Assembly: GCA_027923505.1 (NCBI GenBank)
Contig: BROI01000004.1
Span: forward strand, 186,001-250,000
From: Mayamaea pseudoterrestris
Taxonomy: Eukaryota
Length of the DNA stretch: 64,000 nt
Reading direction: 5' to 3'
Shown: piece by piece, positions 1 to 64,000 of the stretch
Position numbering within the stretch: the stretch's first letter is position 1
Layout: each line of letters opens with the position of its first letter
Translations under genes and position numbers: made by a program
The notes under the pieces: generated by a model
What the model was told of the DNA's origin: nothing
The model's input: only the letters and a program-made list of their open reading frames with translations
Database searches by the model: none

Positions 1-3000
1 CATGTTTGCCACTGCTAGGTTGGTGTTCGGCAGTTGGGTAGTACATACCAGCAACTTCTGCGGATCTGGAAGCAGGCAACATGCAGGAGGCAAATGCACA
101 AAGTGAATGCACTATACAATATCCATTTGTGACCTTGGATCATGCCCCAAGCCAGTTTACAAAGAGATTGTGGGGATCTGATGTTTGCCACTGCTAGGGT
201 AGGCAGTCACATAGTACCTGCTAACTGAAGCTGCTGACCTGAAGGCAAAAGGCAAGCAGGAGGCTGATGCGCAAAACAAATTCACCAAGGAGGTATGTCT
301 TGTGCCCTCGGATCATGCACAGTGGCTGTACGCATAGAGTGTGTGGGCACTTCATGTTTGCCACTGCTAGGTTGGTGTTCGGCAGTTGGGTAGTACATAC
401 CAGCAACTTCTGCGGATCTGGAAGCAGGCAACATGCAGGAGGCAAATGCACAAAGTGAATGCACTATACAATATCCATTTGTGACCTTGGATCATGCCCC
501 AAGCCAGTTTACAAAGAGATTGTGGGGATCTGATGTTTGCCACTGCTAGGGTAGGCAGTCACAGAACCTGCTAACTGAAGCGGCTGGGGGGGGAAACCTG
601 AAGGCAAAAGGCAAGCAGGAGGCTGATGCGCAAAACAAATTCACCAAGGAGGTATGTCTTGTGCCCTCGGATCATGCACAGTGGCTGTACGCATAGAGTG
701 TGTGGGCACTTCATGTTTGCCACTGCTAGGTTGGTGTTCGGCAGTTGGGTAGTACATACCAGCAACTTCTGCGGATCTGGAAGCAGGCAACATGCAGGAG
801 GCAAATGCACAAAGTGAATGCACTATACAATATCCATTTGTGACCTTGGATCATGCCCCAAGCCAGTTTACAAAGAGATTGTGGGGATCTGATGTTTGCC
901 ACTGCTAGGGTAGGCAGTCACATAGTACCTGCTAACTGAAGCTGCTGACCTGAAGGCAAAAGGCAAGCAGGAGGCTGATGCGCAAAACAAATTCACCAAG
1001 GAGGTATGTCTTGTGCCCTTGGATCATGCACAGTGGCTGTACGCATAGAGTGTGTGGGCACTTCATGTTTGCCACTGCTAGGTTGGTGTTCGGCAGTTGG
1101 GTAGTACATACCAGCAACTTCTGCGGATCTGGAAGCAGGCAACATGCAGGAGGCAAATGCACAAAGTGAATGCACTATACAATATCCATTTGTGACCTTG
1201 GATCATGCCCCAAGCCAGTTTACAAAGAGATTGTGGGGATCTGATGTTTGCCACTGCTAGGGTAGGCAGTCACATAGTACCTGCTAAAGAAGCTGCTGAC
1301 CTGAAGGCAAAAGGCAAGCAGGAGGCTGATGCGCAAAACAAATTCACCAAGGAGGTACGTCTTGTGCCCTCTGATCATGCACAGTGGCTGTACGCATAGA
1401 GTGTGTGGGCACTTCATGTTTGCCACTGCTAGGTTGGTGTTCGGCAGTTGGGTAGTACATACCAGCAACTTCTGCGGATCTGGAAGCAGGCAACATGCAG
1501 GAGGCAAATGCACAAAGTGAATGCACTATACAATATCCATTTGTGACCTTGGATCATGCCCCAAGCCAGTTTACAAAGAGATTGTGGGGATCTGATGTTT
1601 GCCACTGCTAGGGTAGGCAGTCACATCGTACCTGCTAACTGAAGCTGCTGACCTGATGGCAAGAGGCAAGCAGGAGGCTGATGCGCAAAACAAATTCACC
1701 AAGGAGGTATGTCTTGTGCCCTTGGATCATGCACAGTGGCTGTACGCATAAGTTTTGTGTGGGCACTTCATGTTTGCCACTGCTAGGTTGGTGTTCGGCA
1801 GTTGGGTAGTACATACCAGCAACTTCTGCGGATCTGGAAGCAGGCAACATGCAGGAGGCAAATGCACAAAGTGAATGCACTATACAATATCCATTTGTGA
1901 CCTTGGATCATGCCCCAAGCCAGTTTACAAAGAGATTGTGGGGATCTGATGTTTGCCACTGCTAGGGTAGGCAGTCACATAGTACCTGCTAAAGAAGCTG
2001 CTGACCTGAAGGCAAAAGGCAAGTAGGAGGCTGATGCGCAAAACGAATTCACCAAGGAGGTACGTCTTGTGCCCTCTGATCATGCACAGTGGCTGTACGC
2101 ATAGAGTGTGTGGGCACTTCATGTTTGCCACTGCTAGGTTGTTGTTTGGCAGTTGGGTAGTACATACCAGCAACTTCTGCGGATCTGGAAGCAGGCAACA
2201 TGCAGGAGGCAAATGCACAAATTGAATGCACTATACAATATCCATTTGTGACCTTGGATCATGCCCCAAGCCAGTTTACAAAGAGATTGTGGGGATCTGA
2301 TGTTTGCCACTGCTAGGGTAGGCAGTCACATCGTACCTGCTAACTGAAGCTGCTGACCTGATGGCAAGAGGCAAGCAGGAGGCTGATGCGCAAAACAAAT
2401 TCACCAAGGAGGTATGTCTTGTGCCCTCGGATCATGCACAGTGGCTGTACGCATAGAGTGTGTGGGCACTTCATGTTTGCCACTGCTAGGTTGGTGTTCG
2501 GCAGTTGGGTAGTACATACCAGCAACTTCTGCGGATCTGGAAGCAGGCACCATGCAGGAGGCAATTGCACAAAGTGAATGCACTATACAATATCCATTTG
2601 TGACCTTGGATCATGCCCCAAGCCAGTTTACAAAGAGATTGTGGGGATCTGATGTTTGCCCCTGCTAGGGTAGGCAGTCACATAGTACCTGCTAACTGAA
2701 GCTGCTGACCTGAAGGCAAAAGGCAAGCAGGAGGCTGATGCGCAAAACAAATTCACCAAGGAGGTATGTCTTGTGCCCTCGGATCATGCACAGTGGCGGT
2801 ACGCATAAGTTTTGTGTGGGCACTTCATGTTTGCCACTGCTAGGTTGGTGTTCGGCAGTTGGGTAGTACATACCAGCAACTTCTGCGGATCTGGAAGCAG
2901 GCAACATGCAGGAGGCAAATGCACAAAGTGAATGCACTGTACAATATCCATTTGTGACCTTGGATCATGCCCCATGCCAGTTAACAAAGAGATTGTGGGG

Positions 3001-5790
3001 ATCTGATGTTTGCCACTGCTAGGGTAGGCAGTCACATAGTACCTGCTAACTGAAGCTGCTGACCTGAAGGCAAAAGGCAAGCAGGAGGCTGATGCGCAAA
3101 ACAAATTCACCAAGGAGGTATGTCTTGTGCCCTCGGATCATGCACAGTGGCTGTACGCATAGAGTGTGTGGGCACTTCATGTTTGCCACTGCTAGGTTGG
3201 TGTTCGGCAGTTGGGTAGTACATACCAGCAACTTCTGCGGATCTGGAAGCAGGCAACATGCAGGAGGCAAATGCACAAAGTGAATGCACTATACAATATC
3301 CATTTGTGACCTTGGATCATGCCCCAAGCCAGTTTACAAAGAGATTGTGGGGATCTGATGTTTGCCACTGCTAGGGTAGGCAGTCACATAGTACCTGCTA
3401 ACTGAAGCTGCTGACCTGAAGGCAAAAGGCAAGCAGGAGGCTGATGCGCAAAACAAATTCACCAAGGAGGTATGTCTTGTGCCCTCGGATCATGCACAGT
3501 GGCTGTACGCATAAGTTTTGTGTGGGCACTTCATGTTTGCCACTGCTAGGTTGGTGTTCGGCAGTTGGGTAGTACATACCAGCAACTTCTGCGGATCTGG
3601 AAGCAGGCAACATGCAGGAGGCAAATGCACAAAGTGAATGCACTATACAATATCCATTTGTGACCTTGGATCATGCCCCAAGCCAGTTTACAAAGAGATT
3701 GTGGGGATCTGATGTTTGCCACTGCTAGGGTAGGCAGTCACATAGTACCTGCTAACTGAAGCTGCTGACCTGAAGGCAAAAGGCAAGCAGGAGGCTGATG
3801 CGCAAAACAAATTCACCAAGGAGGTATGTCTTGCGCCCTCGGATCATGCACAGTGGCTGTACGCATAGAGTGTGTGGGCACTTCATGTTTGCCACTGCTA
3901 GGTTGGTGTTCGGCAGTTGGGTAGTACATACCAGCAACTTCTGCGGATCTGGAAGCAGGCAACATGCAGGAGGCAAATGCACAAAGTGAATGCACTATAC
4001 AATATCCATTTGTGACCTTGGATCATGCCCCAAGCCAGTTTACAAAGAGATTGTGGGGATCTGATGTTTGCCACTGCTAGGGTAGGCAGTCACATAGTAC
4101 CTGCTAACTGAAGCTGCTGACCTGAAGGCAAAAGGCAAGCAGGAGGCTGATGCGCAAAACAAATTCACCAAGGAGGTATGTCTTGTGCCCTCGGATCATG
4201 CACAGTGGCTGTACGCATAGAGTGTGTGGGCACTTCATGTTTGCCACTGCTAGGTTGGTGTTCGGCAGTTGGGTAGTACATACCAGCAACTTCTGCGGAT
4301 CTGGAAGCAGGCAACATGCAGGAGGCAAATGCACAAAGTGAATGCACTATACAATATCCATTTGTGACCTTGGATCATGCCCCAAGCCAGTTTACAAAGA
4401 GATTGTGGGGATCTGATGTTTGCCACTGCTAGGGTAGGCAGTCACATAGTACCTGCTAAAGAAGCTGCTGACCTGAAGGCAAAAGGCAAGCAGGAGGCTG
4501 ATGCGCAAAACGAATTCACCAAGGAGGTATGTCTTGTGCCCTCGGATCATGCACAGTGGCTGTACGCATAGAGTGTGTGGGCACTTCATGTTTGCCACGG
4601 CTAGGTTGGTGTTCGGCAGTTGGGTAGTACATACCAGCAACTTCTGCGGCCAGTCCTTTGTCCTAGCCAACATACCGGCCTGCTGTCATCCAGCTCATCT
4701 AGGCAGCTAGCTAGTTGTGTTTGCCATTGCTAGGTTGGTGTTCGGCAGTTGGGTAGTACATACCAGCAAGTTCTACGATCTGGTAGCAGGCAACATGTTG
4801 GAGGCAAATGCACAAAGTGAATGCACTATACAATATCCATTTGTGACCTTGGATCATGCCCCAAGCCAGTTTACAAAGAGATTGTGGGGATCTGATGTTT
4901 GCCACTGCTAGGGTAGGCAGTCACATAGTACCTGCTAACTGAAGCTGCTGACCTGAAGGCAAAAGGCAAGCAGGGAAAAAACCAAGAGCTTGCGCAACAA
5001 CCCAGTTGCCCTCATGCACAGTGGCTGTACGCATAGAGTGTGTGGGCACTCGTTTTGCCACCGTTGGTTTCGACATTGGTAGAACATACCACAACTGCTA
5101 TCTGGAAGCAGGCAACCTGCAGGAGGCAAATGCACATAGTGATTGCACTATACAATACCGATGTGCCCAACCCTACAAAGAGATTGTGAGGATCTGATGT
5201 TTTGCCACTGCTAGGGTAGGCATTCACATAGTACCTGCTAATTGAAGCTGCTGACCTGAAGGCAAAAAGGCAAGCAGGAGCTGATGCGCAAAACAATTCA
5301 CCAAGGAGGTTCTTGCGTATGGATCATGCACAGTCGGCTGCACGCATAAGTTTTGTGTGGAGCGCCATGTTGCCACTGCTAGGTTGGTGTTAGACCGGTT
5401 GGGTAGTACATACCAGCAACTTCTGCGGATCTGGAAGCGCAGCTACGGGAGCAAATGCACAAAGTGAATGCACTAAACAATATCCACTTGTGACCTTGGA
5501 GCATGCCCCAAGCCAGTTTACAAATAGATTGTGGGGGTCTGGTGTTTGCCACTGCAAGGGTAGGCAGTCACATAGTACCTGCTAACTGAAGCTGCTGACC
5601 TGAAGGCAAAAGGCAAGCAGGAGGCTGATGCGCAAACAAATTCACCAAGGAGGTGTCTTGCGCCTCGGATCATGCACAGTGACTGTGCGCATAGAGTGTG
5701 TGGGCACTTCATGTTTGCCACTGCTAAGGTTGGTGTTCCAGTTGGGTAGTACCTTACCAGCAGCTTCTGCGTCTGGAAGCTGACGCTGCC
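1..5790 (+). repeat. Satellite A, tandem 352-bp unit (dimer of ~179+173 bp subunits), ~16 copies, runs off the window start
   Basis: catgtttgccactgctaggttgg at 1 recurs at 353 and onward. Related gatgtttgccactgctagggtagg at 180 marks the internal subunit. Copies degrade after ~4970. Confidence 0.97.
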
Positions 5791-6821
5791 TGGGAAGGCC
5801 CGTGGGCTGAGGTACCACTTCGAGAATGCGAGCAGGGTGCGCAGCGAGGCGACATGCCACGACGCGAAAGTCGGCGAGAAAAGTGTGCACGGCGGGCTTC
5901 AGGTGAAGTCACCCCGAGTGCTTGAGGGGGTGGCGGAAGGCCTCTTGTAGCAGACTGAAGAGTCCGTGTACGCCAGGCAAGGCGAGCGACATGGAGCGCA
6001 GCTCTCAGCGGGTGCTGCGTGAGGATTGGTGAGCAAGGTTCGTGTGCCTGCAACCGTGTCGATGTCCCACCCCAGTATAGTCTTCCGAGTGGACCACGTG
6101 CCATCGCCTTTGCGTAACTTCTTTACCGAGATGGGCTCCTGTTGATGTGGATTGTCAGTTGGGAGCAGTGGATGGAACACCGTGTCGAGCGCGTGGAAGA
6201 GATCGCGGCGTAGCTGGCGCTGGCGTGGACGGCCGCCTTGGCACAGTCCAATGAAGTCATCGACGTACACATCGTGGTGGCCGACCGGTCGTTGAAAATA
6301 TGTCGCTGTCGATGTGACTGGGAGCGGCATCGTGTCCGGAATCGTGTCATCGCATGGTGCGTTGGGCCCCGGCGCTGGGAGCGTGTCGGCTTCACCCTCC
6401 AGCCGGTGCGGCGTGGTGTTGTGGCATGGCGTGGCGTTGGCGATGTCGGCGATCATCTCGGTGGCCGACGTGAAGAATGGTGGCGAGTGTAGACTATGTT
6501 TTCTTGCCGGACTCACGGGAAGAGGATGCCCATCTGGTGGTCGGGCTCCGAGACAACGAGGATTGGCGCGCGCGATGTTGTACATGATTCGGTGCAAGGC
6601 CCGACCGAATTGCATCGACTCGAATGGTGTGATCGGCACGGACTCGTCATTTACACCGAAGAAACTGTAGTCCACGATTGTGCGTGGTCGTCATTCGCGT
6701 TGCTCCACGGCGCCCACGGGGCTGAGTCGCAAGTCGGGCAAGTGGGCGACGGAACTCGCTGGTACCACGATCCAGTGCCCCTTGTGTATCATGTCGGTGA
6801 ACTCTTCGCGTAGAAAGGCCT
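5791..6821 (-). pseudogene. Frameshifted reverse transcriptase fragment of a DIRS/tyrosine-recombinase-type retrotransposon
   Basis: Minus-strand peptides EEFTDMIHKGHWIVVP...LRLSPVGAVEQRE, DYSFFGVN...MQFGRALHRI, YVDDFIG and ISVKKLRKGDGTWSTRKTILGWDIDT, split across frames. Superfamily assigned by motif recall. Confidence 0.7.
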
Positions 6822-7965
6822 GATATTGCCATCCCCTGAGACACCAGTCAAGCCTACCATCTAGTAGCGCAGCCTGAAGAATGATGTTGGCACCATTCTG
6901 GTGTATGTTGGGCACCCACAGGGCTTGCTGTAGGGGCATTTAAATGTCACGGCATCTGTGGGCTGAGACTGGTGACAAGTTGTCACTAAATACATTGCCA
7001 TCCCCTGAGACACCAGCCAAGCCTACCATCTTGTAGCGCAGCCTAAAAAAAGAGGTTCACATCATTTTGGTGTAATTTGGGCACCTACCGGGCCTGCTGT
7101 AGGGGCATTTGAATGTCACAGCATCTGCAGGCTGAGACTGGTGACAAGCTGTCACCAAATACATTGCCATCCCCTGAGACACCAGTCAAGCCAACCATCT
7201 TGTATCGTAGCCTAAATAATGATGTTGGCTTCATTTTGGTGTAATTTGGGCACCTACAGGGCTTGCTGTAGGGGCATTTGAAAGTCATGGCATCTGCGGG
7301 CTGAGACAGGCAACAAGTTGTCACCAAATACATTGCCATCCCCTGATACACCAGTCAAGACAAATCATCTTGTAGCGCAGCCTGAAAAATGATGTTGGCT
7401 CCATTTTGGTGTAATTTGGGCATCTACCGGGCCTGCTGTAGGGGCATTTGAATGTCACAGCATCTGCAGGCTGAGACTGGTGACAAGTTGTCACCAAATA
7501 CATTGCCATCCCCTGAGACACCAGTCAAGCCATCCATCTTGTAGCGTAGCCTGAATAATGATGTTGGCTCCACTTTGGTGTAATTTGGGCACCTACAGGG
7601 CTTGCTGTAGGGGCATTTGAATGTCACAGCATCTGCGGGCTGAGACTGGTGACAAGTTGTCACCAAATACATTGCCATCCCCTGAGACACCAGTCAAGCC
7701 AACCATCGTGTAGCTCAGCCTAAAAAATGAGATTCGCAGCATTTTGGTGTAATGTGGGCACCTACCGGGCCTGCTGTAGGGGCATTTGAATGTCACAGCA
7801 TCTGCAGGCTGAGACTGGTGACAAGCTGTCACCAAATACATTGCCATCCCCTGAGACACCAATCAAGCCAACCATCTTGTAGCGCAGCCTGCATAATGAT
7901 GTTGGCTCCATTTTGGTGTAATTTGGGCACCTACAGGGCTTGCTGTAGGGGCATTTGAATTTCAC
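6822..7965 (+). repeat. Satellite B, 169-bp tandem unit (left, more diverged block, ~7 copies)
   Basis: ttgccatcccctgagacaccag and tggtgacaagttgtcacca recur every ~169 bp. Confidence 0.95.
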
Positions 7966-9768
7966 GGAAAATGCGGAGTTTCAGTGGCAGCCTACGTGCA
8001 AAAGCATAATCTTCTCAACAAGGATGGATGGGCATCATTGAATTGATGGGCCCGGAACGCCAAGAAGGTTGCGCGCAAGGTGGCAACCGCCCGAATGGAG
8101 CAGCAGAAGAACGGACCGCGCTACAAGTTTGGAGTCCAAGTACCCCGAGATTGGAAGGAGGCGCGACGTTTGCAGGAAGCTGCAGGGCACATGAAGTGGA
8201 TGGATGCGGAAGGCGTGGAGCTTGCGAACCTGGATGAGTACGAGACGTTTCAATATCTCGGTCCGAGTTCCACCACAGCACCACCAACTGGTTACCAAAA
8301 GATCCGAGTCCATTTTGTGTACGATGTCAAGCACGATTTGCGATACAAGGCACGTCTCGTTGCAGGCGGCCACCCAATGAAAGACAATGATGATGCCTAC
8401 TCCAGTGTTATCTCATTGAAGGCAATGCGTCTAGCTCTCGTCATTGGAGAAGCGAACAGCAAGAAGTGCATGGTCGGCAACATTGGGAATGCTTATCTTG
8501 AAGCGTTCACCAAGGAGAAGGTATACTTCGTTGGAGGCCCCAAGTTCGGGGAGCGCGAAGGACACATCCTGGTCATCATCAAGGCTTTGTACAGATTGCG
8601 AACGAGCGGAGCACGATTTCACGAACGCCTAGCCGATGCCCTACTTGCGGAAGGGTGAAAGCCATCCTATTGCGATTCCGATCTGTGGATCAAGGACGCC
8701 GGCGACAGCTACGACTACCTCTGTGTATGGGTCGATGATCTGTTGAATATTTCAGACGATCCAGCAGCGTTCTTCAAGATGCTAGAGGAGAAGTACAAGT
8801 TTAAGCTCAAAGGTGTTGGACATCCCAAGTATCATCTCGGCGGTGACTTTGGATGAGACCCTGACGGAACTCTTTACTGGTCAGCCAAGTCCTACGTTGC
8901 GAAACTCTTGGCGCAGTACGAGCGTTTGTTTGAAGGTCCTCCGAAGAAGTATACATCACCAATCGACAAAGACGACCATCCCGAACTTGACCAAAGTGAA
9001 CTACTGAACGTCCAAGAGAAGAAGATTTACCAGTCTCTAGTCGGAGCACTTCAGTGGGTGATTACTTTGGGACGATTTGACATTGCCGTAGCAGTTGTGA
9101 GTCTGTCGTGATTCCGTGTGGAGCCGCGCAAGGGACACCTGCAGCGGGTGAAGTGAGTCTGTGGATATTTGCGAGAGTTACCGGACGCAGCAATCCGTTT
9201 CCGTACAAAGTGGCCAGCCAACGAGGAGCACTTCGGTACCATGGAGGAACAAGATTGGGAGCGCAGCATTTACGGGAAGGACGGAGTTGATGAGATGTTG
9301 GATGTCTACCCACCGCCAAAGGGTGTGACTGTGCGAACATCAACTTTTGAGGATGCATGTCTCATGCGCAAGTCATTGGAAGGAGTTTTGTCATTTGTCA
9401 ACCAGACGCCTGTCGACTGGCATTGCAAACTCCAGGCTACAGTCGAGACTGCGACCTTCGAATCGGAATTCGGCGTAGCAAAGAGTGGAACGGATATCAG
9501 CATTTCTCTACGTGCGTCGCTCATGGCTATGGGCGTACCATTGGAGAAGTCTGCCTGGATGTACGGAGACAACCAAGCAGTGATTACACAATCTACAACC
9601 CCGAGTTCGACGTTGTCCAAGCGACACAACGCGTTGGCCTACCATTGTGTTCGTTGGGCAGTTGCTGCGGGGATTATCAAGTTTGTGAAGATTGACGGAA
9701 AGGAGAACACTGCGGACGTACTTACCAAGTACCTGCCGTACTGTGATGCGATGCCATTGCTCAAGCCA
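7966..9768 (+). pseudogene. Degenerate Ty1/copia (CoDi-like) RT-RNase H fragment, a different family from the young element
   Basis: YKFGVQVPR, VYDVKHDLRYKARLVAGGH, WVDDL, QATVETATFESEF, NTADVLTK. In-frame stops at 8656, 8854, 9109 and 9154. No LTRs. Confidence 0.93.
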
Positions 9769-12700
9769 AATACATCGCCTTGCCCTGAGACACCAGTCAA
9801 GCAAACCAACTTGTAGCGCAGCCACAATAATGATGTTGGCACCATTCTGGTGTATTTTGGGCACCTACAGGGCTTGCTGTAGGGTAGTTTGAATGTCACG
9901 ACATCTGCAGGCTGAGACTGGTGACAAGTTGTCACCAAATACATTGCCATCCCCTGAGACACTAGCCAAGCCTACCATCTTGTAGCGCAGCCTGAATAAT
10001 GATGTTGGCACCATTCTGGTGTATTTTGGGCACCTACAGGGCTTGCTGTAGGGGGGTTTGAATGTCACGGCATCTGCGGGCTGAGATTGGTGACAAGTTG
10101 TCACCAAATACATTGCCATGCCCTGAGACACCAGCCAAGCCTACCATCTTGTAGCGCAGCCTGCATAATGATGTTGGCACCATTCTGGTGTATTTTGGGC
10201 ACCTACAGGGCTTGCTGTAGGGGCATTTGAATGTCATGGCATCTGCTGGCTGAGACTGGTGACAAATTGTCACCAAATACATTGCCATGCCCTGAGACAC
10301 CCGCCAAGCCTACCATCTTGTAGCGCAGCCTGAATTATGATGTTGGCACCATTCTGGTGTATTTTGGGCACCTACAGGGCTTGCTGTAGGGGAGTTTGAA
10401 TGTCACAACATCTGCGGGCTGAGACTGGTGACAAGTTGTCACCAAATACATTGCCATCCCCTGAGACACTGACCAAGCCTACCATCTTGTAGCGCAGCCT
10501 GAATTATGATGTTGGCACCATTCTGGTGTATTTTGGGCACCTACAGGGCTTCCTGTAGGGGAGTTTGAATGTCACAACATCTGCGGGCTGAGACTGGTGA
10601 CAAGTTGTCACCAAATACATTGCCATCCCCTGAGACACTGACCAAGCCTACCATCTTGTAGCGCAGCCTGAATAATGGTGTTGGCACCATTCTGGTGTAT
10701 TTTGGGCACCTACAGCGCTTGCTGTAGGGGCGTTTGAATGTCACGGCACCTGCGGGCTGAGACTGGTGACAAGTTGTCACCAAATACATTGCCATCCCCT
10801 GAGACACTGACCAAGCCTACCATCTTGTAGCGCAGCCTGAATATTGGTGTTGGCACCATTCTGGTGTATTTTGGGCACCTACAGCGCTTGCTGTAGGGGC
10901 GTTTGAATGTCACGGCACCTGCGGGCTGAGACTGGTGACAAGTTGTCACCAAATACATTGCCATGCCCTGAGAAACCCGCCAAGCCTACCATCTTGTATT
11001 GCAGCCTGAATTATGATGTTGGCACCATTCTGGTGTATTTTGGGCACCTACAGGGCTTGCTGTAGGGGAGTTTGAATGTCACAACATCTGCGGGCTGAGA
11101 CTGGTGACAAGTTGTCACCAAATACATTGCCATCCCCTGAGACACTGACCAAGCCTACCATCTTGTAGCGCAGCCTGAATTATGATGTTGGCACCATTCT
11201 GGTGTATTTTGGGCACCTACAGGGCTTCCTGTAGGGGAGTTTGAATGTCACAACATCTGCGGGCTGAGACTGGTGACAAGTTGTCACCAAATACATTGCC
11301 ATCCCCTGAGACACTGACCAAGCCTACCATCTTGTAGCGCAGCCTGAATAATGGTGTTGGCACCATTCTGGTGTATTTTGGGCACCTACAGCGCTTGCTG
11401 TAGGGGCGTTTGAATGTCACGGCACCTGCGGGCTGAGACTGGTGACAAGTTGTCACCAAATACATTGCCATGCCCTGAGAAACCCGCCAAGCCTACCATG
11501 TTGTAGCGCAGCCTGAATGATGATGTTGGCACCATTCTGGTGTATTTTGGGCACCTACAGGGCTTGCTGTAGGGGCGTTTGAATGTCACGGCATCTGCGG
11601 GCTGAGACTGGTGACAAGTTGTCACCGAATACATTGCCATCCCCTGAGACACCAGCCAAGCCTACCATCTTGTAGCGCAGCCTGAATAATGATGTTGGCA
11701 CCATTCTGGTGTATTTTGGGCACCTACAGGGCCTGCTGTAGGGGCGTTTGAATGTCACGGCATCTGCGGGCTGAGACTGGTGACAAGTTGTCACCAAATA
11801 CATTGCCAAGCCCTGAGACACCAGCCAAGCCTACCATCTTGTAGCGCAGCCTGAATAATGATGTTGGCACCATTCTGGTGTATTTTGGGCACCTACAGCG
11901 CCTGCTGTAGGGGCGTTTGAATGTCACGGCATCTGCGGGCTGAGACTGGTGACAAGTTGTCACCAAATACAATGCCATCCCCTGAGACACCAGCCAAGCC
12001 TACCATCTTGTACAGCAGCATGAATAAGGATGTTGGCACCATTCTGGTGTATTTTGGGCACCTACAGGGCTTGCTGTAGGGGCATTTGAATGTCATGGCA
12101 TCTGCTGGCTGAGACTGGTGACAAGTTGTCACCAAATACATTGCCATGCCCTGAGACACTCGCCAAGCCTACCATCTTGTAGCGCAGCCTGAATTATAAT
12201 GTTGGCACCATTCTGGTGTATTTTGGGCACCTACAGGGCCTGCTGTAGGGGCGTTTGAATGTCACGGCATCTGCGGGCTGAGACTGGTGACAAGTTGTCA
12301 CCAAATACATTGCCATCCCCTGAGACACCAGCCAAGCCTACCATGTTGTAGCGCAGCCTGAATAATGATGTTGGCACCATTCTGGTGTATTTTGGGCACC
12401 TACAGCGCTTGCTGTAGGGGCGTTTGAATGTCACGGCACCTGCGGGCTGAGACTGGTGACAAGTTGTCACCAAATACATTGCCATGCCCTGAGAAACCCG
12501 CCAAGCCTACCATCTTGTATTGCAGCCTGAATTATGATGTTGGCACCATTCTGGTGTATTTTGGGCACCTACAGGGCTTGCTGTAGGGGAGTTTGAATGT
12601 CACAACATCTGCGGGCTGAGACTGGTGACAAGTTGTCACCAAATACATTGCCATCCCCTGAGACACTGACCAAGCCTACCATCTTGTAGCGCAGCCTGAA

Positions 12701-14124
12701 TTATGATGTTGGCACCATTCTGGTGTATTTTGGGCACCTACAGGGCTTCCTGTAGGGGAGTTTGAATGTCACAACATCTGCGGGCTGAGACTGGTGACAA
12801 GTTGTCACCAAATACATTGCCATCCCCTGAGACACTGACCAAGCCTACCATCTTGTAGCGCAGCCTGAATAATGGTGTTGGCACCATTCTGGTGTATTTT
12901 GGGCACCTACAGCGCTTGCTGTAGGGGCGTTTGAATGTCACGGCACCTGCGGGCTGAGACTGGTGACAAGTTGTCACCAAATACATTGCCATGCCCTGAG
13001 AAACCCGCCAAGCCTACCATCTTGTAGCGCAGCCTGAATGATGATGTTGGCACCATTCTGGTGTATTTTGGGCACCTACAGGGCTTGCTGTAGGGGCGTT
13101 TGAATGTCACGGCATCTGCGGGCTGAGACTGGTGACAAGTTGTCACCGAATACATTGCCATCCCCTGAGACACCAGCCAAGCCTACCATCTTGTAGCGCA
13201 GCCTGAATAATGATGTTGGCACCATTCTGGTGTATTTTGGGCACCTACAGGGCCTGCTGTAGGGGCGTTTGAATGTCACGGCATCTGCGGGCTGAGACTG
13301 GTGACAAGTTGTCACCAAGTACATTGCCAAGCCCTCAGACACCAGCCAAGCCTACCATTTGTAGCGCAGCCTGAATAATGATGTTGGCACCATTCTGGTG
13401 TATTTTGGGCACCTACAGCGCCTGCTGTAGGGGCGTTTGAATGTCACGGCATCTGCGGGCTGAGACTGGTGACAAGTTGTCACCAAATACAATGCCATCC
13501 CCTGAGACACCAGCCAAGCCTACCATCTTGTACAGCAGCATGAATAAGGATGTTGGCACCATTCTGGTGTATTTTGGGCACCTACAGGGCTTGCTGTAGG
13601 GGCATTTGAATGTCATGGCATCTGCTGGCTGAGACTGGTGACAAGTTGTCACCAAATACATTGCCATGCCCTGAGACACTCGCCAAGCCTACCATCTTGT
13701 AGCGCAGCCTGAATTATAATGTTGGCACCATTCTGGTGTATTTTGGGCACCTACAGGGCCTGCTGTAGGGGCGTTTGAATGTCACGGCATCTGCGGGCTG
13801 AGACTGGTGACAAGTTGTCACCAAATACATTGCCATCCCCTGAGACACCAGCCAAGCCTACCATGTTGTAGCGCAGCCTGAATAATGATGTTGGCACCAT
13901 TCTGGTGTATTTTGGGCACCTACAGGGCCTGCTGTAGGGGCGTTTGAATGTCACGGCATCTGCGGGCTGAGACTGGTGACAAGTTGTCACCAAATACATT
14001 GCCATCCCCTGAGACACCAGCCAAGCCTACCATCTTGTAGCGCAGCCTGAATAATGATGTTGGCACCATTCTGGTGTATTTTGGGCACCTACAGGGCTTG
14101 CTGTAGGGGGGTTTGAATGTCACG
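9769..14124 (+). repeat. Satellite B, 169-bp unit, ~26 copies, with a ~1521-bp (9-mer) higher-order duplication
   Basis: 169-bp periodicity. Variant monomers recur at 1520-1521 bp offsets (ORF pairs 11217/12738, 11386/12907, 11555/13076, 11893/13413). Confidence 0.97.
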
Positions 14125-14157
14125 GTTATCCTTGGTTCGATTCCGAGGTGCGCTACT

Positions 14158-14296
14158 TTGGGGAATGTCACTTTTCAGTTTTTCCTGCGGCGTTTCGGGC
14201 TCGGCGCATCTTTGTGCACTCCCCAGGGTCCGCGAGACGAAAATGCCAGCTGAAACGGAAGACGAGTTAGCACTATGACGCGCAAAGCTAGGGGAG
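14158..14296 (+). mobile_element. Probable 3' tail of a copia-type pol, followed by a polypurine tract
   Basis: Frame reads LGNVTFQFFLRRFGLGASL...* (TGA 14251-14253), resembling a copia RNase H C-terminus. AGGGGAG at 14290-14296 matches the PPT of the young copia (GAGGGGAG 17737-17744). Confidence 0.5.
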
Positions 14297-14880
14297 TAGC
14301 AGGTTGCACACGAAAAACAGCAACCAGAGCGATACCTTTACTTGTCATAGTGCATGGTGCCTTGTATGCAGCATATAGTACACTAGCAGACGGAAAAGTA
14401 GCAGCGTGTTTAGAGGTGATATAGCCGGTTATCCTTGGTTCGATTCCGAGGTGCGCTACTTTTAACGGCATAGTGATACTACTTTCTGTTGCATACCTGC
14501 TAATTGCACACGAAAAACAGCAACCAGAGCGATACCTTTACTTGTCATAGTGCATGGTGCCTTGTATGCAGCATATAGTACACTAGCAGACGGAAAAGTA
14601 GCAGCGTGTTTAGAGGTGATATAGCCGGTTATCCTTGGTTCGATTCCGAGGTGCGCTACTTTTAACGGCATAGTGATACTACTTTCTGTTGCATACCTGC
14701 TACCATGCACTATGACAAGTAAAGGTATCGCTCTGGTTGCTGTTTTTCGTGTGCAACCTGCTAATAGCAGGTATGCAACAGAAAGTAGTATCACTATGCC
14801 GTTAAAGTGGAGCTGCGCAAGGATCACCGGCTATACATCCTCTATGACACACGCTTTCGGGTCATCTGTGTACTATATGC
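14297..14880 (+). mobile_element. 206-bp LTR-like unit (14297-14502), tandem copy (14504-14702) and inverted permuted copy (14702-14880)
   Basis: Starts right after the PPT. Terminal inverted repeat TAGCAGG...CCTGCTA. Its 5' end tagcaggttgcacacgaaaaacagc resembles the young copia LTR start ttgcaggatgcgaacgaaaacagc. Confidence 0.65.
14377..14463 (+). ncRNA. tRNA-like RNA polymerase III cassette inside the LTR-like unit (copy at 14577-14663; partial at 14123-14159)
   Basis: AGTACAC/GTGCGCT acceptor-like pairing (6/7), A-box-like TAGCAGACGG at 14384, T-arm CTTGG-TTCGATT-CCGAG with B box GGTTCGATTCC at 14437-14447, TTTT at 14460-14463. No valid anticodon stem. Confidence 0.55.
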
Positions 14881-17800
14881 AAAATCCATGCGAACGTCAC
14901 ACGTCGCACATTAAGCCAATGATGGAGAACCTCCAACGAGATTCGGGTTCGCCAGGCCATTGCTGGGTTTTGCTGATTAAATTCGTAATCATGATACTGA
15001 ACGTCCTCGCGACGAAATCGCTGGGATGGCGCACGCCAACGGAAGTTGCGTTCGGAAATCTGCCGGATATTTCGCCTTTGTTACATTTCAAGTGGTGGGA
15101 ACCGGTCACGTTTGAGGCGCAGGGGAGCTTTCCCTCGGCGGTACGATCTGGCAACGGCCGATTCGTGGGCATCGCAGAGAATAGCGGTCCGCACATGACT
15201 TTTCTCGTTCTGACGGACGACACGCTTCAGGCGATTCCGCGCTCCAACGTGGTCTCGCGCAGCTACTTGTTACCACGAGAGTTGCCTTCCTTTCCTGAGT
15301 CTGGAGGGGAGATTTCTGAAGAAGCTACACGCGCAAGCGAGCGAAATTTTGAAACTCCAGATCTCGCGACAGGACGCTACCATAGCACGCATGTGACAGA
15401 AAGTAGTCACGACAACTACGAAGGAAACGACGAAACTCCGATGGCGAACCACGCCAACGTACCAGCGAAGTTCTTCAGAAGGGCTGAGCAAGAATCAGGG
15501 AATAAATGCCCTCTGTTCTCTCCAAGCGAACTCATCGGACGCACGTTCGTAAGGGAACACGAAAACGGTCAGAAAATGCGAGCGACTGTATGCGAATATA
15601 TCGAAGTACGCGATAACGAGCTACTCGAAACGACGAAAGGTTTCCTAATCCAAATGGGAGAGGAGCCAGCGAAAGACTTAATAAGTTACAACGAACTGTC
15701 GGATTTAATCGAACGACAGATGGACGAAGATATACGAAACGATCCGGCGACTCAGTGGGTATTCACGAAGGTAATCGGACACGAGCTTAATTTGAAACCG
15801 AACGATCCGACATACAAAGGAAGTTCAAGTAACGTTTCGTCCGGAATGGACTGACGGAACGACGACGTGGGAGCCTCTCGCGATCATGAAGAAGGACGAT
15901 CCGATAACAATCGCAGAGTATGGACTCAAGCACGGCTTACTCGACAAGCCAGGATGGAAGCAGCTGGAGCATTACACTCGGAAGCGAAAGAAGTTTCGAC
16001 AGATGGTAACAGCGGCGAAACGAAAATCGAAAGCAAACGGCGTACGCTACAAATTCGGCGTAAGGTTGCCGCGCAATTATAAAGATGCGAAAGCTCTCGA
16101 CGAGATCAACGGCAACACGCTGTGGACGGATGCGATTCGAACGGAATTAAATCAGATAAATGATTACGACACGTTCGCAGATCAAGGAGTCGGTAAGGTT
16201 ATGCCGGCGCCGTGGAAACGAATAAACGTGCACATGATATTCGATGTCAAGCACGATTTGCGACGGAAAGCACGACTCGTCGCAGGAGGACATATGACAG
16301 AGCCGCCGAAGGATTCAGTTTACTCGGGCGTTGTGTCATTGCGAAGTCTACGAATGGTAGCGATGTTAGCGGAACTCAACGGTCTGGAACTGTGGGCAGC
16401 TGACGTCGGCAACGCATACTTGGAAGCGAAAACGAAAGAGAAGGTTTATATCGTGGCAGGTCCGGAGTTCGGGGAGCTCGAGGGTCACACGCTCACGATC
16501 GTGAAGGCACTATACGGTCTTCGCACGTCAGGCGCACGCTGGCATGAACACTTTGCAGACACGCTCCGCGACATTGGCTTCATGCCGTGTATCGCAGAAC
16601 CGGACGTGTGGATGCGCGATAAAGGCACGCACTACGAATACGTTTGTGTGTATGTCGACGATTTAGCGATAGCGATGAAGAATCCGAAGGAACTAACGGA
16701 TCTTTTAATTGAGAACTACAACTACAAGTTGAAGGGCGTCGGTCCATTGGCATATCATTTGGGCGCAGACGTTTGGCGAGACGACGACGGCGTACTCTGC
16801 TTCGGAGCGAAGAAGTACGTCACAAGACTACTAGCGAACTACAAAGAAATGTTCGGCGAGGAACCGCGACCGCAGACAAGTCCACTACGCGACGGCGATC
16901 ATCCGGAACTCGACGAAACGAAAGAACTTGACGACGACGGAATTGCGAAGTATCAATCGATAATTGGTGCGTTGCAATGGGCAGTAAGTTTATGTCGATT
17001 CGACATTCACTGTGCTGTCATGACTATGGGGAGATTCCGAGCTGCGCCACGAGCGGGGCACTTGGAACGGTTGAAGCATATTTGCGGATACTTACGAAGA
17101 TACCCGGATGGAGCGATTCGATTCAACGTTTCGATTCCAACGGACGAGCGATACGCGACAGTTGACAAGATGGATTGGAATTACAGTGTGTACGGCAAGA
17201 TCTGCGAAGAGCTTCCGTGGAACATGCCCACGCCGCGCGGCAAGGCGGTGCGAATGTCAACGTTCGAAGATGCAAACCTGTACCACGATTACACGACGGG
17301 ACGGGCAGCGATGGGCATGCTACACATGTTGAATGGAACAGTCGTTGATTGGTTTTCGAAACGCCAAGCGACGGTCGAGACGGCGACGTACGGCTCGGAG
17401 TTTGTAGCAGCGAGAGTGAGCACGGAGCAGATCATGGATCTTCGCTTCACGCTACGCATGTTGGGAGTTCCGCTCGACGGACCTTCATGGATGTTTGGAG
17501 ACAACAAGTCGGTAACGCAAAGCAGCAACCTACCGCACTCTAGTCTGACGAAGCGACACAATGCACTGGCATTTCACCGTGTACGCGAAGCGATTGCGGC
17601 GGGAATTATTAATTTCAACCACATCATGGGAACGACAAACCCGGCGGATGTACTTACCAAGTTTCTTCCACGGGCTACGGCAAGCAAGCACTTAAAGAAC
17701 CTGCTCTTCAAGGAATCTAACTATTAGGTATGACTTGAGGGGAGTTGCAGGATGCGAACGAAAACAGCGAAAATCGGGCAAGTCACACCGAATGTCCGAT

Positions 17801-18057
17801 AGGGTGACACAGCGGCACTCGCGGCTCACCACAGCCTCACGATCGCGTGATGCGTGGCAGCGACGGCTTCGAAGCGATTCAACAAGTATATTGCTGAAAC
17901 TAGTGCGATATAGAGTAGAAACAAGCAGACTTACTAAGCTTGAAGAGTTAAGAAAGCGATTTATTCGTCTCTCGTATTGTAGCAACTGCAAGCTTGGATT
18001 GGCCATCCAAGGACAGCTACAAGCGAAAGGTGCAACGATTTGATTTACAAGTTACAA
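14881..18057 (+). mobile_element. 5'-truncated copy of the young Ty1/copia (CoDi-like) element: partial IN, RT, RNase H, PPT, 3' LTR
   Basis: Near-identical to the elements at 40.5-53 kb. ORFs to 15854 and 15886-17727 with a frameshift near 15840. YVDD and NPADVLTK motifs. Confidence 0.96.
17745..18057 (+). repeat. 3' LTR (~312 bp) of the young copia
   Basis: Follows PPT GAGGGGAG. (T)TGCAGG...GTTACA(A). Same sequence on the minus strand at 46538-46850. Confidence 0.9.
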
Positions 18058-19575
18058 GACTGTTTGCGCGAAAAGTACTTTCGAGAGAAGGCGCTTTATG
18101 AAAAGAAGCTTGCCTCCTTTTTGCTCGACAACCCAGAGTATGAAGCGACAGCAGGTGTCAATGCGCCATCGAAAGCAGCGGCAGCCTCTTCTTCAACCGC
18201 TGCAGTCACTGATGCAAAAAATGGCATGTCGCTTTACAATAAAGTCGTTCGTCTCAAACCTGGAGTCATGACGGAAGGTTCTGAGTTTACCTATTGGTAT
18301 GTCCTGACATACATTCCTGACCTCAAGTGGTGCCACTTGGCGCCGATGAAGGCTTGCGGCAATTTTGGAGACGATAAGCCAAAGTCGAGTGGACGAACAA
18401 AGTACCGCCTCGTCGATGAGAAGCTGGGTAAGGAAGTCGATATAAGTAGTTCGTTTTGCATACCCATCAAGGCTCGAGCAATGAGGAAGACTCTTGACGC
18501 CGACATGGAAGAGTGGGACGTTGTCGATGATGGGTCTGAACCTGATGCGGAAGTCAGTCAACCTCGGATGAGCAATTCAGCAAGTCGTAATTCATCGAGG
18601 CCTTTGCGAACCAGTCCGGTAAAACCGTCGGCCGTTCCTAAACCACCAACTGGTCTCAAATGCAAAACCCCACAAGCGAGTGCAGGCGATTCATGCCTAA
18701 GACTTCCCACCATGATGGCACTTTTGCCCGAGGGCGAATCCGAGGTAGTTGTGCGCCTTGTTGGGAAAGAAATTTACGATCCAATTGCCATTTATCCATC
18801 AAGTACTGCGAATCTTGGTCGTCAAAATGATTCTATTAGTTCGAAAAAGAGGAAACGCTTATCGAACGTTCAAGACGAAGTTATTGTCGAGATTGTTGCT
18901 ACCAAGGCTCAACGAGGCGATCGATTAAAAGGATCAAAGAACAAGCGCAAAAATACTGAAGGTGCGCCAGCGCCTGTCGAAGTTAACAACGTGGCCAATA
19001 CCAATATCACCAGTCCACTGACACGAAGTCAGCATAGTATACAGGAGCAGGAGCCGGCAAGTAAACGAGTACGACTATCATCTCCTCAGGCATCGCGACC
19101 GTCACGCATCGGAAAAGGCCACAAGGAAAGTGTAACACCTACTAGGCAGATAAATTCTTCTGAAAGTTCCCATGTGCAGCCGCATTCACTCCACTTTGCC
19201 GCTGCTAGAAGAAGCAGTCCTAGAGGATTGTCAAGCCATGTCAAGACGGCGTCCATAACCACACAACTCGTTACGACGTCCAGTCCGAGGCGACTTCCAA
19301 GGGGTACGGTCGGACCGTCTCACAAGCGCACTCGACATTGCATGTCTTCGCCATCGCCCACAATTGAGAAGCGAACACTTCGTAGCTCAGCTCCAAGTCC
19401 TTTGAACGACGCAACACCCGCTTCGACGAAAAGGCGACAATCGCCGCGGCTGAAAGTAACATCAGCGGTGCGGCGTTCCATTTCCACGATTCGCGAGAAA
19501 TACGCGCACAAGCATCAGCAAACCGAGCCAGTTAATAACGCTCGGCCAAAGAGAAAGGCTGCTCTCGACTTTTAG
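18058..19575 (+). CDS. 5'-truncated host gene; probable HMG-box C-terminal helix, conserved domain and basic Ser/Arg-rich tail
   Basis: Long ORF with no start of its own after the LTR. REKYFREKALYEKKLASF resembles an HMG helix 3, followed by LYNKVVRL..YWYVLTYIPDLKWCHLAPM. Confidence 0.6.
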   Translation, partial: DCLREKYFREKALYEKKLASFLLDNPEYEATAGVNAPSKAAAASSSTAAVTDAKNGMSLYNKVVRLKPGVMTEGSEFTYWYVLTYIPDLKWCHLAPMKACGNFGDDKPKSSGRTKYRLVDEKLGKEVDISSSFCIPIKARAMRKTLDADMEEWDVVDDGSEPDAEVSQPRMSNSASRNSSRPLRTSPVKPSAVPKPPTGLKCKTPQASAGDSCLRLPTMMALLPEGESEVVVRLVGKEIYDPIAIYPSSTANLGRQNDSISSKKRKRLSNVQDEVIVEIVATKAQRGDRLKGSKNKRKNTEGAPAPVEVNNVANTNITSPLTRSQHSIQEQEPASKRVRLSSPQASRPSRIGKGHKESVTPTRQINSSESSHVQPHSLHFAAARRSSPRGLSSHVKTASITTQLVTTSSPRRLPRGTVGPSHKRTRHCMSSPSPTIEKRTLRSSAPSPLNDATPASTKRRQSPRLKVTSAVRRSISTIREKYAHKHQQTEPVNNARPKRKAALDF

Positions 19576-19767
19576 GCGAGGACACTGTCGGCGCGGATGA
19601 AAAACGTCGCCGCATCAATTAAAATAGCGTCGCCCATGCTGCATCTATAAGATAACTAAAAAATCCATTAACGTTAATGCGATACTTTGGTGTAGGTTTA
19701 CTTGGCTCTCGCCATTGGCGGCCATTCGCTCACAGTCATTTCACTTTATTATTATATGCATTTACTG

Positions 19768-20604
19768 TTAATGACCATTCGCAGTCGACAACTTTTCAGC
19801 CAACTCTTTGAGCAAACGCATGACCAAATCCTTGCTCAAACCCATGACGCTGTCTTCTGTTCCATCGATACGTTCAATGTATTGCTTGACGAGTTTATGC
19901 TCCACCATGAGACCACCCGCGCAGCTCAATATGGGGGCATCTTCCTCGAGCAACCTGTCCACCAATCCTTCGTTCGGTTCGTTTTTAAAGCGTATGGTAG
20001 CCGTGTCGACACCAGCTACTATCGTTTTGCTTGGTAGATGCATCAGCACGACAGATCCAACGGTACTAGGAGGATGTTTCGAGTACATGGCAACCATTGC
20101 CTTGGCCTCGTCCACCGATTCTGGCTTTTCCAGTATTTTGCCGTTGCAAGTGACAACTTGGTCGCCCGTCAAAATGATGTATTCGTTTTGCTTTGGAAGG
20201 TCATTGTCGCATCGACCGGCTTGTATTTCGCTCGCCAAATGATTCATTTTCGCGTGGGCAAGGTGTAGGACCAAGTCACTTGGCTTGTCAGTGTCGCGAT
20301 TGCCCAAGCTCCGTTCGTCGATTGGTCGCACCAATATATGATAGTTGACTCCCATTTCCTTCAGTATGAGCTTTCTCGTGAATGATGACGATCCGAGAAT
20401 GAGAGGTGACGGCAGATGGAGCTGCACCAGTGGATCATGGACGAGTGCAGAAGCTTCTGGAGTCGGAGACATGCTGCTGCTGAATGAGGCGGAATGTGGA
20501 GTGCTTACAAATTGCAACCGCTGTACAAAGCTATATGAACAGGAAGCAAGACAGAAACAAGTCAGTAGAGTGTACGTTGAGCCTGCTGCGATGCCAAGTA
20601 CCAT
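19768..20604 (-). CDS. Maf-family nucleotide pyrophosphatase (YceF-like) with hydrophobic N-terminal presequence
   Basis: LILGSSSFTRK, IDERS, LTGDQVV, ILEKP, CAGGL, SVMGL motifs. Confidence 0.9.
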   Translation of the reverse strand: MVLGIAAGSTYTLLTCFCLASCSYSFVQRLQFVSTPHSASFSSSMSPTPEASALVHDPLVQLHLPSPLILGSSSFTRKLILKEMGVNYHILVRPIDERSLGNRDTDKPSDLVLHLAHAKMNHLASEIQAGRCDNDLPKQNEYIILTGDQVVTCNGKILEKPESVDEAKAMVAMYSKHPPSTVGSVVLMHLPSKTIVAGVDTATIRFKNEPNEGLVDRLLEEDAPILSCAGGLMVEHKLVKQYIERIDGTEDSVMGLSKDLVMRLLKELAEKLSTANGH

Positions 20605-21050
20605 TGTTTCATGTGGTCAAAAGTCAAAAGTGAAAGGAAGGCAGCATCGAAGAAATCTTTCAGAACCGTTGCGACGTCGTGCTACTACGGCGCTTGGCTT
20701 CTTGATTATGCGCCTGCAGACCATCAAGTTATCAGGGAATGATCTGCTTAACGTGTGCTGTACGAGTTACTATGTTTCAATAAAGCTTTACAGTCGTACA
20801 ATATGCCTTGATGCGTTTGACATTGCAACACTTCCGGTGGAGGCATTATTTGAAAAGCCATTACTTGTTACTTCTTCTTTGCAGATCATCAACAATCTTT
20901 GCTTTGTTGCGTACTTTTGTGACGGACCACAGCTGAAGGAAAGATTATACTGTGCATCGATGATAAGAAAGAAGCCTTGGCATCGAGCCTTGCCATGTCC
21001 ATAAATTCAGAACAGTCTCGCATAGGCGATTGTAAAACACAAACAGCATG

Positions 21051-22286
21051 TTAAGCCACCTTTTCCATCAAAGGAACTACAACACTGCAGGCGCTCGCGA
21101 CAGGAGCAGCAGCTGTCGCCGGCACCAAGGCCGCCAGCTCCTTTTGCAGCTCCAGCAAGCCTGCGTTTGCCTTGAGACCCGGCTTGCTGGCGCGGGCACT
21201 GAGCAGCATGACGGGTAGTCGACTCGTTTCGCGCACCAAGCGTTCCGCCAGTTGCTCCTTCACTTGCAAAACGCGGCGCGCCAAGTCGGTTTGCTCCATC
21301 AAGTCGCACTTTGTCAAGACGAGTTGTATTGGCGGCAGTGAGCTTTTCGCCGCAGATACCTTCTGGTCGTCGCTGCTCTGATTGCTCGTTTTTACTTGCT
21401 GCTGCAGCAGCTCCAAAAAGTCAAAATCGGCCTGCTTCATACCATGCCGCGCATCAATGAGCAGTAATAATCGCTTCAAGGGAGCGCCCCGACGTAGCAA
21501 GTAGTGTGACATGGTTGCTTGGTAGTTGGTGGCTGCTTCCGGAGACGCGTAGGCAAAGCCATAGCCGGGCAAGTCGACGAGCCGCAGCATGCGAGTGGGC
21601 CGTGATCGAGACGCCAGCTGGTAAATGGTAATGGCGCGGGTTTCTCCCGGTTTGGATGACACAGTGGCCTTGTGACCCTTGGGGAGCTTGTTGTTGGTTT
21701 CATCTGGCGATCGACGACGGCTGGCGAATGGAGCCTGCTCTTGCTCCTCGCGACTTCCATACAGTAGATTGTTGAGCAACGTCGACTTTCCAACGTTGGA
21801 ACGACCAGCCAAAGCAATCTCTGGAACGACAGCGCGACCATCGCTTCGCTTGCTGGAGCTCACCGACTGAATGTCTTCGACCGAGCTCATGGATGCAATG
21901 ATTGACACTGGCTGACTCTCCGCGCCAAAGGGAGGTGGTGCGCGCAATAACGTTGGTTTTATGTCGCTGACAGTTGACGAGTCAGTAATGCTGCTGCCGA
22001 CTCGATGCTGTCGTTGAGGTCGCCCCTTGTCGAGTGTTCTCCGTCGCAACGGTCTGCGTCGTGTTGGAACGCCAACTCCAATGGATTGTATATGTCTCAG
22101 TAGTTTTGGATCGACTGGAATGTTTCTGAATTGCTGCCGAGCACTCTCCATGGCGTTGTTTTCGTTGCTGGTCGTCGTTGCTCCTTTCAAAGAAGAAAGC
22201 AGTCGTCGGCTTGCCACGAGCCATGGTGCCGACTGGATCGAGACTTTGCAGCGATTGCTACTGCTGCGCAGAGTACACTGTAACAT
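21051..22286 (-). CDS. engB: EngB/YihA/YsxC ribosome-biogenesis GTPase, probably mitochondrial
   Basis: G1 GRSNVGKS, G2 KPGET, G3 DLPGYG, LLIDARHG, G4 TKCD. Arg/Ser-rich N-terminus. Confidence 0.9.
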   Translation of the reverse strand: MLQCTLRSSSNRCKVSIQSAPWLVASRRLLSSLKGATTTSNENNAMESARQQFRNIPVDPKLLRHIQSIGVGVPTRRRPLRRRTLDKGRPQRQHRVGSSITDSSTVSDIKPTLLRAPPPFGAESQPVSIIASMSSVEDIQSVSSSKRSDGRAVVPEIALAGRSNVGKSTLLNNLLYGSREEQEQAPFASRRRSPDETNNKLPKGHKATVSSKPGETRAITIYQLASRSRPTRMLRLVDLPGYGFAYASPEAATNYQATMSHYLLRRGAPLKRLLLLIDARHGMKQADFDFLELLQQQVKTSNQSSDDQKVSAAKSSLPPIQLVLTKCDLMEQTDLARRVLQVKEQLAERLVRETSRLPVMLLSARASKPGLKANAGLLELQKELAALVPATAAAPVASACSVVVPLMEKVA

Positions 22287-22686
22287 AATATGAGCCTAGC
22301 TGAGTGCCTCAAAGCACTTTATTCGGGCTAGAGACAGTTCGTTGTCTTGGTCGCTTCATTGCATCGATGGTTACGAGTTGATGTGAAAGAAACGGATGTC
22401 GCAAGGGTTTACCTTCACATTTTCACATTTTTGGCGAGCTGGTGGCGTTGAGGCGAGTCAACGAGGACAGGCGTTATGTTAGTGATCTCACTCTCCATAT
22501 GTTTAGTGTTCAATCAGAAAGATAGAATTTGTATCTTTGCTTGTTGTCGCAACAGAATAGAGTTTGAAGTAGAAGGTTGATTGATAGGGAAACATCGTAC
22601 CGGTATTGCTGCGACACCAAAATTTTAAATTTTCGACGACGCAAATCGTGACAGTTGGATTTGTTCTTCGGCTATTCCCTTCAACC

Positions 22687-23682
22687 ATGAGGGTTTCTCT
22701 TTTACTGCTAATTTCGTGCCTATGCAAGCATGCATCTGCTACAGTGCTTCAATTTCCCCGCCGAGTAGCAGATTTAAGACAACAAACAGCAGCAGCAAAT
22801 AGTCGGCGTTTTGCTGCATCGCTTTCCATTCCACGCGGTGGGAGCGAGCAAGCCAAAATCTTTAAACGATTCGCATCGGACACTCGCATGCCGAGTCTCT
22901 TTTCGTCCGACGACTCCGTCTTTGATAAATATGCCGCTTGCTTGGCGGCTACCGAAGGACTTCGTCGCATTCGCGATCGAGACATGATGGAGGAAGTCAA
23001 GTCGAACGATATCATGGGAGGCTCACAGTCGGACAGGGAGCAGCTTATTACGAAGGAATACGTCAAGAATACGGCAAAAGTGCTGCAAGTCATGGGATTG
23101 ACTGTCAAGCAGTTTAATGAATTAGGCAAGCAAATATCGAGGGATGAGCGACTGAGGGAGAAGGTACGTTGCGAATGTCTCTGCTCGCCATGCTGTCTGC
23201 ATGTTGATGTTTGAAGACTAACGTTCCATCATTATTGAAAGGTCATGGAGCAAGCATATCTTTATAGAATGGCCGCCACGATACAAATGGACAAGTTTCC
23301 CTTGGTGGAAGACAATCTGCGCAGTAGCGAGGGGTTACAAGACTTTCAGCGCGACAAGGTGGAACTCTTTTGCGAAAGCATGTCGGAGATTGAGCATCTT
23401 CGAGAGGACCAAATTGAGCGATTGAAGCGGGCATTGCAGGTTGATACCTTTCCCGCCAGTTTAAGCATTAGCGATCCTAGCCTAATGCCGTTTCTAAGCC
23501 CAAAAGTCCGAGCCGTCGTGGAAGCCTTTCCCTACCAGGCGGAGGAAATTATCAAGAAACATGGGCTTGACTCGGAAGAGTTCAACCAAATGCTGGCCGA
23601 GACAAAGACAAATCCAAAGTTTCGATGGAAGGTTCAAAAGCATATTCGCAATCAGGGAGGACGACAGGGGCAACATCGATAG
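22687..23682 (+). CDS. Signal-peptide protein with two DUF4168-like helical repeats; intron 23164-23241
   Basis: MRVSLLLLISCLCKHASA. Repeats MGLTVKQFN and HGLDSEEFN. The gtacgt...aag intron joins the two ORFs in frame. Confidence 0.75.
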
Positions 23683-23872
23683 CCGTGCGTTTGTATTTTG
23701 TGAACGCATCAAGATGACATGAGTGTTTCGGAGGGTAGTCGCTGGATGAATGAGCAGGCACGAATAATTGAATCAAATGCGCGCTTTGGATCGGGAGACA
23801 AAACGTTCTACTGAGAAACGAATTCCGTTTATGTTAAGCAAACTTGTATTGTAACGGATTGTTTTTATGTGT

Positions 23873-24480
23873 TTAGAATTTCAGCTTCTGGAAGAAGTAA
23901 GTGCTACCTTGTGCCTTCTTCTCGCTCGTCACATCCTTCTGGTTAATGTATCGGTCGTAAAAGATCTTCTTAAGGTTCTTTCTGACTTCAATCTTCTTTT
24001 CTGGCTCGACCAAGTCTGCTTCATCGACTGCCTTTTTCAAATCAATGTCGACAACATAACGAGTCGGGAAAATGTGACGCATATTAACATACTTGACAAA
24101 AGGCTTCATTGCCTTGGTTCGCTTTTCAACCTTCTTCTTGCCCATGGCCTTGGTGACCTTTCGTGGAAGCGTCGCCAAGCCAGCGACAAGGCAGTGTGCA
24201 AAGCGCTTGTCCGTGTTGCCGTCGTCAAAAGTCTTGACTACAACAGCCTTCTTGCCGGCATGACGCCCTGCAAGTAGAATTACTACCTTTCCTGGTTCTG
24301 AAAAGTAGAAGAACGAATGAAGAGATATAGGTGAGAAATTTAATTTTTCAGCAGCTTTTCATGGTTGATCGCTTTGACGACATAAAGGGATAGCCTCTCG
24401 ACCCATTACAACACTAGAGTGTCGCCATCGTGTATTAAAGCTGTATATCTAACTGCCGGTAACTTACTGATGATCGCCAT
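23873..24480 (-). CDS. RPL27: 60S ribosomal protein L27 (eL27); exons 24480-24468 and 24297-23873
   Basis: Spliced product MAIIKPGKVVILLAGRHAGKKAVVVK...PRKVTKAMGKKKVEKR..KPFVKYVN..PTRY..FFQKLKF, using a gtaagt...cag intron. Confidence 0.95.
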
Positions 24481-24701
24481 GATAAATTACAATTTGATTG
24501 CAGCAGCAGCGTGGATGCTTGACGACGATGGGATACTTGGTGCGAGCCGTCGTCGAGCGAGAAGTTAGTAACGCGGTATCCAGTCCCGCTGCGATGCCGC
24601 TGATAGCGATGCGACGTCTTCAACTTGACCATGGCGCGCGTCAAAATTCCGTCGCAGCAACTTGCTAAATTTGCTCTACCACTTGGAACTAAGTCATCAA
24701 T

Positions 24702-25424
24702 ATGGATCAAGCAGAGCAACGCAAGGCGCGCCAAACGAAAGCAATGGACGCTTGTTGGAAGGCCGCCAGAGAAGGAGTCGGACGACTGTTGGAGGAAGCC
24801 AAAGTTTACAAGGGATCCGAGGCGCATTTATATCGAGGAGAAGCTACAACGATTATGGAACATGTGACCCCATTCTACTGGGGCCTTGCTACTGCTTCGT
24901 TTTTGTTTATCACCTTTCGTGTGACGGGATCCAAGCGATTTCAGCTCTACCGAGACGCCATGTTCCAACGCAAGCCAGTGTTGCCTCCTATGACGACGCG
25001 AAATGGTGCAGATCCAGCAAAGCAACAATGGAAGAGCTTGATAGAGCGCCAAACGGAGGAAAAGGCTGAGCTTGCCAATGACTTAACCAGATTACCGTTT
25101 GATTTCTTTGTCAGTATTTTGGGAGGATGCTCTACCGTACTTTTGCTTTCGAAACCAGACAAGATGGGTGATGATTTTGTTAACGCTCCATTGATGCCTG
25201 GAAAGAGCTTGATCTATAAAACTATATGCCCTCCTCTACAATCGGCATACGACGAGCAAGATCATAACGTATTTCAAGAGATAAATGAAGGTATGCTTGT
25301 AACATTCGAAGGCTTTGTTAGAAACTGCCGAATACGATCCGAGTTCATCAAACAACAGACCTTGCGAGGAGTAGCTCGTCCAGATGCTGTACCGTATCCT
25401 GGTTTAAAAGGCGCCTCCGGATAA
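24702..25424 (+). CDS. Hypothetical membrane protein (240 aa, 1-2 hydrophobic segments)
   Basis: ATG-to-stop ORF filling the intergenic space. Hydrophobic stretches FYWGLATASFLFITF and FFVSILGGCSTVLLL. Confidence 0.7.
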   Translation: MDQAEQRKARQTKAMDACWKAAREGVGRLLEEAKVYKGSEAHLYRGEATTIMEHVTPFYWGLATASFLFITFRVTGSKRFQLYRDAMFQRKPVLPPMTTRNGADPAKQQWKSLIERQTEEKAELANDLTRLPFDFFVSILGGCSTVLLLSKPDKMGDDFVNAPLMPGKSLIYKTICPPLQSAYDEQDHNVFQEINEGMLVTFEGFVRNCRIRSEFIKQQTLRGVARPDAVPYPGLKGASG

Positions 25425-25461
25425 CGTTAGCATAGCGCGTTGTTAAATTAAAACATTTTAG

Positions 25462-28400
25462 CTAGTCCAACCAATTCGCATACTCCCGATCCATGCGGGC
25501 AAACACATCGTCGACAGTCTCCTCTCCTTCAGTGCTAAACAATTCGTCGTCATTAACGTCAAATCGACGATTCGTGCTTATAGACTCGGGCGACCATTGA
25601 AAGTCATCCTTGCACATGTCACCAAACTCGAGTTCGATGCGTTCCATAGTAGTTTGAAACGACTCTTCGCCTTCGCGCTCCGCCGGAGAAACGATTACTT
25701 CCACACCTGGTTGCGATAGGGATGCATTGGACTCATCGACAGCTGCTGTTAACGAAGCTTGTAGCTGCAGTGACATTGTTGCCTCCTCGTTGCTCATATA
25801 CAGTAGTTTGCTAGTGATCCGTTCCAAAGATGTGGAGAGGGACAGACGTTTTTCGGTTAACTCTTGAAGCTCGGCTGCTAGCTGCTGCTGTGTCTCCAAT
25901 GATAGCGTGGTCGCGTTGGTCAATGAAGTCATACTTTTGCCTAACGGACCCTCCGTTGCTGGTGAGCCTTTAAGTTTAGTGCGAACCATGTCCCATCGCC
26001 GAGAAACCGTCGCCCACTGGTGCGTGTAGTACAGTACTTGGATGGCTAACTCACGCTGGATATCGCTCTGCGCATTCTCTTCGCGTGCCTCGATCACTGA
26101 TTCCAGACTTCCCTTTGGTTCAAGGAATAAATGATCGAGCATTCCGATTGATACCTCACTCATTTCCTGACCATCAAACCTCATGGAATGCCCATTGATT
26201 CGCTGATTGTCAGTTGTCATGGCAGATCGGTAGGCGCTTTTAGAAGCTGCTTCGTTCTTGTTAGCCGACTGTAAATCCAGCGTATCCTCCTGCTCATGGG
26301 GTAATACATTGCCCTGCGATTCTGTATGAAACGAATTTCCAAAAGCATTTTCTGGGCAGTCCGGGAGAGAGGTTAAAGTTGTCCGCAGCTGCTCGCGAGT
26401 TGCGGAGATGAGGAAGCTATCGCTGAGCAATTTATCGAATAGCCACTCATTTTCCTTGCAGCTCCATGCTAGTTCGCCATGGCCACCACCGACGGCACTA
26501 CGCGCCATGCATATATTTCTCATTGCTCTTCTAGCAGTAGCATGACTCACTAATAGAGTCAACAGCTTGCTTTCACAACTCAGTTGAATACGTAACGGAT
26601 CTTTTCTTGCCAGCGGTCCAAAACCGACGCGCTTTTGTACAAGTGAAATAATATCGAAGTGGTCCAAATTACGCCTATCGTATGTGTACCCCGAAGTCAC
26701 TGCCTGTTCAGTGAGATATTTGCGACCCTGGAAGTCATTTGAGTTAAAGTAAACTGGGATGTCGAGTCGATAGAATCCATTGTAGTCAGCGACGTCATCA
26801 GTTGATTGCTTAAACGGCCCGTAAAGGCGAGTCTTAGAAGTATTTCCACGAAGCAAATTTCCTTCTTCAAAGCGCGAACCTATTTGCTTCCACTTTTCGT
26901 CAGTGAGGCCAAGCCAAGCAGCATCCAAGTCATTTTCGAATTGGGGACCGCCAAAATGATCAAGTATAGAGCGTTCCGTCTTCAAAGCGAGATCGCGCTC
27001 GCGCTTCACTTTGAAGGTGCGAGTCTTTGGTTTTACTGGAGCTGATTCAGCAGGCAAATATTGTTGTGTTGAGGATGCTGTAACACTACTGCGAGTCAGA
27101 TTCGTTGTCATGTTTCGTGAAAGCTTCTCTTCGTCGTCGAGTATAGATGCGCTACCACCCATTGTTATGGCCTTCATTCTTGATCCGATGGTAGCGTCAT
27201 TCACTATCGTTGCAGATGACTCGGCCCGTCGCAGTAACGCCTCCTTCTTGTCTGCTATTCGTGACACAAGACTGATCAAGTCAGACTCCAGTTGGGCATG
27301 CACCGCACTCGATGCGACAGTCTCGTTCGACTCGTTCGCCACAATCTTCGCCAGCAACCCCGCCACCTCGTAAGCATGTTTCGTCCGATCGGCGGCTTCC
27401 ATCGTCGCCGCGATAAATTCGGCAGCGCGCTCAAACACCTTGCTGAAACTATTCTCGCAACCACGCGCTGCAGATGAATCATAGGAGGACAGCATCCGAC
27501 TCAAGTAAAACTGCGTCCAATCTGTTGCGTTGGCGAGAATCACACGGTCGAACTCATTCGCAATTGCATTCGATTCCATTGTGGACGTCAACAACTCTGC
27601 ATACTCTGCCGGGTCTTTACAACCATCAGGGAGTCGAGCAACTAGAAATTGGACCGAGTATTTCTTTACCGTTTCCTTCAAAAGGCCATTGCTGCAAACC
27701 AACTCCATGGCAGCGAGTCCTGCAGCATCATTGTCAAGACACAAGACAACCTTTCCGTTGAGCTTTCGGGCTGTTTGAGCCGCCAGCGCGAGCTGATCCC
27801 TTGAAAGCGCCGTGCCCATGCTTGCCACCGCCCCCTTGACGCCAGCCGCCCACAATGCAATGGCGTCCATGTATCCTTCGACAATGACAAGACTTGTTTG
27901 CCTTGCAACAGTTGGATCTTTCGACAACAGTTCGTTGACTTTGTGTAAGCCAAACAGTATTTTGCTCTTGTGAAACACCAGTGTTTCTGGACTGTTCAAG
28001 TACTTTGGTCCTTGATAATTGTTTGCAGACGATGATACTGTTCCAACATTTGGAATGTCACGGCCTCCGAAACCCAAGACTTGCTTTCCGGTAATATCCA
28101 TAATGGGAACAATGAACCGGTTGCGAAACCGATCCATCAAGTCACTGTAGTCAAGTCCGTCGTCGCTGCGTTCCGTCGCGTTGCTCGTATCAATGACAAT
28201 CGAGTCAAATAGTTTGTTCACTGTCGTGGCCAAACCCGCGTCCATAATCTCCTGCGGCGTAAAGTCCAGTTGCTCTAAGTGCTCCACCAAGCTACCCTGT
28301 CCCCAGACTGCTCGCTTATGCGCGCCGTAGTATACATCCGGCGCGTAGCCCAGACAAAAGGTTTGCACCGTTTGTGGTTCCAAGTGGCGCGATCGCGCGT

Positions 28401-29328
28401 AGGCGCGCACGTTGCCCGCAGACGGCTCCATGAAGCAGCGTGTATAGTAGTTTGTCGCCGCTCGATTGGCGGCCAGCAAACGCTCGCGCTTCCGTGTCAG
28501 TGCCGGAGACGCGGTGGCGCTGTTATGATTCGTGTCGCCAAGCGTGGCGAAGGTTTGCTGTATAGTACTACTCGGATCACCATGTTCACGCGCCACCTTT
28601 TGAATCACTTGACGAAAGGATAGTTGTTCGCCATTGTTCGTCGTGGCATGATGCAGCTGCACAAACTCGAAAACATCACCGGAAGCTTGGCAGCTAAAGC
28701 ACTTGAATATTTGACGCTGGCCGTCAATGCTCATCGAGGGACTATGGTCGTCGTGAAAGGGACAAAGGGCAGTCGCTTGCGTGCGAGACTTGAGTCGAAA
28801 AAGTGGCAGATTGTAGGATTCCACGACGGAAATCAAGTCAATGGATTCCTTGAATAATTGGAGTTGGTCTTTGTCAATCCAATTGTTGTTGTTGTTGCTG
28901 CTCGTGCTGCTGCTGCTGCTGCTTGTAGATTGCGCTTTTGATGCATACGACGACGACGAGACTGGCTCGGTTTCATTGCTCAACACAGCCGACTGCTGCA
29001 ACGTCGTGGCAATCCGGCTCGTCAGATAGCCTCGAGATGTAGACAACTTTGGTCGTTGTATGAAAAAGGTACTGCTTTGCTGCGCAAACACTAGCAACAC
29101 GGCAAAGATTGACACCAAGCTTTTGGTCACAGTTGCAGCTGCAGCTCTGGGATAACGATGAACGCTATTGCGTGTAGCACTGCATTGTGAAGCGTCGATA
29201 AGATGGTGAAATCGTATATTGTCACGTTTCCTCGGTCGAGCCATGAAAATAGGCTGTTGAAAGGTCCCTGTTAGCTTGGGGTTGATCGGATGTTGCGTTT
29301 TGCAAGTTTGCGTGGTTCTCGACGCCAT
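25462..29328 (-). CDS. dnaG: Bacterial-type DNA primase (CHC2 zinc finger + TOPRIM) with long C-terminal extension, probably plastid-targeted; start may be 29244
   Basis: ALCPFHDDHSPS..FKCFSC, DRFRNRFIVPI..GFGGR, PKYLNSPET..FHKS..LFG, VEGYMDAIAL, LCLDNDAAG, KDPAE. Confidence 0.92.
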   Translation of the reverse strand: MASRTTQTCKTQHPINPKLTGTFQQPIFMARPRKRDNIRFHHLIDASQCSATRNSVHRYPRAAAATVTKSLVSIFAVLLVFAQQSSTFFIQRPKLSTSRGYLTSRIATTLQQSAVLSNETEPVSSSSYASKAQSTSSSSSSTSSNNNNNWIDKDQLQLFKESIDLISVVESYNLPLFRLKSRTQATALCPFHDDHSPSMSIDGQRQIFKCFSCQASGDVFEFVQLHHATTNNGEQLSFRQVIQKVAREHGDPSSTIQQTFATLGDTNHNSATASPALTRKRERLLAANRAATNYYTRCFMEPSAGNVRAYARSRHLEPQTVQTFCLGYAPDVYYGAHKRAVWGQGSLVEHLEQLDFTPQEIMDAGLATTVNKLFDSIVIDTSNATERSDDGLDYSDLMDRFRNRFIVPIMDITGKQVLGFGGRDIPNVGTVSSSANNYQGPKYLNSPETLVFHKSKILFGLHKVNELLSKDPTVARQTSLVIVEGYMDAIALWAAGVKGAVASMGTALSRDQLALAAQTARKLNGKVVLCLDNDAAGLAAMELVCSNGLLKETVKKYSVQFLVARLPDGCKDPAEYAELLTSTMESNAIANEFDRVILANATDWTQFYLSRMLSSYDSSAARGCENSFSKVFERAAEFIAATMEAADRTKHAYEVAGLLAKIVANESNETVASSAVHAQLESDLISLVSRIADKKEALLRRAESSATIVNDATIGSRMKAITMGGSASILDDEEKLSRNMTTNLTRSSVTASSTQQYLPAESAPVKPKTRTFKVKRERDLALKTERSILDHFGGPQFENDLDAAWLGLTDEKWKQIGSRFEEGNLLRGNTSKTRLYGPFKQSTDDVADYNGFYRLDIPVYFNSNDFQGRKYLTEQAVTSGYTYDRRNLDHFDIISLVQKRVGFGPLARKDPLRIQLSCESKLLTLLVSHATARRAMRNICMARSAVGGGHGELAWSCKENEWLFDKLLSDSFLISATREQLRTTLTSLPDCPENAFGNSFHTESQGNVLPHEQEDTLDLQSANKNEAASKSAYRSAMTTDNQRINGHSMRFDGQEMSEVSIGMLDHLFLEPKGSLESVIEAREENAQSDIQRELAIQVLYYTHQWATVSRRWDMVRTKLKGSPATEGPLGKSMTSLTNATTLSLETQQQLAAELQELTEKRLSLSTSLERITSKLLYMSNEEATMSLQLQASLTAAVDESNASLSQPGVEVIVSPAEREGEESFQTTMERIELEFGDMCKDDFQWSPESISTNRRFDVNDDELFSTEGEETVDDVFARMDREYANWLD

Positions 29329-29495
29329 GGTCGGTTTCGGGAAAAAACGTGTTCTTGTCTGAGCGGTGCTCGTTATGTCGGAGCGTTACTAAAAATGAGG
29401 AGAAAAAGTCCATCGAGACGCAGCATCGCCTTACAAACTCGATTGCGATGAGATCCATCGAGCATATCAAGTTATCTCCATTGCAAGGTACCACA

Positions 29496-30528
29496 ATGAT
29501 GTTCAAAAAGCAACGGATAGGAGTACCTTGTAGCCGCTTCTCTCGCTTTCAATGGATTGTTGCAATACTTTTGGCGACGGACGCCACTCTTCGTTTCGCT
29601 CAAGCGTCATCGACAGCATCCAAAGACTCCAACAGCAAATTTCCAAAACCCGGCATCAAGGCGGATTCCTTTGTGCAAGCATCTCCGCTCGTTTGTGCCG
29701 CGGTTTGTGGGGATGGTGTGCTGGTGGTAGCGGCCCATGTCAATGTCGACGACAGCGAACCGTTGCTCTACTACTCGTCGAATGACGCAGCAGATTCTGC
29801 AACAGATAATAGTAATGATGCAAACGGCTCATTCATCGACTTGCCACCAAACTTTCAAGGACCATTTCGCATTCACTCGGGGGATACACGTGGAACCTGC
29901 CTCGCTTCGGCTGGATGGAGGGCCGACGGCGACGCCTTGCTGCGCAAGTGCCGACGCGTGGCGGACGAGGAACGAGCCACCTACGGAGACGAAACGTCGC
30001 CACTGTACGTTCGATTTCTTGCCACGGAGCTGTCCTTGTACTTGGCGCAGTGCGAAGTATCGGAGCGAGTAAGTAATGTCTTGGCGCGCGCGTAAAATGC
30101 ATTGCTGGACTGACAGGACGGCATGAATCTTACAACCCCGACTTGCTTCACAGACACGAACCTTGGCATGCGCATCTCTACTAGCATCTCCGACAGAAGT
30201 GTGGCTGGTGGATTCCACGGGTGCTCATTGCGTCCGAGCCTTGTGCATTGGAGGTGGGGGTACGTCGGATGGCAAGCTTGTCTCGGACGCTGTCAATCAA
30301 CAGCTCGTGGAGCATGACTGGGAGACCATGACGACGAACGCTGCGCTCAAGACTCTACTGCAAATATTGAGTGGCACGAGCGAGCACGAGCATATTGATG
30401 ATTCGAATCCAGCTCCTCGATTGGTTCCCGTCAACACGCGATTGGAAGTTGCCAGCGTGGAATCTTCCAGCAAGCCATTTGCAAGACGCAAGCTTTCGTC
30501 CTTCGCCTTTATAAAAGATACTAGATAG
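29496..30528 (+). CDS. Divergent 20S proteasome alpha-like (Ntn-fold) protein with N-terminal hydrophobic signal; intron 30069-30153
   Basis: VCGDGVLVVA, SAGWRADGDAL, ATYGDE, ER|TRTLACASLLA, LVDSTG..RALCIGGG. Confidence 0.7.
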
Positions 30529-30731
30529 TGCTGTAATACATATTGTATAATAATGTAAGTATACACTGGAAGTATCGATGACGACGTTTGCAATAGCTGA
30601 TGTGGTCCGTCCGTCGCCCCAATTTCGATTGGGAGAGCCAACCGATCTGCCGGCCTTCACTTTTTCACAGAACAAAAATCGCAGGCTCGTCTTCGACCAA
30701 CAAACAATTTGCCTTACTACATTGAACCACC

Positions 30732-32654
30732 ATGATATCCTCCATTGCTTGGGTGCCGGCAGGTGTCGCCGATGCTCGTCCGAAAAAGTATGAGCTTTCG
30801 CCCGCCGAGCAGGAGCTCATTCTGCTAATGGAGCAGCAGGGCGGCATCAACGACTCGAGGAAAAAGACCAAGGCTGAAAAGGCAGTATCCGTCATTGCTT
30901 CCTCAAATTCGGCTGCTCCAAACAGTCTTCCGGCAGATTTACGCATGGACGAGTATTCTGATGACGACGATGATGAAGCGGAAATGGGCGTCGGAAGGCT
31001 GCTGCTGGCGAGTGACGCGGAAGATAGCGACAGTGAGAGTGATGAGGACTCGAACGACGCTGACGACGCTGCACCAAAAAACGATGATCAATCCAACAAT
31101 GTTAGTGAGTCGGACGATGACTCGGACGATGACTTGAACGACGTGCCCGATACACGAGAATACATGGCGCTGGACGTTCAAGGTTTAGAAGCCATGGGTT
31201 TGTCGCAGGTGGGAGGGCGATATACGGATATGCAAATGGATGAGTTGGGCAATCAAGAGGACGACGATGACGAAAGTGACATTGCCGATGTTGCATTGAG
31301 TCCGACGGATGCGATACTAGTCGTTGGAAAGGCGGAAGATGTAAGTTTATCGTAGTCGACCATCGTTCTGTCAGCCTATCTTGCGTGGCCTTCTTGCTAA
31401 CGTTTGCTTAATAAACACGCAAAGGACTTTGCAAGTTTGGAAGTACACGTATATGATCGATCGACCGGCAATCTGTACGTTCATCATGATATTCCTCTTC
31501 CAGCCTTTCCGCTATGTCTTGCGCACGGCCAAGTCAGCAGCCAAGGCAAGATTGGCAATTATTGCGCCGTTGGCACCTTTCACCCTGGTATTGAAATATG
31601 GAACCTTGACGTACTCAATGCATTGGAACCATCGTGTGTATTGGGTGGCGAAGATACGACGGCGGCAGATGATTTGATGCAGGCGCAAGCAATGCGAGGA
31701 TCTGGTGGAGCAAAACCAAAAGTAAAAGGTAGTGGCGGCCTTCGACCTGGAAGCCACACGGACGCAGTCATGGCACTATCTTGGAACCCTATTCATCAGC
31801 AAGTGATTGCTAGTGGTAGTGCGGATATGACAGTTAAATTATGGGATGTGACTAAAGCCGGAAGTGGTGACCAGGAAGGATGCAACGCTGCTACCTTTTC
31901 GCATCATAGTAACAAGGTTCAATCTGTTGCATGGCATCCAGTGGAAGGAACACTATTAGCAACTGGATCGTACGATCGAACTGTAGCGCTACTCGATGCG
32001 CGAGGGATTGGGAAGGACGTGAAAATAGTCAAGTTGCCTGCCGACTGCGAAGCTATTGCATGGGATGTCCACAATCCTGAATGTCTGACGGTTGCCAGTG
32101 AAGATGGTACACTTGCATGTTACGATGTTCGACAATTTGAGACATCCAAGCCTTTATGGTCATTTGTTGCGAACCAATTTGGAGTTTCAGACATTTCCTA
32201 CAATCGACTGGTTCCTGGATTTCTTGCAATAAGTAGCCCTGACAAAACGGTCACTCTCTGGGATGCTGGGCTGCCAGGTAGTCCTGCAATGAAACAACCG
32301 CCGAAGTTGTGTGGTAGCAAAGATATGTGTTCCGGAAAGCTATACACGGTTCAATTTTACCCCTCAGATCCGTGGCTTTTAGGTACTGGTGGATCGGGCA
32401 ACCAGCTGGCACTCTGGGATTTTTCGAATGAAAGTGAGATCCAGAGGCGATTTGCTGGTCGCGTAGCAAGCAAAACTGGAGAACAAGCACAAGTTGTGGA
32501 AGCTGCTGATGCGAAGCCGATCGATGCAGAGCTCGAGTCCATGATGGCCAAGCGAGAGACCAGTCCTGCTGCAGACGCGGGCAAGTCTGGGATGAATAAA
32601 AAACGAAACAAGGCGAAGGGGAAGAGTCCGAACAAGCCCCGAAAAGGAAGATAA
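30732..32654 (+). CDS. PWP1: Periodic tryptophan protein 1 (WD40 ribosome biogenesis factor); intron 31341-31424
   Basis: MISSIAWVPAG, acidic tract, NLYVHHDIPLPAFPLC, IEIWNLD, HTDAVMALSWN, SGSADMTVKLWD. Confidence 0.93.
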
Positions 32655-32771
32655 ATGGCTTTCTTGTTGTGCATAAATGCTTTAAGGCGGTCTATTGCCT
32701 GCCCTTCGCGTGTAAATACAGGTATAGTTTTGGCAGCGGCAATATGGTTAGAGAGTGAAATTCCCAGCAGC

Positions 32772-33611
32772 TTATGCTTCGCTTAGCTCGTCCATGGCAC
32801 AATTTGCGTCACCGTCTTCATCATCGCCGTCTCCATAGTACTTATAAAACTGATCCAGCTCATATACATTTTCAATGCTGCCAAGAAACGTTGGTACTCG
32901 CTGGTGTATCTCGCATGGCTTGACGTTCAGGATACGACTGTGACCTGTCGAGCCTGCGCCACCTGCCTGTTCAATAATCATTCCCATAGGCGCTGACTCG
33001 TACAATAGCCGCAGCTTTCCATTAGGGCTCTTTTTTGTAGCAGGATAGCCGTAAATGCCTCCGTTGATCAAAATATTGTGAACGTCCGCAACGAGGGCAC
33101 CAATATATCGGGCGTTGGACCTGACACCAACGGAGCTCGATCCTTCCTTGAGTGCCCTAAGATATCTCCTCACTGGCTCGTCAAAATCGATAAAATTTGC
33201 TTCATTAAAGCTATAAATTGGACCGGCCGACGGGATGCGAATATCCCGATGGGTGTGGAGGAATTGTCCATAATCTGGATCGAGGGTGAAGCCGTCCACT
33301 CCATTACCCAGCGTCAGTACAAGCACGGTTGTAGCGCTGCATAGGAAAAAGAACAGATTAGTGGCATCATTCTACGCACAATCGCTAAAAGTCAGCGGTC
33401 AACTTACGAGTACAAACAGTATCCAGACGCAACGAGTGAGCTCCCTCGCTGCAAAAACATGGCGTCTCTGTCAGCCCCATTCACAATGCCGGGCGGCGCC
33501 CGATAGATTCCAAAGATGCTACCGACTGGCAGTGATGCATCAATGTTCTTTGAGCCATCAATTGGATCAAATACCGCAACAAAGTCTCCAATAGCGAAGG
33601 CCGAGTCGCCC
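32772..33611 (-). pseudogene. FBP: Fructose-1,6-bisphosphatase class I, 3' portion only (intron 33337-33407); 5' part replaced by an LTR
   Basis: VAVFDPIDGSKNIDASLPVGSIFGIY, GYCLYS|AT, YSFNEAN, RYIGALVADVH, GKLRLLYE. No upstream FBPase-coding sequence seen beyond 33611. Confidence 0.85.
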
Positions 33612-34631
33612 TGTGATGAGGTATAGGTTCAACTTAGCCAAACGTTCAGCCGTCCAGCTGCTCTCCACGCGTGCACCATAATATATAAACGTACCATAAT
33701 ATCCGAATGTCATCTTTCTTTGTGCTCGGCGATACTGATGCTGCTGCTGTTGACGGAAGCGATCGTTTCGCTGCAAATCTTTCGTCGTCAATGCGTCTCG
33801 TTGTTGGTGTTAGTTCGATGTACTCGGATCGGTAGAACGGATCGGTATGCGTCGACGATCGGTGGCGCAAGGCTGCCAGTTGTCGTCTAAGCCGTCAGGA
33901 CTTGCTGAAGATGCTCGTCAGTCCAGGAGTTTGGAATCGCTTGGTAAGGAATGCGAAACAACTGTTTGTGTCGGTGAAACTTGGTGAAAAGTCATCTAAC
34001 TCTTGTTGAACTTCTCTTGAGTCGTCTATCGGAGCAGATGCGACTGGGTCGGGCGTGCCACTGGAGGTCTTGGAACTCGTCTGTTGCTTTTCGCAGACAA
34101 GACAAGGGCAAGTGTGTGACTGGACTCGATTCTGTCGGTGACGAATGGCGTGTCGGGTAGAAAGTAGGATGGATCGCTCGTCACTTGTTCTTGATGGACG
34201 TTTGCGATTCTCACTTGATTGGCTCCTTCTGTTGATCGAGAAGGTTGATCGAGCAGCTGCTGACGTGTAAGCAGCCGGAATGGCTTCGTTGGATCTTTCG
34301 GTGATGGTAATGATGGATCAAGCGACGGCGTTGACGGTCGTCATGATGCTCTTGGCGGCAGATATGCAGGCAAGGATGACGGTACTTTTGTCGGTTGGTG
34401 TATCTGTGTCAAATATAAGCAAAGGGTTGTCTCACAACGCTATTTGCCTCTTTCAACACTTGCAATGAAATTCGTCTCGTTCGTTTTGGATTCTCGTATC
34501 AAGGTGCGGCGATTCACTTACTGCTCGTGTAACGTTGTGCTCGTCTCGTTTGATTGCCTGTTTAAGATGAAAAGGGCTCGTTTTCTTGCCTCTCTTTTCC
34601 GTTCTGATCTTCGCTCTTCTCTTTAATCACA
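33612..34631 (+). mobile_element. Putative ~1020-bp LTR of a further LTR retrotransposon, with probable internal sequence to ~35240
   Basis: Termini TGTGATGA...TAATCACA (7/8 inverted match), TATATAAA near 33683, GGTGGTTG right after the 3' end, abrupt break of the FBPase frame. Confidence 0.55.
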
Positions 34632-35240
34632 GGTGGTTGATTCCGCGTCCGGACACTCACTCGGCGATTCGTTCAATTCGTTCGTTCGACGATCGGTACT
34701 TACTTGCTCTGGTCCAACGGCAAGTCGCGACTTTGCTTGGACTCAGATCTCGTTGACGGATCCGTGTTGACTAAAATGCTTTGCGACCCTCTAAAGATGC
34801 TACGGTGTAACAGCTTTGTTATTTCGGAGAGTGAGCTTGTTTGCTCGAATGTTAAAATCTAGTCGTGCGTAATTAGTTCCGTCTGATTGTCGGAACCGAA
34901 TGTTCGGGAGAGCTCGTGTACATCAGGCCTTTCATAGCTGCATCTCGGCAGATGGAGGTTCCTGGTTGTTCCCTCGCTGTAGATGCCTGGTACTCGGCTA
35001 CGGTTCGAATCTCCGTTCTTTCGGGCATTCTCCTTATCGAATCAGGCCGTAAGTTTGTTCTCCTTATTTCTGGTAAAATGCGACCTCTAACATCCGGGGT
35101 CTCCTCCGGGTCTGAATCAGGGTCATAGTATCTTTCGGGTCGATCTCCTTTCACGTCATGTGTTAGGGTTGTGATGATGTCAGGTTGTTCGTCAGCTAGG
35201 CTTCTCAAACCTGAAGTGAAGGCGGCCACAAACGAGGCTT

Positions 35241-36860
35241 CAGCATGAAGTGCCCACACACTCTATGCGTACAGCCACTGTGCATGATCCAAGGGCACAA
35301 GACATAACGCCTTGGTGAATTTGGTTTGCGCATCAGCCTCCTGCTTGCCTTTGGTCTTCAGGTCAGCAGCATCTGTTGGCAGGTACTATGTGACTGCCTA
35401 ACCTAGCAGTGGCAACATCAGATCCCCACAACCTCTTTGTAAACTGACTTGCGGCATGATCCAAGGTCACAAATTGATATTGAATAGTGCATTCACTTTG
35501 TGCATTTGCCTCCTGCTTGTTGCCTGCCTCCAGATCCGCAGGAGTTGCTGGTATTTACTACTTAACTGCCAAACACCAACCTAGCAGTGGCAAACATGAA
35601 GTGCCCACACACTCTATGCGTACAGCCACTGTGCATGATCCAAAAGCACAAGACATACCTCCTTGGTGAATTTGGTTTGCGCATCAGCCTCCTGCTTGCC
35701 TTTGGCCTTCAGATCAGCAGCTTCTGTTGGTAGGTACTATGTGACTGCCTATCCTAGCAGTGGCAAACATCAGATCCCCACAACCTCTTTGTAAACTGGC
35801 TTGCGGCATGGTCAAAGGTCACAAATTGATATTGTATAGTGCATTCACTTTGTGCATTTGCCTCCTGCTTGTTGCCTGCCTCCAGATCCGCAGGAATTGC
35901 TGGTATGTACTACCCAACTTCCGAACACCAACCTATCATTGGAAACATGAAGTGACCACACACTCTATGCGTACAGCCACTGTGCATGATCCAAGGGCAC
36001 AAGACATACCTCCTTGGGGAATTTGGTTTGTGCATTGCCTCCTCTTGCCTTTGGTCTTCAGGTCAGCAGCTTCTGTTGGCAGGTACTATGTGACTGCCTA
36101 ACCTAGCAGTGGCAAACATCAGATCCCCACAACCTCTTTGTAAACTGGCTTGCGGCATGATCCAAGGTCACAAATGGATAGTGCATAGTGCATTCACTTT
36201 GTGCATTTGCCTCCTGCTTGTTGCCTGCCTTCAGATCCGCAGGAGTTGCTGGTATTTACTACTTAACTGCCAAACACCAACCTAGCAGTGGCAAACATGA
36301 AGTGCCCACACACTCTATGCGTACAGCCACTGTGCATGATCCAAAAGCACAAGACATACCTCCTTGGTGAATTTGGTTTGCGCATCAGCCTCCTGCTTGC
36401 CTTTGGCCTTCAGATCAGCAGCTTCTGTTGGTAGGTACTATGTGACTGCCTACCCTAGCAGTGGCAAACATCAGATCCCCACAATTTCTTTGTAAACTGG
36501 CTTGGGACATGATCCAAGGTCACAAATGGATATTGTATAGTGCATGCACTTTGTGCATTTGCCTCCTGCTTGTTGCCTGCCTCCAGATCCGCAGGAGTTG
36601 CTGGTATTCACTACTTAACTGCCGAACACCAACCTAGAAGTGGCATACATGAAGTGGCCACACACTCTATGCGTGCAGCCACTGTGCATGATCCAAGGGC
36701 ACAAGGCATATCCTCCTTGGTGAATTTGGCCTCCTGCTGCATTTTGCCTTCAGATCAGCTGCTTCTGTTGGTAGGTACTTGCCTTAGCAGGGCAGCTCTT
36801 CATTGGGCATGATCCAAGGCCACAAATTGATATTGTATAGTGCAATCACTTTGTTCATAT
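35241..36860 (-). repeat. Satellite A in inverted orientation, diverged variant, ~4.5 units
   Basis: Reverse complement of the 1-5790 unit (catgaagtgcccacacactctatgcgtacagcc), ~350-bp period. Confidence 0.95.
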
Positions 36861-36864
36861 GCCG

Positions 36865-38330
36865 GCAGCAGGAACAATGGCTTGTTTGACTGATCAATGA
36901 TGCACTGCATCCTCCTTCAGCAAGCAGGAGTCTTTGTTTCTTCTGCAGTCAACTAAAGTAGTTTGTTTCCACAGCAATCTCTGAAGCATTGGCCAGAGCT
37001 TGGCCAGACCTTGGCCAGAGCTTGGTGCCCCAAATCCATTATTGGTATGTTTAACAGTCACTTACATATATGTTTGATCTTCTGCGCAAAATGGATCATT
37101 CCAAGTGCTTGTGGGTGCCAGAGCAAGTGGCATATAGCAGGAACATGGGGCCATCATTTTATGGTTCATAAAACAAATGATATGGAGACTATACCAATCC
37201 ATGGCTCACAGGATTCCTTCCAATACCATGACAGGACAGCAGTGGCTTGTTTGACTGATCTAATGATGCACTGAAGCCTCCTTCAGCAAGTGGTGGAAGC
37301 CTGGTTGGTGTTTGGCAGTCAACTGGTGTGTTTATTTTCACACAGTCTCTGGAGCATTGGCTAGAGCTTGGCCAGAGCTAGGTGCCTGAAATTCATTATT
37401 GGCATGTAGAACATTCACTAACATTTATATTTTGGGTTTCTGCGCAAGAATGGATCATTCCATGTGCTTGTGGGAGCCAGAGCAAGCGGCATATAGCAGG
37501 AACAATGGCTAGGCCCATCATTTTATGTTTCATAAAACAATGAAATGGAGACTATACCAATCCATGGCGCCCTTCCACAACCATGGCAGGACAGCATCAG
37601 CTTGTTTGACTGATTAATGATGCACTGATGCCTCCTTCAGCAAGTGGTGGGAGCCTGGTTGGTGTTTGGCAGTCAACTGGTGTGTTTGTTTTCACACAGT
37701 CTCTGGAGCATTGGCCAGAGCTTGGCCAGAGCTAGGTGCCTGAAATCCATTATTGGCATGTAGAACAGTCACTTACATATATGTTTGGGTTTTGCGCAAG
37801 AATGGATCATTCCAAGTGCTTGTGGGTGCCAGAGCAAGTGGCATATAGCAGGAACAATGGCTAGGCCCATCATTTTATGGTTCATAAAAGAATGAAATGG
37901 AGACTATACCAATCCATGGCGCCTTCCACAATCATGGCAGGTCAGCAGTGGCTTGTATGACTGATCAATGATGCACTGCAGCCTCCTTCAGCAAGTGGTG
38001 GGAGCCTGGTTGGTGTTTGGCAGTCGACTGGTGTGTTTGTTTTCACACAGTCTCTGGAGCATTGGCCAGAGCTTGGCCAAAGCTTGGCCTGAGCTTGGTG
38101 CCTGAAATCCATTATTGGCATGTAGAACAGTCACTTACATATATGTTTGAGTTTTGCGCAAGAATGGATCATTTTAAGTGCTTGTGGGTGCCAGATCCAG
38201 CGGCATATAGCAGGAACAATGGCTAGGCCCATCATTTTATGGTATATAAAACAATGAAATGGAGACTATACTGTGTCATGGCACCCTTCCACAACCATGG
38301 CAGGACAGCAGTGGCTTGTTTGACTGATCA
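36865..38330. repeat. Satellite C, ~351-366-bp unit, ~4 copies (resumes at 40305-40501)
   Basis: cctccttcagcaag at ~36911, 37277, 37631, 37982 and 40333. Confidence 0.9.
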
Positions 38331-40304
38331 TGTCAATGGCACACCCTGGGGGACATGTTGTTTTTGCCTAGTCATCTGGTGTTGTGGGTGGCCAGGGAGG
38401 GCTTGTGGCACTGGGTGTTGTGGGCCGCGTCGGTGTCGGTGGATGATTCCATAATTTTGGGTGTTGGCCACACCCAGCCTGCAGCCCATTCCCATGGTGT
38501 AGGCCTCCAGGCAGTCCATTTTGCACCATTTCAGACCATCCTCACTGTCAATGGCACACCCGGGAAATGTTTTGCCTGACTCCTTGGGGGGTGGCCAGGG
38601 CTCGGGGCGTTGTAGTGAGATCTGCTGTGGTGTTGGCCATACCCAGCACAGACCACATGGTGTCGGCCTCCAGGCAGTCCGTTTTGTACCATTTCAGACC
38701 ATCCACATGTCAATGGCACACCCAGGACATGTTTTGCCTGACTCATTGGGTTGTTGGGTGGCCAGGGCATGGGACATTGTAGTGGTATGATTCCATAATT
38801 TGGGGTGTTGGCCACACCCATCTTGCAGACCATTCCATGCTGTAGGCCTCCAGGCAGTCCGTTTTGCACCATGTCAGACCATTCTCATGTCAATGGCACA
38901 CCCTGGACATGTTTTGCATGACTCATTGGGTTGTTGGGTGGTCAGGGCATGGGGCATTGTAGTGGTATGATTCCATAATTTGGGGTGTTGGCCACACCCA
39001 TTTTGCAGATGGTGTAGGCCTCCAGGCAGTCCGTTTCGCACCATTTCAGACCATCCTCATGTCAATGGCACACGCTGGACATGTTTTGCCTGACTCATTG
39101 GGTTGTTGGGTGGCCAGGGCATGGGGCATTGCAGTGGTATGATTCCATAATTTGGGGTGTTGGCCACACCCATCTTGCAGACCATTCCATGCTGTAGGCC
39201 TCCAGGCAGTCCGTTTTGTACCATTTCAGACCATCCACATGTCAATGGCACACCCTGGACATGTTTTGCCTGACTCATTGGGTTGTTGGGTGGCCAGGGC
39301 ATGGGGCATTGTAGTGGTATGATTCCATAATTTGGGGTGTTGGCCACACCCATCCTGCAGACCATTCCATGGTGTAGGCCTCCAGGCAGTCCGTTTTGCA
39401 CCATGTCAGACCATCCTCATGTCAATGGCACACCCTGGACATGTTTTGCCTGACTCATTGGGTTGTTGGGTGGCCAGGGCACGGGGCATTGTAGTGGTAT
39501 GATTCCATAATTTGGGGTGTTGGCCACACCCATTTTGCAGATGGTGTAGGCCTCCAGGCAGTCCGTGTTGCACCATTTCAGACCATCCTCATGTCAATGG
39601 CACACCCTGGACATGTTTTGCCTGACTCATTGGGTTGTTGGGTGGCCAGGGCATGGGGCATTGCAGTGGTATGATTCCATAATTTGGAGTGTTGGCCACA
39701 CCCATCTTGTAGACCATTCCATGCTGTAGGCCTCCAGGCAGTCCGTTTTGTACCATTTCAGACCATCCACATGTCAATGGCACACCCAGGACATGTTTTG
39801 CCTGACTCATTGGGTTGTTGGGTGGCCAGGGCATGGGGCATTGCAGTGGTATGATTCCATAATTTGGGGTGTTGGCCACACCCATCTTGCAGACCATTCC
39901 ATGCTGTAGGCCTCCAGGCAGTCCGTTTTGCACCATGTCAGACCATCCTCATGTCAATGGCACACCCTGGACATGTTTTGCATGACTCATTGGGTTGTTG
40001 GGTGATCAGGGCATGGGGCATTGTAGTGGTATGATTCCATAATTTGGGGTGTTGCCACACCCATCTTGCAGATGGTGTAGGCCTCCAGGCAGTCCGTTTT
40101 GCACCATTTCAGACCATCCTCATGTCAATGGCACAGGCTGGACATGTTTTGCCTGACTCATTAGGTTGTTGGGTGGCCAGGGCACGGGGCATTGTAGTGG
40201 TATGATTCCATAATTTGGGGTGTTGGCCACACCCTGGGGCCCTCGCACCTTCCCCCCCCCTGTCAATGGCACTACGCTGGACATGTTTTTCCTGACTCAT
40301 TGGG
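38331..40304. repeat. Satellite D, 180/172-bp monomers with a 532-bp trimer
   Basis: catgtcaatggcacacc recurs. Every third monomer lacks 8 bp. Near-identical ORFs are offset by 532 bp (39057/39589). Confidence 0.93.
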
Positions 40305-40616
40305 TTGTATGACTGATCAATGATGCACTGAAGCCTCCTTCAGCAAGTGGTGGGAGCCTGGTTGGTGTTTGGCAGTCAATTGATGTGTTTGTTTTTACAC
40401 ATTCTCTGGAGCATTGGTCACAGTGTGGCCATAGCCTGGTGCTTGTAATTCATGACATGGGATGTAGAGCAGTCACCAAAGATATATTTTGGGTTTGTGC
40501 GTTGTAACTTGTAAATCAAATCGTTGCACCTTTCGCTTGTAGCTGTCCTTGGATGGCCAATCCAAGCTTGCAGTTGCTACAATACGAGAGTATGTATCCT
40601 TTCTTAAGTTTCAAGC

Positions 40617-43600
40617 TTAGTGTCTGCTTGTTTCTCCTATATCGCTGCTGTGCCGTGGAAGAAACTTGGTAAGTACATCCGCCGGGTTTGTCGTTCCCAT
40701 GATGTGGTTGAAATTAATAATTCCCGCCGCAATCGCTTCGCGTACACGGTGAAATGCCAGTGCATTGTGTCGCTTCGTCAGACTAGAGTGCGGTAGGTTG
40801 CTGCTTTGCGTTACCGACTTGTTGTCTCCAAACATCCATGAAGGTCCGTCGAGCGGAACTCCCAACATGCGTAGCGTGAAGCGAAGATCCATGATCTGCT
40901 CCGTGCTCACTCTCGCTGCTACAAACTCCGAGCCGTACGTCGCCGTCTCGACCGTCGCTTGGCGTTTCGAAAACCAATCAACGACTGTTCCATTCAACAT
41001 GTGTAGCATGCCCATCGCTGCCCGTCCCGTCGTGTAATCGTGGTACAGGTTCGCATCTTCGAACGTTGACATTCGCACCGCCTTGCCGCGCGGCGTGGGC
41101 ATGTTCCACGGAAGCTCTTCGCAGATCTTGCCGTACACACTGTAATCCCAATCCATCTTGTCAACTGTCGCGTATCGCTCGTCCGTTGGAATCGAAACGT
41201 TGAATCGAATCGCTCCATCCGGGTATCTTCGTAAGTATCCGCAAATATGCTTCAACCGTTCCAAGTGCCCCGCTCGTGGCGCAGCTCGGAATCTCCCCAT
41301 AGTCATGACAGCACAGTGAATGTCGAATCGACATAAACTTACTGCCCATTGCAACGCACCAATTATCGATTGATACTTCGCAATTCCGTCGTCGTCAAGT
41401 TCTTTCGTTTCGTCGAGTTCCGGATGATCGCCGTCGCGTAGTGGACTTGTCTGCGGTCGCGGTTCCTCGCCGAACATTTCTTTGTAGTTCGCTAGTAGTC
41501 TTGTGACGTACTTCTTCGCTCCGAAGCAGAGTACGCCGTCGTCGTCTCGCCAAACGTCTGCGCCCAAATGATATGCCAATGGACCGACGCCCTTCAACTT
41601 GTAGTTGTAGTTCTCAATTAAAAGATCCGTTAGTTCCTTCGGATTCTTCATCGCTATCGCTAAATCGTCGACATACACACAAACGTATTCGTAGTGCGTG
41701 CCTTTATCGCGCATCCACACGTCCGGTTCTGCGATACACGGCATGAAGCCAATGTCGCGGAGCGTGTCTGCAAAGTGCTCGTGCCAGCGTGCGCCTGACG
41801 TGCGAAGACCGTATAATGCCTTCACGATCGTGAGCGTGTGACCCTCGAGCTCCCCGAACTCCGGACCTGCCACGATATAAACCTTCTCTTTCGTTTTCGC
41901 TTCCAAGTATGCGTTGCCGACGTCAGCTGCCCACAGTTCCAGACCGTTGAGTTCCGCTAACATCGCTACCATTCGTAGACTTCGCAATGACACAACGCCC
42001 GAGTAAACTGAATCCTTCGGCGGCTCTGTCATATGTCCTCCTGCAACGAGTCGTGCTTTCCGTCGCAAATCGTGCTTGACATCGAATATCATGTGCACGT
42101 TTATTCGTTTCCACGGCGCCGGCATAACCTTACCGACTCCTTGATCTGCGAACGTGTCGTAATCATTTATCTGATTTAATTCCGTTCGAATCGCATCCGT
42201 CCACAGCGTGTTGCCGTTGATCTCGTCGAGAGCTTTCGCATCTTTATAATTGCGCGGCAACCTTACGCCGAATTTGTAGCGTACGCCGTTTGCTTTCGAT
42301 TTTCGTTTCGCCGCTGTTACCATCTGTCGAAACTTCTTTCGCTTCCGAGTGTAATGCTCCAGCTGCTTCCATCCTGGCTTGTCGAGTAAGCCGTGCTTGA
42401 GTCCATACTCTGCGATCGTTATCGGATCGTCCTTCTTCATGATCGCGAGAGGCTCCCACGTCGTCGTTCCGTCAGTCCATTCGACGAGAACGTTACTTGA
42501 ACTTCCTTTGTATGTCGGATCGTTCGGTTTCAAATTAAGCTCGTGTCCGATTACCTTCGTGAATACCCACTGAGTCGCCGGATCGTTTCGTATATCTTCG
42601 TCCATCTGTCGTTCGATTAAATCCGACAGTTCGTTGTAACTTATTAAGTCTTTCGCTGGCTCCTCTCCCATTTGGATTAGGAAACCTTTCGTCGTTTCCA
42701 GTAGCTCGTTATCGCGTACTTCGATATATTCGCATACAGTCGCTCGCATTTTCTGACCGTTTTCGTGTTCCCTTACGAACGTGCGTCCGATGAGTTCGCT
42801 TGGAGAGAACAGAGGGCATTTATTCCCTGATTCTTGCTCAGCCCTTCTGAAGAACTTCGCTGGTACGTTGGCGTGGTTCGCCATCGGAATTGTTTCGTCG
42901 TCGTTTCCTTCGTAGTTGTCGTGACTACTTTCTGTCGCATGCGTGCTATGGTAGCGTCCTGTCGCGAGATCTGGAGTTTCAAAATTTCGCTCGCTTGCGC
43001 GTGTAGCTTCTTCAGAAATCTCCCCAGACTCAGGGAAGGAAGGCAACTCTCGTGGTAACAAGTAGCTGCGCGAGACCACGTTGGAGCGCGGAATCGCCTG
43101 AAGCGTGTCGTCCGTCAGAACGAGAAAAGTCATGTGCGGACCGCTATTCTCTGCGATGCCCACGAATCGGCCGTTGCCAGATCGTACCGCCGAGGGAAAG
43201 CTCCCCTGCGCCTCAAACGTGACCGGTTCCCACCACTTGAAATGTAACAAAGGCGAAATATCCGGCAGATTTCCGAACGCAACTTCCGTTGGCGTGCGCC
43301 ATCCCAGCGATTTCGTCGCGAGGACGTTCAGTATCATGATTACGAATTTAATCAGCAAAACCCAGCAATGGCCTGGCGAACCCGAATCTCGTTGGAGGTT
43401 CTCCATCATTGGCTTAATGTGCGACGTGTGACGTTCGCATGGATTTTGTTCTGGATGACCCGGTTCTGTGGTCACTTGAGGAATATTGTACATCCGACAG
43501 AGATCCCTCACAGCCTTGCCAGTCTCCGACTTGGCATTGTCGCTGAGCAGTCCGTTAGGAGCGCCCACTTCGCGGATAAAATCCTCTAACGCGTTTGACA

Positions 43601-46388
43601 TTTCGCTCTCCGACTTCATCGGGTAGCCGCGCGTGTAAAAACTTTCTCGTCCAACAAAGAGCTGCATCTTAGTAGCTCCCCCATGCCCTAGAATTCCATC
43701 ATCCAAAGCTGGCGTGTCAGAGTGTATCGTGTCCGTGGCGAATAGTTCGCGCAACCGCTGAACGTTCGCGGCCGGAAATCGTGATTTCGTGAGGTGTCGA
43801 AATGGTAATCGCGGGTGTGCGCTGAGATGATACCATGCTTCCGTGTGACGTAAAGTCTGTTGAACGCGCTCAGTCGGGACCCATCCGAGGTACGGCCGAA
43901 GAGCATTATAGTCCGGTTCCTTGCTTCTTAGCTTCCGCAAATTAACGCGTGAAAACTGAGCGTGTCGCACGCACCGATTGATCAGTACGTCAAGTTCGTC
44001 GCCAGTGCGTGTCGGCGTGTGACGATTGCGGTGCGTGATACCGTCATCATCGAATCGTTCGTCGAAAGATCCATAATCATGATCTCGTTCGTCGAAATCG
44101 TCGTGCGCGTGCTCGACATCGTAAACAGTCGGGTCCCACGGCACGTCCGACGTCATGATGACAGTCGGATACTTATCCAAATCATCGAACGTGGGTTTCG
44201 TCACGTCCAAGTACACCAGGCCATCGCGAATTGCCAATGGCAAAACGTAGCCTCCAATGTTCGTCGTAATTCGTTGCGTTCCGCCAAACATGGTCGGAAT
44301 ATCGTCGACGCGATGTCCCATTGCGCGCAATTGATTCGGGCAATGAATCGTCGGTCCGTCTCGCTTTAAAGCATACTGGTGACACAGAAGCAGAATGGTT
44401 TCGCCACTAAGGGTCTTTGCCAGTCCAGCTGCAGTGCCAATCTTGAGAGCTGGGACAATATGATCGTCAATACCAGTCACATCCACCTCGGCGTTCGTTT
44501 CCGAAACGACGAGCATGTCTCCTCCGCATAAGCCTCCGTTCGCGCCGCTGTCGATGAGCGCGCCTTCGTTGATCCGCTCGTAGTGTGCGCGATTGACGCG
44601 CATACGACGATGCATGTTGAAGCTGAATGTACCTCGTCCGGTGTTATCAGTCGTCAACGATCCTGTCACTTGCTGAGTTGTAGTACTCGCATTGTTCGCT
44701 TGCAGAACCGATCGTGCAGCCGTTTGGACTGACATTCCACTATTGCCGGGCTGAATATTAATCGTGCCAGGAACGCTTGCGTGATCGTTCGCTACAGATT
44801 CCGTCGCGTGACGCTCTTGATGCGCCGCGTTGACTTGCGTCTGCGTCGTAGCCGTGCCTCGTTGGTTGCGCGGTCGCCATCCGTTTTCGGGTGTCTTGGG
44901 CGCCGTCGCACGCTTGTCCTTCAACTGCTTTCGCTGATCAAACTTCATCTCCAACCAGACTTCATCCTTCACGCTCGCGTGAGGTTTCTTCATGATCGCT
45001 GCAAATCGTTCCGCCGATAAGCCGCTTGGAGTCGCGCCGCCATTGCCGCCGCCGCCTCCTTTCGTTCCACTAGACTGCGCTTGATTGATTGTGCGCTTAG
45101 TCTTCGTCGTCGATGGGTGTTTCTTGTCATACTTGATGCAGCACTCTTCTAAGTGCGCGTACAACTGCGCGAAATTGTCTTCCGAGTCGTGTTGCCCCAT
45201 GTGTTTCTTGATGGCAATCATTCCGTCAAAACCTGCTAGTGATGCGCTGAATCCTGTGTGCTCGGAGAAAGCGTCGCGTAGCATGTCGTATCGTTGTAAA
45301 CCTGTCAGAGCTTCTGCGTCCATTTCGAGCAGCCAGATGACTTTCTTGTAGAACAGTGCGAGAAATTCGATCGTCGGCCTTGACCACTTCTCGGTCAGCC
45401 GCATTCCCTGCAGTTCCGTTCGCGCGCGTTCCTTCTCGATGTGAGCAGTAGCGCCTTCTTCGTATCGCGTTCGCAATCGTTGGTAGACTTCGCGTCCGTC
45501 CATCGTCTTCTTGAACTGCTGTACTGCGAGTGATGCAGACGGAGTTCGACAGTGCGTGAGAAAGATCCTGTATACAAACACATTCTTCTTTGCATACGCC
45601 TTCTGTTCTTTCGGTCCCTTTTCCTTCGGGTCATAATCGTCGTCAAAGACTTCGTGGAAGTCGTGCAATGTAGCGATGACTTTCAACTCGGAAATCCACT
45701 GTTTCCACGAGGAATCCAGCTTCATTTCTTTACAATCCCTCGCCGAGAACTTGATAGACTTCGTAAATTGGTCTGAATACTTCTCGTCGTCTTCGTCGTC
45801 GCCGAGGTCCAGTACGGATGTCGGTGACTGCTTCGTGTCCACGTCCACGCTCGTCGGTGGCACCTTGTCGGCCGAGTCGGGCTTCGACTCGTCGCCTTCG
45901 TTCGTTAGCGTGGAGTCCTTGGATTCGTCCTTCTTGGATTCCGTTTCGCTTTCCTTCGCTGGAGGTTTCGCTCCGCTTCCGCTGCCCACGCTCGCAATGT
46001 TGCGCGCTTGGACTCGTTCCTTCGCTCGTGCTGTGACGAACGTCGCCAGCGTTTCGGTGGTCAGTTGCGACCATGTCTTGATGTCCGGCGACTCTTGCGC
46101 CAAATACCATTCGATCGCGTTCGTGATCGTGCGTTGTTTCATCTTCGTTAGCGAGTGTTCGCTCGTTTCCTGCGTGACATTGTCGCCATCGTCAGTCGTC
46201 GTCGTTGTCGTCGTCGTGACGTTCCACTTCGTCGCGAAATCGTCGTACTCCATCTCGATCAATTGCGTAAGCGATTCTACTCCGAGTTCGTCGAATAACT
46301 CCTTGAACTGAGGATCTTGGAAAACGCCTACGTTCTCTTCGTAAACATGCGCAAACGCCGCGTCTTTCTGCGCGCGAGTTTCCGCCAT
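40617..46388 (-). CDS. Gag-Pol polyprotein, copy 1 (last ~15 codons, PPT and U3 missing)
   Basis: Single ORF: PR LIDSGANGG, IN TDT/SDN/QNPCE, RT YVDD, RH ETATYGSE/NPADVLTK, in copia domain order. Confidence 0.95.
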   Translation of the reverse strand: MAETRAQKDAAFAHVYEENVGVFQDPQFKELFDELGVESLTQLIEMEYDDFATKWNVTTTTTTTTDDGDNVTQETSEHSLTKMKQRTITNAIEWYLAQESPDIKTWSQLTTETLATFVTARAKERVQARNIASVGSGSGAKPPAKESETESKKDESKDSTLTNEGDESKPDSADKVPPTSVDVDTKQSPTSVLDLGDDEDDEKYSDQFTKSIKFSARDCKEMKLDSSWKQWISELKVIATLHDFHEVFDDDYDPKEKGPKEQKAYAKKNVFVYRIFLTHCRTPSASLAVQQFKKTMDGREVYQRLRTRYEEGATAHIEKERARTELQGMRLTEKWSRPTIEFLALFYKKVIWLLEMDAEALTGLQRYDMLRDAFSEHTGFSASLAGFDGMIAIKKHMGQHDSEDNFAQLYAHLEECCIKYDKKHPSTTKTKRTINQAQSSGTKGGGGGNGGATPSGLSAERFAAIMKKPHASVKDEVWLEMKFDQRKQLKDKRATAPKTPENGWRPRNQRGTATTQTQVNAAHQERHATESVANDHASVPGTINIQPGNSGMSVQTAARSVLQANNASTTTQQVTGSLTTDNTGRGTFSFNMHRRMRVNRAHYERINEGALIDSGANGGLCGGDMLVVSETNAEVDVTGIDDHIVPALKIGTAAGLAKTLSGETILLLCHQYALKRDGPTIHCPNQLRAMGHRVDDIPTMFGGTQRITTNIGGYVLPLAIRDGLVYLDVTKPTFDDLDKYPTVIMTSDVPWDPTVYDVEHAHDDFDERDHDYGSFDERFDDDGITHRNRHTPTRTGDELDVLINRCVRHAQFSRVNLRKLRSKEPDYNALRPYLGWVPTERVQQTLRHTEAWYHLSAHPRLPFRHLTKSRFPAANVQRLRELFATDTIHSDTPALDDGILGHGGATKMQLFVGRESFYTRGYPMKSESEMSNALEDFIREVGAPNGLLSDNAKSETGKAVRDLCRMYNIPQVTTEPGHPEQNPCERHTSHIKPMMENLQRDSGSPGHCWVLLIKFVIMILNVLATKSLGWRTPTEVAFGNLPDISPLLHFKWWEPVTFEAQGSFPSAVRSGNGRFVGIAENSGPHMTFLVLTDDTLQAIPRSNVVSRSYLLPRELPSFPESGEISEEATRASERNFETPDLATGRYHSTHATESSHDNYEGNDDETIPMANHANVPAKFFRRAEQESGNKCPLFSPSELIGRTFVREHENGQKMRATVCEYIEVRDNELLETTKGFLIQMGEEPAKDLISYNELSDLIERQMDEDIRNDPATQWVFTKVIGHELNLKPNDPTYKGSSSNVLVEWTDGTTTWEPLAIMKKDDPITIAEYGLKHGLLDKPGWKQLEHYTRKRKKFRQMVTAAKRKSKANGVRYKFGVRLPRNYKDAKALDEINGNTLWTDAIRTELNQINDYDTFADQGVGKVMPAPWKRINVHMIFDVKHDLRRKARLVAGGHMTEPPKDSVYSGVVSLRSLRMVAMLAELNGLELWAADVGNAYLEAKTKEKVYIVAGPEFGELEGHTLTIVKALYGLRTSGARWHEHFADTLRDIGFMPCIAEPDVWMRDKGTHYEYVCVYVDDLAIAMKNPKELTDLLIENYNYKLKGVGPLAYHLGADVWRDDDGVLCFGAKKYVTRLLANYKEMFGEEPRPQTSPLRDGDHPELDETKELDDDGIAKYQSIIGALQWAVSLCRFDIHCAVMTMGRFRAAPRAGHLERLKHICGYLRRYPDGAIRFNVSIPTDERYATVDKMDWDYSVYGKICEELPWNMPTPRGKAVRMSTFEDANLYHDYTTGRAAMGMLHMLNGTVVDWFSKRQATVETATYGSEFVAARVSTEQIMDLRFTLRMLGVPLDGPSWMFGDNKSVTQSSNLPHSSLTKRHNALAFHRVREAIAAGIINFNHIMGTTNPADVLTKFLPRHSSDIGETSRH

Positions 46389-47101
46389 CGTTGTCGTCGT
46401 GACAATGTTCTTGCTATCACCTGCGGAACTTTCCGGGCCAAGAACCAACGTGCGTCCACGTTACTTCGTAAATCAATAGTACTCTTCGTCGATAAAGTCT
46501 CTATGCCGAGGCAATGAGTCTCAAGACAGTGTTAATCTTGTAACTTGTAAATCAAATCGTTGCACCTTTCGCTTGTAGCTGTCCTTGGATGGCCAATCCA
46601 AGCTTGCAGTTGCTACAATACGAGAGACGAATAAATCGCTTTCTTAACTCTTCAAGCTTAGTAAGTCTGCTTGTTTCTACTCTATATCGCACTAGTTTCA
46701 GCAATATACTTGTTGAATCGCTTCGAAGCCGTCGCTGCCACGCATCACGCGATCGTGAGGCTGTGGTGAGCCGCGAGTGCCGCTGTGTCACCCTATCGGA
46801 CATTCGGTGTGACTTGCCCGATTTTCGCTGTTTTCGTTCGCATCCTGCAAAATACGAGAGACGAATAAATCGCTTTCTTAACTCTTCAAGCTTAGTAAGT
46901 CTGCTTGTTTTTACTCTATATCGCACTAGTTTCAGCAATATGCTCGTTGAATCGCTTCGAAGCCGTCGCTGCCACGCATCACGCGATCGTGAGGCTGTGG
47001 TGAGCCGCGAGTGCCGCTGTGTCACCCTATCGGACATTCGGTGTGACTTGCCCGATTTTCGCTGTTTTCGTTCGCATCCTGCAACTCCCCTCAAGTCATA
47101 C

Positions 47102-50100
47102 CTAATAGTTCGATTCCTTGAAGAGCAGGTTCTTTAAGTGCTTGCTTGCCGTAGCCCGTGGAAGAAACTTGGTAAGTACATCCGCCGGGTTTGTCGTTCC
47201 CATGATGTGGTTGAAATTAATAATTCCCGCCGCAATCGCTTCGCGTACACGGTGAAATGCCAGTGCATTGTGTCGCTTCGTCAGGCTAGAGTGCGGTAGG
47301 TTGCTGCTTTGCGTTACCGACTTGTTGTCTCCAAACATCCATGAAGGTCCGTCGAGCGGAACTCCCAACATGCGTAGCGTGAAGCGAAGATCCATGATCT
47401 GCTCCGTGCTCACTCTCGCTGCTACAAACTCCGAGCCGTACGTCGCCGTCTCGACCGTCGCTTGGCGTTTCGAAAACCAATCGACGACTGTTCCATTCAA
47501 CATGTGTAGCATGCCCATCGCTGCCCGTCCCGTCGTGTAATCGTGGTACAGGTTCGCATCTTCGAACGTTGACATTCGCACCGCCTTGCCGCGCGGCGTG
47601 GGCATGTTCCACGGAAGCTCTTCGCAGATCTTGCCGTACACACTGTAATCCCAATCCATCTTGTCAACTGTCGCGTATCGCTCGTCCGTTGGAATCGAAA
47701 CGTTGAATCGAATCGCTCCATCCGGGTATCGTCGTAAGTATCCGCAAATATGCTTCAACCGTTCCAAGTGCCCCGCTCGTGGCGCAGCTCGGAATCTCCC
47801 CATAGTCATGACAGCACAGTGAATGTCGAATCGACATAAACTTACTGCCCATTGCAACGCACCAATGATCGATTGATACTTCGCAATTCCGTCGTCGTCA
47901 AGTTCTTTCGTTTCGTCGAGTTCCGGATGATCGCCGTCGCGTAGTGGACTTGTCTGCGGTCGCGGTTCCTCGCCGAACATTTCTTTGTAGTTCGCTAGTA
48001 GTCTTGTGACGTACTTCTTCGCTCCGAAGCAGAGTACGCCATCGTCGTCTCGCCAAACGTCTGCGCCCAAATGGTATGCCAATGGACCGACGCCCTTCAA
48101 CTTGTAGTTGTAGTTCTCAATTAAAAGATCCGTTAGTTCCTTCGGATTCTTCATCGCTATCGCTAAATCGTCGACATACACACAAACGTATTCGTAGTGC
48201 GTGCCTTTATCGCGCATCCACACGTCCGGTTCTGCGATACACGGCGTGAAGCCAATGTCGCGGAGCGTGTCTGCAAAGTGCTCGTGCCAGCGTGCGCCTG
48301 ACGTGCGAAGACCGTATAATGCCTTCACGATCGTGAGCGTGTGACCCTCGAGCTCCCCGAACTCCGGACCTGCCACGATATAAACCTTCTCTTTCGTTTT
48401 CGCTTCCAAGTATGCGTTGCCGACGTCAGCTGCCCACAGTTCCAGACCGTTGAGTTCCGCTAACATCGCTACCATTCGTAGACTTCGCAATGACACAACG
48501 CCCGAGTAAACTGAATCCTTCGGCGGCTCTGTCATATGTCCTCCTGCGACGAGTCGTGCTTTCCGTCGCAAATCGTGCTTGACATCGAATATCATGTGCA
48601 CGTTTATTCGTTTCCATGGCGCCGGCATAACCTTACCGACTCCTTGATCTGCGAACGTGTCGTAATCATTTATCTGATTTAATTCCGTTCGAATCGCATC
48701 CGTCCACAGCGTGTTGCCGTTGATCTCGTCGAGAGCTTTCGCATCTTTATAATTGCGCGGCAGCCTTACGCCGAATTTGTAGCGTACGCCGTTTGCTTTC
48801 GATTTTCGTTTCGCTGCTGTCACCATCTGTCGAAACTTCTTTCGCTTCCGAGTGTAATGCTCCAGCTGCTTCCATCCTGGCTTGTCGAGTAAGCCGTGCT
48901 TGAGTCCATACTCTGCGATCGTTATCGGATCGTCCTTCTTCATGATCGCGAGAGGCTCCCACGTCGTCGTTCCGTCAGTCCATTCGACGAGAACGTTACT
49001 TGAACTTCCTTTGTATGTCGGATCGTTCGGTTTCAAATTAAGCTCGTGTCCGATTACCTTCGTGAATACCCACTGAGTCGCCGGATCGTTTCGTATATCT
49101 TCGTCCATCTGTCGTTCGATTAAATCCGACAGTTCGTTGTAACTTATTAAGTCTTTCGCTGGCTCCTCTCCCATCTGGATCAGGAAACCTTTCGTCGTTT
49201 CGAGTAGCTCGTTATCGCGTACTTCGATATATTCGCATACAGTCGCTCGCATTTTCTGACCGTTTTCGTGTTCCCTTACGAACGTGCGTCCGATGAGTTC
49301 GCTTGGAGAGAACAGAGGGCATTTATTCCCTGATTCTTGCTCAGCCCTTCTGAAGAACTTCGCTGGTACGTTGGCGTGGTTCGCCATCGGAATCGTTTCG
49401 TCGTCGTTTCCTTCGTAGTTGTCGTGACTACTTTCTGTCGCATTCGTGCTATGGTAGCGTCCTGTCGCGAGATCTGGAGTTTCAAAATTTCGCTCGCTTG
49501 CGCGTGTAGCTTCTTCAGAAATCTCCCCCCCAGACTCAGGGAAGGAAGGCAACTCTCGTGGTAACAAGTAGCTGCGCGAGACCACGTTGGAGCGCGGAAT
49601 CGCCTGAAGCGTGTCGTCCGTCAGAACGAGAAAAGTCATGTGCGGACCGCTATTCTCTGCGATGCCCACGAATCGGCCGTTGCCAGATCGTACCGCCGAG
49701 GGAAAACTCCCCTGCGCCTCAAACGTGACCGGTTCCCACCACTTGAAATGTAACAAAGGCGAAATATCCGGCAGATTTCCGAACGCAACTTCCGTTGGCG
49801 TGCGCCATCCCAGCGATTTTGTCGCGAGGACGTTCAGAATCATGATTACGAATTTAATCAGCAAAACCCAGCAATGCCCTGGCGAACCCGAATCTCGTTG
49901 GAGGTTCTCCATCATTGGCTTAATGTGCGACGTGTGACGTTCGCATGGATTTTGTTCTGGATGACCCGGTTCTGTGGTCACTTGAGGAATATTGTACATC
50001 CGACAGAGATCCCTCACAGCCTTGCCAGTCTCCGACTTGGCATTGTCGCTGAGCAGTCCGTTAGGAGCGCCCACTTCGCGGATAAAATCCTCTAACGCGT

Positions 50101-52894
50101 TTGACATTTCGCTCTCCGACTTCATCGGGTAGCCGCGCGTGTAAAAACTTTCTCGTCCAACAAAGAGCTGCATCTTAGTAGCTCCCCCATGCCCTAGAAT
50201 TCCATCATCCAAAGCTGGCGTGTCAGAGTGTATCGTGTCCGTGGCGAATAGTTCGCGCAACCGCTGAACGTTCGCGGCCGGAAATCGTGATTTCGTGAGG
50301 TGTCGAAATGGTAATCGCGGGTGTGCGCTGAGATGATACCATGCTTCCGTGTGACGTAAAGTCTGTTGAACGCGCTCAGTCGGGACCCATCCGAGGTACG
50401 GCCGAAGAGCATTATAGTCCGGTTCCTTGCTTCTTAGCTTCCGCAAATTAACGCGTGAAAACTGAGCGTGTCGCACGCACCGATTGATCAGTACGTCAAG
50501 TTCGTCGCCAGTGCGTGTCGGCGTGTGACGATTGCGGTGCGTGATACCGTCATCGTCGAATCGTTCGTCAAAAGATCCATAATCGTGATCTCGTTCGTCG
50601 AAATCGTCGTGCGCGTGCTCGACATCGTAAACAGTCGGGTCCCACGGCACGTCCGACGTCATGATGACAGTCGGATACTTATCCAAATCATCGAACGTGG
50701 GTTTCGTCACGTCCAAGTACACCAAGCCATCGCGAATTGCCAATGGCAAAACGTAGCCTCCAATGTTCGTCGTAATTCGTTGCGTTCCGCCAAACATGGT
50801 CGGAATATCGTCGACGCGATGTCCCATTGCGCGCAATTGATTCGGGCAATGAATCGTCGGTCCGTCTCGCTTTAAAGCATACTGGTGACACAGAAGCAGA
50901 ATGGTTTCGCCACTAAGGGTCTTTGCCAGTCCAGCTGCAGTGCCAATCTTGAGAGCTGGGACAATATGATCGTCAATACCAGTCACATCCACCTCGGCGT
51001 TCGTTTCCGAAACGACGAGCATGTCTCCTCCGCATAAGCCTCCGTTCGCGCCGCTGTCGATGAGCGCGCCTTCGTTGATCCGCTCGTAGTGTGCGCGATT
51101 GACGCGCATACGACGATGCATGTTGAAGCTGAATGTACCTCGTCCGGTGTTATCAGTCGTCAACGATCCTGTCACTTGCTGAGTTGTAGTACTCGCATTG
51201 TTCGCTTGCAGAACCGATCGTGCAGCCGTTTGGACTGACATTCCACTATTGCCGGGCTGAATATTAATCGTGCCAGGAACGCTTGCGTGATCGTTCGCTA
51301 CAGATTCCGTCGCGTGACGCTCTTGATGCGCCGCGTTGACTTGCGTCTGCGTCGTAGCCGTGCCTCGTTGGTTGCGCGGTCGCCATCCGTTTTCGGGTGT
51401 CTTGGGCGCCGTCGCACGCTTGTCCTTCAACTGCTTTCGCTGATCAAACTTCATCTCCAACCAGACTTCATCCTTCACGCTCGCGTGAGGTTTCTTCATG
51501 ATCGCTGCAAATCGTTCCGCCGATAAGCCGCTTGGAGTCGCGCCGCCATTGCCGCCGCCGCCTCCTTTCGTTCCACTAGACTGCGCTTGATTGATTGTGC
51601 GCTTAGTCTTCGTCGTCGATGGGTGTTTCTTGTCATACTTGATGCAGCACTCTTCTAAGTGCGCGTACAACTGCGCGAAATTGTCTTCCGAGTCGTGTTG
51701 CCCCATGTGTTTCTTGATGGCAATCATTCCGTCAAAACCTGCTAGCGATGCGCTGAATCCAGTGTGCTCGGAGAAAGCGTCGCGTAGCATGTCGTATCGT
51801 TGTAAACCTGTCAGAGCTTCTGCGTCCATTTCGAGCAGCCAGATGACTTTCTTGTAGAACAGTGCGAGAAATTCGATCGTCGGCCGTGACCACTTCTCGG
51901 TCAGCCGCATTCCCTGCAGTTCCGTTCGCGCGCGTTCCTTCTCGATGTGAGCAGTAGCGCCTTCTTCGTATCGCGTTCGCAATCGTTGGTAGACTTCGCG
52001 TCCGTCCATCGTCTTCTTGAACTGCTGTACTGCGAGTGATGCAGACGGAGTTCGACAGTGCGTGAGAAAGATCCTGTATACAAACACATTCTTCTTTGCA
52101 TACGCCTTCTGTTCTTTCGGTCCCTTTTCCTTCGGGTCATAATCGTCGTCAAAGACTTCGTGGAAGTCGTGCAATGTAGCGATGACTTTCAACTCGGAAA
52201 TCCACTGTTTCCACGAGGAATCCAGCTTCATTTCTTTACAATCCTTCGCCGAGAACTTGATAGACTTCGTAAATTGGTCTGAATACTTCTCGTCGTCTTC
52301 GTCGTCGCCGAGGTCCAATACGGATGTCGGTGACTGCTTCGTGTCCACGTCCACGCTCGTCGGTGGCACCTTGTCGGCCGAGTCAGGTTTCGACTCGTCG
52401 CCTTCGTTCGTTAGCGTGGAGTCCTTGGATTCGTCCTTTTTGGATTCCGTTTCGCTTTCTTTCGCTGGAGGTTTCGCTCCGCTTCCGCTGCCCACGCTCG
52501 CGATGTTGCGCGCTTGGACTCGTTCCTTCGCTCGTGCTGTGACGAACGTCGCCAGCGTCTCGGTGGTCAGTTGCGACCATGTCTTGATGTCCGGCGACTC
52601 TTGCGCCAAATACCATTCGATCGCGTTCGTGATCGTGCGTTGTTTCATCTTCGTTAGCGAGTGTTCGCTCGTTTCCTGCGTGACATTGTCGCCATCGTCA
52701 GTCGTCGTCGTTGTCGTCGTCGTGACGTTCCACTTCGTCGCGAAATCGTCGTACTCCATCTCGATCAGTTGCGTAAGCGATTCTACTCCGAGTTCGTCGA
52801 ATAACTCCTTGAACTGAGGATCTTGGAAAACGCCTACGTTCTCTTCGTAAACATGCGCAAACGCCGCGTCTTTCTGCGCGCGAGTTTCCGCCAT
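47102..52894 (-). CDS. Gag-Pol polyprotein, copy 2, intact (~1930 aa from MAETRAQK)
   Basis: Uninterrupted ORF with PR, IN, chromo-like, RT and RNase H motifs, followed by PPT and LTR. Confidence 0.97.
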   Translation of the reverse strand: MAETRAQKDAAFAHVYEENVGVFQDPQFKELFDELGVESLTQLIEMEYDDFATKWNVTTTTTTTTDDGDNVTQETSEHSLTKMKQRTITNAIEWYLAQESPDIKTWSQLTTETLATFVTARAKERVQARNIASVGSGSGAKPPAKESETESKKDESKDSTLTNEGDESKPDSADKVPPTSVDVDTKQSPTSVLDLGDDEDDEKYSDQFTKSIKFSAKDCKEMKLDSSWKQWISELKVIATLHDFHEVFDDDYDPKEKGPKEQKAYAKKNVFVYRIFLTHCRTPSASLAVQQFKKTMDGREVYQRLRTRYEEGATAHIEKERARTELQGMRLTEKWSRPTIEFLALFYKKVIWLLEMDAEALTGLQRYDMLRDAFSEHTGFSASLAGFDGMIAIKKHMGQHDSEDNFAQLYAHLEECCIKYDKKHPSTTKTKRTINQAQSSGTKGGGGGNGGATPSGLSAERFAAIMKKPHASVKDEVWLEMKFDQRKQLKDKRATAPKTPENGWRPRNQRGTATTQTQVNAAHQERHATESVANDHASVPGTINIQPGNSGMSVQTAARSVLQANNASTTTQQVTGSLTTDNTGRGTFSFNMHRRMRVNRAHYERINEGALIDSGANGGLCGGDMLVVSETNAEVDVTGIDDHIVPALKIGTAAGLAKTLSGETILLLCHQYALKRDGPTIHCPNQLRAMGHRVDDIPTMFGGTQRITTNIGGYVLPLAIRDGLVYLDVTKPTFDDLDKYPTVIMTSDVPWDPTVYDVEHAHDDFDERDHDYGSFDERFDDDGITHRNRHTPTRTGDELDVLINRCVRHAQFSRVNLRKLRSKEPDYNALRPYLGWVPTERVQQTLRHTEAWYHLSAHPRLPFRHLTKSRFPAANVQRLRELFATDTIHSDTPALDDGILGHGGATKMQLFVGRESFYTRGYPMKSESEMSNALEDFIREVGAPNGLLSDNAKSETGKAVRDLCRMYNIPQVTTEPGHPEQNPCERHTSHIKPMMENLQRDSGSPGHCWVLLIKFVIMILNVLATKSLGWRTPTEVAFGNLPDISPLLHFKWWEPVTFEAQGSFPSAVRSGNGRFVGIAENSGPHMTFLVLTDDTLQAIPRSNVVSRSYLLPRELPSFPESGGEISEEATRASERNFETPDLATGRYHSTNATESSHDNYEGNDDETIPMANHANVPAKFFRRAEQESGNKCPLFSPSELIGRTFVREHENGQKMRATVCEYIEVRDNELLETTKGFLIQMGEEPAKDLISYNELSDLIERQMDEDIRNDPATQWVFTKVIGHELNLKPNDPTYKGSSSNVLVEWTDGTTTWEPLAIMKKDDPITIAEYGLKHGLLDKPGWKQLEHYTRKRKKFRQMVTAAKRKSKANGVRYKFGVRLPRNYKDAKALDEINGNTLWTDAIRTELNQINDYDTFADQGVGKVMPAPWKRINVHMIFDVKHDLRRKARLVAGGHMTEPPKDSVYSGVVSLRSLRMVAMLAELNGLELWAADVGNAYLEAKTKEKVYIVAGPEFGELEGHTLTIVKALYGLRTSGARWHEHFADTLRDIGFTPCIAEPDVWMRDKGTHYEYVCVYVDDLAIAMKNPKELTDLLIENYNYKLKGVGPLAYHLGADVWRDDDGVLCFGAKKYVTRLLANYKEMFGEEPRPQTSPLRDGDHPELDETKELDDDGIAKYQSIIGALQWAVSLCRFDIHCAVMTMGRFRAAPRAGHLERLKHICGYLRRYPDGAIRFNVSIPTDERYATVDKMDWDYSVYGKICEELPWNMPTPRGKAVRMSTFEDANLYHDYTTGRAAMGMLHMLNGTVVDWFSKRQATVETATYGSEFVAARVSTEQIMDLRFTLRMLGVPLDGPSWMFGDNKSVTQSSNLPHSSLTKRHNALAFHRVREAIAAGIINFNHIMGTTNPADVLTKFLPRATASKHLKNLLFKESNY

Positions 52895-53182
52895 CGTTGT
52901 CGTCGTGACAATGTTCTTGCTATCACCTGCGGAACTTTCCGGGCCAAGAACCAACGTGCGTCCAACTTTTAAAATAAATTCTCTGGTAAAGTCTTGCGAG
53001 GCAATGAGTCTCAAGACAGTGTTAATCTTGTAACTTGTAAATCAAATCGTTGCACCTTTCGCTTGTAGCTGTCCTTGGATGGCCAACCGGGCTTGCAGTT
53101 GCCACAAAACGAGAGACGAATAAATCGCTTTCTTAACTCTTCAGCTTAGTGCATGGACAGTCGCTGGTCGCTGACAGCAGGC

Positions 53183-55313
53183 TGGTTGTCACTTGAGGAA
53201 AAGATTGAAATGCAAACCAGGGCTGCCTGATTGACCGTTTCATGAATTCAACAATATGGCTGGACTCAGCACACAATGGCGCATCTAACCATGCAAGCCA
53301 GGTGCCGTGGAGGCCCCTCTGTAGGTCACTTTCAATGGCATGACAGTCTGGCGCATGACAGCAGGGGTTGTCACTTGAGGAAAAGATTGAAATGCAAACC
53401 AGGGCTGCCTGATCAACCGTTTCATGAAATCAACAATATGGCTGGACTCAGCACACAGCAAGACAGATGCCGTGGAGGCCCTCTGTGGGTCACTTTCAAT
53501 GGCATGATAGTCTGGTGCATGACAGCAGGGGTTGTCACTTGAGGAAAAGATTGAAATACAAACCAGGGCTGCCTGATTGACCGTTTCATGAATTCAACAA
53601 TATGGCTGGACTCAGCACACAATGGCGCATCTAACCATGCAAGACAGGTGCCGTGGAGGCCCCTCTGTGGGTCACTTTCAATGGCATGACAGTCTGGCGC
53701 ATGACAGCGGGGGTTGTCACTTGAGGAAAAGATTGAAATGCAAACCAGGGCTGCCTGATTGACCGTTTCATGAATTCAACAATATGGCTGGACTCAGCAC
53801 ACAATGGCGCATCTAACCATGCAAGACAGGTGCCGTGGAGGCCCTCTGTGGGTCACTTTCAATGGCATGACAGTCTGGCGCATGACAGCGGGGGTTGTCA
53901 CTTGAGGAAAAGATTGAAATGCAAACCAGGGCTGCCTGACTGACTGTTTCATGAATTCAACAATATGGCTGGACTCAGCACACAATGGCGCATCTAAACA
54001 AGCAACACAGGTGCCGTGTAACCCCTCTATGGGTCACTTTCAATGGCATGACAGTCTGGCGCATGACAGCGGGGGTTGTCACTTGAGGAAAAGATTGAAA
54101 TGCAAACCAGGGCTGCCTGATTGACCGTTTCATGAATTCAACAATATGGCTGGACTCAGCACACAATGGCGCATCTAACCATGCAAGACAGGTGCCGTGG
54201 AGGCCCCTCTGTGGGTCACTTTTAATGGCATGACAGTCTGGCGCATGACAGCGGGGGTTGTCACTTGAGGAAAAGATTGAAATGCAAACCAGGGCTGCCT
54301 GATTGACCGTTTCATGAATTCAACAATATGGCTGGACTCAGCACACAATGGCGCATCTAACCATGCAAGACAGGTGCCGTGGAGGCCCCTCTGTGGGTCA
54401 CTTTTGATGGCATGACAGGCTGGCGCATGACAGCGGGGGTTGTCACTTGAGGAAAAGATTGAAATGCAAGCCAGGGCTGCCTGACTGACTGTTTCATGAA
54501 TTCAACAATATGGCTGGACTCAGCACACAATGGCGCATCTAAACAAGCAACACAGGTGCCGTGTAACCCCTCTATGGGTCACTTTCAATGGCATGACAGT
54601 CTGGCGCATGACAGCGGGTGTTGTCACTTGAGGAAAAGATTGAAATGCAAACCAGGGCTGCCTGATTGACCGTTTCATGAATTCAACAATATGGCTGGAC
54701 TCAGCACACAATGGCGCATCTAACCATGCAAGACAGGTGCCGTGGAGGCCCTCTGTGGGTCACTTTCAATGGCATGACAGTCTGGCGCATGACAGCGGGG
54801 GTTGTCACTTGAGGAAAAGATTGAAATGCAAACCAGGGCTGCCTGATTGACCGTTTCATGAAATCAACAATATGGCTGGACTCAGCACACAATGGCGCAT
54901 CTAACCATGCAAGACAGGTGCCGTGGAGGCCCTCTGTGGGTCACTTTCAATGGCATGACAGTCTGGCGCATGACAGCGGGTGTTGTCACTTGAGGAAAAG
55001 ATTGAAATGCAAACCAGGGCTGCCTGATTGACCGTTTCATGAATTCAACAATATGGCTGGACTCAGCACACAATGGCGCATCTAACCATGCAAGACAGGT
55101 GCCGTGGAGGCCCTCTGTGGGTCACTTTCAATGGCATGACAGTCTGGCGCATGACAGCGGGGGTTGTCACTTGAGGAAAAGATTGAAATGCAAACTAGGG
55201 CTGCCTGATTGACAGCTTCATGAATTCAACAATATGGCTGGACTCAACACACAATGACGCATCTAACCATGCAAGACAGGTGCCGTGGAGGCCCTCTGTG
55301 GGTCACTTTCAAT
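53183..55313. repeat. Satellite E, 181-182-bp unit, ~12 copies
   Basis: ggttgtcacttgaggaaaagattgaaatgcaaaccaggg recurs. ORF offsets of 181 bp. Confidence 0.96.
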
Positions 55314-56910
55314 GGGAGGGCAATTCAGACATCCACACAGGAACCAGCTCCATGGTGCTACAGTGCATAACATTCAAACTTACCCCAATTGTAGTGTTGC
55401 TCCATCAATCCTGTTTAGCTATGCTTAGGGACATGCTTGCGGAGAGATTGGTGCATAAAAATCATCCGTAGCTGATATCTAGCAGCTATGGTGTGGGAGG
55501 GCAATTCAGACATCCACACAGGAACCAGCTCCATGCTGCTACAGTGCATGGCCTTCCAGACCTACCCCCAATTGTAGTCTAGTTCCATCAATCCCGTTTG
55601 TCTATGCTTGAGGACAATCTTGTGGTGAGATTGGTGCATAAAAATCATCCATAGCTAATCCCTGGCAGCTATGGTATGGGAGGGCAGATCAGATATTTAC
55701 ACAGGAACCAGCTCCACAATGCTTCAGTGCATAGACTTCCAAATCTACACCAATTGTAGTCTTGCTCCATCAATCCTGATTGGCTATGCTTGGGGACATG
55801 CTTGCGGTGAGATTGGTGCAAAAAAATCATCCATAGCTGATTCCTAGCAGCTACGGTATGGGAGGGCAGTTCAGACATCCACACAGGAACCAGCTCCATT
55901 ATGCTACAGTGCATGGCCTTCCAAACCTACCCCCAATTGTAGTCTAGTTCCATCAATCCCGTTTGTCTATGCTTGAGGACAATCTTGTGGTGAGATTGGT
56001 GCATAAAAATCATCCCAAGCTGATTCCTAGCAGCTACAGTATGGGAGGGCATTTTAGACATTTACACAGAAGCCAGTCCATGGTGCTACAGTGCATGGAA
56101 TTCAAACCTTACCCAAGGGAGATTGACCTTACCCCAATTTTAGTCTTGCTCCATCAATCCAGTTTGGCTATACTTGAAGACGTGCTTGCGGTGAGATTGG
56201 TGCATTAAAATATCCAAAGCTGATTGTCTTAGGAAAGCTTTGAAATGCGAACGGGTTCAGTTCAGACATCCACAGGCAGGAACCAGCTAGACGGGGGCAT
56301 TCAATGCTACAGTGCATGGCACTCAAACCTTGACTCGCCAATGGTGAGTCTTGCTCCTCAATCCGAGTTTGGGAGATTGAATGCACTGACTTGAAGATGG
56401 CATTAACCATGCTAGACAGGTGCCGTGGAGGCCCTCTGTGGGTACTTTCAATGGCATGAAGTCTGGCGCATGAGGTGTTGTGAAAGTTGAAATCAAAAGG
56501 GCTCCTGATTGATTTCATGAATTCAAAATGGCGCAGCAACAATGGGACTACTGAAGAAGGTTGGAGGCCTCTGTGGCTATGGGAGGGCAATTCAGACATC
56601 CACACAGGAACCAGCTCCATGGTGCTAATGTGCGTGGCCTGCCAAATCTACCCCCAATTGTAGTCTTGCTCCATCAATCCTGTTTGGCTATGCTTGTGGA
56701 CATGCTTGTGGTGTGGGAAGGCAGTTCAGACATCCACATAGATACCAGCTCCATGGTGCTACAGTGCATGGCCTTCCAAATCTACCCCCAATTGTAGTCC
56801 TGCTCCATCAATCCTGTCTGGCTATTCTTGGGGACATGCTTGCGGTGAGTTTGGTGCATAAAAATCATCCATAGCTGATCCCTAGCAGGTATGGTATGGA
56901 AGGGCAATTC
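55314..56910. repeat. Satellite F, ~182-bp unit, with an E/F mosaic at ~56220-56580
   Basis: gggagggca-(attc)agacat motif at 55314, 55495, 55678, 55860 and ~56043. Confidence 0.9.
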
Positions 56911-56911
56911 T

Positions 56912-57332
56912 CATGGCAGCCACCGACTGTGGACAAGCCTTGGGCCAGGAAGTTCTGGTGATCCTACACACCAAACTTGGAGACTAGATGGGCTAGTGAT
57001 GAATGGATTACACTTCTACATCATGAAACAATGCCTATTAACTGCCAGCTATTAATGTATACCCCTCTGGCCGTTGGAGTGGGTCGTGGCAGCAATGGAC
57101 TGTGAACAAGCCTGGGGCCACGAGATTCTGGTGGTCCTTCTCACAGAACTTGGAGACTAGATGGACTAGTGATAAATGCATTGCACTTTCTACATCATGA
57201 AACAATGCCTGTCAACTGCCAGATTTGAATGTATACCTCTCTTGCCATTGGAGTGGGTAATGGCAGCAATGGACTGTGAACAAGCCTGGGGCCACGAGAT
57301 TCTGGCGGTCCTTCTCACAGAACTTGGAGACT
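56912..57332. repeat. Satellite G, ~173-bp unit, ~2.4 copies
   Basis: tggcagc...gactgtg.acaagcct...aacttggagact at ~56913, 57087 and 57260. Confidence 0.8.
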
Positions 57333-57377
57333 GGATTATCAAACATGCTTGTTAACTTTTCTGTAGTGCATCTGAGT

Positions 57378-57826
57378 TAAGGATGTTAGCACCATTCTGG
57401 CTTGATTTTTGCATGTACATGGCTCGAGGCATGGGCATTTGAAGGACATGGCAGCTGCTGGCTGAGAATGGTGACAAGCTGTCACCAATCACATTGCAGG
57501 CCACGGAGACACCAGTTAGTCATCTTATCATGTAGCGCAGCTGAAATAAGGATGTTAGCACCATTCTGGCTTGATTTGGGCATGCACATGGCTCAAGGCA
57601 TGGGCATTGGAAGGCATGGCAGCTGCAGGCTGCGACTGGTGACAAGTTGTCACCAATCACATTGCAGTCAACCAAAGGACCAGCCAGGCAATCCATCTTG
57701 TAGCGCACCTGTAATACGGATGTTAGCACCATTCTGGCTTGCTTTGGGCATGCACATGGCTCAAGGCATGGGCATTTGAAAGACATGGCAGCTGCAGGCT
57801 AAGACTGATGACAAGTTATCACCAAT
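57378..57826 (+). repeat. Diverged satellite B variant (168-169 bp); further B fragment at ~58946-59040
   Basis: ggatgttagcaccattctgg at 57381, 57550 and 57718. Retains tggtgacaag(c/t)tgtcacca. Confidence 0.85.
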
Positions 57827-57828
57827 AT

Positions 57829-58945
57829 TGACCATAACCACAAGTTAACATGAACCCATCAACCTCTACCGCAAGTTAGCAATGATCCTTGGATTGGATT
57901 GGATTGTCCATAACTAAAAAATAGGGTGGACTGATTGCTTGGATCAGTCATAACTGCAAAGAATGTAGACACATGGGATGCAAATCGTTACATGGACCCA
58001 TGGGGTGCACTAACCATAATGGCAAGTTAACATGATCTCCTTGGATGGATCAATCTCTACCGCAGGTTAGCAATGATCCTTGGATTGGATTGTCCCTACA
58101 ACAAAATAGGGTGGACTCATGGCTTGGATTGACCTTAACCACAAAATAAGTTGAACCCATTGCTTGGATCAATCATAACAGCAAAGATTGTAGACACATG
58201 GGATGCAGATCATTAACATGGACCCATGGGGTGCACTGACCATAACGGCAAGTTAACATGAACTCCTTGGATGGATCAATCTCTACCGCAGGTTAGCGAT
58301 GATCCTTGGATTGGATTGTCCCTAAAAACAAATTTGGGGTGGACTCATGGCTTGGATTGACCTTAACCACAAAATAAGTTGAACCCATTGCTTGGATCAA
58401 TCATAACTGCAAAGAATGTAGACTCATGGGATGCAGATCGTTAACATGGACCCATGGGGTGCACTGACATAACAGCAAGTTAACATGAACTCCTTGGATG
58501 GATCAATCTCTACTGCAGGTTAGTGATGGTCCTTGGATTGGATTGTCCCTGACCACAAAATAGGGTGGACTCATTGCTTGGATTGACCTTAACCACATAA
58601 TAAGTTGAACCCATTGCTTTGATCTGCAAAGAATGTAGACACATGGAATGCAAATTGTTAACATGGACCCATGGGGTGCACTGACCATAACCGCAAGTTA
58701 ACATGAACCCATCAACCTCTACCGCAAGTTGTGATGATCCTTGGATTGGATTGTCCCTAACCACAAAATAGGGTGGACTCATTGCTTGGATTGACCTTAA
58801 CCACAAAATAAGTTGAACCCATTGCTTTGATCTGCAAAGAATGTAGACACATGGGATGCAATTTGTTAACATGGACCCATGGGGTGCACTGACCATAACC
58901 ACAAATTAGCGATGATCCTTGGATTGGACTGTCCCTAAAAACAAA
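57829..58945. repeat. Satellite H, variable ~180-230-bp unit, ~5 copies
   Basis: catggacccatggggtgcactgaccataac and gatccttggattggattgtccc recur. Confidence 0.88.
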
Positions 58946-59398
58946 CACCAGCCAGGCATACCATCTTGTAGCGCAGCCTGAATTATGATGTTGGCACCAT
59001 GCTTTGGTAATTTGGGTGTATGCATGGCTTCAATGCATGGCCATTTCTTGTGCCTTTGCATGTTTTTAAGTCCCTTCTGCATGCTTGGTAACAGTGAGAG
59101 GCACTCATTCAGGAAATAAGGAATGGGTCTGTATCTAATATTTCTACTAGACTTGGACAGTGGCAGATTCATAAAGTTTAATACCATATGGAGTAGTACC
59201 ATAGCTTGTGGTAAAGGAAGAAAAGGCCTTTAGGTTCTGAGCTAAACATCAGCGCGGCACCATTCGATCTTTTCATCCTCGCTGAATCTCGTCTTCTGCA
59301 CCTTCATTTCCATCGTCGGATTTGCATTCCGTCGTTGAAGCCTGCTGCTACTGCTGTTGCCTTTTCCCTGAATCGAAATACAGTTTCTAAACACTACC

Positions 59399-61078
59399 AT
59401 GAAATACCAAACGACATGTGTACTTGCCGCACTAGCTTCAGGCAGTGCCTTTGCTCCCAATAGAGGACACGCCAGGTAAGATTCAAAATCCTTCGCCCTG
59501 CCGTCTCTCATGCCGGCAGACGTGCACCTCTCGCCGTCATCTCACTATCGAATCTCTTTTCGTGTTACAGAAAATCATCAAATCTCCAAGTTTCTCTTTC
59601 CCCTCCATCATCCACATCTGCCACGAGCAATAGTGACTGGAACCCGGGCACTTGGCGCAGCAAGCAAGTTGCCCAAGGCCCAAACTACACTGACCCTGCG
59701 CAGCTAGACGACGCCATGACGAAACTCCGCAAGTCGTCCCCGTTAGTCTTTGCTGGTGAGGTTCGATCGCTCCATGAGCAACTCGCTAGAGCCAGTCAGG
59801 GACAGGGCTTTCTGTTAATGGGAGGCGACTGCGCCGAAGCCTTTGACGAGTTCAACGTTGATCACGTTCGCGACACTTTCCGAGTCATTCTGCAAATGTC
59901 TCTCGTCTTGACCTTTGGCGGTGCCATGCCAATCATCAAGGTTGGTCGCATGGCTGGACAGTTTGCCAAGCCTCGTTCCGAACCTGATGAAGAACGAGAT
60001 GGTGTCGCACTTCCAAGCTACCGCGGTGACATTATCAACCGCGAAGACTTTACTCCAGAAGCCCGCGCGCACAATCCGCACAACATGGTGCAGGCTTACC
60101 ATCAGTCGGCGCAGACGCTTAACATTTTGAGAGCCTTTTCGACGGGTGGTTATGCCGATATCAGTCGGCTGCATGCGTGGAATCTGGATTTTGTGGAGCA
60201 AACGGATGAAGGGAGTCGGTGAGTGCGGCGTAAAATAAATGTAAAAGTAAGTGTTTCTCAGTTCATTGGACTCATGAACCATTTTTTTGTAATCACCTTT
60301 TTGAAGTTACCGACAGTTTGCAACAAAGGTGGACGAGTCGCTCCGCTTCATGAAGGCCATTGGCGTCGACACAACTACGCCAAAGTTTACGCAAACTGAT
60401 TTCTTTGTTGCTCACGAATGTTTGCTTCTTCCGTACGAGGAAGCACTAACCCGTGAAGACTCCACCACGGGTCGCTGGTATGATTGCTCCGGTCACATGC
60501 TTTGGGTTGGGGAGCGTACGCGACAGTTGGATGGCGCACACTTGGAATTTTGCCGCGGCATTGGCAATCCACTTGGAGTCAAGATTTCCGACAAGTGCAG
60601 TCCGGAGGAACTGATTCGTATTATTGACACCATGAACCCCAAGAATATTCCTGGCCGATTGACTATTATTGTACGCATGGGTGCCGACAAGTTGCGTAAA
60701 AACATGCCAGGCTTGATTCGGGCCGTCCAACGTGAAGGCAAGAGCGTTGTGTGGGTTTCCGATCCAGTGCATGGAAATACTCGCAAGACGGACAATGGAT
60801 TCAAGACGCGCGACTTTGATAGCATTCGGGCCGAGCTTCGGGCGTTCTTCGATGTGCACGATGAAATGGGAAGTCATCCGGGTGGTGTGCATTTGGAAAT
60901 GACTGGTGAGGATGTTACCGAGTGTACGGGTGGAGTAAGTGGAGTAACGGAAGGCACCTTGAATGAGCGTTACCACACGTACTGCGATCCTCGGTTGAAT
61001 GGTGCGCAGGCACTGGAGTTGGCCTTTTTGATTGCTGAGCGGCTACGAGCACGAACAGGACTTCCACCAATTGAGTAA
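59399..61078 (+). CDS. Class II DAHP synthase, plastid-targeted; introns 59476-59570 and 60219-60306
   Basis: Signal plus [69 protein letters not shown]. Confidence 0.96.
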
Positions 61079-61154
61079 ACAATAAGGTTATATACAGTGC
61101 TTGATTGTAGATGCAGCTGTGTTCACTGCCACTCGATTAGTCGCAAGCATACTC

Positions 61155-61882
61155 CTACCACCTCTTCTCCCACGGCACGCCCGATTGCAGCTCCAACGCA
61201 AGTTGCAAAGCAAATGCCAGCATGGCCAATCGACAGTGTTCAAGTTCACAAACCAGCTCTCGCTCGTGCTTGCTCTTGTCGCGAGTCCCAAACCATCCCA
61301 CGCCGTAGTCGCCCGGCATGCTGTGTAAGGAAGAAATGCATTAGTTATTCTTAGTCTGTTGGTACACAGCAACGACTGGCATACGCCTTCATCTTACCTT
61401 GATGTTTCCGGCATGACGAGGATGAACTCCAGAACCAAGCAAACACCAACCACCTTGAACGCGTCATCGAGCGACAACTTGTTCGTCGTAATGCCTCCAT
61501 TCATGGACAACAAATGTCGTCGGAGCGCCGCACCATCTTTTCCCAGGAATGATAGAATCGAGCGAAGAAGATTGTTGGGATTGGTGAATAGCTTGTGCAA
61601 AATTGGAATGGTAATTGTTTGTGCGAGAGCCGCCATGGCAACTCTACCAGCCTTGAGTTCCGATTCGCGTAGTCTTGCAAAGTTGTCCGTCGTCGCTATT
61701 CCCAGTGGATCAAAGTAGTAGAATTCTTCGTTATCGCGACGCAGAAACACCGAAAGTGTTGGACTGCATCCCATTTCCTGCGAAATGCTTGGTTTCGGTT
61801 GGAAGGCTGTGACGGGATGCTGCGTCAAGGCGGCAAACATGGCGAATGTAAGGACAACCAGAATTGGAGGAAATCTGTTCAT
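61155..61882 (-). CDS. Divergent light-harvesting complex (LHC/FCP-like) protein; intron 61321-61397
   Basis: Signal plus VTAFQP, FDPLG, RESELKAGRVAM. Spliced exon 2 gives MPGDYG...ELEHCRLAMLAF. Confidence 0.85.
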
Positions 61883-62210
61883 CCAGATGCGTCTTCTAAA
61901 GAAGCAGCATTTACAGCATGATTTGGTTGGCAATTGTTGCCGATGGCGTCGGCAAGGACTCATTCGTCAAAGGAAAGATTGAAGGAAACCAAGGGTCAAG
62001 ACGATAGCAGTAGATCAGTCACTTGTCCTCAGCATGTAACACTCCCTCTTTGACTAGGTTCGTCTATCTATTTGTACTGCACTACACAGAAATGGTGTGA
62101 TCGAGGATCTTCCGCATCGCAGACGAATTCGATGAATGCTCGCGCGAGCTTCCATGTCGGAACGAGAAATAAATGGCGGTAACGAAGTGGTCCGGAGGCA
62201 ATAGTATGCA

Positions 62211-62552
62211 TGACGTCATTGACACTGGCACTTGTTTCACAGTATTGTCACGTGACGCAGTTTTCATTGGCACTCGTTTCGCAATATTGCCTAGTGACGT
62301 AGTTTTCATTGGTACTCGTTTCGTACTATTGCCTAGTGACGTAGTTTTCACTGGCATTCGTTTCATGTTACTGCCTTGTGACGTAATTGACACTGGCACT
62401 CGTTTCACAATATTGCCTCGTGACGTAGTTTTCACTGGCACTCGTTTCGTCATATTGCCTCGTGACGTAGTTTACACTGGCACTCGTTTCGTACTATTGC
62501 CATGTGACGTAATTGACACTGGCACTCGTTTCACAATATTGCCTCATGACGT
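62211..62552. repeat. 42-bp minisatellite, 8 full units plus start of a ninth, each beginning TGACGY
   Basis: TGACG(T/C) at 62211, 62253, 62295, 62337, 62379, 62421, 62463, 62505 and 62547. Confidence 0.95.
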
Positions 62553-62673
62553 AAACTGTGCAGGTGGCGCGCCGTGGCTTGTTCCAACTCCAATTTTGCG
62601 GCAATAACCACTCAAAGAGGTTGAGAAGAGGAGCAACACAGCAGCTCTCCTTCTTTTCCTACCATAGTTTAAT

Positions 62674-63846
62674 ATGCTTGATAGCATCTTGTCAATTTTC
62701 GGTATTGGAAAGCGAGTCGCCGTTGAAAACATTGGCGAAACTCCAGCCGTGGCAGCCAACGACCATTTAGAACGAATGGAGGAGGATGCTCCAGTCTCAG
62801 CCGTAAAGCAGGGGAGTTTAGTTGCTGCAGAAACAAATAATGGCGCTGACATGGACATTGTGCAAGATACTCCTCTTGAGCCTGATGCGTTGTATGGCTC
62901 TGGCACTATTGTGTCAAGAGGAAAGGCAGATGCGTCGCCTGCGACGAAAATGAACACTAACGAGACTCGAGTCGTTGCAGAGCCCCAAAAACCAAGTAAA
63001 GATTCACGGATAGTTATTAAAGAGATTCCCGTCGCCACGAAACAGGAATCTGCGTCGCAAACGGCTGTTGCTCGAGACGGGCAGCAAAGAATACCTCCAC
63101 CCTCCTCGCCGTCAGTGTCAGCAACGAATACATCAATATCCACTCCATCTGAAACATCCAGTATAGATGATTGCGTATCAACATCTGTCCCTTTACAAGA
63201 ACGTAAAGCAGCATCAACTATGGACGAAAAGAATATATCTTCCTCCACCGCAGAGAATCGCGCATCTGCGCTAGTTGATGACATGAAAGGCTCGGCGCGA
63301 AACAATCCTATTACGCCGTTTGCTGGCTTGGCGTTACCAGCAGCCGAAACAACAGCAGCAGCCGAAGCAGCATCAGCTCCAAGTCCTCCTGTTCCTACGA
63401 AATGCTACAAGTGTCACAAGCGCCGGCCCGAGGGCTGCTCCAAGTCCGCCTGTTTCGCTTGCTGCGATGACTTGAGATGCGTTCCGCACAAGCGCACACG
63501 CGATCAAGCATTGCTGAAGACGCAAATACTGCAAGGCACAACACCCATCCAACTACGCGCAGCCGAGATTCGCTCACGGCGGATTCCCGACAAGCGACGC
63601 TTCGTCAAGGAGCCAGGTTTTCTGTATACTGGCGATACAATAATGATATGGAATGTTCGCGAGTTTTTGAGCAATTCCAAGTGGAAAGATGATGCCATTC
63701 GCAAGTGTTTGCGGCGAATGGAGCGAAGCAAAGTTGGGAAGAAGCTCACAGCACAGAAGCGGCTTGGTAATAGTCGAAGGCGGTTTCGCCGTTTCATTCA
63801 ACGAAGACTGGAAGAAAACATGGCAAAGGAGCCGTCAGTCGCTTAA
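62674..63846 (+). CDS. Hypothetical protein: low-complexity N-terminus, Cys/His cluster (putative zinc finger), basic C-terminus
   Basis: 390-aa ORF with CYKC..GC...CFACCDDLRCVPH. Confidence 0.75.
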   Translation: MLDSILSIFGIGKRVAVENIGETPAVAANDHLERMEEDAPVSAVKQGSLVAAETNNGADMDIVQDTPLEPDALYGSGTIVSRGKADASPATKMNTNETRVVAEPQKPSKDSRIVIKEIPVATKQESASQTAVARDGQQRIPPPSSPSVSATNTSISTPSETSSIDDCVSTSVPLQERKAASTMDEKNISSSTAENRASALVDDMKGSARNNPITPFAGLALPAAETTAAAEAASAPSPPVPTKCYKCHKRRPEGCSKSACFACCDDLRCVPHKRTRDQALLKTQILQGTTPIQLRAAEIRSRRIPDKRRFVKEPGFLYTGDTIMIWNVREFLSNSKWKDDAIRKCLRRMERSKVGKKLTAQKRLGNSRRRFRRFIQRRLEENMAKEPSVA

Positions 63847-63882
63847 TGCAAATTGTAGCGCTATACATTTTAATGTAATTCT

Positions 63883-64000
63883 CTAATCGCTCTCATCCTC
63901 ATCAACTTCATTCTTCGCTTCATGTTCGTATGCACCCTTGTCAAGCTTCTCCAACAAATGCGGCGTTATAAATTGATTCATGGTGAACATGGTCACTTTA
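63883..64000 (-). CDS. 3' end of a gene, probable SWIB/MDM2-domain protein
   Basis: KVTMFTMNQFITPHLLEK...DEDESD*. Confidence 0.6.
   Translation of the reverse strand, partial: KVTMFTMNQFITPHLLEKLDKGAYEHEAKNEVDEDESD

Follow-up and report, generated by a model that had tools for sequence, protein, structure and literature searches.

A putative copia-type LTR pair at a satellite edge in a diatom carries a stretch resembling the 3′ third of a tRNA gene

In a 64,000-nucleotide stretch of the Mayamaea pseudoterrestris genome (assembly GCA_027923505.1, contig BROI01000004.1, positions 186,001 to 250,000; hereafter, the window), a unit of 206 bp that resembles a copia LTR contains what the first-pass annotation described as an 82-nt, tRNA-shaped Pol III module. 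The locus raises three questions: whether the unit is an LTR, whether the module within it descends from a tRNA, and whether it works as a Pol III promoter. The answer favoured here—probable, if only just—is a pair of copia-type LTRs, each with an inert relic of the 3′ end of a tRNA gene or pre-tRNA. The features on which the argument turns are as follows, with positions given in the window.

9766–14125, no strand assigned: 169-bp satellite array (Tandem Repeats Finder: period 169, 25.8 copies, 94% matches)
14123–14159, plus strand: solo 37-nt piece resembling a tRNA 3′ part, 100% identical to 14426–14462
14160–14289, plus strand: stretch unique within the window, with one frame open up to the TGA at 14276–14278
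14290–14296, plus strand: PPT-like AGGGGAG, adjoining the start of unit A (compare GAGGGGAG at 17736–17743 in element X)
14297–14502, plus strand: putative LTR unit A, 206 bp, with imperfect terminal inverted repeats TAGCAGGTTGCA... / ...TGCATACCTGCTA
14377–14458, plus strand: the 82-nt "tRNA-shaped module" of the first-pass annotation, with a second copy in unit B at 14577–14658
14503–14702, plus strand: putative LTR unit B, in which 14504–14702 is identical to 14304–14502 over 199 nt
14703–14763, minus strand: inverted copy of unit positions 1–61, 100% identical, in a head-on joint with the end of unit B
14764–14806, minus strand: inverted copy of the unit's last 42 nt (14765–14806, 100% identical) plus one extra base (14764)
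14807–14880, minus strand: inverted, far more diverged version of the module region, lacking the T loop, the 3′ T stem, and the A-box-like letters
14881–17743, plus strand: Ty1/copia element X, 5′-truncated within the integrase region, with RVT_2, the pol stop at 17727, and a PPT at 17736–17743
17744–17977, plus strand: LTR of element X, 234 bp, without the tRNA-like piece, its 5′ end homologous to that of unit A

The first of these questions can be answered with some assurance. As had been described, the AGGGGAG tract is followed directly by the 206-bp unit, and the likeness of the unit's 5′ end to the neighbouring copia LTR was borne out: 14290–14321 agrees with 17738–17768 and with 47091–47061 at 84% over 32 nt. 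This homology to the LTR of X covers the PPT core and the first ~25 nt of the unit. The motif GGGGAGTNGCAGG occurs three times in the window against 0.21 expected, a count reached by none of 100 shuffles. At the other end, three different sequences continue from the unit's boundary at 14502 within the window. Nine public sequencing runs from three studies, none of them listed as RNA, contain matching sequence; contigs from four of these runs were compared with the locus, and in them a diverged copy (634-nt contig; runs X1 and X3) stops matching at the same base. Run X1 also yields a 206-nt contig equal to unit A, and a 500-nt contig of run X7 bridges the junction of PPT and LTR, covering 14230–14502 with no differences. 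Features expected of a Ty1/copia LTR—a PPT directly upstream, ends homologous to those of a related family, and defined termini—are all present, and the prediction that 14297–14502 is the LTR of a copia-type family is well supported.

The stretch 14297–14702 would then be a tandem pair of ~200-bp LTRs belonging to a Ty1/copia-type family, here called Y, that is related to but distinct from X. The LTRs of the two families share the PPT core, the first ~25 nt, similar lengths (206 versus 234 bp), and a tendency to form tandem LTR–LTR pairs; the remainder, however, cannot be aligned, and the LTR of X has no T-arm-like piece. In unit B a lone A at 14503 replaces the first 7 nt of the LTR. The two units lie in tandem rather than flanking an internal region, and no family-Y internal region, PBS, intact 5′ LTR, or target-site duplication was found at the locus. 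The "pol-like tail" that had been proposed upstream of the PPT was not confirmed, its basis being the open frame alone, with translations unlike the end of the pol of X. No match to 14160–14296 was found elsewhere in the window, and 14160–14289 shows no likeness to the unit's 3′ 40 nt, to the satellite, or to the pol tail of X. A weak resemblance links 14270–14290 to the reverse complement of unit positions ~37–57 (17 of 21 letters), with 10 of 500 shuffles scoring as well.

The pair belongs to a rearranged nest of LTR pieces, joined variously in tandem, head-on, and in inverted orientation, that lies between the 169-bp satellite array and the 5′-truncated copy of X; both flanks of the cluster are rearranged. 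Read on the minus strand, the joint at 14763/14764 is itself a junction of LTR end, a single T, and LTR start, and the inverted alignments overall show an identity of about 74–75%. Contig cover in the four runs is uneven across the nest: the bin 14818–14868, within the diverged inverted variant, has almost none in any of the four, and unit B, which fits two places, has mostly empty bins for that reason. The unit's contig depth is about that of its flank, this depth not being a copy number.

Tandem and inverted LTR pieces together form a long, near-perfect hairpin at 14498–14767, which could feed into small-RNA pathways if it were transcribed. The long inverted repeat also produces an artefactual Rfam match to MIR5638 over the same coordinates (63 bits; gathering score 500), and matches to sno_ncR3 and mir-728 lie below any threshold.

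Element X offers a comparison for the LTR junctions. Contigs of runs X1, X6, and X7 continue to the left of 14880 with other sequence, indicating that full-length copies of X exist and that the copy at 14881 is truncated. After the end of its pol at 17727, the PPT GAGGGGAG is followed by the 234-bp LTR at 17744–17977. Elsewhere in the window X forms an LTR pair of its own (46617–47084, minus strand; two units of 234 bp, 98–100% identical), and two copies of X stand in tandem with a period of 6503–6506 bp and LTRs in common, 40653–40952 being equal to 47156–47455. Each of these tandem copies has one long gag-pol frame, of 1947 and 1979 codons. The X pair and the tandem elements together suggest that LTR–LTR junctions are a habit of these families. 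The nearest Atlas clusters to the reverse transcriptase of X are from Bacillariophyta, and no confirmed relatives of it were found in viral_contigs. Directly after the X LTR, a leader of 80–82 nt is present at four places (17978–18059, 46536–46617, 40502–40581, and 53026–53106); that at 17978 is cut off after 82 nt, and an open frame of 530 codons without a Pfam match spans 17983–19575.

Copia elements in the window alternate with satellites of at least six families (periods of 352/179, 169, 362, 180/352, 181–183, 208, and 42 bp), in blocks at 1–4649, 6825–7965, 9766–14125, 35244–40234, 53458–58899, and 62211–62553, with a diverged relative of the 169-bp family at 57362–57826. Between the repeat blocks lie genes for a Maf-like protein (19768–20616, minus strand), an MMR_HSR1 GTPase (21051–22295, minus), a DUF4168 protein (22588–23214, plus), a DnaG-type primase/Toprim protein (25462–29385, minus), and a WD40 protein (31401–32654, plus). 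Every unit of the 169-bp satellite contains TTGTAGCGCAGC, which is similar to the motif that follows the LTR of X. An 8-mer shared by the module's acceptor end and this satellite motif is, by our estimate, at chance level.

Whether the module descends from a tRNA has to be asked separately of its two parts, since the description of an 82-nt tRNA-shaped unit holds for the 3′ third (T arm, B box, 3′ acceptor strand, discriminator, and TTTT) and fails for the 5′ two thirds. The proposed acceptor pairing AGTACAC/GTGCGCT does give six of seven pairs, one of them G-T; a match of this quality within a range of ~20 nt is, however, expected by chance about one time in four (our estimate), and the minimum-energy fold does without this stem. 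In that fold, which is no stabler than those of shuffled sequences (z = −0.26), AAAAGTAGC pairs with GCTACTTTT. The absence of a pairing anticodon stem, noted at first pass, was confirmed, there being neither a D arm nor an anticodon arm. Letters resembling an A box include TRGC and YGG, but they are weak, with A rather than Y at the fifth position, and as TAGCAGACGG they repeat the LTR's own terminal motif TAGCAG.

Dedicated tRNA searches, which had been suggested as a check, did not bear the module out. ARAGORN at default settings called no tRNA gene there, and the Rfam tRNA model (RF00005) gave no match at E ≤ 10 either on 2 kb (13500–15500) or on 106 nt. In its relaxed pseudogene mode ARAGORN reported 14377–14459 as "tRNA-???" with a 4-base anticodon. 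Of the four arms of a cloverleaf—acceptor, D, anticodon, and T—by which a tRNA gene or pseudogene is recognised, the full set is not present, and the upstream 45 nt, for which an acceptor, A box, and anticodon region had been proposed, are ordinary LTR sequence. Two ATATAG motifs, candidates for an ordinary Pol II-type LTR promoter, stand at 14371 and 14417. Nor does the unit resemble a tRNA-derived SINE, as there is no tRNA-like head, the piece lies 130 nt into the LTR, and the solo copy is only 37 nt long.

The tRNA-like part is confined to 14426–14462, comprising a variable loop, T arm, 3′ acceptor strand, discriminator, a C, and a T run. Here the earlier description of a clean T arm with a B box stands in full: CTTGG/TTCGATT/CCGAG is followed by GTGCGCT, A, C, and TTTT at 14460–14463, with the B box at 14437–14447. 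Across 14434–14463 the 5-bp stem, 7-nt loop, 7-nt strand, discriminator, and T run all stand at exact tRNA-gene distances. These are the elements by which the 3′ end of a tRNA gene can be told, and on this shape the last 37 nt, though not the 82-nt cassette, may plausibly have come from a tRNA.

The main competitor at this point is chance, whereby a T-arm-like hairpin and a T run would have arisen in ordinary LTR sequence with no tRNA ancestry. Several results speak for it besides the unremarkable fold and the want of a tRNA-like 5′ part. The B-box motif taken singly is at chance level, with one independent occurrence in the window (three copies of one sequence) against 0.83 expected. When the Rfam tRNA model is applied to the 36-nt piece alone it scores only 12.7 bits (E = 1; gathering score 29; model positions 38–71, 5′-truncated mode), and other Rfam families score alike on the same 36 nt. 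The 19-nt T arm of the module is found at six loci in metagenome_contigs, at five of which ARAGORN reports no tRNA over the match. It may also be that the inverted in-window variant, which has no T loop, represents the ancestral state of the LTR. Against all this stands the combined geometry: in 1000 first-order simulations the combination of B box, 5-bp stem, and TTTT at tRNA distance arose at a rate of 0.001 per 64 kb, and at this locus every element keeps its exact spacing. At that rate about one such combination per 60 Mb would still be expected by chance. The sixth of the metagenome loci lies within a real tRNA-Phe, which speaks for a tRNA origin, as does the alignment of the 36-nt piece to the tRNA model; the six loci do not identify a source tRNA, and the exact 22-mer from T loop to discriminator has no match in metagenome_contigs, viral_contigs, or genome_contigs. 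A chance origin is considered rather unlikely.

On the favoured reading, the 37-nt stretch is most likely what is left of a tRNA gene's 3′ third, or of that of a pre-tRNA, with its U-run trailer included, and would have been taken up into the LTR of family Y before the known copies diverged. It would now be an inert passenger and not a Pol III transcription unit.

Evidence on the fate of the boxes comes from two diverged copies, namely that on the 634-nt contig and the inverted variant in the window. The former, at ~10% divergence, shows that the module is not confined to a single copy, one of the circumstances that would have told against the first-pass annotation. Of its 147 aligned letters 15 differ, 10 of them in the central 76 nt that hold the module and 5 in the outer 71 nt. 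Among those in the centre, the B box has two, the A-box-like stretch one, and the acceptor strand one at its first base, while two more destroy the T run. Neither of the T-arm changes is at odds with a T arm, one turning TTCGA into TTCAA and the other a G-C pair into G-T, and that in the A-box-like stretch is toward the consensus. Such changes are also expected under weak selection on the boxes, and one copy proves nothing either way. In the inverted variant the flanks are kept (GCATATAGTACAC and TATAGCCGGT.ATCCTTG), whereas neither the T loop nor the 3′ stem nor the A-box-like letters are present. The boxes are thus no better kept than their surroundings in these two copies.

These observations bear directly on the more ambitious interpretation, in which a Helenus-like (TRIMp3) or copia LTR would hold a working tRNA-derived Pol III promoter or TFIIIC site and would make a small RNA, drive transcription of the element, or form a chromatin boundary. 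The letters offer it some encouragement. A perfect B box and T arm are preceded, 53 nt upstream, by TAGC...CGG, and TTTT follows two bases after the discriminator; with 53 nt between them, the A-box-like letters and the B box are spaced within the range in which Pol III can work. TFIIIC can bind to a B box alone, which leaves a role as insulator conceivable, and the locus lies exactly at the satellite edge. The module is moreover retained in the ~10% diverged copy with T-arm-compatible changes, and GGTTC, TRGC, and YGG are present, as they are kept in the LTRs of Helenus described in the body of PMC10886601. The promoter itself fares less well: there is no cloverleaf, the A box lacks Y at its fifth position, the copy on the 634-nt contig has no T run left, and both boxes are absent from the inverted variant. 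Because the TTTT stands directly after the module, Pol III would be expected to stop there, before the internal region could be reached and an element-length transcript made. What remains of the proposed retroelement with a captured promoter is the LTR, and neither a small RNA, nor self-transcription, nor insulation found support. A working Pol III unit of this kind is judged improbable.

A Helenus-like arrangement might still be sought in the solo piece at 14123–14159, where the satellite array ends. If this were the remnant of a 5′ LTR, the locus would amount to a TRIM of ~550 bp, within the 311–1263 bp size range given for Helenus in the body of PMC10886601. The 40 nt due after the solo piece are, however, missing, as are a PBS, an intact 5′ LTR, and a target-site duplication. 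A reading of 14160–14199 as a diverged U5 of a 5′ LTR was rejected: no likeness to the LTR's last 40 nt was found in 14160–14296, and 394 of 500 shuffles score as well. Since the sequence that follows it is unlike the LTR's last 40 nt, the solo piece is not simply a truncated 5′ LTR.

The piece carries three of the module's four T's. On its left it has GG in common with the satellite, and copies of a 9-nt direct repeat, GAATGTCAC, border it at 14114–14122 and 14165–14173. Its 100% identity, the GG microhomology, and the flanking repeat fit a templated insertion. Short templated insertions at repaired DNA breaks are a known kind of event (for example PMC11724301), and the solo piece is like them in being an exact copy at a junction of unrelated sequences, with 2 nt of microhomology and a 9-nt flanking repeat. 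To judge from the junction, it is most simply explained as a short templated insertion copied during break repair from the LTR 300 bp away. Its boundaries coincide with those of the tRNA-like stretch, however, which that mechanism does not predict; the same coincidence speaks for a second capture of the 37 nt, which could have come from an abundant RNA.

Beyond the solo piece, 14160 and 14231 are joined on opposite strands in contigs of runs X1, X3, and X6, and the stretch between them is bounded by the inverted motifs TGGGGAATGTCAC / GTGCACTCCCCA. This joint may be an inversion polymorphism or a foldback junction.

A role short of transcription may also be imagined, in which a diatom copia LTR has kept a mimic of a tRNA 3′ part, with a T arm and an acceptor end resembling that of its primer tRNA, because of what it binds: either TFIIIC, as a stramenopile counterpart of Helenus or as a boundary at the satellite edge, or the element's own PBS, in self-priming or in the control of priming. 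This is regarded as highly improbable. Its second arm supposes that the piece copies the 3′ part of the family's primer tRNA and would pair with a PBS downstream of the LTR. The observation that prompts it lies inside X, where a 25-nt look-alike of the unit's 3′ end occurs on the strand antisense to the ORF in three copies, at a score that none of 500 shuffles equals, and is followed at once by TGGTAGCG, which is how a PBS would read if its tRNA ended like the module's acceptor end plus CCA:

15375–15407 (plus strand), 42924–42956, and 49427–49459: look-alike and TGGTAGCG in three copies of X, antisense to the ORF of X

This arrangement may be a relic of an LTR–PBS junction captured into an ancestor of X, and the position of the look-alike directly before TGGTAGCG suggests, speculatively, that the module might copy the primer tRNA of its family. 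Initiator tRNA is the usual copia primer, its acceptor starting with A:T and its discriminator being A, as in the module's acceptor end, and self-priming is known from Tf1. Primer mimicry nonetheless appears very unlikely, for no family-Y PBS was found in the window, the PBS-like match is only 8 nt long and lies inside a coding region, a T run rather than CCA follows the module, the sequence after the LTR of X differs, and the T loop TTCGATT is, we take it, not of the initiator type.

The relic reading, to return to it, can be set beside known LTRs that contain fragments of small-RNA genes. Cassandra TRIMs carry a 5S rRNA-derived Pol III promoter in their LTRs, and the idea of such a fragment inside an LTR is common to them and to the Y unit; unlike Cassandra, the locus gave no Rfam match to 5S rRNA over 13500–15500 at E ≤ 10.

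Closer parallels are found in Helenus (TRIMp3), a group of TRIMs known from fungi, animals, and one plant, with a tRNA-like sequence in their LTRs (Kojima 2024, PMC10886601) and a conserved box A, TRGCY...YGG, and box B, GGTTC (section 3.5 of that paper). Partial tRNAs are, as the same text remarks, present in "not a few" Repbase LTRs. As in Helenus, a tRNA-like stretch lies within a short LTR (206 bp), its box B containing GGTTC and TRGC...YGG standing farther 5′; a copia-type element is the apparent mobiliser, as proposed there for fungal Helenus, and a working tRNA is unlikely to be encoded. Unlike Helenus as portrayed in the body of that paper, only the 3′ third of the stretch is tRNA-like and a T4 run follows at once. 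There are also, at this one locus, no paired LTRs around a PBS–PPT core and no target-site duplications, and Bacillariophyta are not among the hosts named in the paper's abstract, the first part of its Results, and its Discussion. The Y unit is known from one locus and one diverged contig copy.

The novelty first ascribed to the unit was overstated in that tRNA-derived LTRs were described in 2024, in the Helenus work just cited (PMC10886601, main body). For diatoms, no description of a tRNA-like LTR was found in the literature searched, which took in the same sections of PMC10886601 and, by title and opening of the abstract, papers listed on diatom retrotransposons; the main text of the diatom CoDi paper (PMC2806351) contains no occurrence of "tRNA".

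Were the piece active, LTR elements with Pol III promoters (Cassandra, Helenus, and Ajax) would be extended to the stramenopiles, and the role of TFIIIC sites at satellite borders could be tested at this locus. As seen, it is one more LTR holding part of a tRNA, a class already noted among Repbase LTRs in PMC10886601, and it illustrates how LTRs can be joined in tandem and inverted order where a satellite ends. Its practical value is one of caution for the annotation of tRNAs and SINEs in repeat-rich genomes of the diatom type.
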